Shown here piece after piece: positions 1-30,913 of a stretch of DNA of 30,913 bases. The stretch covers positions 1-30,913 of the forward strand of contig JANNJF010000105.1 of the NCBI GenBank assembly GCA_031405715.1, in the 5' to 3' direction. Made by a program: the position numbers and the translations under genes. Under the pieces are notes generated by a model, which had not been told where the DNA came from, did no database searches, and saw nothing but the letters and a program-made list of their open reading frames with translations. This stretch comes from Gammaproteobacteria bacterium. GTDB lineage: Bacteria; Pseudomonadota; Gammaproteobacteria; Acidiferrobacterales; UBA6901. Each line of letters opens with the position of its first letter. Positions within the stretch are counted from its first letter, which is position 1.

Positions 1-414
1 ATCGGCGAGGCCACGGCGGAAAAAGTCAAAACCGAGATCGGCACCGCCTGGCACGACAGCGAGGTACGGCAGATGGAGATCAAGGGCCGGCACATCGCCG
101 ATGGCGTGCCGCGCAGCATGGTCATCACCAGCAAGGAAGTACATACCGCCCTGGCGGAATCCCTCGCCGGCATCGTCAGCGCCATCCGCACCGCGCTGGA
201 ACAGACCCCGCCGGAACTCGGCGCGGACATCGCCGACAAGGGCCTGGTGGTCACCGGCGGCGGCGCGCTACTGCGCGACATGGACCGCATGCTGCGCGAA
301 GAGACCGGCCTGCCCATCATCATCACCGAAGACCCGCTCACCTGCGTGGTGCGTGGCTGCGGACGGGCGCTGGAGGAGACGGAATCACTGAGTGACGTAT
401 TTGTCCACGAATAA
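1..414 (+). CDS. mreB: Rod shape-determining protein MreB (3' part; 5' end outside the window)
   Basis: Frame 1 is open from base 1: [14 protein letters not shown]...GVPR...[40 protein letters not shown]...[12 protein letters not shown], which are MreB actin-fold motifs. Directly upstream of mreC. Confidence 0.97.
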
Positions 415-432
415 GCCCGACTGCAAACCAGC

Positions 433-1335
433 ATGCTGAATTCCCCGGGCGGATCCCTTCATCTCCCCTCGATACTGACGCGTTTCGTGGTGTTCGGCCT
501 GCTGTCCGTGGCGCTCATGATGCTGGATCATCGCGGACAGCATCTGGAGAAAATCCGCGCGGGCTTAAGCGTCGTGTTCTATCCGCTACAGGTAGTGGCG
601 GCCCTGCCGGCGCGCACCGGTGCGGCCATCATGGACTTCATCGGCGGCGATCGGGCGTTGCGTGAAAAATACCAACGCCTGAACGACGAACGTCCGCTCC
701 TGCTGGCGAAGCTGGAGAAATTCGAGGCCCTGGAGACGGAAAACAATCACCTGCGCTCGCTGCTCGGTTCCGCCGAGCGCATCGCCGAGCGCGCCATGGT
801 CGCCGAACTGATCGAGGTCAGCCAGGAGCCGTTCACGCGCAAGATCGTGCTCGCCAAGGGCAACAGCGACAAACTTTACGTCGGCCAACCCATCATCGAC
901 GCCTATGGCATCATGGGCCAGATCACCCAGGTCGGTATCCTGCAGAGCCAGGCCACCCTGATCACCGATCCGGATCATGCGATCCCGGTACAGGTCAGCC
1001 GCAATGGCCTGCGCGCCATCGTCTTCGGCACCGGCGCGCGCGATGGGCTGGCGGTGCGCTACCTCACCTCCTCCGCCGACATACAGGAAGGCGACAACCT
1101 CATCAGCTCCGGCATGGGCGGTTCATTCCCCTTCGGCTATCCGGTGGCGGTGGTCAGCCGCATCGTCAACGACCCGAATGAATCGTTCCTCGACATCAGC
1201 GCCCGCCCGGTGGCCCACCTGGGGCACAACAAAGAAGTGCTGCTGATCTGGCCGACACGCACCACCCCAGGCAGCCCCGCGCCCAAAGCGGACGCCAAGG
1301 CGGGCGGCGCGAAAAACGCCCGGCAACCGCAGTGA
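433..1335 (+). CDS. mreC: Rod shape-determining protein MreC
   Basis: N-terminal TM (FVVFGLLSVALMMLDH), coiled coil (LETENNHLRSLLG), beta-domain motifs (GIMGQIT, LITDPDHAIPVQV, LISSGMGGSFPFGYPVA). Lies between mreB and mreD. Confidence 0.96.
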   Translation: MLNSPGGSLHLPSILTRFVVFGLLSVALMMLDHRGQHLEKIRAGLSVVFYPLQVVAALPARTGAAIMDFIGGDRALREKYQRLNDERPLLLAKLEKFEALETENNHLRSLLGSAERIAERAMVAELIEVSQEPFTRKIVLAKGNSDKLYVGQPIIDAYGIMGQITQVGILQSQATLITDPDHAIPVQVSRNGLRAIVFGTGARDGLAVRYLTSSADIQEGDNLISSGMGGSFPFGYPVAVVSRIVNDPNESFLDISARPVAHLGHNKEVLLIWPTRTTPGSPAPKADAKAGGAKNARQPQ

Positions 1336-1360
1336 TGCACCCACACCCGGCACGCCCGAC

Positions 1361-1846
1361 ATGAACAATCTCACCCGCAGCCGTCTCGTGATCGCCAGCA
1401 CGTTTCTGGTCGCCATCATCCTGTCGATCCTGCCGGGTCCCGCGTGGGCCGAGCAGTTCCGCCCCAACTGGGTCGCACTGGTGCTGATCTACTGGTGCAT
1501 GGCCACCCCGCAGCGCGTCGGTGTGGGCACCGGTTGGATCATCGGCCTGATCATGGACGTGCTCTACGGATCGCTGCTCGGACAACAGGCGCTGGCCAAA
1601 ACCGTGCTGGCGTTTCTCACCCTGAAGCTGCACCTGCAGTTGCGCATGTTTCCGCGCTGGCAGCAGGCGGTGAGCGTACTGGTGCTGATCGCCACCAACC
1701 ACCTGCTGATCCTCTGGATCAAGAGCCTGGTGGGCCAGTCGCCGGCCAGCTGGACCTACTGGACCCCGAGCATCGTCAGCATGCTCATCTGGCCGTGGCT
1801 GTTCGTGATCCTGCGCGATGTACGGCGTCGCTGGCATGTAAGCTGA
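1361..1846 (+). CDS. mreD: Rod shape-determining protein MreD
   Basis: 161-aa multi-TM protein with RPNWVALVLIYW, GLIMDVLYGSLLG and LRMFPRWQQ motifs; operon position. Confidence 0.96.
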   Translation: MNNLTRSRLVIASTFLVAIILSILPGPAWAEQFRPNWVALVLIYWCMATPQRVGVGTGWIIGLIMDVLYGSLLGQQALAKTVLAFLTLKLHLQLRMFPRWQQAVSVLVLIATNHLLILWIKSLVGQSPASWTYWTPSIVSMLIWPWLFVILRDVRRRWHVS

Positions 1847-1849
1847 GTC

Positions 1850-3748
1850 ATGTCCGGCATTCAGATCAAGGATTACCTGCGCGAAACACGTTTGTTCAAC
1901 GCCCGCATCTCGGTCATCGCCGTGATTGTCGGCCTGCTGGTGCTGATGCTGTTCCTGCGCCTCGCCTACCTGCAGCTGGTCAACTACCGTTACTATGCCA
2001 CTCTGTCCCAGGACAACCGCATCAATCCGGTACCGATCCCGCCGGTGCGCGGCCTGCTGCTGGATCGCAACGGCGTGATCCTGGCGCAGAACTACCCGGT
2101 CATGACCCTGGAAATCATCCCCGACCAGGTGAAGGACATGGAGGCGCTGCTGCAGGAGCTCAGCCGCTTGGTAACGTTGAACGAAAAAGACATCAAGCTG
2201 TTCCGCAAACAGATACGCGAGCGCCCGCGCTTCGAGAGCCTGGCCCTGCGCACCCATCTCACCGACGAGGAGGCGGCGCGCTTTGCCGTCAACCGCTACC
2301 GCCTGAACGGCGCCGAACTGCGCGCGCGCCTGCAGCGGCATTATCCCCAGGGCGGTCTCGGGGTGCATGCCCTGGGTTATGTCGGGCGCATCAACGAGGA
2401 CGAAGCGGAGGCCATCGACAAAACCGCCTACCGCGGCACCCAGCACATCGGCAAGCTCGGAGTCGAAGCCAAGTACGAGGACAGCCTGCTCGGCAAGGTC
2501 GGCTTCGAGAAAATCGAGACCGATGCCCATGGTCGCGCCATCCGTACACTCGAGCGCATTGCGCCGGAGGCCGGACTCAATCTGCGCCTCAGCCTGGATG
2601 CGCGCATGCAGCAACTGGCGGAACAACTGCTCGGCAACTACAAGGGCGCGGTGATCGCCCTGGATCCCAAGACCGGCGCGGTCCTGACATTCGCCAGCAC
2701 GCCGACCTACGACCCCAATCCGTTCGTCAACGGCATCGATACCGATTCCTACCAGGCGCTGCGCGACAACCCCAACAAACCGCTGGTCAACCGCGCGCTC
2801 AACGGCAAGTACTCTCCGGGCTCGACCATCAAGGCGTTTCTCGGCTTGGCGGCGCTGGAATTCAAGCAGACCAGCCCCACCGTCTGTCCCGGATGGTATA
2901 GCCTGCCGGGCGACAGCCACCGCTTCCGCTGCTGGAAGAAGGCCGGGCATGGCCATGTCGACCTGCACACCGCCGTGGTGCAATCCTGCGACGTATTCTT
3001 TTATCGGCTCGCCGTGGCCCTCGGACCAGATCGTGTAAAAGCGTTTCTCGCTAACTTCGGATTCGGCGCCAGGACCGGCATCGACCTGCTCGGCGAATCC
3101 GAGGGGCTGCTGCCATCGCCCGAGTGGAAAAAGAGCCGCGGGCAACCCTGGTACCCGGGCGAGACTGTCATCATGGGCATCGGTCAAGGTCAGATCCTGG
3201 TGACTCCGCTGCAGTTGGCCACGGCCATGGGCAGCCTCGCCAACCACGGTATCGGCATGCAACCACATCTATTGCAGGCGATCGAGGACCCCAAGACACG
3301 CAGCGTGACACCGTTCAACCCGGCCACCGGCTACACACTCAAGCTGCTCAACCCACTGCACCTTGCGACCACCATCAAGAATCTGACCGACGTGGTGCAT
3401 GGCGAAGGTGGCACCGCCCGCGGCATCGGCTGGAATGCACCCTACAAGATCGCCGGCAAGACCGGTACCGCGCAGGTGAAGGGCATAGCCCAGGGCGAAA
3501 GCTACAACGAGAAGACCACGGCGGAACACCTGCGCGATCATGCGCTGTTCATCGCCTTCGCCCCGGTGGAGGACCCGCGCATCGCCATCGCGGTGATAGT
3601 GGAAAATGGCGGTCACGGCGGCTCCACCGCCGCGCCCATTGCGCGCAAACTCATGGACCTCTACCTGCTGGGTGCGGACCAGTCCGGCAAACCGGCAGTC
3701 ACGCCGGCGGTCGCACCCAACGTCGCACCGGAGGACGAGGCGGACTGA
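1850..3748 (+). CDS. mrdA: Penicillin-binding protein 2 (elongasome transpeptidase)
   Basis: N-terminal TM, PVRGLLLDRNG dimerisation-domain motif, SxxK (PGSTIK), SxD (QSCDVFFY) and KTG (AGKTGTAQV). Confidence 0.97.
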   Translation: MSGIQIKDYLRETRLFNARISVIAVIVGLLVLMLFLRLAYLQLVNYRYYATLSQDNRINPVPIPPVRGLLLDRNGVILAQNYPVMTLEIIPDQVKDMEALLQELSRLVTLNEKDIKLFRKQIRERPRFESLALRTHLTDEEAARFAVNRYRLNGAELRARLQRHYPQGGLGVHALGYVGRINEDEAEAIDKTAYRGTQHIGKLGVEAKYEDSLLGKVGFEKIETDAHGRAIRTLERIAPEAGLNLRLSLDARMQQLAEQLLGNYKGAVIALDPKTGAVLTFASTPTYDPNPFVNGIDTDSYQALRDNPNKPLVNRALNGKYSPGSTIKAFLGLAALEFKQTSPTVCPGWYSLPGDSHRFRCWKKAGHGHVDLHTAVVQSCDVFFYRLAVALGPDRVKAFLANFGFGARTGIDLLGESEGLLPSPEWKKSRGQPWYPGETVIMGIGQGQILVTPLQLATAMGSLANHGIGMQPHLLQAIEDPKTRSVTPFNPATGYTLKLLNPLHLATTIKNLTDVVHGEGGTARGIGWNAPYKIAGKTGTAQVKGIAQGESYNEKTTAEHLRDHALFIAFAPVEDPRIAIAVIVENGGHGGSTAAPIARKLMDLYLLGADQSGKPAVTPAVAPNVAPEDEAD

Positions 3749-3813
3749 TGGCATGCGGTCAACAAGGCCGATGGCGGCTTTGCTCCAGCCTGCTTCTGCT
3801 CTACGCTTAGGCT

Positions 3814-4896
3814 ATGAAAATTCTCGAACGCTGGCATATCGATCGACCGTTGTTTTACGCCCTGCTGATCATCGGCCTGATCAGCATCATTGTGCTGTAC
3901 AGCGCCAGCGCCAAAGACACGATGGTACTGATACGCCACGCGCTGCGTCTGGCGCTCGGCTTCGGCATACTGTTCGTGATGGCCCAGATTCGCCCGGAAA
4001 CCCTGGCGCGCTGGACGCCCCACCTGTTTGTCGTGGGTGCTGTGCTGCTGGTGGCGGTGCTGGTGGCCGGCACCACGGTCAAGGGCGCACAGCGCTGGCT
4101 GAATCTGGGCTTCGCCACATTCCAGCCGTCGGAGGTCATGAAGCTCGCCATGCCGATGATGCTGGCGTGGCATTTTTCCCGCTACCCCAGCCCGCCGAAA
4201 CTGCGTTACGTCGCCATCGGCGGCGTAATCGCGCTGCTACCGGTGCTGCTCATCGCCAAACAACCGGATCTCGGCACGGCGCTGTTGATTCTGGGCTCGG
4301 GGCTGACGGTCTTGTTTCTGGCGGGCATCAGCTGGCGCATCGTCGGCGCGGTGCTGGGCCTGGCGGCGCTCGCGGTACCGCTGTTGTGGTCGCACATGCA
4401 CGACTATCAGCGGCAACGCATCATGACCCTGCTCGATCCGTCCTCCGATCCCCTGGGCACCGGCTACCACACCATCCAGGCGATGATCGCCGTGGGCTCG
4501 GGCGGCTTCTTCGGCAAGGGTTGGCTCAACAGCAGCCAGGCACACCTCGACTACCTGCCGGAGAGCAAGACCGACTTCATCTTTGCGGTGTTTGCCGAGG
4601 AGTTCGGGCTGATCGGCATCCTGCTGCTGCTCGGCACCTATCTGTTCATCGTTGCGCGCGGCCTGCTGATCGCGTTTTACGCCCAGGAAACCTACAACCG
4701 CCTGCTGGCCGGCGGACTCACGCTGATCTTCTTCTTCTATTTCTTCGTCAACATCGGCATGGTCACCGGTATCCTGCCGGTGGTGGGCGTGCCTCTGCCA
4801 CTCATCAGTTACGGCGGCACCGCTACGGTGACGCTGATGGCGGCGTTTGGCATGCTCATGAGCATCCACACCCACCGCAAGATCGTGGCACACTGA
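3814..4896 (+). CDS. rodA: Rod shape-determining protein RodA (SEDS glycosyltransferase)
   Basis: GAQRWL, FQPSEVMK, QPDLGT, GYHTIQAMIAVGSGG, LPESKTDFIF and PLISYGG SEDS motifs; follows mrdA. Confidence 0.97.
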   Translation: MKILERWHIDRPLFYALLIIGLISIIVLYSASAKDTMVLIRHALRLALGFGILFVMAQIRPETLARWTPHLFVVGAVLLVAVLVAGTTVKGAQRWLNLGFATFQPSEVMKLAMPMMLAWHFSRYPSPPKLRYVAIGGVIALLPVLLIAKQPDLGTALLILGSGLTVLFLAGISWRIVGAVLGLAALAVPLLWSHMHDYQRQRIMTLLDPSSDPLGTGYHTIQAMIAVGSGGFFGKGWLNSSQAHLDYLPESKTDFIFAVFAEEFGLIGILLLLGTYLFIVARGLLIAFYAQETYNRLLAGGLTLIFFFYFFVNIGMVTGILPVVGVPLPLISYGGTATVTLMAAFGMLMSIHTHRKIVAH

Positions 4897-5924
4897 TGCC
4901 GCACACCACGACCGCGCCCATCGCCGGTAAATCCGCTCAGCGCTGCGCCCTGGCGTTGCTCTGGCTTATGACTCTCGCCGTCGGCACAACCCACGCCGTG
5001 GAGCGTTCGCAGTATCCGGAACTCGGGGATTTCATCCAGTACATGGTGGCCAAACACGACATGCGCGCCGCCGACCTGAGTGCGCTGTTCGCCCAGGTGG
5101 AGATCAAGCCCGATATCATTACTGCCATGGAACGGCCGAAGGAAGCGCTGCCGTGGTATGAGTACCGCAAGCTGTTCGTGACCGACGAAAGGGTGCGCCT
5201 TGGCATTAAGTTCTGGAAGGCCAATGATATAGCCCTGGCGCGCGCCGCCAGCAAGTACGGCGTCGATCCGGCGATCATCGTCGCCATTATCGGTGTCGAG
5301 ACACGTTATGGGAAGAACGTCGGTGGCTACCGCGTGCTGGATGCGCTCACCACGCTCACGTTAAAGTCCGCGGACCGCGCGGACTTCTTCCGCGGCGAGC
5401 TGGAGGAGTTTCTGCTGCTGGCGCAGGAGCTGGAGGTCGATCCGCTGAGCATCAAGGGCTCGTATGCCGGTGCCATGGGCGTGCCCCAGTTCATACCGAG
5501 CAGCTACCGGCGCTATGCCGTGGATTTCGACGGCGACCATAAGCGCAATCTTCTCACCAGCACCGCGGATGCCATCGGCAGCGTCGCCAACTATTTCAAG
5601 GCGCACGGCTGGCTGAAGAGCGAAGCCGTGACCGATGATGTCCAGATCGAAGGCAGTCTGTACAGCTGGCTGGAAAGCACCGGCAACGAACCGACCCTCA
5701 GCGTTTCGCAGCTGAAGAAATACGGCATCATCCCGATCGAGGGCATAGATCTGAAACAGCTGGCTATGCTCATCACCCTGGAGGGCGAAAGCGGACCGAT
5801 GCATCGCCTCGGTTATAATAACTTTTACGTCATTACACGCTACAATCGCAGCAAGCGTTACGCCATGGCCGTATACGAACTCAGCCGCCAGCTGCACCAA
5901 CTGTATTATGAGACATCACCGTGA
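4896..5924 (+). CDS. mltB: Lytic murein transglycosylase B family (MltB/SltB1-like)
   Basis: ATG at 4896 overlaps the rodA stop (TGATG). Signal peptide ending THA, catalytic IIGVETRYG, GSYAGAMG..QFIPSSY, EF-hand-like DFDGD and YNRSKRYAM. The 430-codon upstream extension in the ORF track is a shadow of rodA. Confidence 0.93.
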   Translation: MPHTTTAPIAGKSAQRCALALLWLMTLAVGTTHAVERSQYPELGDFIQYMVAKHDMRAADLSALFAQVEIKPDIITAMERPKEALPWYEYRKLFVTDERVRLGIKFWKANDIALARAASKYGVDPAIIVAIIGVETRYGKNVGGYRVLDALTTLTLKSADRADFFRGELEEFLLLAQELEVDPLSIKGSYAGAMGVPQFIPSSYRRYAVDFDGDHKRNLLTSTADAIGSVANYFKAHGWLKSEAVTDDVQIEGSLYSWLESTGNEPTLSVSQLKKYGIIPIEGIDLKQLAMLITLEGESGPMHRLGYNNFYVITRYNRSKRYAMAVYELSRQLHQLYYETSP

Positions 5925-6778
5925 TCACTATCCGATTGGCCTACACCGCACACCGTACCCTGCCCCTGCTGTTGCTCGCCCTGCTGCAGACGGCGTGCAG
6001 CAGCGCACCGAGCAACCGCGGCGGCTACTATCTGGACGACGGCCCGCACAGTCGGCCGCAGGTGGACGTTTCCGCCATTCCCGATGCGTCGCCGCGCAAC
6101 GATCCACGCAGTGCCAGTGGCAATAAACCCTACACTGTCTTCGGCAAGATGTATTATCCCCTCAAGGATGCCAACGGTTACCGCGAGCGTGGCATCTCCT
6201 CCTGGTATGGGAAAAAATTCCACGGCAAAAGGACCTCGAGCGGCGAGGCTTATGATATGTACAGCATGACCGCCGCGCACAAGACCCTGCCGCTGCCGAG
6301 CTACGTGCGCGTGCGCAACCTGAACAACGGCCGCAGCGTCACGGTACGCGTCAACGACCGCGGGCCGTTTCTGGACAACCGCCTGATCGATCTGTCCTAT
6401 GCCGCCGCCTCGCGCCTCGGCATCGTCGGTAGCGGTACCGGCATCGTCGAGGTCGTGGGTATCAGCCCGGACGAACCGGCATCCAGCGTTATGACGGCGC
6501 AAGCACCCGTCGCGGCGCCGTCCCCTGCGGATAACGCAGTACCGCCACGCCTGTACCTGCAGGTCGGCGCCTTCGCCAGCCGCGACAACGCCGAGAGCCT
6601 GCGAGTACAACTGGAACGTGCAGAGTTCAAGCCGGTGCAGGTACAGGTCGCGTCTCAAGACCAGACCACCCTATACCGCGTACGCATTGGACCGCTGGCC
6701 AGTGTGGATGCGAGCGACAATCTGGCCCAGCGCATCGTCGGCTATGGCATACACAACGCCTTTGTGACGGTGGAGTAA
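5921..6778 (+). CDS. rlpA: Septal ring lytic transglycosylase RlpA family lipoprotein with SPOR domain
   Basis: GTG start overlapping the mltB stop; lipoprotein-type signal (LLQTA-C); DPBB motifs (GISSWYG, MTAAHKTLPLPS, VNDRGPF, IDLSYAAA); C-terminal SPOR domain (LYLQVGAF, YRVRIGP). Confidence 0.95.
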   Translation: MITIRLAYTAHRTLPLLLLALLQTACSSAPSNRGGYYLDDGPHSRPQVDVSAIPDASPRNDPRSASGNKPYTVFGKMYYPLKDANGYRERGISSWYGKKFHGKRTSSGEAYDMYSMTAAHKTLPLPSYVRVRNLNNGRSVTVRVNDRGPFLDNRLIDLSYAAASRLGIVGSGTGIVEVVGISPDEPASSVMTAQAPVAAPSPADNAVPPRLYLQVGAFASRDNAESLRVQLERAEFKPVQVQVASQDQTTLYRVRIGPLASVDASDNLAQRIVGYGIHNAFVTVE

Positions 6779-6792
6779 GGCTGACGCAGGCC

Positions 6793-7926
6793 ATGTCGCG
6801 CTATTTTTCCTACCTGTACATCTTCCTGCTGCTGTTTTCATCCGTGGCCACGGCGGCGGAACCAACCCCACCCCAGATCGCGGCCAAGTCCTGGCTGCTG
6901 GTGGATTACCATAGCGGAAAAGTACTGGCGGAACACAAAGCCGACGAGCGCCGCGAACCCGCCAGCCTGACCAAGCTCATGACGGCCTACGTGTTGTTCA
7001 AGCAATTGCGCGCGGGAAGATTCAGCCTGGACGACAAACTGCCGGTGAGTGCCAAGGCCTGGGGCATGCCCGGTGCGCGCATGTACATCCGCTTGAACGA
7101 CAAGGTCAAGGCGGAAGATCTGATCAAGGGCATGATCGTGCAATCCGGCAATGACGCGACCATGGCATTAGTGGAATACGTGGCCGGCAGCGAAGAACAG
7201 TTTGTGGCTTTGATGAACACCGAGGCCGCGGCCCTCGGCATGGATGCCACACATTTTGCCAACGCCACCGGGCTGATCCAGGCGGAACATTACTCCAGCG
7301 CGCGCGATCTCAACCGCCTGGGCATCGCCCTGCTGCGGGAATTCCCCGACTATTATCAACGCTGGTATGGGTTGAAGGAATTCAGTTACGCCGGCCTCAC
7401 CCAGTACAACCGCAACACCCTGCTGTGGCGCGTCGCCGGCGCGGACGGCGTCAAGAGCGGGCACACACGCAGCGCCGGCTTCTGTCTGGTGGCCTCGGCG
7501 AAGCGGGACAATATGCGCCTGGTGGCGACCCTGCTGGGGTCGGCGGATGAGAAGGCGCGGGCCGAGGCCGGTCTGACCCTGCTGGAATTCGGTTTTCGCG
7601 CGTATGAGACGCGTCTGGTATACCAATCCCTCGCGCCGTCGGTGCATATACGCGTGTGGATGGGCGACATCGAGATGCTACCTGCGGGTATCGGCCAGGA
7701 TCTCTACCTGACCCTGCCGCGCGGCAGCTTCGGTAAGCTGAAGGCCAATATCGTCATCGCCCAACCGCCCACGGCCCCGATCAACTCCGGTGACACCATC
7801 GGCCAGGTGCATCTCACCCTCGATCAGGCTCCCCTCGGCGACTACCCGTTGCTGGCCCTACGCGATGTGCAACAAGGCACCCTGGTGCAGCGTCTCCTGG
7901 ACCAGGTGCACCTGTGGCTGCAATAG
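6793..7926 (+). CDS. dacA: D-alanyl-D-alanine carboxypeptidase (PBP5/6 family)
   Basis: Signal peptide; SxxK (PASLTK), SxN (QSGNDA), K(S)G (VKSGHT), HFANATGL; conserved position after rlpA. Confidence 0.9.
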   Translation: MSRYFSYLYIFLLLFSSVATAAEPTPPQIAAKSWLLVDYHSGKVLAEHKADERREPASLTKLMTAYVLFKQLRAGRFSLDDKLPVSAKAWGMPGARMYIRLNDKVKAEDLIKGMIVQSGNDATMALVEYVAGSEEQFVALMNTEAAALGMDATHFANATGLIQAEHYSSARDLNRLGIALLREFPDYYQRWYGLKEFSYAGLTQYNRNTLLWRVAGADGVKSGHTRSAGFCLVASAKRDNMRLVATLLGSADEKARAEAGLTLLEFGFRAYETRLVYQSLAPSVHIRVWMGDIEMLPAGIGQDLYLTLPRGSFGKLKANIVIAQPPTAPINSGDTIGQVHLTLDQAPLGDYPLLALRDVQQGTLVQRLLDQVHLWLQ

Positions 7927-7965
7927 CGATCCATGTGTCCCCGTACTGCACCAATTATAAGTTGG

Positions 7966-8084
7966 GGAACCTCTGAACAAGTGGCACAACCCATCTGGCT
8001 TTCGTTCCCTCACCTGTGGGTAGTGCCTCCCCGAAGGGGCCCGAAGTGCGCGGGGGAGAACAAGGGGGCTTGTTCAGAGCCTCT
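7966..8084 (+). repeat. Intergenic repeat/MITE-like element, copy 1 (short form)
   Basis: Begins GGAACCTCTGAACAAGTGGCA (same as 24885) and ends CTTGTTCAGAGCCTCT (11-bp core inverted repeat CTCTGAACAAG). Contains the GTGCCTCCCCGAAGGGG unit at 8016-8039. Confidence 0.8.
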
Positions 8085-8100
8085 CTTTCAGAGCCTCTCT
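8073..8100. repeat. Perfect 14-bp tandem duplication TTCAGAGCCTCTCT x2 at the right end of repeat copy 1
   Basis: 8073-8086 and 8087-8100 are identical. Confidence 0.9.
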
Positions 8101-8192
8101 TAGGGAGTGCGGCGGCTGACCGCTCCTTTGGCCAGTCGGAGCGCACCCCCCATATTTCGAGAATGGGGATACCAGCCTCTACGAAAAAGGCT

Positions 8193-8876
8193 TTATGCTT
8201 TCTTGCGCCGTGCGATACCGATCAACCCCAACAACCCCGAGCCGAGCAACCACGCGGCCGCCGGTAACGGCACCACCGTTGGCTGATACGAGGTCAGCAC
8301 CGTGCTGGCGCCCTTTGTTCCAAGCGCCGGCAGGCCGGTCAGATACGCCGAACCTTCGGCGCTGAACTGAGTGGCGTTGGTCTTGATGAAGAAAAAGCGA
8401 CTATCCTCGCCGGGATCGATGGCCGCCGGGGAAAAGCCGAATTGCATTTCCGTGCCGCTGGGGTTGCGGAACCCAAACGACGGGCCATCCACACCCAGCC
8501 CGTCGCTGCGCCAGTCCACGTCCGTGGTCCACGATCCAAAGTCGTTGCGCCCTGCGAGGATAATGGCGCCGTTGGAAGTGGCGTCGTTGATGATGCGGAA
8601 ATAAAAGTCGAGCGTGCCGTCGAGGGTGCTACGCACCACCCGGTCCTGGAGCGTGCCAGTGATCAAAAGCCCGCCGCCGATGTCGATGCTGAAGGGCCGC
8701 AGCGTGTCCGCGATAATCGGCCCCGCGAGTTCGGGTCGCGCCGCCGCCGTGGTACCGGACAGAAAGGAAAAGTCGCCCGGCACGAGCGATACCGCACGAG
8801 CGGGCGGAGTGAAAGCAGCCGCCATCAGCGCGGCCTGGCATAGGAATATGGCAAAAACATGTATGGTCTTTTTCAT
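8193..8876 (-). CDS. VPLPA-CTERM sorting domain-containing secreted protein 1
   Basis: Signal peptide (…AAAFTPPARA); C-terminal VPLPAAAWLLGSGLLGLIGIARRKKA (sorting motif + TM + basic tail); RBS AGGAGG upstream. Confidence 0.9.
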   Translation of the reverse strand: MKKTIHVFAIFLCQAALMAAAFTPPARAVSLVPGDFSFLSGTTAAARPELAGPIIADTLRPFSIDIGGGLLITGTLQDRVVRSTLDGTLDFYFRIINDATSNGAIILAGRNDFGSWTTDVDWRSDGLGVDGPSFGFRNPSGTEMQFGFSPAAIDPGEDSRFFFIKTNATQFSAEGSAYLTGLPALGTKGASTVLTSYQPTVVPLPAAAWLLGSGLLGLIGIARRKKA

Positions 8877-8915
8877 AATGAATCCTCCTGGTTGTCCTTG
8901 CTAGTTCACGATGTC

Positions 8916-9632
8916 TCAAACAGCCGCGGAATCACGCCATGTCTTGCGCCGCGCGATGCCGATCAGACCCAACAGCCCCGAACCGAACAGCCACACCGCC
9001 GCAGGGACAGGCACTACATAGTTCAGATTATCGAACATGCCATACACAGGATGTCCCGAGCTGCTAAACGATGAAAATGCCACGAATTTGATATCCGCCG
9101 TGGGCCGGTTGAAAATCAAGGTTTCCCAGGTTTCACCGTACACGGACGCCGTATAATCCGCTTCCCCCAGAAAAGTCCCTGATGCATTAAACGCCTGCAG
9201 GAAAGGTTTATTGGTGGTCCCACCCACGTACTCGGGCGGCAGAACTGCCTTGGCATCAATACTGACGGAGGCAACGGGTGCGGCGAAGCTCGCCTTAAAA
9301 TATCCAAAACGTTCATCCACTAGAGTGCCGCCAGTCGCACCGAGTCCAATCACGTTCGGCGCGGAATTAGCCAGGACAGACGTGACGGCGTACGCGTTCC
9401 CGGTGCACAGGTTCGTGACTGTTCCGTTGAAACATCCCAATGTCACGCCTACACCGGTATATTGGGTATTGATGTTGGTCCCGCTGGCCACATCATCAAA
9501 GTTGATGAGAACAGCATGGGCGGCGGGGGTAAACATAATGACGCTCAGCATGGCAATGCCTTGGCCAGTGGCAAATATTTTTCTTTTGCCTGCGGCAATG
9601 ATGCCTTGAGACAGATTGTGGGATCTTTTCAC
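8916..9632 (-). CDS. VPLPA-CTERM sorting domain-containing secreted protein 2
   Basis: Start reassigned to GTG at 9632, which has AAGGAG 6 nt upstream. Signal peptide ends AHA; mature sequence begins VLINFDD; C-terminus VPVPAAVWLFGSGLLGLIGIARRK. Confidence 0.88.
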   Translation of the reverse strand: MKRSHNLSQGIIAAGKRKIFATGQGIAMLSVIMFTPAAHAVLINFDDVASGTNINTQYTGVGVTLGCFNGTVTNLCTGNAYAVTSVLANSAPNVIGLGATGGTLVDERFGYFKASFAAPVASVSIDAKAVLPPEYVGGTTNKPFLQAFNASGTFLGEADYTASVYGETWETLIFNRPTADIKFVAFSSFSSSGHPVYGMFDNLNYVVPVPAAVWLFGSGLLGLIGIARRKTWRDSAAV

Positions 9633-9667
9633 GATACGCTCCTTAGTATGTTGGTCTTTGGAAAGGT

Positions 9668-10303
9668 TTACTTTGTTGCTCCGCCTCGACGCCGCGCGAT
9701 ACCGATCAGCCCGAGCAACCCCGAACCGAACAGCCACGCGGCGGCAGGCAATGGCACCGCACGCACCAGAAACACTTCCTCGCCCGTGGCGTTGACGGGG
9801 GCGAACCCCGAGAGGCGGAAATCCACTTCCGGCGGCGAGACGTTGAAGCGCTCGCCGATGGTGAACGCCAGGTGTTGGATATTGTCGGTATACAGATCGG
9901 AAACCAGGCCGCGCGCGTATACGTGCGTCGTCGAGGTGTTGACACAGGTAAACAACGGGCAGAACCAGTCACGCAACTGCGCGGCCATGCTCAGCTGCGC
10001 AATATCGGTCGCGCCCTGCGTGAGGGACAGCGACCCGCCGAGCGACAGCATCTGGGCACTGGAGGCGATCGTCCACCCCGCGAAGTCGCCACCCGCGCCG
10101 AGTTCGGTTTCAATGCCGGCGTAACCGTAGCCCATGGTCTTGTCGAGCCGCAGGTAATCCAGATTGGCGTCCGAGTCGCGCAATATGCCGCTTGTACCGA
10201 ACAGGGCATCGTTGGCCACCACGACGGCGGCCGAGGCGCCGGTGTTCGCGAACGCCATTAACACCGACACGGCCAGTACCTTCCCGATGATTCTTGATGT
10301 CAT
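9668..10303 (-). CDS. VPLPA-CTERM sorting domain-containing secreted protein 3
   Basis: RBS AAGGAGG; signal peptide ending GASA; C-terminus VPLPAAAWLFGSGLLGLIGIARRR. Confidence 0.9.
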   Translation of the reverse strand: MTSRIIGKVLAVSVLMAFANTGASAAVVVANDALFGTSGILRDSDANLDYLRLDKTMGYGYAGIETELGAGGDFAGWTIASSAQMLSLGGSLSLTQGATDIAQLSMAAQLRDWFCPLFTCVNTSTTHVYARGLVSDLYTDNIQHLAFTIGERFNVSPPEVDFRLSGFAPVNATGEEVFLVRAVPLPAAAWLFGSGLLGLIGIARRRGGATK

Positions 10304-10632
10304 GATATTTCCTCCTTGGTCGTTGAGAATAATGCGAATCCGCTTGCTGATCGCAGCACGCGGCTGTTCGCCCTCAGGCCGCGGAACGCGGCATGTCCCG
10401 CGTTCCGCTTGAAACCCGCCTGAGAGACAAAAGTGTCCGTGCCGGCCAGGGGGATGCCGGCGAGCACGCCGCCGTCCGCGCCCAAGGCATCACTCAAACC
10501 GGCATATGGATTGCCCGCGGCATCGGCGTTAAAGTTGATGCAAGCGGCAGGAGCGGCGCCCGGGGAGTACGTCAGGGCGGTATAGACAGTTAACAGAGTG
10601 TATCGGAGAGGTTTCGGTTCGTTCCTGAACAT
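10300..10632 (-). pseudogene. Putative truncated paralog of the VPLPA-CTERM genes (110 codons, no sorting tail)
   Basis: RBS GGGAG 5 nt before ATG 10632. Signal-peptide-like start followed by ACINFNADAAG, resembling VLINFDDVASG of protein 2. Its TGA overlaps the next ATG (ATGA). It lacks the CTERM motif and reads through a hairpin. Confidence 0.4.
10381..10408. other. Perfect 11-bp-stem hairpin (GCGGAACGCGG-catgtc-CCGCGTTCCGC)
   Basis: Direct inverted repeat. There is no convincing U-tract on the minus strand, so I do not call it a terminator. Confidence 0.7.
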
Positions 10633-10662
10633 AGTAGCTCCCTGCATAACGAATATGACGAA

Positions 10663-10678
10663 AGGAAATTCAATGCCA
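10663..10678 (-). promoter_or_regulatory. Candidate sigma54 (-24/-12) promoter for the VPLPA-CTERM cluster
   Basis: The minus strand reads TGGCATTGAATTTCCT versus consensus TGGCAYRNNNNTTGCW. Spacing is correct, but the conserved G of the -12 GC is a C. It lies 30 nt upstream of ATG 10632. Confidence 0.45.
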
Positions 10679-10973
10679 CGTTTCGTTCTTGTGCGTCATT
10701 CAAGCACAGCTGCGGGGAACAAACGCTGACGCGGATCAGTCGCGTCGCGAGAAAGACAGTGGCGTGGCTCGGGTGCGGTAGGTCAATCTGGCCTTCAATT
10801 TGCTTGTCAGGCCGCTCTCAATTGCGTTAGGTTGATCGTTCGTCGTGCCGGATAGAGTGATGAAGTTGCGACAGTGATGCGGTGCTCAGGACCAGCAAGG
10901 GCCTCGGCGCACAAGGGAAATGAAGCCCCACGCCGGCCCCAGGCGAAAACGGGTTTCCCGCCGGTTTTTGGGG

Positions 10974-10979
10974 TAAAAT
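10974..10979 (+). promoter_or_regulatory. Candidate sigma70 -10 element (TAAAAT) upstream of dat
   Basis: GG-TAAAAT lies about 55 nt before the dat ATG; no good -35 box is visible. Confidence 0.3.
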
Positions 10980-11032
10980 GCATTCCACCTAAACCGTGAC
11001 ATCGTCGGCCTAACCCTGACCCGCATCCCCCT

Positions 11033-11911
11033 ATGAATATCCCCAAACGCGTTTATCTCAACGGCCGGTTCCTGCCCGCCGAATCCGCCAGCATCCCGGT
11101 GTTTGACCGCGGATTCATCTTCGGCGACGGGGTGTACGAAGTGATCCCGGTATACGGCCAGCGGCTGTTCCGTCTGCCGCACCACCTGCAGCGTCTGGAC
11201 ATGAGCCTTGCGGCCATCGGCCTCAAGCAACCCATGAGCCACCGTCAGTGGGCCGAGGTTCTCGAGCAGGTGGCGCGGGAAAACGACGCCGGCGATAACG
11301 GCGACCAGTCGGTCTACCTGCAGGTGACCCGCGGCGTGGCGGCACGCGATCACGCCTATCCCAAGGACACTACCCCCACGGTCTTCGCCTATGCCCAGGC
11401 GCTCACCTATCCGGACCCGGCGCAACTGCGCGCCGGCGTCACGGCCGTCACGACACCCGACCTGCGCTGGTCGCGCTGTGACATCAAGGCCATCGCGCTG
11501 CTGCCGAATGTCATGATGCGCCAATACGCCGTCGAGCGCGGGGCCGCCGAGGCCATCCTGATACGCGACGGCCACATGACGGAGGGTGCCGCCAGCAATA
11601 TCTTTGTGGTCGAGGCCGGACGTCTGCTTACACCACCCAAGGGGCTGTACATCCTGCCCGGCATCACGCGTGATCTGGTGGTGGAGTTGGCGCTGGCCCA
11701 CGGTATTGAGTGCGCGGAAGAAGACATCAGCGAACAGCGCCTGCTGGCGGCGGAGGAAGTGTGGATGACCAGCTCGACCAAAGAGATCATGCCCATCGTG
11801 CGCATCAACGACCAACCGGTGGGCGGCGGCCGACCCGGCCCGCTGCATGTGCGCATGCACGCCTTGTATCAGGACTACAAACAGGCGTTCCGCGCCGGCC
11901 TTGTGGACTGA
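11033..11911 (+). CDS. dat: D-amino-acid aminotransferase (class IV PLP enzyme)
   Basis: DRGFIFGDGVYEV, RWSRCDIK (PLP lysine), EGAASNIF and ILPGITR; typical dacA-dat-ybeD-lipB-lipA context. Confidence 0.9.
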   Translation: MNIPKRVYLNGRFLPAESASIPVFDRGFIFGDGVYEVIPVYGQRLFRLPHHLQRLDMSLAAIGLKQPMSHRQWAEVLEQVARENDAGDNGDQSVYLQVTRGVAARDHAYPKDTTPTVFAYAQALTYPDPAQLRAGVTAVTTPDLRWSRCDIKAIALLPNVMMRQYAVERGAAEAILIRDGHMTEGAASNIFVVEAGRLLTPPKGLYILPGITRDLVVELALAHGIECAEEDISEQRLLAAEEVWMTSSTKEIMPIVRINDQPVGGGRPGPLHVRMHALYQDYKQAFRAGLVD

Positions 11912-11915
11912 CACC

Positions 11916-12200
11916 ATGTCCCTGCCCCACCAGCCCGGGCCGGACGTACCGCAACTGTCCTTCCCCTGCGCCTTCGACGTCAAGGCCATGGGCAGACACA
12001 GCCCGGATTTTGCGGCCAGGATGCGTGAGCTGGTGGGCCGCCACGTGCCCCCGCCTGAGCTGCACGCAGTCAGCACACGCATGAGCCGCCAAAACCAATA
12101 TGTCTCCGTCACCCTGAGCATCACCGCCTCGAGCTACGATCAGCTCAACGCCATCTATCGGGATCTCGCGGCGTGCACGGATGTACTGTTTGCGCTCTGA
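11916..12200 (+). CDS. ybeD: YbeD family (DUF493) protein
   Basis: 94 aa from ATG 11916: LSFPCAFDVKAMG, SRQNQYVSVTL, QLNAIYRDL; immediately upstream of lipB. Confidence 0.9.
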   Translation: MSLPHQPGPDVPQLSFPCAFDVKAMGRHSPDFAARMRELVGRHVPPPELHAVSTRMSRQNQYVSVTLSITASSYDQLNAIYRDLAACTDVLFAL

Positions 12201-12204
12201 CGCC

Positions 12205-12861
12205 ATGCCACTGCCCGCCACCACCGACGGCGTCATCCTCCACGACTTAGGGCTGGCGGACTATGCCGAGACGGTACAGGCCATGCGCGACTTCACCGAC
12301 CGGCGTGATCACAACACCTTCGACGAAATCTGGCTGCTGCAGCACCCGCCGGTCTATACCCTCGGCCTGAACGCGAAACACGGCGACTTTGATAACCCCG
12401 CGGGCATACCCGTGATTCGCACCGACCGTGGCGGCGATATCACCTACCACGGCCCCGGCCAGCGGGTGGCCTACATCCTGATGGATCTGCGCCGGCGTGC
12501 CTGGGGGGTGAAGACCCTGGTCACGGCCCTGGAACAAACGGTGATCGATGTGCTGGATCACTATGGCCTTAAGGCCACGCGCCAACCCGGCGCCCCGGGG
12601 GTGTATGTGGACGGGCGCAAGATTGCCCAGCTCGGCCTGCGCGTGCGGCGCGGCGCCAGCTACCACGGCCTGTCCTTGAACGTGGCCATGGACCTCAGCC
12701 CCTTCGAGCGCATCCACCCCTGCGGTTACCAGGGCCTTGAGACCATCGACCTCGCGGGTCTGTTGCCGGACGCCAAAATCGCGCAGAATAGCGCTCAGGT
12801 GGATACCATCCTGGTGGACCACCTGCTGCTCAACCTGGGATACCATGCACAAACCGACTAA
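12205..12861 (+). CDS. lipB: Octanoyltransferase LipB
   Basis: [42 protein letters not shown] and HPCG; start taken at ATG 12205. Confidence 0.96.
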
Positions 12862-13852
12862 CCCGAACACACCAATCATGGGTCCCGACGATACCAAACA
12901 CGACGAGCTGGACGCCCCGGTTGCCCCGCCCAATCCTTTAAAGGGCGCGTCGAAAACCGCGCGCATACCGATAAAAATCGTACCGCGTGCCGAACGCCTG
13001 CCGAAACCGGCATGGCTGCGCGCGCGTTCGCCCAATACCCCGGAGGTGGCGCGGCTCAAACAGATCCTGCGGGACAACCATCTGCACACCGTATGCGAGG
13101 AGGCCGCCTGCCCCAACATCGGTGAATGTTTCGGCAATGGCACGGCCACCTTCATGATCATGGGCGCCATCTGCACCCGGCGCTGCCCGTTCTGCGACGT
13201 GGCCCACGGCCGGCCGAATCCGCTGGATGCGGACGAGCCGCACAATCTGGCGCGCACCATCCAGGCCATGGGTCTGCGTTTCGTCGTGGTCACCTCCGTG
13301 GACCGGGACGACTTGCGCGACGGCGGCGGCGGCCACTTCGCCGCCTGCATCCGCGCCATCCGCGAGCTCAATCCCTCCACCTCCATCGAGATCCTGGTGC
13401 CAGACTTCCGCGGGCGCATGGACACGGCCCTGGACGTCATGCACGCGACGCCACCGGATGTGTTCAACCACAACCTGGAAACCGTGCCGCGCCTGTATCG
13501 TGCCGCGCGCCCGGGGGCGGACTACGCCCATTCCCTCGCGCTGCTGCAGCAATTCAAGCAACGCCACCCGGATGTGCCCACCAAGTCCGGCCTCATGGTG
13601 GGACTGGGGGAGACCAATGAAGAGATCGAAGGCGTGATGCGCGACCTGCGCGCGCACGGCTGCGACCTGCTCACCATCGGCCAATACCTGCAGCCAAGCC
13701 GCGATCACCATCTGCAGGTAGAGCGCTATGTCACACCTGAGGAATTTGAACATTTTGCGCAGTACGGAAAATCACTGGGGTTTCGCAACGTGGCGAGCGG
13801 ACCCCTGGTGCGCTCGTCCTATCACGCCGAACAACAATCACACGGGCTCTAA
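12845..13852 (+). CDS. lipA: Lipoyl synthase LipA
   Basis: [12 protein letters not shown] (auxiliary cluster), CTRRCPFC (radical SAM motif) and C-terminal RSSYHA. Start is ATG 12845 (GGGA upstream) or 12878. Confidence 0.97.
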
Positions 13853-13858
13853 AAAAAT

Positions 13859-14794
13859 ATGGAATCCACTTCCTTGCTGCCCACACTGCTTGGCACCCTG
13901 CTGACCCCGCCGGGCATTATTATCATCATCACCCTGCTGGGTTTCTTTCTGCAGTTAAAACGCTCCTGGGCCGGCGCCGTCGTGCTCACCTTAAGCATCG
14001 CCCTGCTGATCGGATTCAGCCTGCCCATTACCGGCCATCAGCTGCTCGCCGCGCTGGAGACCTACGCACGTGCGGCGGAAACCGAGCCCGGCAAGGAAAG
14101 CAAATCCGCGGCGCAGGCGATTATCGTGCTGGGGGCGGGACGCATCGCGGACGCCCCCGAGTATCAAGGCGATACGGTCAATGCCCTGACCCTGGAAAGA
14201 CTGCGTTACGCCGCGCTACTGCAGCGCAAAACCGGCCTGCCCATCATCGTCAGCGGCGGCTCCCCCTTTCAGGAGCGCATCTCCGAGGCCGAACTCATGA
14301 AGCGCGTGCTGGTCGAGGATTTCCATGCCGAGGTAAAGCTGCTGGAGGACAAATCACGCAACACCCTGGAAAACGCGCGCTACTGCCGCGACCTCCTGCA
14401 GGAAGCCGGCATACACCAGGCCTACCTGGTCACCCAGGCCTGGCATATGCGACGCGCCCTCTGGGCCTTCCAGTCCTACGGAGTTGATGTGATCCCGGCA
14501 GCCACCGGCTTCAGCACCCTGAACCGCGAAGACAGCAGCATCCTTGGTTACCTGCCCTCGGCCCTGGGCATGCGCATGAGTGGCCTCGCCATGCGCGAAC
14601 GCGTCGGCTATTTCTGGTACACCTTCATTCACACGCAGCAAGCCATGCCACCGCTGCCTGTGACAACACCGCAGGCCACACCCACACCCGAGCCCACTCC
14701 CACGCCTGCGCCTACCCGGGGCAAATCCCGGAAATCTCCGGCGGCGGCACCGCCCGATGCCAACCGGACACCTCAACCTAAAAATGACGGTTAG
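13859..14794 (+). CDS. YdcF/ElyC (DUF218) family membrane protein with a Pro/Thr-rich C-terminal tail
   Basis: Two N-terminal TMs; IIVLGAG, IIVSGG, SEAELM, EDKSRNTLENA and LVTQAWHMRRA motifs. Confidence 0.9.
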   Translation: MESTSLLPTLLGTLLTPPGIIIIITLLGFFLQLKRSWAGAVVLTLSIALLIGFSLPITGHQLLAALETYARAAETEPGKESKSAAQAIIVLGAGRIADAPEYQGDTVNALTLERLRYAALLQRKTGLPIIVSGGSPFQERISEAELMKRVLVEDFHAEVKLLEDKSRNTLENARYCRDLLQEAGIHQAYLVTQAWHMRRALWAFQSYGVDVIPAATGFSTLNREDSSILGYLPSALGMRMSGLAMRERVGYFWYTFIHTQQAMPPLPVTTPQATPTPEPTPTPAPTRGKSRKSPAAAPPDANRTPQPKNDG

Positions 14795-14910
14795 CCGCAG
14801 ATAAACGCGGAAAGATCAGTACGGGGCCCGTATCGGCCCGGTCATGCTATCTATAAGGTGAATAGGTTTAGTGGATTAAAACAATGCGTTTCGTCGGCGT
14901 TAATCCGCGG
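14795..14910. repeat. Imperfect 17-bp inverted repeat pair bounding the convergent intergenic region
   Basis: CCGCAGATAAACGCGGA (14795-14811) versus the reverse complement of 14894-14910, CCGCGGATTAACGCCGA: 14/17 identical. Confidence 0.5.
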
Positions 14911-14939
14911 GCATTGGAGGTTAACTGTTTTTTTCAGGA

Positions 14940-16034
14940 TCAACGGTGCGCGGCGCGCACCAGGTCCGGAGAAGGCTGGGTAGGCGGGGCATCTTCGGAA
15001 AAGGCCTGCTGAATATCCATGACGCCATCGATGCGCTTGAGCAGGGCATGGACACAGGCCGGATCAAAATGCTGTCCGCTCTCACGCCGCAACAGAGCAA
15101 AGGCATCGCCGAATTCCCAGGCCGGTTTGTAATGGCGCTTGTTGACCAGGGCGTCGAACACGTCCGCCACCGCCACTATGCGTCCCTCCAAGGGGATACT
15201 CTCACCCTTGATACGTTGCGGATATCCCTCGCCATTGAATTTCTCATGATGCGCATGGGCGATTTCAGCGCCCATCTTAAGAATCGGTGAGTCACTGTCC
15301 TTGAGCACATCGTAACCGATGCTGGCATGGGACTTCATCACTTCCCATTCATTGGCATCCAGCTTGCCGGGTTTGAGCAGGATCTTGTCGGGGATGCCGA
15401 CCTTGCCGATATCATGCATCGGCGCCGCCAGCAGTATGCGGTCGCAGAATTCCGCATCGGAACCGAGCTCGCGCGCTATCAACTGGGAGATGGCCGCCAT
15501 GCGATGCATATGGCTGCCGGTTTCTTCGTCGCGTACCTGACTCAGATGACACAGGCGCTGAATGATGGTTTCCTGTTCGCGCACCAGAATTTCGCGCGGC
15601 AGCGAGGCCATGTCACTGGCCAGCCAGGAGACATCCTGGCGGCGCGCCTGCAGGCTCGAGCGCAGCGCCAGGAGATTGCGGCAGCGAATCACCACCTCTT
15701 CCGGGTTGATCGGTTTGTTGAGGAATTCCGTGACACCGCTGGCCAGGGCGCTGCGGCGGACTTCGCCCGCGGTCATGCCGGTAATCATCACCACCGGGAT
15801 GCCTTGGAAATTCGGCTGCCGGCGCGCGCGGAGCGTGAATTCGATACCGCTCATTTGCGGCATTTTAAAATCCACCAGGCAGAGATCGGGTTCGTGCAGG
15901 GCACACCAGGCGAGCGCCTCCCGCGGGCCGGTGAACCCCACACTCTCGACCCCGGGCAGGTGGCGTCGCAGGGTCTCCTGCATCAGCGTGACGTTTACTT
16001 CTTCGTCATCGAGTATCAGTATGGTTTGTGGCAT
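14940..16034 (-). CDS. Response regulator with HD-GYP c-di-GMP phosphodiesterase domain (RpfG-like)
   Basis: REC domain: ILILDDEE, LVDFKMPQMSG (phospho-Asp), FLNKP. HD-GYP domain: ETGSH, MHDIGK, HHEKFNGEGYP, AVADVFDAL. Confidence 0.93.
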   Translation of the reverse strand: MPQTILILDDEEVNVTLMQETLRRHLPGVESVGFTGPREALAWCALHEPDLCLVDFKMPQMSGIEFTLRARRQPNFQGIPVVMITGMTAGEVRRSALASGVTEFLNKPINPEEVVIRCRNLLALRSSLQARRQDVSWLASDMASLPREILVREQETIIQRLCHLSQVRDEETGSHMHRMAAISQLIARELGSDAEFCDRILLAAPMHDIGKVGIPDKILLKPGKLDANEWEVMKSHASIGYDVLKDSDSPILKMGAEIAHAHHEKFNGEGYPQRIKGESIPLEGRIVAVADVFDALVNKRHYKPAWEFGDAFALLRRESGQHFDPACVHALLKRIDGVMDIQQAFSEDAPPTQPSPDLVRAAHR

Positions 16035-16367
16035 TTTTCTTGGTTGCCCCTCGTGGTCACTGATATGTTTACAAGATCCATGCCAAACTCAACGGGGGAT
16101 CAATTCCGATCGCACACTGACCTCTGCACCCCAGCAATACCTAATATCTCATTGTTTTATATAGAGTTTCACTTTTCCGTGGCACGCCATTCAGCCCACA
16201 GGGTTGGCAGGAAGGCCCAGGGGACACACCCTCCCCGCCCCTGGCCGGCTGCCGTATTTTGCGCAGCACGGCACATGCCTGCACCCGCATACCCTCTACG
16301 GGCGCAGAGGGTTGCCCAAAAAGACCCAGTAATGCGCCACCTACGCCTGAAAAGACCTTACGTTAAC

Positions 16368-16383
16368 TGGCATGGGCATTGCA
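16368..16383 (+). promoter_or_regulatory. Sigma54 (-24/-12) promoter
   Basis: TGGCATGGGCATTGCA fully matches TGGCAYRNNNNTTGCW and lies 40 nt upstream of ATG 16423. Confidence 0.7.
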
Positions 16384-16422
16384 TGCCTCAGCAGGACTAA
16401 TTGTCCACAGGAACCCAGGACC

Positions 16423-16929
16423 ATGCACGCCAGCACCAAACGGAATCCCTCCCTCAGTCAAGATATCCCGCACCATGGGACACTTAACCTAACGGACACC
16501 ACAGCATGCGATGCGTTGACGACAGTGGCCCAGGCACTGGACACGCTGCGCAACGGGCAGGTGTTGCTGGTCACCGGCGATGTCCCCGGTATCGAAGGTG
16601 ATCTATTTTCCTGGGCCAACCACAACAATAACCAGATCCTCGCCGTCAATCGGACACTGAAGGCGGGCCTTGGCTTTTACCTCCTCAAGGGCGACCCGTG
16701 GCCCGTGGATGTCACCCTGGATACCCAGACGGCACCGTGCCCGACACCGGTGGTAATGAGCGCGCGCACGCTGGCAAGCATGCGCTCGGGCCAATACCTG
16801 CGCCTTTCCACCGCCTGCCATGCAGCGGTGAGTGAGGTGGATGTGTGGCTGCGATGCACCCGCCACCGGCTGCTGGGCATTACGGAAGATGCGCGTGGTG
16901 TCTACCGGTTTTATATGCGCAAGACGTGA
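16423..16929 (+). CDS. Tandem TusA/SirA-like domain protein (putative sulfur carrier)
   Basis: ATG 16423 with AGGA upstream. Two ~75-aa repeats: LNLTDTTACDAL...LRNGQVLLV...W and LDTQTAPCPTP...MRSGQYLRL...W...YRFYMRK; CPxP motif in the second repeat. Confidence 0.75.
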   Translation: MHASTKRNPSLSQDIPHHGTLNLTDTTACDALTTVAQALDTLRNGQVLLVTGDVPGIEGDLFSWANHNNNQILAVNRTLKAGLGFYLLKGDPWPVDVTLDTQTAPCPTPVVMSARTLASMRSGQYLRLSTACHAAVSEVDVWLRCTRHRLLGITEDARGVYRFYMRKT

Positions 16930-16947
16930 TCGGCGCGTCACCCCAAC

Positions 16948-17154
16948 GCAGCTTACAGAACAAGTTCCCTCTCCGTGCGGTTTTTGCCTCCCCGAAGGGG
17001 GCCCGCGCACTTCGGGGGAGAAGGTTAGGGTGTGGGGGATAATCAGCGATTTTTCCTCACCCTGTCCCCCTCCGTGCGGGTTGTGCCTCCCCGAAGGGGG
17101 CAAAGGGGAGAGGGAACGTAGCGTGACAGCTTCTGCTACTTGTTCAGAGGCTCC
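16948..17154 (-). repeat. Intergenic repeat/MITE-like element, copy 2 (reverse orientation, carries two 27-nt inserts)
   Basis: The reverse complement of 17131-17154 is GGAGCCTCTGAACAAGTAGCAGAA, 22/24 identical to 24885-24908. The internal BoxC-like hairpin pair aligns with copy 3. Flanked by CTAG at 17155-17158. Confidence 0.85.
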
Positions 17155-17199
17155 CTAGGTGTAGAGATCGAACTACCGCTTGTGCTGGTCGTGCATTTA

Positions 17200-19146
17200 C
17201 TACGTCGTCGATTCATTCTTCAGCACTAATATGGACAACGGCGGCAGCGTCAACACCAACGAATGATGCTGGCCGTGCGCCGCTACCGGCATAGCCTGCG
17301 CCCCGCCGGAATTGCCCTGGCCACTACCGCCGTATTCCCGCGCATCGCTGTTCAGCAACTCGCGCCAATAGCCACCACTGGGCACACCAACACGGTACTG
17401 CATGCGTGGTACAGGCGTGAAGTTGCAGACCAGCAGCACCTGGTCGTGCGGGTCTTTGGCCTTGCGCAGGAAACTGATGACACTGTCCTCCCAATCCTGG
17501 GCGTCGATCCACTGAAAGCCAGGCTGATCGAAATCAATCTCGTACAGCGCCGGTTGCCGCCGGTATAACTGGTTAAGATCCCGCACCCAATGCTGCAGTC
17601 CATGGTGCGGCGCTTCCTTCAGCAGATGCCAATCCAGGCTACGCTCGTGGTACCACTCGTTGCGCTGCCCGAACTCAGCGCCCATGAACAGGAGTTTCTT
17701 GCCGGGATGCGCATACATGTAGCCGAACAACAGACGCAGGTTGGCGAACCGCTGCCAGTCATCCCCTGGCATGCGGCTGAGCAGCGAACCCTTGCCGTGC
17801 ACCACTTCGTCGTGGGACAACGGCAGGACGAAATTTTCGGTAAACGCATACCACAGGCTGAAGGTCAGTTCGTTGTGGTGATACTTGCGATGGATTGCAT
17901 CGTGCGCCATGTAGCTGAGGTTGTCGTGCATCCAGCCCATGTTCCACTTGTAGCCGAAACCGAGGCCGCCCACCGTGGTCGGCCGTGACACCATGGGCCA
18001 GGCGGTGGATTCCTCGGCGGTGGTCTGCACGTCCGGATGCGCACCATACACCGCCTCATTCAAGCTGCGCAGAAAATGGATCGCCGCGATATTCTCCTTG
18101 CCGCCATATTCATTCGGTATCCATTCACCCGGCTGGCGCGCATAATCGAGATACAACATGGAGGCCACCGCGTCCACGCGCAGCCCGTCGATGTGGTAGC
18201 GCTCCAGCCAGAACAGTGCGCTGCTGCCGAGGAACGAACGCACCTCATGCCGCCCGTAGTTGAAGATATGGCTGCTCCACTCCGGATGAAAACCCTGACG
18301 CGGGTCGGCATGTTCGAACAGATGGGTACCGTCGAAATAGGCCAGCCCATGTTCATCGTTGGGAAAATGCGACGGCACCCAATCGAGGATGATGCCGATG
18401 CCGTGCTGGTGCAGTGTGTCCACCAGATACATGAAATCCTCGGGCGCGCCGTAACGCGCGGTGGGTGCGAAAAAACCGGTGCACTGGTAGCCCCAGGACC
18501 CATAAAACGGATGCTCCGTCACCGGCATCAGTTCCACGTGGGTAAAGCCCATCTCCTGCACATACTGCGGCAGCGTCGCGGCCAGCTCGCGGTAGGTCAG
18601 AAACCGGTTTGCCTCTTCGGGGATCCGGCGCCACGATCCCAAGTGGACTTCGTAAATGGACATGGGGGCGTCGTGTGCACTGGCGTTTTTGCGCTGCGCC
18701 ATCCAGGCGGCGTCGTTCCATTGATACTGCAGATCCCGGACCACCGATCCGGTGCGCGGCGGTACCTCGCTGCACACGGCAAACGGGTCGGCCTTGTTGG
18801 CGCGGTAACCCAGGTGGCGCGAACGGATGTGATACTTATAGATAGCCCCGGCCTCAACCCCGGGCTGAAATATCTCCCACACCGCCGATCCATCCTGGCG
18901 CACGGTCATCCCGTGGGCCTCCGGATTCCAGCCGTTGAAATCACCCACCAGGGACACCGACTCGGCATTCGGCGCCCAGACGGAAAAGTGCACACCTTGC
19001 TTGCCGTCCCTCTCCATCATGTGCGCGCCGAGCTTGTCGAACAGACGGAAGTGGCTGCCTTGCTTGAGTAAATATATATCGTAGTCCGTCAGCTCGGCTG
19101 ACGCTGGCGCCGTCGGTTTTTTCTCCCTGGTTTTTTCTTCAGCCAT
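17200..19146 (-). CDS. glgB: 1,4-alpha-glucan branching enzyme (GH13, short N-terminus form)
   Basis: [44 protein letters not shown] (catalytic D), AEEST (E) and [10 protein letters not shown]. Confidence 0.97.
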
Positions 19147-19186
19147 AACGCGAGTCCCTCCTGAGTCGTGGTGATACCTGGTCTGC

Positions 19187-20341
19187 CTATAGTACTCCGT
19201 CCGACACGTTTACTTCACCCCTGGTGAGTTTAACCAGCATTTCGTAGTGCGGGGTATGTGGAAACATATCAAAAAGCTGCACACGCGTGAGCCGGTACCC
19301 CGGCAGGCGGGACAAATCCTGCGCCAGCGTTGCTGCATTGCAACTTGAATACAGGATATGTTGTGGCGCCAGGTCCACCAGCTGGGCACACAGGGCCTGG
19401 CCGATTCCCCGGCGTGGGGGGTTAATGATGATCAGATCGGGGAGCTCTGCTGCCTTTGTCGCAAAACCGGTTGAGTCGAGCACCTTAAAAGTTATGCGAT
19501 TCAACCCCATCTCCCGGGCGGATTGTTGCGCGCAGGCGATCGCCTCCTGTTCGATTTCCATTCCCGTCACGGCCATTTCCGGCGTGGCGCAATGCAGGCC
19601 AAACCCACCCACACCGCAGTACAAATCCCACAACGTTGCCGGCCCGATTTCAGCCACCCAGTCACGCGCAGTTTTATAGAGTTTTGCTGCCACCACCGGG
19701 TTGGTTTGAAAGAAGCTCTTGGGGCGGATATACAACGGCACCCCGTTCAGTCTCTCAATCAGGCGTGTGTTCTCCGTCAGGAATATTTCTTTCTCTCCCT
19801 CCAGGATCGCCATGTGCACAGGCTGGATATTCACCGATGCCACACTGATATTGGGATAGCCCACCTGCAACTGCGGTAAGTATTGTCGAATGCGTGGCAG
19901 CAGCTGCTCGCTCCGCAATACCAGGCGCAGCATGTACTCGCCGTTGAACTGGCTGCGTGTCAGCAATAGGAACTTGAGTTCGCCTTGGCGTTTATCGACT
20001 TCATAGGGAGTCAAACCGGCCTGTAGTATCCAGGCCTGCAGGCGGTGCAGCAGGCCTTGCATATCGAGCGGATACAACGGGCAGTCACACAGACTGACTT
20101 CTTCACCCTGGCTGTTAACGATCCCCAGGATGGGCGCACGCTCCGTGCCCAGCACCGCCATCTTCGCCTTATTGCGAAACCCTGCTTGCGGACTGGATAC
20201 CGGCTCCAACCACTCTTGCGGCTGGTGCGCATCGAGCAGGGCATGCAGCGCGGCGTCCTTCGCGGTTAATTGATCGGCGTAGTCCCGATCCAGCCAACGG
20301 CAGGATTGGCATTTATTTTGGTTGAAGTAGTCACACTGCAT
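19187..20341 (-). CDS. rlmC: 23S rRNA (uracil-747-C5)-methyltransferase RlmC
   Basis: N-terminal C-x7-C-x2-C plus CDCPLY (Fe-S ligands), [37 protein letters not shown] (catalytic Cys) and [11 protein letters not shown]; no TRAM domain. Confidence 0.92.
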
Positions 20342-20355
20342 GATAGTGCGTAACC

Positions 20356-21123
20356 CTATGGGGTGGCGGCTTGATAATACCCCAGCCGCTCAGATAATCG
20401 CCGGCCAGCCTCCATCACCTGCGGAATCCAATCGTCTCTGCGACGTTCGATGGGTGCCGACACCGACAGTCCGGCGACGACGCCTCCGCTGCTGTCCCTC
20501 ACCAACACCCCGATGCAGCCCACGCCCAGCTCGGCCTCCTCGTCATCCAGCGCGTAGCCGCGGCGCACCGATGCGTTGGCGTCCTTGATTAAGGCCTCCA
20601 CGTCGGCACGGGTATTCGGGGTATATACCCGCAGCCCGGTACGCTGCGCGTAGTCGCGGCAGGCCTGCTCGCCCATTTCCCCCAGCATTAATTTTCCCAC
20701 CGCCGTCACATGCAGTGGGGCATGCCCGCCGATCACCTGTTCGACGCGTATCACGCGGGTGGTGGTGGCGCGTTCGATATACACAACTTCGTCACCCTGG
20801 CGCACCGTCAGGTTAATGCTTTCACCCAGCTCGTTGCGCAGCCACTCCATGACCTCCTTGGCCTGGGGACGCAGGTCACCGCGGGCACTGACACGACCCC
20901 CCAGGTACATCAGTTTCGCCCCCAGCCCATAGTGCCCCGCGGCGTTGCGCTCGACATAACCGAGCCCGGTGAGGGAGGCGAGGATGCGAAAGGCAGTCGA
21001 TGGGTGCAGGCCGGTGTCGGCGGACAAGACCTTGAGACTCGCCGGTTCGTCGTAGCGGGCGATGGCATCCAGCAGATGTCCCATGCGCTCGATCACTTGT
21101 ATTGGGGGGGTCGGGTTAGCCAT
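20356..21123 (-). CDS. IclR-family transcriptional regulator
   Basis: IQVIER...LSADTGLHPSTAFRIL HTH; effector domain with VVYIE, PLHVTAVGKL and RRGYALDDEEAELGVGCIG. Confidence 0.95.
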   Translation of the reverse strand: MANPTPPIQVIERMGHLLDAIARYDEPASLKVLSADTGLHPSTAFRILASLTGLGYVERNAAGHYGLGAKLMYLGGRVSARGDLRPQAKEVMEWLRNELGESINLTVRQGDEVVYIERATTTRVIRVEQVIGGHAPLHVTAVGKLMLGEMGEQACRDYAQRTGLRVYTPNTRADVEALIKDANASVRRGYALDDEEAELGVGCIGVLVRDSSGGVVAGLSVSAPIERRRDDWIPQVMEAGRRLSERLGYYQAATP

Positions 21124-21137
21124 CTTGATCCATCCTA

Positions 21138-21192
21138 TTCCGTATCGTGAAAACGATTATGTATTGTGAAATGACACATGTCTAGGTATGGT
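21138..21192 (+). promoter_or_regulatory. Candidate IclR operator pair overlapping a sigma70 promoter for the downstream operon
   Basis: Direct repeats TTCCGTATCGTGAAA (21138-21152) and TTATGTATTGTGAAA (21157-21171), 12/15 identical. TTGTGA (21164-21169)-N17-TATGGT (21187-21192). RBS AAGGAG before ATG 21255. Confidence 0.55.
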
Positions 21193-21254
21193 TAGGTAAA
21201 GCTTGGTTAATTTTACCGATACGTCACCCGAATTCCTTTTAAGGAGAGCATACA

Positions 21255-23477
21255 ATGAGCACCCGTCACGCCGCCGCCCAGTCCGCGATTCCTGATTTTT
21301 GTGAGGGAATTCAGTATTTTGGAGAGTCATGGCCGGAATTCGCCCGGCATGCAGGCAAACCGGCCATTGCCCCGGGGTCGGCCCGCATCGACAACGCCGC
21401 GGACCCGGCTGCGGTATACCAGACCCTGCTGGCCGCCGATGCCCTGCGCTACCTGACCCTGCAGATGTGCGGCGCCAAGAGCTCCGGCCACCCCGGGGGT
21501 TTTGCCAGCAGTGCCGAGGCCTACGCGGCGCTGGTGATGCTGGGCCATACCAATATTGTTACGGAGGTGGGTCACCACGCCCCGGGCTTTTACAGCGCCA
21601 TGTTCCTGGATACTTCCTTGGAGGAAATGGGCATACGCACGGTGGCGGACATGCGCGCGCGTTTTCGCGAGCGCCATGGTCTACTCGGACACTTGTCCGG
21701 TGCCATCCCCGGCATCCTGTCCCCTGCCGGCCCCCTCGGCCAGGGACAACACTTCGCCATGGCCGGCGCCCTGCTGCACCCGGGCACCCTGTTCCCCTTC
21801 ACCCTCGGTGACGGCGGCATGGGCGAGCCCTATGTGCTGTCGTCCATGATGCATTTCCATACTGCCTTTCCCAAGTCCACCAACTTCTTGCCGACACTGG
21901 TATGGAACGGCTACAGCCAGGAACACCATTCCATGGTGTCGCGTTTTACTAACGACGAGATGATCGCCTACTGGAAGGGTCACGGCTTCCAGGAGGTGGT
22001 GCTGGTGAATGCCAAGGACTTTGACGACACCAAGCAGGCGTCGGCCTACGTCGACAGCACGGCTTTTTCCTTCCAGCAACGCCTGGCCTTTGCCCAGGCG
22101 GTGTTGACCGGGATGGACAAGGCGGCGAAGTTGGCCCTGGGCGGCACGCGCACGGTGTTCATCATCAAGCAACTGAAGGGCGCCGGGGTGCACGCCCTGG
22201 GCGCAAAGTCCCATAACCTCTACCCGGCCGATGCCCTGGACAAGCCGCACATCATCAGCGCGCTGCAACGCCGCGCGCTGCCCGCCGCGGCCTGGCAGTT
22301 GGTGCGCGACAATTTCTCCCGCGCCGGCGGCGGCCCGGCGGTGAAGACCGTGGTGACCGAGTCGGTGCTGGAGATCGCATCTTTTGGCAAACTGCCGCTG
22401 CAGGATTTCGCCGTGGGTGAAAAACACGTGCCGGCCACCGCCATGGGCGCGCTGGTGGCGGCGGTGGGCAAGGCCGACCCGCGTTTCGTGGTGACCAATG
22501 CGGACGGCAACGAGGCCTCGGCCATGGCCAACATCAACGTGGCGTTGAAGATCCGCCATCCGACGGCGGATGATCTGTATAACCAGCAACCCAATGGTCA
22601 GGTGTACGAACCCTTGAGCGAAGATGCCTGCGCCGGCCTGGCCGCCGGTCTCGCGCTGTTTGGTTCGCGTTCCTTGTGGTTGTCGTATGAAAGTTTCGCC
22701 ATCAACGGTCTGCCCATCATACAAACCGTCACCCAGGCCATGGCGGAACTGCGACGCAAGACGCCGTCGGTGGTATGCATGTTCACCGCCGGCGCCCTGG
22801 AGCAGGGGCGCAACGGCTGGACCCATCAGCGCCCCGAGGTGGAAAACTACTTCGCCGCCATGATGCGCAACGGCAACGTCTACCCGCTGTTCCCGGCGGA
22901 TGCCAACATGATACAGGTGGCCTACGACTGGGCGGTCGGCACCCACAACAAAGGCATTATCATCATCGCCTCCAAGAGCCCGCTGCCGGTATACACCACT
23001 CTGGAACAATCGCGCACCGCTATCGCCAACGGCGCTATCGCCCTGTACGAAAGCAAGACCGGCGCCAAGGGCACGGTGGTCATGGCCGTCACCGGCGACA
23101 TGGTGTTGCTGCCGGTGTTCGAGGCGCGCGACAAGCTGGAGCAGGATGGTTACCGGGTGCGCATCGTCTGCGTGGCGAATCCGCGTCGTCTGTATCGTCC
23201 TACCGACATCGCCTGGGATACCGTGGCACAACCGGACAATGCCCTCATGGATGACGATCACTTCAATGCGTTGTTCGACGGCGATGTGTTGCTGGCGGTG
23301 AGCGGTGGTCCGAGCGGGTCTCTCGAACCCGTGCTACTGCGCACGCGGGCAGCGCGGCTCGACGTGTTCGCCTGGAAGCGCGGCGAGACCACCGCGTCCC
23401 CCGGCGAGATCATGAGTTTCAACGGCATCACCGCCGAGGCCATGACGGCACGCGTCAAGGCACTGATGGGGGTCTGA
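21255..23477 (+). CDS. ThDP-dependent phosphoketolase-family enzyme (short ~740-aa type with transketolase-like N-terminal motifs)
   Basis: ThDP motif GDG-x30-N (LGDGG...VWNGY). XFP-like VYEPLSE, SYESF and NGWTHQ; TK-like SGHPG and GPLGQG. Exact reaction is not established, so no gene symbol is given. Confidence 0.85.
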   Translation: MSTRHAAAQSAIPDFCEGIQYFGESWPEFARHAGKPAIAPGSARIDNAADPAAVYQTLLAADALRYLTLQMCGAKSSGHPGGFASSAEAYAALVMLGHTNIVTEVGHHAPGFYSAMFLDTSLEEMGIRTVADMRARFRERHGLLGHLSGAIPGILSPAGPLGQGQHFAMAGALLHPGTLFPFTLGDGGMGEPYVLSSMMHFHTAFPKSTNFLPTLVWNGYSQEHHSMVSRFTNDEMIAYWKGHGFQEVVLVNAKDFDDTKQASAYVDSTAFSFQQRLAFAQAVLTGMDKAAKLALGGTRTVFIIKQLKGAGVHALGAKSHNLYPADALDKPHIISALQRRALPAAAWQLVRDNFSRAGGGPAVKTVVTESVLEIASFGKLPLQDFAVGEKHVPATAMGALVAAVGKADPRFVVTNADGNEASAMANINVALKIRHPTADDLYNQQPNGQVYEPLSEDACAGLAAGLALFGSRSLWLSYESFAINGLPIIQTVTQAMAELRRKTPSVVCMFTAGALEQGRNGWTHQRPEVENYFAAMMRNGNVYPLFPADANMIQVAYDWAVGTHNKGIIIIASKSPLPVYTTLEQSRTAIANGAIALYESKTGAKGTVVMAVTGDMVLLPVFEARDKLEQDGYRVRIVCVANPRRLYRPTDIAWDTVAQPDNALMDDDHFNALFDGDVLLAVSGGPSGSLEPVLLRTRAARLDVFAWKRGETTASPGEIMSFNGITAEAMTARVKALMGV

Positions 23478-23481
23478 CGAC

Positions 23482-24798
23482 ATGCCGCAGACCAAGATCA
23501 TCGTACTGGACGATGATCCCACCGGGTCGCAGACCGTGCACGGCTGCCTGTTGCTGACGCGCTGGGATGCGGACAGCCTGCGCGCCGCTTTGGCCGACGC
23601 GGCGCCGCTGTTTTTTGTGTTGACCAACACCCGCGGCATGCATGCCGCGCAGGCCGCCGACGTCACGCACACGGTCAGCCGCAATCTCAAGACGGTATTG
23701 GACGAACTGGCGCTGGCGGGCACTCACATCAATCCGATTCTGGTCAGCCGCTCCGATTCCACCCTGCGCGGCCATTACCCGGTGGAGACCGACATTATCG
23801 CCGAGGAGCTGGGGCCCTTCGATGCGCACTTTCTGGTGCCGGCGTTCTTCGAGGGCGGGCGCATCACCCGTGACAGCGTGCATTATCTGCTGGTCGATGG
23901 TAAACCGATACCGGTGCACGAAACTGAATTCGCCCGTGACTCGGTATTTGGTTATACCCACAGTTATCTGCCGGCCTACGTCGAGGAGAAAACCCACGGC
24001 ACCATCAAGGCCACCACGGTACAGCGTTTTCTCCTGACGGATGTGCGCGGTGACTGCCTGGATCGATTGCTGCAACTACATGGGAATGCCTGCTGCGTGG
24101 TCGATGCCGAAACGCAGGCCGATCTGGATAATTTCTGCCGTCAGCTGCACGCCGCCACAGCACAGGGCAAACGCTTTCTTTTTCGCAGTGCCGCCAGCCT
24201 GCTGACCTCATTGGCCAACCTCGGGGCCCAGCCGGTGCCGGCGGTGGACATGCGTCAATATGTGCGCGCCGGCCGGGCCGGCGCGGTCATCGTCGGTTCA
24301 CACGTCAAGAAAACCACCCAGCAACTGGAACAACTCCTGAAGCAACCGGGTGTCGTAGCCCTGGAGGTGGAGGTGGACCGTATCGACCCGGAGGGTCCGA
24401 CCCTGCTGACGGAGTTGCTGGCGACGGCGCACAAGGCCCATGCCGCCTGCGTAACCCCGGTGATTTACACCAGCCGCACGGAAAAAACCTTTGCCGACCA
24501 GAAGACCCGACTGGCCTTTGGCGAACGGGTCTCAGCCTTCCTCATGCAGGTGGTGCGCGGATTGCCACCGACCCTGGGTTTCCTCATCAGCAAAGGCGGC
24601 ATCACCTCCAACGACGTGTTGAGTTCCGGCCTGGCGCTGAAAACCGCACGGGTGCTCGGACAGATACTGCCGGGCTGTTCCGTGGTGCGCTGCCCCCCGG
24701 ATCATCCACGTTATCCCGAGATGCCGGTGGTCATTTTTCCCGGCAACGTGGGCGACGAAAACGGACTGGCGACGGTTTATCAGCGGCTGAGTGACTAA
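23482..24798 (+). CDS. Four-carbon acid sugar kinase family protein (DUF1537/DUF1357)
   Basis: VLDDDPTG, SRSDSTLRGH, VPAFFEGGRIT, VVDAET, VIVGSHV, ISKGGITS and IFPGNVG; starts 4 nt after the upstream stop codon. Confidence 0.9.
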   Translation: MPQTKIIVLDDDPTGSQTVHGCLLLTRWDADSLRAALADAAPLFFVLTNTRGMHAAQAADVTHTVSRNLKTVLDELALAGTHINPILVSRSDSTLRGHYPVETDIIAEELGPFDAHFLVPAFFEGGRITRDSVHYLLVDGKPIPVHETEFARDSVFGYTHSYLPAYVEEKTHGTIKATTVQRFLLTDVRGDCLDRLLQLHGNACCVVDAETQADLDNFCRQLHAATAQGKRFLFRSAASLLTSLANLGAQPVPAVDMRQYVRAGRAGAVIVGSHVKKTTQQLEQLLKQPGVVALEVEVDRIDPEGPTLLTELLATAHKAHAACVTPVIYTSRTEKTFADQKTRLAFGERVSAFLMQVVRGLPPTLGFLISKGGITSNDVLSSGLALKTARVLGQILPGCSVVRCPPDHPRYPEMPVVIFPGNVGDENGLATVYQRLSD

Positions 24799-24860
24799 TG
24801 ACCAGACCGGCGCAGGCTGGCGCTCACCAGAGAAGCGTCTGGGCCGCGGCGCCCGGCGCA

Positions 24861-24869
24861 TGTTATCTT
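24861..24869 (+). promoter_or_regulatory. Candidate extended -10 promoter (TGnTATCTT) upstream of glcD
   Basis: TG-T-TATCTT matches TGnTAnnnT and lies just before repeat copy 3. Confidence 0.35.
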
Positions 24870-24884
24870 TAGATATTCACACAA

Positions 24885-25061
24885 GGAACCTCTGAACAAG
24901 TGGCAGAAATTATCATGTTAGGTCCCCTCTCCCTTTGGGAGAGGGACAGGGTGAGGGAAAAATCCATGATCATCCCCCTCACCCTAACCCTCTCCGTGCG
25001 GTTTGTGCCTCCCCGAAGGGGGCCCGAAATACGCGGGGAGAGGGGACTTATTGGAGGTTCC
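24885..25061 (+). repeat. Intergenic repeat/MITE-like element, copy 3 (177 bp)
   Basis: Left end GGAACCTCTGAACAAGT; right end reverse-complements to GGAACCTCCAATAAGT. Internal CCCTCTCCC-ttt-GGGAGAGGGACAGGGTGAGGG ... CCCCTCACCCTAACCCTCTCC...GGAGAGGG. Flanks are ACAA/ATAA. Confidence 0.85.
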
Positions 25062-25080
25062 ATAACGACCGATACGCGCC

Positions 25081-26574
25081 ATGAGTGACACATCCATCCC
25101 CAGTGAAGAACCCAACGCCGCGACCCGCGAGTCCCTGGTGACCGCGCTGCGCGCGTTCCTGTCGGACGCGGCGATCCTGCATGCGCCGGAAGACACCCGG
25201 CCCTACGAGTGCGACGGTCTGTCGGCCTATCGCCAGGTACCGTGGCTGGTGGTGTTGCCGAACACAGTGGAGCAGGTGCAGCACATCCTGCGTCTGTGTC
25301 ATGCACGTCGTATACCCGTGGTGGCGCGCGGTGCCGGCACCGGTCTGTCCGGCGGCGCGCTGCCGCACGCACAGGGTGTGCTGCTGAGCCTGGCGAAGTT
25401 CACGTCGATACTCGCCATCGACCCGGCCAACCGCACGGCGCGGGTGCAGCCGGGGGTACGCAACCTGGCCATCTCCCAGGCCGCGGCAACGCACGGTCTG
25501 TATTACGCCCCCGACCCATCGTCGCAGATCGCCTGCACCATCGGCGGCAATGTGGCGGAGAACTCCGGCGGTGTGCACTGCCTCAAGTACGGACTGACGG
25601 TGCACAACATCCTCAAGCTGGAGATCGTCACTATCGACGGTGAACGCATCACCATCGGCAGCGAGGCCCTCGATGCACCGGGCTACGACCTGCTGGCACT
25701 CATGACCGGCTCGGAGGGCATGCTTGGCATTATCGTCGAGGTCAGCGTCAAACTGCTGCCGATTCCGGAACGCGCGCAGGTCATCCTCGCGGCCTTCGAT
25801 GACGTGGCCAAGGCGGGTGCTGCGGTGGGCGCTATCATCAGTGCCGGCATCATACCCGCGGGGCTCGAGATGATGGACCGGCTGGCGATATGCGCGGCTG
25901 AGGACTTCGTGCACGCCGGCTATCCCACCGAGGCCGATGCGATATTGTTGTGTGAGGTCGACGGCACCAACGAAGAAGTCTCCGAACACGTCATGCGGAT
26001 CCAGGAACTGATGCAGCATTGTGGCGCCACCGAGGTGCGTACCGCACGTGATGAACAGGAGCGCATGACCTTTTGGAAGGGGCGCAAGGCCGCGTTCCCG
26101 GCGGTGGGTCGTTTGTCGCCCGATTACTACTGCATGGACGGCACGATTCCGCGCAAGCGCCTGCCGGAGGTATTGCTGCGCATGCGTACCTTGTCGGAGG
26201 AATATGGCCTGGCCGTGGCCAACGTCTTCCACGCCGGCGACGGCAACCTGCATCCGCTGATCCTGTACGACGCCAACAAGCCTGGTGAACTGCAGCGCAC
26301 CGAGGAATTCGGCGGGCGCATCCTCGAGCTGTGCGTCGAGGTCGGCGGCACCATCACCGGCGAACACGGTGTCGGCATGGAAAAGATCAATCAGATGTGT
26401 GTACAGTTCAGCAGTGCCGAGTTACAGCAATTTCATGGGATCAAACACGCCTTTGATCCACAGGGTCTGCTCAATCCGGGCAAGGCCGTACCCACGTTGC
26501 ATCGCTGCGCCGAATTCGGCGCGCAACACGTACACCATAATTCGCTGCCTTTTCCCGAGCTAGAGCGTTTTTAA
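25081..26574 (+). CDS. glcD: Glycolate dehydrogenase/oxidase subunit GlcD
   Basis: ARGAGTGLSGGA FAD motif, YAPDPSSQIACTIGGNVAENSGGVHCLKYG, HAGDGNLHP and ITGEHGVG. Confidence 0.96.
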   Translation: MSDTSIPSEEPNAATRESLVTALRAFLSDAAILHAPEDTRPYECDGLSAYRQVPWLVVLPNTVEQVQHILRLCHARRIPVVARGAGTGLSGGALPHAQGVLLSLAKFTSILAIDPANRTARVQPGVRNLAISQAAATHGLYYAPDPSSQIACTIGGNVAENSGGVHCLKYGLTVHNILKLEIVTIDGERITIGSEALDAPGYDLLALMTGSEGMLGIIVEVSVKLLPIPERAQVILAAFDDVAKAGAAVGAIISAGIIPAGLEMMDRLAICAAEDFVHAGYPTEADAILLCEVDGTNEEVSEHVMRIQELMQHCGATEVRTARDEQERMTFWKGRKAAFPAVGRLSPDYYCMDGTIPRKRLPEVLLRMRTLSEEYGLAVANVFHAGDGNLHPLILYDANKPGELQRTEEFGGRILELCVEVGGTITGEHGVGMEKINQMCVQFSSAELQQFHGIKHAFDPQGLLNPGKAVPTLHRCAEFGAQHVHHNSLPFPELERF

Positions 26575-26576
26575 TT

Positions 26577-27638
26577 ATGCAGCGCGATTGCACACAAGAA
26601 TTCAGCGCAGCGATCCAAGCGGCCGTGGCCGATAACACCCCCCTCAATATTGTCGGAGGCGGCAACAAGGGATTCCTCGGAGGCCCACCCCGGGGGACAC
26701 TTCTCGCGGCTGCGGTGCATCGCGGCATACTTCACTACGAACCGAGCGAACTGGTGATCACGGCGCGTGCCGGCACACCACTGCGCGAACTGGAACACAC
26801 CCTGGCGGAACACGGTCAGGCGCTGGCATTCGAGCCGCCGCACTTCGGCGACACTGCAACCCTGGGTGGTGCCGTGGCCTGTGGCCTGTCGGGCCCGCGA
26901 CGCCCCTACGCCGGTGCGCTGCGTGATTTTGTACTCGGATGCCACATCATCAATGGCCGCGGCGAGATCCTGCACTTCGGCGGCGAAGTCATGAAAAATG
27001 TCGCCGGCTATGATGTGTCGCGCCTGATGTGCGGCGCCCTGGGCACCCTGGGGCTGTTGCTCGACATCAGTATCAAAGTCCTGCCGCGACCGGCGACGGA
27101 AACCACTCTGGTACAGGAGTGCACCACCGCGGCGGCGTTGGCCCGCATGAATGCCTGGGCCGGGCGACCCCTGCCCCTGTCCGCCGCCGTGTATGACGGC
27201 GAGCAACTCAGCTTCCGTCTGTCCGGCGCGGCCAGCGCGGTAAAAGCGGCGCGTCAGTCCATGGGCGGCGATCCCGTGGCGGATGCCGATCGCTTCTGGC
27301 GCGACATCCGCGAGCAGCAACACGGTTTCTTCTCCGACGCCAAATCCCTGTGGCGCCTGTCTCTGCCACCGGCCGCGGCGCCGCTGGATCTGCCGGGGAA
27401 ATGCCTGATCGACTGGGGTGGCGCACAGCGCTGGCTTATTTCCGACGCGGAAGCTGCGGTGATCCGCGCAACGGCCGTGGCGGCCGGTGGTCACGCCACC
27501 CTTTTCCGTAGCGGCACGCGGGGCACTGAACGCTTCCACCCGTTGCCGACCAATCTACTGGCGTTACATCGCGCGCTCAAACAAACCTTTGACCCCTCCG
27601 GTATATTCAATCCTGGGCGGCTGTATGCCGATCTTTAG
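26577..27638 (+). CDS. glcE: Glycolate dehydrogenase FAD-binding subunit GlcE
   Basis: YEPSELVITARAGT, ATLGGAVACGLSGPRR, VMKNVAGYDVSRL and KQTFDPSGIFNPGR. Confidence 0.96.
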   Translation: MQRDCTQEFSAAIQAAVADNTPLNIVGGGNKGFLGGPPRGTLLAAAVHRGILHYEPSELVITARAGTPLRELEHTLAEHGQALAFEPPHFGDTATLGGAVACGLSGPRRPYAGALRDFVLGCHIINGRGEILHFGGEVMKNVAGYDVSRLMCGALGTLGLLLDISIKVLPRPATETTLVQECTTAAALARMNAWAGRPLPLSAAVYDGEQLSFRLSGAASAVKAARQSMGGDPVADADRFWRDIREQQHGFFSDAKSLWRLSLPPAAAPLDLPGKCLIDWGGAQRWLISDAEAAVIRATAVAAGGHATLFRSGTRGTERFHPLPTNLLALHRALKQTFDPSGIFNPGRLYADL

Positions 27639-27664
27639 CGCCGGATAATCAGCGACCCGACTGC

Positions 27665-28900
27665 ATGCAAACCACGATCCCCGACATCATCGCGCAAACC
27701 CCCGCGGGGCAGGAAGCCGATCAGATCCTGCGCAGTTGCGTACACTGCGGGTTCTGCACCGCCACCTGTCCTACCTATCTGTTGCTCGGGGACGAGCTGG
27801 ACGGACCGCGCGGGCGTATTTACCTCATCAAGCAGGCGCTTGAAGGCACGGCGGTCACGCGCAAGACCCAGGTACATCTGGATCGCTGCCTGACATGCCG
27901 CGCGTGTGAGACCACCTGCCCTTCCGGCGTGCGTTATGGTCGTCTGCTGGAGATCGGTCGCGGCATGGTGGAGAAAAAAGTCCGTCGCCCATTGCTGGAG
28001 CGTGGCATGCGTCGCGCGTTGCGGCTGTTGATTCCCTATCCGCAGCGCTTTGCCGCATTATTATGGCTGGGCCGTCTGATGTCACCGCTGCTGCCCGCAG
28101 ACGTCAAACGCAAGCTGCCGGCCAGGCAGGTACCACAATCCTGGCCGGGCGCGCGGCATGCGCGTGTCATGCTGGTGCTGGAAGGGTGTGCACAAAGTGT
28201 CGTCACGCCCCATACCAATCTTGCGGCGGCGCGCGTACTGGATCGTCTGGGTATCTCCCTGGTGCGCGTCAGTCAAACGGTGTGCTGCGGCGCCGTGAGC
28301 CAGCACCTCTCCGCCCACGACGAGGCGCTCGCTATGATGCGCCGTAACATCGACGCCTGGTGGCCGCACCTGGAGGCAGGTGCCGAGGCCATCGTCATCT
28401 CCGCCAGCGGTTGCAGCGCCATGGTGAAGGAATACGGCGAGGCGCTGCAACACGATCCACACTACGCGCATAAAGCACAGCGCATCGCCGCCCTGGCACG
28501 GGACTTAAGCGAAATCATCGCGGATCTGCCCCTCGATCGCCTGAACATCAACGGGCACGGACGACGCATTGCCTTTCACTCCCCCTGCACATTGCAACAC
28601 GGGCAGAAGATCCTGGGACGCGTCGAGGCGGCACTGCGCACCGCGGGCTACACCCTCTCTGCAGTAACCGACGGCCACTTATGCTGCGGGTCCGCCGGGA
28701 CCTATTCCCTGCTCCAATCGACGTTATCCCGCCAGCTACTGGACAACAAACTGAGGGCCTTGCAGGGCGACGCCCCGGAATGCATCGTCACGGCCAACAT
28801 CGGCTGCCAGCTGCATCTGGCCGGCGGTGCACACGTGCCCGTTGGACATTGGATAGAACTGCTGGATGAGGCAAGCGCGCGCGGTTTGTTGGCGCGATAA
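27665..28900 (+). CDS. glcF: Glycolate dehydrogenase iron-sulfur subunit GlcF
   Basis: CVHCGFCTATCP and CLTCRACETTCP ferredoxin motifs; two CCG domains (CCGA, CCGSAG); TANIGC. Confidence 0.96.
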   Translation: MQTTIPDIIAQTPAGQEADQILRSCVHCGFCTATCPTYLLLGDELDGPRGRIYLIKQALEGTAVTRKTQVHLDRCLTCRACETTCPSGVRYGRLLEIGRGMVEKKVRRPLLERGMRRALRLLIPYPQRFAALLWLGRLMSPLLPADVKRKLPARQVPQSWPGARHARVMLVLEGCAQSVVTPHTNLAAARVLDRLGISLVRVSQTVCCGAVSQHLSAHDEALAMMRRNIDAWWPHLEAGAEAIVISASGCSAMVKEYGEALQHDPHYAHKAQRIAALARDLSEIIADLPLDRLNINGHGRRIAFHSPCTLQHGQKILGRVEAALRTAGYTLSAVTDGHLCCGSAGTYSLLQSTLSRQLLDNKLRALQGDAPECIVTANIGCQLHLAGGAHVPVGHWIELLDEASARGLLAR

Positions 28901-28908
28901 CAGTCGGG

Positions 28909-30225
28909 CTATGTCAGCCGGGTAGTAAGTTCGGCTTCTGCCGCGACCTTCATGTGCAACAACTGCTCAGTGATATTCGACCACTTTGATGCGGTGCGTG
29001 TGATGTGCATGGTTATAGCCGTGGAGAATTTTTCATAGACATAGTCTTGGCCATCCCGCAGCAGCAGGGAAACGTCTTCTATGAAGGCAATCAGCGCCTC
29101 GATTTTCTCGAGCTTTTTCTGCGTGGCTCGTACATCCTCATCCTGCTCCTTGGAGTGAAAATAATCTTCGGTATTCGCAACCATTGGACCCAGGGCGTTA
29201 TTAAACTTGTCAACGTCGAGCATGAACATGCCAAACGAGCGCTGATACACCCGGAGGTGGTCCTGCACGGTGGGAAACAGGGATTGCAACCCAGGAAAAC
29301 TATCCATCGCCTTTAAAGAGATTTTGTATATATCCAGACAGGGAGGCTTGCCAGGTTCGGTGCGGATTTTGTCCGGGCCGCGCATATTTGGCTTCATCGA
29401 CATCTGACACATCTGCTTAAAGTCTTTTAGCGAGCGCGCAATTTCATTGCTGATGGTATTGGCGCAGCGCTTTTTGTACTGGTAATCGGATTCGGCTTCC
29501 GCATAATTGAACGACTGATAGACCTTCTGCTTTACCGCCTGCTCCTGGCGGCTCTCTTCCATTGCGTCATTTTCAAAACGCTGTCTTAGTCGTTCACGTG
29601 CCTCCTGCGCCAAGCGGAATACGTGGGCACTGCGCGCCTCCACTTCCTTGGCTTCTTTGTACTCGGTCATCTGGCGATCGAATCCGATGACCGTGCGCAC
29701 AAAATCACTGGAAAATTCCAGCAGCGGACCAACAAAATGGGTGTTCTCCTCCGGACTAATGGCCATGGCAGCAAGTTGCTGCTTGAGTGCTTCGTGCTTG
29801 CTGACCAGCGATTGATGCGACTTTCTGATTCCCGTGAGGATGGTAGTCATTTCACTAAAGGTCTTATTGAGTGCCCGATTGACCTTGAGAATACCAATCA
29901 CCTTGCGCAACATGGTTTCTTCACCGGTGGCCCGCAGAAACAGGGTGCGCAGACTGGCCCGGGCATCCTCCAGCTGTTCGGCATTCAGCAGGCCATGCTC
30001 TTCGGCATAGTTGATGACAATCAGCATCAGCAATGATTCTTTTTGCTGGGAATTGAGCGGGGGTAAAGAGTTTTCGGCCGGAATCGCTGGCAAATTCTGG
30101 TTGGTCATACTCAGTAGAGAATCCGAAGTGCGAAGTAGGTCACCGAATTGAAAGCATAGACGGTAGTGCCCCGCCGGGGAAGGAAACTTCCGGGTCAGGC
30201 AAGGGAGGTTTAAATGACCGCTCAT
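28909..30225 (-). CDS. Hypothetical all-alpha/coiled-coil protein (start uncertain: 30225 or 30108)
   Basis: Long low-GC ORF rich in E/K/Q/L with heptad-like stretches and no recognisable motif. ATG 30225 has GGAGG 5 nt upstream, but ATG 30108 leaves more room for a promoter after the terminator. Confidence 0.7.
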   Translation of the reverse strand: MSGHLNLPCLTRKFPSPAGHYRLCFQFGDLLRTSDSLLSMTNQNLPAIPAENSLPPLNSQQKESLLMLIVINYAEEHGLLNAEQLEDARASLRTLFLRATGEETMLRKVIGILKVNRALNKTFSEMTTILTGIRKSHQSLVSKHEALKQQLAAMAISPEENTHFVGPLLEFSSDFVRTVIGFDRQMTEYKEAKEVEARSAHVFRLAQEARERLRQRFENDAMEESRQEQAVKQKVYQSFNYAEAESDYQYKKRCANTISNEIARSLKDFKQMCQMSMKPNMRGPDKIRTEPGKPPCLDIYKISLKAMDSFPGLQSLFPTVQDHLRVYQRSFGMFMLDVDKFNNALGPMVANTEDYFHSKEQDEDVRATQKKLEKIEALIAFIEDVSLLLRDGQDYVYEKFSTAITMHITRTASKWSNITEQLLHMKVAAEAELTTRLT

Positions 30226-30249
30226 AGCCACCTCCACAGCTCTACACCC

Positions 30250-30285
30250 AAAAAAAAGGCTTACGGTGTCGACCGTAAGCCTTTT
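30250..30285 (-). terminator. Rho-independent terminator downstream of rpoD-tRNA
   Basis: 10-bp stem GGCTTACGGT/ACCGTAAGCC (30258-30281) with a 4-nt loop, followed on the minus strand by 8 U (A run at 30250-30257); 4 T on the plus side. Confidence 0.9.
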
Positions 30286-30291
30286 AATTAC

Positions 30292-30368
<77 letters not shown>

Positions 30369-30384
30369 GTAAGAGAAGGGAACC

Positions 30385-30913
<529 letters not shown>

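Follow-up and report, generated by a model that had tools for sequence, protein, structure and literature searches.

A 27-nt non-coding sequence behaves as a discrete insertion module in repeat hairpins of a gammaproteobacterium and its sister species

A 27-nt sequence recurs in arms of C-rich hairpins of a larger repeat in the window, that is, the whole stretch of 30,913 nucleotides analyzed here. Comparison within and between genomes indicates that it behaves as an insertion module that is discrete, non-coding and bounded by fixed ends, and not as a fixed ancestral part of its host repeat. The unit is present in at least four contexts without homology across the junction, namely a 5-nt-spacer hairpin, the two strands of a 15-nt-spacer hairpin and, at the end of glyQ, a repeat unrelated to these, and at single loci sister species differ by the gain or loss of exactly 27 nt. 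To explain this behavior we propose a two-layer model, to which we give a probability of roughly 55%: de novo insertion is rare, and passive or templated spread and loss are commoner. In the first layer, a defined 27-nt piece would enter at a DNA hairpin tip or beside it, probably during replication while the DNA is single-stranded, through an enzyme or a polymerase-switch event. In the second layer, the unit would ride along whenever the host MITE transposes, would be copied in short tracts among roughly 200 near-identical hairpins by gene conversion or replication template switching, with neighboring arm nucleotides carried too, and would be removed by hairpin-templated repair that restores the perfect palindrome. 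We argue for rare true insertions because of the identical ends in the non-homologous contexts and the polarity of the glyQ event, and for mostly passive or templated spread and loss because of class-specific variants, the transfer of an arm together with the unit and the perfectly matched arms at empty sites.

The window is contig C105 of genome G000, a fragmented assembly of 865 contigs (3.87 Mb, 59% G+C, 90% complete). All genomes used here are short-read MAGs, so that copy numbers are lower bounds and occasional mis-joining of repeat interiors is possible. A degenerate 27-mer matches the plus strand of the window three times with 0 mismatches (16975–17001, 17074–17100 and 24996–25022), whereas 100 dinucleotide-preserving shuffles of the window gave 0 matches. 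The three copies, a 24-nt variant and a pair of an empty and a filled hairpin, all described in an earlier note on this DNA, are real. That note had placed copies 1 and 3 in the 5′ arm of the host element and copy 2 on the opposite strand, which is wrong: copies 1 and 2 occupy the top strand of one host MITE, and copy 3 occupies the opposite strand. The host MITE consists of a left repeat, a hairpin of the 15-nt-spacer type (H1), a GGGTGAGGG/CCCTCACCC stem, a hairpin of the 5-nt-spacer type (H3), about 23 nt and a right repeat. The following features of the window are relevant:

7966 to 8084, plus strand: short-form host MITE with a degenerate unit
8016 to 8039, plus strand: degenerate 24-nt unit copy within the short-form host MITE, two mismatches to the 24-nt pattern
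16958 to 17154, plus strand: host MITE 1 (nhmmer family, alignment), with H1, the central stem, H3 and the right inverted repeat, the left inverted repeat being truncated; carries units 1 and 2
16975 to 17001, plus strand: unit copy 1, in the 5′ arm of H1 on the top strand of host MITE 1, exact pattern match
17074 to 17100, plus strand: unit copy 2, in the 5′ arm of H3 of host MITE 1, top strand like copy 1, exact pattern match
24885 to 25061, minus strand: host MITE 3, inverted in the window, with H3 empty (24925–24945) and H1 filled (24988–25044)
24925 to 24945, no strand assigned: empty target hairpin composed of CCCTCTCCC, a 3-nt loop and GGGAGAGGG, one of 91 empty 5-nt-spacer hairpins
24996 to 25022, plus strand: unit copy 3, in H1 of the inverted host MITE and hence on the host bottom strand, 3′ arm in host orientation (pattern match and MITE alignment)

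Copy 1 is flanked by CCCTCTCC on its left and by CCCG..CGGG and GGAGAAGG on its right, with one mismatched position between the two arms. Copy 2 stands between CCCCCTCC and CAAAG GGAGAGGG, and the hairpin that contains it (17066–17114) is the filled counterpart of the empty one at 24925–24945. The degenerate 24-nt copy is preceded by CCCTCACCT. Rfam covariance models gave no match near any gathering score in the region 16800–17300.

According to an nhmmer search, the host MITE family has about 60 full-length copies of about 165 bp in G000. In alignments, its members end in 17-nt terminal inverted repeats beginning GGAACCTCTGAACAAGT and are bordered by YTAR duplications. We take these ends to resemble those of IS5, and no full-length IS carrying them is assembled in G000. 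Between the terminal repeats the copies fall into two size classes of 75–100 bp (13 copies) and 150–175 bp (39 copies), and the short forms derive from filled MITEs by deletion between the two direct repeats of CCCTCTCC (L066 compared with C670). Whole MITEs are in many cases found in one species and missing from another. Since so many insertions differ in presence between sister species, the family has been active recently. At one site (G004:C343, L096, and G000:C128), a host MITE is found in opposite orientations in two species, reflecting either independent insertions at a shared hot spot or inversion of the element between its terminal repeats.

The unit occupies H1 and H3 on either strand, which gives four classes of filled site. 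G000 has 37 occurrences of the 14-nt unit core, and a 24-nt pattern allowing up to two mismatches recovers 38 unit copies, a collection that under-samples decayed copies and is biased towards intact ones. Tabulating the spacer from CCCTCTCC to GGAGAGGG across G000 gave the following distribution:

5 nt: 91 hairpins, empty
15 nt: 79 hairpins, empty
32 nt: 10 hairpins, and one more of 31 nt, filled (5 + 27)
42 nt: 11 hairpins, and four more of 41 nt, filled (15 + 27)

Both hairpin types therefore occur empty and with exactly 27 additional nucleotides, and empty hairpins predominate (170 against about 26 filled, or about 87%). The extra block always lies directly 3′ of CCCTCTCC and directly 5′ of a C. 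Its boundaries are fixed to the nucleotide, and a target duplication is absent. Among 96 distinct copies, which come from four species, the bases at –8 to –1 are CC(C/T)TC(T/G)(C/A)C, and a C follows at +1 in 92. The word preceding the unit is the canonical (T)CTCC in about 70 of these copies and a linked CTCGAC in 19; the few others include GGCA in the glyQ-type repeat, and none shows a duplication. G000 contains 540 strand-specific CC[CT]TCTCC^C sites, of which 390 lie in hairpins. Every unit in this genome is inside a repeat hairpin and a free one was never found, so that the earlier description of an ultra-short unit with a consistent site in hairpin arms is borne out by the 96 copies, and the flanks tabulated genome-wide in G000 read CC(C/T)TCTCC^C in repeat hairpins, in line with the predicted CTCC^C. 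No hairpin of G000 carries a unit in both arms; a single one in G002 does. In the sister genomes, the unit also resides in at least three other repeat families having CC(C/T)TCTCC stems.

Its range is narrow, comprising a few uncultured relatives of sulfur bacteria. Within the family, we found 38 copies in G000, 35 in G002, 23 in G004 and 8 in G003, in addition to one degenerate copy in G009. The unit is absent from G001, a 94% complete genome of the same genus in which one copy of the host MITE was seen, and from 13 other genomes of the family set. An exact-pattern scan of 185,579 species genomes returned, besides G000, only three MAGs from glacier-fed streams (GFS_11195, GFS_6843 and GFS_7679) and one “uncultured Acidiferrobacteraceae” MAG, all four being Acidiferrobacterales-like relatives. 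A metagenome scan with the neighboring TusA-like protein yielded a single locus, from another species and with no MITE there.

These counts bear on the view that the larger repeat contained the unit from the start and that the empty hairpins arose by deletion. Exact deletion could occur by hairpin-templated repair, and at one locus the filled state is common to orthologues of two species. Nevertheless, about 87% of the hairpins are empty, G001 has the host MITE and no unit, and the outgroups are empty at the glyQ site described below, which already contradicts an ancestral origin; moreover, the ancestor would have needed units in four positions, and no hairpin of G000 is filled in both arms. 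The host family points the same way. After removal of the units, the nearest relative of each filled full-length MITE of G000 was an empty copy (13/13, at up to 97.4% identity), and the filled copies are scattered among empty ones on a maximum-likelihood host tree, where the 13 fills require 13 changes, although this tree is weakly resolved with 35 of its 52 branches open. Identity to the consensus is similar for units and hosts (0.926 and 0.920), a comparison that is uninformative given how the units were collected. We therefore regard an ancestral origin as highly improbable, and the scenario that the earlier note had set against its own reading, an ancestral unit with a one-off deletion in copy 3, fails on the state of G001 and on the scattered fills.

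Next, we compared orthologous loci between species, and these differ by exactly 27 nt between G003 and G000 and between G002 or G004 and G000. Filled and empty states do occur at orthologous loci, a comparison that the earlier note had suggested. In the MITE shared by G003:C140 and G000:C851, the left flank and most of the element are identical, and the main difference is an exact 27-nt block in H3, with a few further differences near the far end of the MITE. In the ruvA-ruvB spacer, the hairpin contains the unit in G002:C329 and G004:C201 and is empty in G000:C590. The same spacer (about 860–1000 in G000:C590) harbors two to three tandem hairpin-containing repeats whose number varies by species. 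A third orthologous pair is filled in G004:C120 and empty in G000:C655, and here the filled allele reads CTCGAC where the empty one reads CTCTCC. Some insertions predate the species split, since the orthologous MITEs of G002:C85 and G000:C198 are both filled. Upstream of glcD, at the locus of copy 3 (window 24870–25065), three species show three states: a full MITE with H1 filled in G000, no MITE in G003:C97, and a short MITE with a CTCGAC-haplotype unit in G002:C216. For four further filled MITEs of G000 (C426, C647, C453 and C334), the match to the relatives covers the flanks and stops where the MITE begins, so that these loci give no filled/empty comparison; this pattern suggests that the host insertions there are species-specific. 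For most orthologous pairs, including those of C851 and C590, gain cannot be distinguished from precise loss because a usable outgroup is lacking, and polarity is established for one event only, at the end of glyQ.

The glyQ gene encodes the alpha subunit of glycyl-tRNA synthetase. At its 3′ end, a different repeat of about 55 nt supplies the last codons (roughly 20) of the gene, as seen by comparing G000:C117:2391-3134 (L106/L110), G003:C89 (L102) and G002:C209 (L104). This repeat carries a unit variant at GGCA^C in G003 and G002, where it adds nine codons in frame, and it is empty in G000, in G001 and in G010, a member of another genus. The unit at the end of glyQ is an insertion, polarised by outgroups, into a context without homology to the MITE hairpins. 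Two further copies of the glyQ-type repeat in G002 contain the unit variant with a GCA loop. The approximately 55-nt repeat itself is dispersed in many genomes of the order. One possible reading of a tentative kind is that a dedicated activity integrates a defined 27-nt ssDNA piece site-specifically next to hairpin tips. If this were true, no smaller bacterial mobile element would have its gain at orthologous loci demonstrated, and the unit would be able to add nine in-frame codons even to the essential gene glyQ.

The unit is not identical in all of its sites. Variants follow site class: GGGTTGTG is found in H3-top and GAGCGGTTTATG in one subfamily of the MITE; the filled copies of the glyQ-type repeat, three in G002 and one in G003, all have the GCA-loop variant. 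Because variants track site class, much of the copy number can be ascribed to riding with hosts or to copying within a class. A second pattern concerns the junction. In 19 of the 96 copies, the preceding word is CTCGAC and the unit starts with C, instead of the canonical CTCTCC followed by G, and there are no intermediates. This discrete haplotype occurs in several host families and several species and was seen only beside a unit; genome-wide scans of hairpin spacers and arms captured no empty hairpin with CTCGAC, and neither ssDNA folds nor inspection identified a template for the three-base change. A third pattern lies in the arms themselves. Empty hairpins have perfectly complementary arms in 192 of 194 cases, leaving two with mismatches, as compared with 18 of 62 filled hairpins, in which the mismatches fall mostly on the unit-proximal arm. 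In five of these 18, a CCCTCTCC-type arm is paired with a GGAGAAGG partner. Together with the pair G004:C120/G000:C655, the mismatches indicate that either the bases to the left of the unit were copied in with it, or the opposite arm served for repair when a unit was lost. Both options are templated events and not a simple 27-nt cut-and-paste. Template switching, which the earlier note had mentioned as an alternative, thus fits better than an HUH/RAYT-like enzyme, as the hairpin arm adjoining the unit travels with it.

Such a footprint, together with the class-specific variants and the old orthologous filled copies common to G000 and G002, could also be accommodated by one or very few illegitimate insertions, all other copies being products of gene conversion, MITE amplification, spacer inversion and quasi-palindrome deletion, with no insertion machinery of the unit's own. 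The top and bottom forms of the 5-nt-spacer hairpin would indeed be interconvertible by spacer inversion, as judged from their sequences. Yet this scheme has to account for identical 27-nt ends in the contexts that lack flanking homology across the junction, for the inner 7-nt loop of H1, which keeps host orientation in both unit orientations and so provides no simple inversion link, and for the copy at the glyQ site, which brought no donor arm. We consider it unlikely. The two-layer model, which retains rare insertions beside templated copying, also meets a difficulty: homology alone cannot explain the exact right-hand junction across contexts.

Since the earlier note had suggested an HUH/RAYT-like enzyme, we also looked for candidate enzymes. 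G000 has nine genes with weak matches to PF01797 (Y1 transposase/RAYT-like). None of them is beside a unit or a target hairpin, their flanks being other repeats or none, and accordingly the proposed search for RAYT or TnpA genes next to units gave no adjoining gene. Two orthogroups, of C10 type and C485 type, have no close orthologue in the unit-free G001. The C10-type gene is syntenic, single-copy and chromosomal, and the fifth unit-bearing MAG offers no better match to it than one of 44% identity. Taking flanks, orthogroups and presence in five genomes together, no phyletic link between RAYT-like orthogroups and the unit holds. Searches with the 5′ and 3′ halves of the unit revealed no gene-bearing element with its ends, only two truncated copies split by IS, and neither an enzyme nor a donor intermediate for de novo insertion was found. 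The truncated copies (5′ 12 nt and 3′ 21 nt; G000:C800 at about 4597 and G000:C43 at about 1477, both on the minus strand) abut similar inverted ends. From the sequence, it looks like an IS landed inside a unit and broke the assembly, possibly with a TTGTG duplication.

The strand on which the unit lies was scored by GC skew, a proxy applied to short contigs. Its top strand is on the C-rich strand (negative GC skew) in a ratio of 18:5 in G000, counted on unit-carrying contigs of at least 4 kb with four of the 23 cases in one contig, and of 27:28 in the relatives (28/55). The skew in G000 may be due to chance or non-independence. In ssDNA folds, the unit adds its own GAA-loop mini-hairpin to the host stem with no striking gain in energy.

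Based on these data, we assessed whether the unit could be a miniature single-strand transposon, spread mainly by an HUH enzyme (RAYT or IS200/IS605 TnpA-like) acting in trans. This enzyme would cut after CTCC and after the 3′ mini-hairpin on hairpin-prone ssDNA, resulting in precise excision and in insertion 3′ of the target word. Such a mechanism agrees with the absence of a target duplication, the insertion 3′ of a fixed short word, the exact excision-like empty sites, the terminal GAA-loop hairpin and the recurrence of the same ends in the unrelated glyQ repeat. It also has candidates in the nine PF01797-like genes, two types of which are without a close orthologue in G001. On the other hand, no such gene adjoins a unit or target hairpin and the repeats flanking these genes are unrelated, the C10-type gene has the conserved chromosomal setting and the distant match described above, the target word at glyQ differs (GGCA^C) with no covarying “guide” seen, and the GC-skew bias of G000 did not recur in the relatives. 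Finally, cut-and-paste leaves both the co-transferred arm bases and the variants that track site class unexplained. We thus judge this mode of spread to be rather unlikely, and the enzyme suggested in the earlier note did not find support in gene neighborhood, phyletic distribution or strand bias.

The closest parallels to the unit are the small dispersed repeats SDR4–6 of the Nostocaceae, reportedly described by Elhai and colleagues in 2008 (Genome Res 18:1484). The HIP1 palindrome is given as an insertion site of SDR5 (PMC5861425). The SDRs resemble our unit in being 21–27 nt long, non-coding, nested in other repeats, inserted at a palindromic site and narrow in lineage range. They differ in that their sequence is unrelated and that our unit targets the arm of MITE hairpins; orthologous filled and empty sites and co-transferred flanking arm bases are further features of the unit described here. 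Being shorter than 30 nt, dispersed, nested and precisely inserted relative to orthologous sequence, the unit works like an SDR, a descriptive class that implies no sequence relation to the cyanobacterial repeats. If integration were by a dedicated activity, the unit would offer a tractable gammaproteobacterial counterpart to them. Few pieces of DNA seen to be gained and lost as a whole are as small as this one, and it bears on how repeats of less than 30 nt spread without coding capacity, a question dating from the cyanobacterial SDRs. It brings to this question another lineage, unrelated to the first, in which the target is sharply delimited (CC(C/T)TCTCC^C in the arms of hairpins), loci of sister species differ by precisely the unit, one insertion is polarised by outgroups, and neighboring arm bases leave a footprint by changing together with the unit. 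Whether such repeats spread by transposition or by templated copying thereby becomes testable.

Several other known systems share individual features with the unit. Members of the IS200/IS605 family insert 3′ of a short specific word without duplication, leave seamless empty sites and possess an end hairpin, and the unit is alike in these respects. IS200/IS605 elements and PATEs differ in having more than 100 nt, separate left and right hairpins and a strand bias, whereas the unit is 27 nt long with a single hairpin, lacks a linked TnpA, shows a GC-skew bias in G000 that did not recur in the relatives, and has flanking bases that change with it. Insertion 3′ of a fixed tetra- or pentanucleotide without target duplication is common to PATEs and the unit; of the two subterminal hairpins and the TnpA (Y1) partner of a PATE, we found a single 3′ hairpin and no gene-bearing element with these ends. 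The terminal inverted repeats and target duplication of classical MITEs are both lacking in the unit and both present in its host element. ERIC and other enterobacterial MITEs exist with or without an extra internal block (about 70 bp) at a fixed site, and work on them did not center on gain or loss at orthologous loci; the block described here has 27 nt and lies in several unrelated host repeats. In quasi-palindrome template-switch mutation and hairpin-templated correction, known from the work of Ripley and of the Lovett laboratory, sequence is made or removed from a local palindrome. This process fits the exact removal of the unit with restoration of a perfect palindrome and the matched arms of empty hairpins (192/194), but falls short in that it does not itself bring one foreign 27-mer into different hairpins. 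Nested units of this kind also matter when MAGs are assembled and annotated, because they create MITE length variants, break contigs and can lengthen proteins in frame.

REP and REPIN elements are likewise hairpin-forming, 20–40 nt long and present in many copies, and REPs can be in frame in genes, as the unit is in glyQ. The unit differs in that only 11 of its 27 nt are palindromic and that it was never found outside a host repeat. A REP tag (GTAG/CGTC) does not occur in the 96 copies, which start with GTGC and end with GGGGG. The palindrome or inverted doublet of a REPIN is also missing: only CCCC-GAA-GGGG pairs, and the copies are single except in the one doubly filled hairpin of G002, with none such in G000. 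REP/REPIN elements are mobilised by RAYTs, as stated by Bertels and Rainey (2011; PMC3116915) and Di Nocera et al. (2013; PMC3733652), and section 7 of the latter places some REP families inside other palindromes. No cognate RAYT flanked by the unit was found among the nine PF01797-like genes of G000. Several of these genes (at C559, C396 and C10) have unrelated palindromic repeats of their own on their flanks, one such repeat being a GTAGGGTGCGC-type REP with 15 copies, and because of this arrangement we conclude that classical REP–RAYT systems coexist with the unit in G000.

Follow-up and report, generated by a model that had tools for sequence, protein, structure and literature searches.

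An IclR-family regulator, a divergently transcribed ThDP-dependent enzyme and a DUF1537-family kinase are conserved as a gene trio beside glycolate oxidase in hundreds of CO2 fixers, and the tightness of this conservation indicates that the unit probably marks an undescribed disposal of Rubisco-made glycolate. We regard a role in the glycolate/glyoxylate metabolism of autotrophs as reasonably likely. As to its chemistry, the gene content would be matched best by ketol transfer to glyoxylate, giving 3-oxo-tetronate, then its 4-phosphate and finally DHAP and CO2, a route that we rate as less likely than not.

Gene arrangement and its conservation

Within the 30,913-nucleotide stretch of DNA analyzed here (the window), the regulator gene (positions 20356 to 21123, minus strand) is transcribed away from the gene for a 740-aa ThDP-dependent enzyme (21255 to 23477, plus strand), whose stop lies 4 nt from the start of a gene for a 438-aa member of the DUF1537 acid-sugar kinase family (23482 to 24798, plus strand). 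Co-directional glcDEF genes follow, namely glcD for the FAD subunit of glycolate oxidase/dehydrogenase (25081 to 26574), glcE (26577 to 27638) and glcF for the Fe-S subunit (27665 to 28900), all on the plus strand. An earlier interpretation made from the letters alone (the sequence-only reading) had described this order, and every gene was found where it had been placed. The three glc genes are contiguous; GlcE (NF008439, 533.5 bits; cutoff, 284) and GlcF (NF008434, 637 bits; cutoff, 333) exceed their model cutoffs, and GlcD falls marginally below (NF008408, 874.7 bits; cutoff, 897; TIGR00387, 563.5 bits; cutoff, 567.9). The 282-nt spacer between kinase and glcD (24799 to 25080), in which no terminator-like site was found, carries an inserted palindromic REP/MITE-like repeat of ∼110 to 145 nt with nested inverted repeats (24885 to 25028, no strand assigned). 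This repeat has 166 blastn matches across dozens of contigs of the genome (∼88 to 95% identity), with further copies in the window at 16967 to 17101. In other species the kinase and glcD usually abut, with a gap of ≤154 nt in 21 of 25 cases.

The linkage is not unique to this genome: the ThDP enzyme occurs at 70 to 79% identity in more than 577 species genomes. The neighborhood check proposed in the sequence-only reading was borne out across 68 proteobacterial loci of other species, inspected over 10-kb flanks of the ThDP gene. Where there was enough sequence to judge, the kinase gene lay directly 3′ of the ThDP gene in 61/61 loci (orthologues at 61 to 77% identity) and a divergent IclR orthologue lay 5′ in 57/60; glcDEF was inside the flanks in 30/68. 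Such frequencies mean that the arrangement is not due to chance. Cyanobacteria have family members of the ThDP enzyme at 70% identity and keep both the ThDP and kinase genes, but unlinked, in 5/5 cases (kinase orthologues, ∼730 bits). Other repeated neighbors in the proteobacterial loci are glycolate/glyoxylate genes: lutABC, glcG, tartronate semialdehyde reductase (TSR), malate synthase G and 2-hydroxyacid dehydrogenase. The regulator, ThDP enzyme and kinase probably constitute one regulated unit acting, in Calvin-cycle autotrophs, on glyoxylate that GlcDEF makes from the glycolate of Rubisco.

In Gallionellaceae the operon is extended by a Liv-type ABC transporter, an MFS transporter, a CoA-acylating methylmalonate/malonate-semialdehyde dehydrogenase, TSR and 2-hydroxyacid dehydrogenase, with lutABC upstream. 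These genes would suit facultative autotrophs that take up and break down an organic or hydroxy acid (such as lactate, glycolate or a C4 acid sugar) independently of Rubisco oxygenation. However, such extensions were seen in only ∼7 of the 68 loci and in one family, whereas many lineages of obligate lithoautotrophs, and cyanobacteria too, have the core trio, and its association with Rubisco is near complete (see below); we consider this explanation improbable.

The regulator and a conserved promoter element

Pfam places the regulator in the IclR family (IclR_C, 126 bits; HTH_IclR, 49 bits), and all of its best NCBIfam models score under cutoff (BhcR, 153 bits against 350; PcaR/PcaU; KdgR; IclR, 111 against 380; AllR, 97 against 406). 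Glyoxylate-linked BhcR, IclR and AllR are among its nearest curated models, and its PDB relatives include AllR (1TF1) and IclR (2O99). The divergent promoter region contains a 33-nt element (21140 to 21172, plus strand; consensus TCrCATTrTGAAAaCgATTntGTATTGyGAAAT), in which two ATTrTGAAA-type half-sites are spaced by 19 nt. It was found, in the same orientation, in 57 of 62 IclR-ThDP intergenic regions from different species, mostly within ∼140 nt and at most 254 nt 5′ of the ThDP start, and the genome of the window contains a single copy when ≤2 mismatches are allowed; we infer that it is a putative IclR operator.

The module resembles the E. coli AllR-gcl and glcDEFGB regulons and the BhcR-controlled beta-hydroxyaspartate cycle in having an IclR-family regulator divergent from a putative glyoxylate-consuming C-C enzyme and in its physical linkage with glycolate oxidase genes, joined in some genomes by those for TSR and malate synthase G. 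It differs from all of these in having no Gcl, Bhc enzymes or GlcC, the candidate consuming enzyme belonging instead to the transketolase/phosphoketolase superfamily and being paired with a kinase.

Genome content of carriers

Among 301 sampled genomes of the class (28 carriers of the pair and 273 noncarriers), Rubisco was present in 25/28 carriers (Fisher P = 7 × 10−8, in a test that ignores phylogenetic relatedness), the three misses being ≤86% complete, and GlcF in 27/28 (Fisher P = 1 × 10−8; P = 0.008 within Rubisco-positive genomes; relatedness again ignored). The window's own genome has Rubisco. As the sequence-only reading had noted, the window holds no malate synthase or glyoxylate carboligase (Gcl) gene, and its 90%-complete genome holds none above cutoff. 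That reading also proposed looking for co-occurrence with Rubisco in genomes lacking gcl and glcB. The Rubisco part stood, Gcl was found in 0/28 carriers, and malate synthase was absent from 21/28 (present in 7), but no anti-correlation between the ThDP-kinase pair and malate synthase was seen in the sampled genomes. Half of the sampled genomes with both Rubisco and GlcF lack the pair, malate synthase and Gcl alike, so other sinks exist and the pair is not a necessary one.

The lack of Gcl in carriers would also be expected if the ThDP enzyme replaced it in a nonorthologous glycerate pathway, converting two glyoxylate to tartronate semialdehyde and CO2 (or an equivalent product), with a reductase forming glycerate and the DUF1537 protein serving as glycerate/hydroxypyruvate kinase. 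The E. coli AllR-gcl arrangement is analogous. TSR genes above the TIGR01505 cutoff lie within the operon at several loci (such as L013, and L029, where the gene adjoins glcF), and TSR-like genes are commoner in carriers (10/28 versus 27/273). Yet no TSR-like gene is present in 18/28 carriers, among them two with complete genomes as well as that of the window, a canonical glycerate kinase is already present in 4/5 carriers, known Gcl enzymes fall in another ThDP superfamily, and the invariant His cluster described below suits a dihydroxyethyl-ThDP rather than a hydroxymethyl-ThDP intermediate. A glycerate pathway of this kind seems distinctly unlikely.

Relationship of the ThDP enzyme to phosphoketolase and transketolase

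The ThDP enzyme, which carries the database name phosphoketolase, belongs to an orphan clade between phosphoketolase (PK) and transketolase (TK). Pfam matches are weak (XFP, 51.6 bits, and XFP_N, 37.7 bits, above gathering thresholds; XFP_C, 19.9 bits, below; Transket_pyr, 37.7 bits), and scores lie outside curated membership of either family, at best 103 bits for NCBIfam PK models (cutoffs, 777 to 1,518) and 38 to 44 bits for the TK models TIGR00232 and NF004556 (cutoffs, 575 to 682; TIGR00232, 38 against 682). Clustering resolved the clade as one 50%-identity cluster plus one relative at 58%; the next PKs stand at 26 to 31% identity, and no bridging intermediates were present among 1.8 billion representatives. 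Profile comparison gave E = 2 × 10−41 against PK and 8 × 10−7 against TK (hhalign), a PDB profile search returned phosphoketolase as best match (E = 3 × 10−30), and an AF2 model (pLDDT 78) aligned with a Foldseek TMq of 0.70 to PK and 0.64 to TK. By sequence, the family is much nearer phosphoketolase than transketolase, which weakens the transketolase-type chemistry of the sequence-only reading.

Xfp (Bifidobacterium 3AHC and 3AI7; Synechococcus 8IO8) is the closest relative in sequence and fold, and both share the three-domain ThDP fold. Equivalents of His97, His142, His320, His553, Glu479, Tyr501, Gln546, Asn549 and Lys605 are kept, as is the NGY Mg motif. Compared with Xfp, the ThDP enzyme is ∼60 to 85 residues shorter, carries transketolase-type GSGHPGG and AGPLGQG motifs and comes with a kinase and an IclR regulator of its own in a glcDEF setting. 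The fold of transketolase (TktA/CbbT) is nearly as alike, with SGHPG, GH, GHx, GPLGQG, GDG and THQ motifs in common, and the chemistry proposed here would be a TK half-reaction with glyoxylate as acceptor.

In print, the nearest mention of the family is ‘pket2’ (Synechocystis sll0529, Nostoc alr1850; orthology reputed), a separately clustering, unverified second cyanobacterial phosphoketolase (PMC7744508); we found no paper in which sll0529 is linked with glycolate or with a DUF1537 kinase. Ordinary redundancy, in which the enzyme is a second Xu5P/F6P phosphoketolase isozyme, the kinase acts on an unrelated acid sugar and the adjacency to glcDEF is incidental, would agree with the database name, with the published treatment of sll0529 as a possible second PK (PMC7744508, PMC11257934) and with the largely retained PK catalytic residues. 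Against it stand the low identity to real PKs with nothing in between, scores far under every NCBIfam PK cutoff, the constant company of a dedicated kinase and regulator, the keeping of the pair across phyla and the strong association with GlcF and Rubisco. Moreover, a canonical phosphoketolase and acetate kinase (AckA) coexist with it in 5/5 carriers tested, which suggests that the orphan enzyme does something else and counts against the ordinary phosphoketolase activity that the sequence-only reading had kept as an alternative. We judge redundancy very unlikely.

Active site of the ThDP enzyme

Active-site positions map to H79, H107, H146, H320, E456, Y478, Q517, R519, N520, H524 and K574. 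The cofactor Glu456 is invariant, as are H79, H107, H146, H320 and H524, which make up the His cluster that in TK as well as PK binds dihydroxyethyl-ThDP at its C1-hydroxyl. Alignment with the carriers' own TKs (hhalign) shows the TK phosphate clamp to be lost (R358, S385, H461 and R520 replaced by A396, N415, A512 and K574) and the stereo-determining Asp469 to be Asn520, the TK residues being numbered, by their motifs, as in the E. coli enzyme; a PK-type Tyr478 insertion is present.

When compared with the 13 residues of the published BbPK active-site model (His64, His97, His142, Gly155, His320, Gln321, Ser440, Glu479, Tyr501, Gln546, His548, Asn549 and His553), at least 10 are identical, with the His64-H79 correspondence deriving solely from the TK alignment and a shared motif. 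Gln321 is replaced by Asn321, His548 by the invariant Arg519, and the alignment at Ser440 is ambiguous; the Glu437/Ser440/Arg442 segment of PK is remodelled. In PK, His548 belongs to the terminal-phosphate site (PMC13455062), and its replacement by Arg519 together with the retention of Lys605 as Lys574 suggests that the anion site is retained or strengthened. Tyr501, Asn549, Gln546 and Lys605, all retained, are PK-specific. The literature ties Tyr501, Asn549, Gln546 and NGY to PK activity and to exclusion of aldose acceptors (PMC11648648), and their retention speaks for an acyl phosphate as product and against ketol transfer.

These features would favor a PK-type lyase acting on a small anionic ketose, in which dehydration/elimination at the ThDP-bound C2 and phosphorolysis give acetyl phosphate. 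Its substrate could be an acid ketose such as 3-oxo-tetronate or the 4-phosphate made from it by the kinase, or hydroxypyruvate, with glyoxylate or CO2 as coproduct; acetyl phosphate would pass to AckA/Acs and, with glyoxylate, to malate where malate synthase is present. The far stronger match to the PK profile, the shared active-site residues, AckA in 5/5 carriers and the fit of a carboxylate or phosphate tail to Arg519 and Lys574 are all consistent with it, as is the occurrence of malate synthase G within the cluster or close by in some genomes (at L029, where NCBIfam confirmed it; L021, whose protein clusters with that of L029; and G118, 13 kb off). Weighing against it, carriers already own a canonical PK, Pta is absent from 5/5 carriers tested, LtnD/OtnI-type genes do not lie beside the pair, and a lyase making glyoxylate would leave 21/28 carriers with neither malate synthase nor Gcl to remove it. 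To our knowledge, obligate autotrophs have no endogenous source of a C4 keto acid. On balance such a lyase is unlikely.

The kinase and the proposed glyoxylate-salvage route

The kinase has DUF1537 architecture (SBD_N, 193 bits; NBD_C, 135 bits), with DDxTG and DSTLRG motifs, an N-terminal DDDPTG and invariant D10-G15 and D92-G97, and belongs to a divergent subfamily. The OtnK type proposed in the sequence-only reading was not recovered: its sole NCBIfam matches are DtnK (63 bits; cutoff, 450) and OiaK (13 bits), and its only PDB profile matches are 4XFM (1 × 10−9) and 4XFR. OtnK as the specific identity is unsupported, with no OtnK signal and no OtnC, OtnI or LtnD genome context. DUF1537 kinases phosphorylate C4 acid sugars at the terminal hydroxyl, and decarboxylation of 3-oxo-tetronate 4-phosphate yields DHAP. 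The missing decarboxylase, a caveat raised at the outset, held: no OtnC-type enzyme scored above cutoff in the window's genome, and no conserved candidate was found across carriers. The genome itself holds only MtnB and one unassigned class II aldolase (70 bits against the OtnC model; cutoff, 250), the latter absent from two complete carrier genomes. The E. coli OtnK/OtnC branch (ygbJKLM) shares the kinase superfamily, and its OtnK and OtnC reactions are those with which the proposed route would end; in the present systems, however, OtnC, OtnI and LtnD/DenD are neither beside the kinase nor conserved in carriers, and the hosts are autotrophs rather than acid-sugar-utilizing heterotrophs.

In the 3-oxo-tetronate route, the regulator would leave the putative 33-nt operator once glyoxylate, or a related 2-oxo or 2-hydroxy acid, rises. 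The ThDP enzyme would form dihydroxyethyl-ThDP, with a ketose phosphate or hydroxypyruvate as ketol donor, and, without PK-type dehydration, add this unit to the aldehyde of glyoxylate, whose carboxylate would sit in the anion site of the invariant Arg519 and Lys574, to give 2,4-dihydroxy-3-oxobutanoate (3-oxo-tetronate). The DUF1537 kinase would phosphorylate its terminal hydroxyl, and the resulting beta-keto acid phosphate would yield CO2 and DHAP, which would re-enter the Calvin cycle. The route is weakened by an active site resembling that of phosphoketolase and by the lack of a conserved OtnC-type decarboxylase. For every glycolate it also gives up one CO2, double what the glycerate pathway loses, and in Synechocystis the reputed orthologue of the ThDP enzyme is not induced at low CO2 (ratio, 1.10; PMC7744508), both of which count against it. 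The salvage reading as first proposed is supported in part, namely in its linkage, its Rubisco/GlcF association, the lack of Gcl and the presence of a separate canonical PK; the active site, a kinase with no particular likeness to OtnK, the lack of a decarboxylase and the dispensability of the pair as a sink weigh against the remainder.

In its full form, the 3-oxo-tetronate route would mean that Calvin-cycle autotrophs among several proteobacterial lineages and cyanobacteria share an undescribed two-enzyme phosphoglycolate-salvage shunt, in which a PK-derived ThDP enzyme ligates a C2 ketol to glyoxylate and a dedicated DUF1537 kinase pulls the C4 keto acid toward DHAP and CO2, a proposal that we hold to be speculative and rather doubtful. 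If true, it would return glycolate carbon to the Calvin cycle without ammonia release, NAD(P)H or glyoxylate carboligase.

Organization and genomic setting of the module

The gene map drawn in an earlier sequence-only reading was borne out by the ORF listing and family scans. An IclR-family gene (20356-21123, minus strand) is divergent, across a 131-nt intergenic region, from the gene of a 740-aa ThDP enzyme (21255-23477, plus strand); a 438-aa DUF1537 kinase with DDDPTG at residues 10-15 (23482-24798, plus strand) starts 4 nt past the ThDP gene. After a spacer of 282 nt, glcD (25081-26574), glcE (26577-27638) and glcF (27665-28900) follow, all on the plus strand. GlcD scored marginally under both NCBIfam equivalog cut-offs (874.7 versus 897; 563.5 versus 567.9), while GlcE and GlcF were well over theirs. 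The flanks are unrelated to the module, with rlmC, glgB and, further up, cell-wall genes upstream, and a family-less 442-aa ORF (28909-30237, minus strand; no Pfam or NCBIfam match) convergent with glcF on the other side. This ORF falls in the part of the window with the lowest GC (51% versus ~62%) and may be foreign DNA. Three further ORFs of 227, 273 and 412 aa (8193-8876, 8916-9737 and 10886-12124, all minus strand) had no Pfam match at E ≤ 1e-6, and in this high-GC window may not all be real genes.

The window is a contig (C105) of a 3.87-Mb MAG from freshwater sediment, 90% complete and assembled in 865 contigs. Within its kinase-glcD spacer is a single copy of a ~110-145-nt palindromic repeat (24885-25028; arms GGGAGAGGG/CCCTCTCCC), which gave 166 blastn matches at ~88-95% identity on dozens of contigs of the same genome and recurs in the window at 16967-17101 and 7966-7986. 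The repeat is a REP/MITE-like element and has probably helped to fragment the assembly. A scan of the spacer for a terminator-like site found none. As the spacer contains a repeat copy, the long kinase-glcD distance reflects a secondary insertion; in other species the gap is mostly short. One freshwater metatranscriptome assembly contained exact-match contigs at 21210-21458 and 22833-22983, with DNA carry-over possible, and none spanning the kinase-glcD spacer; the first begins 45 nt 5' of the ThDP ATG. These contigs are weak evidence for expression of the ThDP gene.

Conservation of the linkage across species

A search that took a single genome for each prokaryotic species recovered the ThDP enzyme at 70-79% identity in at least 577 genomes (hereafter carriers), including Gallionellaceae, Thiobacillus, Sulfuriferula, Nitrotoga, Chromatiaceae, Acidiferrobacteraceae, Zetaproteobacteria and filamentous cyanobacteria. 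Neighborhoods were compared at 80 fetched loci (68 proteobacterial-type and 12 cyanobacterial), and the linkage proposed from the window alone held up. A kinase orthologue (61-77% identity) lay immediately 3' of the ThDP gene at all 61 proteobacterial-type loci with enough sequence, and the IclR gene was divergent and upstream at 57 of 60. The glcDEF genes fell inside the 10-kb flanks at 30 of 68 proteobacterial-type loci, and at 17 of the 30 that extend amply in both directions; when glcD comes after the kinase, the gap was ≤154 nt in 21 of 25 loci, with frequent overlap.

At the 12 cyanobacterial ThDP loci neither the IclR gene nor the kinase was nearby. Cyanobacterial neighborhoods offered just a coiled-coil membrane ORF, minCDE and a P450, and were uninformative on function. 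All five cyanobacterial genomes tested nonetheless encode a kinase orthologue elsewhere (~730 bits); the ThDP enzyme and kinase are therefore kept as a pair even when unlinked. The cytochrome P450 gene adjoins the ThDP gene in 9/12 cyanobacterial loci. Directly 5' of the kinase, all four cyanobacterial kinase loci (L089-L092) carry a conserved, Pfam-less membrane/coiled-coil ORF of 215-221 aa (e.g., L091 8391-9056), which neither the proteobacterial loci nor the window's genome have. A 4.2-kb contig binned as Campylobacterota (L060) encodes the ThDP enzyme at 70% and the kinase at 64% identity, as a pair; this phylum normally fixes CO2 via the reverse TCA cycle, and the contig represents either mis-binning or lateral transfer.

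Co-occurrence with Rubisco and glycolate oxidase

Gene content was compared in 301 genomes spread evenly over the window's class, comprising 28 carriers from ~24 different families and 273 non-carriers (Fisher tests, relatedness ignored). Rubisco was found in 25/28 carriers and 101/273 non-carriers (P = 7e-8), and GlcF in 27/28 and 116/273 (P = 1e-8). The three carriers lacking Rubisco were those of lowest completeness (≤86%), and among Rubisco-positive genomes GlcF was still more frequent in carriers (24/25 versus 72/101; P = 0.008). The sequence-only reading had proposed to look for co-occurrence with Rubisco in genomes without gcl or glcB. This pattern held for Rubisco and for glyoxylate carboligase (Gcl; 0/28 carriers, 3/273 non-carriers), but no anti-correlation with malate synthase was seen (7/28 versus 96/273; P = 0.4). 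Most sampled carriers lack both sinks; the window's own genome has Rubisco and, at 90% completeness, no malate synthase and no carboligase above cut-off. Since 50 of 96 Rubisco- and GlcF-positive genomes lack the pair, malate synthase and carboligase alike, the pair is one option of several rather than a universal sink. We consider it probable that autotrophs use the module in handling glycolate/glyoxylate.

The ThDP enzyme and its active site

The ThDP enzyme fell under every cut-off of curated phosphoketolase (PK) and transketolase (TK) models. When 1.84 billion representatives clustered at 50% identity were searched exhaustively, the only full-length matches were one relative at 58% identity (P0121) and then canonical phosphoketolases at 26-31%, the other matches being fragments; the family therefore occupies essentially one cluster. 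It is an isolated, slowly evolving clade. P0121 lies at a contig end, beside GntR/aminotransferase and peptide ABC transporter genes and with no kinase within the visible sequence. Profile-profile comparison placed the family nearer to phosphoketolases (E = 2e-41) than to the carriers' own transketolases (E = 8e-7). A fold search did not clearly separate the two (TMq 0.70 for phosphoketolase versus 0.64 for transketolase); the AF2 model had a pLDDT of 78, with active-site loops of low confidence.

Active-site residues were mapped from a Bifidobacterium phosphoketolase list (PMC10547157) by profile alignment to phosphoketolases, except His64, which was placed by transketolase alignment and the SGHPG motif and corresponds to H79 inside a transketolase-type GSGHPGG. 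His97, His142, Gly155 and His320 correspond to H107, H146, G159 and H320; Glu479, Tyr501, Gln546, Asn549 and His553 to E456, Y478, Q517, N520 and H524; Gln321 is replaced by N321 and His548 by R519. Lys605, outside that list, is K574. All mapped positions were invariant in 20 family sequences from proteobacteria and cyanobacteria. The His cluster for the dihydroxyethyl-ThDP intermediate is common to the family, PK and TK. The transketolase phosphate clamp (R358, S385, H461, R520) is lost (A396, N415, A512, K574) and transketolase Asp469 is Asn; the "second shell" is phosphoketolase-like, whereas the PP-domain motifs look transketolase-like. In phosphoketolase, His548 is part of the substrate terminal-phosphate site and Lys605 shows the largest pKa shift upon phosphate binding (PMC13455062). 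With R519 and K574 at these positions, the family therefore retains an anion site where the substrate channel ends, and the Arg strengthens it; Arg519 is unique to the family.

This active site fits a phosphoketolase-type reaction on an acid ketose, an explanation that we regard as unlikely though of real weight: obligate autotrophs offer no evident endogenous substrate for it, and glyoxylate would be made, not removed, in genomes mostly without malate synthase. Catabolism of an external acid is improbable. Plain redundancy is very improbable. Each of the five carriers tested, among them the window's genome, also encodes a canonical ~800-aa phosphoketolase (~1100 bits) and an acetate kinase, and Pta was found in none of the five; carriers therefore have a standard phosphoketolase/AckA branch besides the orphan ThDP enzyme. 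The latter, a second paralogue that is 28% identical and has a regulator and a kinase to itself, is unlikely to be just an isozyme. The window's fragmented assembly holds the canonical enzyme as partial copies only (contigs C858 and C744). On C858 (minus strand) its N-terminus (3-539) adjoins acetate kinase (772-1704) as an xfp-ackA pair.

Kinase, regulator and a conserved intergenic element

The kinase has DUF1537 architecture and motifs and forms a divergent subfamily. Its earlier label, "OtnK-type", is not justified: its detectable relatives were only the DtnK model (63 bits against a cut-off of 450) and structures 4XFM and 4XFR. A role as the cell's glycerate kinase was rejected, GlxK or a MOFRL kinase being already present in 4/5 carriers. 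The nearest curated models of the IclR protein (BhcR, PcaR, KdgR, IclR and AllR) all scored under cut-off, and its nearest solved structures are AllR and IclR. A 33-nt element (consensus TCrCATTrTGAAAaCgATTntGTATTGyGAAAT) occurs in 57/62 IclR/ThDP intergenic regions, in constant orientation and mostly ≤~140 nt 5' of the ThDP start. In the window it lies at 21140-21172, just upstream of the first metatranscriptome contig, and a search of the window's own genome found this single site and no further regulon member. Such conservation is good evidence for a dedicated regulatory unit.

Accessory genes and the proposed route

Accessory genes across lineages share one theme. Upstream of the module, Gallionellaceae carry lutABC (as lutCBA), glcG and a MOFRL glycerate-kinase-like gene; tartronate semialdehyde reductase (TSR), above cut-off, is encoded at L013 and, past glcF, at L029, which also has malate synthase G. 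A 2-hydroxyacid dehydrogenase is a further neighbor, also in the Gallionellaceae operon, and ~7 Gallionellaceae loci have a Liv-type ABC transporter with a CoA-acylating (methyl)malonate-semialdehyde dehydrogenase (739 bits). The Gallionellaceae operon extends past the ThDP-kinase pair at L013 (13640-21813) and likewise at L012, L022, L008, L010, L011 and L002, sometimes with an MFS transporter.

TSR-like genes were enriched in carriers (10/28 versus 27/273), and together with the complete absence of Gcl these neighbors favor a variant in which the ThDP enzyme would serve as carboligase in a glycerate pathway. TSR is nevertheless missing from most carriers, including the window's genome and two complete carrier genomes, so it is not an obligate partner; canonical glycerate kinases and the active-site type also speak against this variant, which we hold to be improbable.

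The sequence-only reading had proposed that glycolate is oxidized to glyoxylate, which accepts a ketol unit to give 3-oxo-tetronate, then phosphorylated and decarboxylated to DHAP and CO2. This is the only scheme that gives each conserved component a job. GlcDEF would provide glyoxylate and the dihydroxyethyl-type ThDP site the C2 unit; Arg519 and Lys574 could anchor the carboxylate of glyoxylate; the product would be a C4 acid with a terminal hydroxyl, fit for the kinase; and the IclR regulator would sense a small oxo-acid. DUF1537 kinases use C4 acids of this kind. Two observations raise our estimate of the route: every carrier tested also has a canonical phosphoketolase, and the His548-to-Arg change falls in the anion site for the tail of the substrate. 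We nevertheless judge this chemistry possible but doubtful, because the enzyme is phosphoketolase-like at residues tied to acceptor exclusion and phosphoketolase activity (PMC11648648), because no decarboxylase like OtnC (that of DUF1537 tetronate pathways) is conserved, because the kinase subfamily cannot be assigned, and because CO2 loss per glycolate would be twice that of the glycerate pathway. Two class II aldolases are encoded in the window's genome. MtnB, at 186 bits, is over its cut-off; the other, unassigned (70 against an OtnC cut-off of 250), was rejected as a conserved partner, its orthologues being absent from two complete carrier genomes. The remaining likelihood falls to something not yet thought of.

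Implications

The sole mention of the family in print is an unverified second phosphoketolase, "pket2" (Synechocystis sll0529, Nostoc alr1850; reputed orthologues), in cyanobacterial flux models (PMC7744508, PMC9034593, PMC11257934). A literature search found no paper tying the family to DUF1537 kinases or glycolate. The pair is highly conserved and biochemically untouched. To our knowledge, the means by which chemolithoautotrophs and many cyanobacteria remove the Rubisco oxygenation product are only partly understood. Because hundreds of species link this enzyme pair to glycolate oxidase and to Rubisco, it is a concrete candidate for a missing step. Plant and cyanobacterial engineers currently build photorespiratory bypasses from designed enzymes, and a short path that leads from glyoxylate to triose phosphate without ammonia, if that is what the pair provides, would be a natural template for them. 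If the enzyme is instead an acid-ketose phosphoketolase, it would represent a new reaction class in the ThDP ketolase superfamily, and the "phosphoketolase" and "pket2" annotations of cyanobacterial flux models would be corrected.
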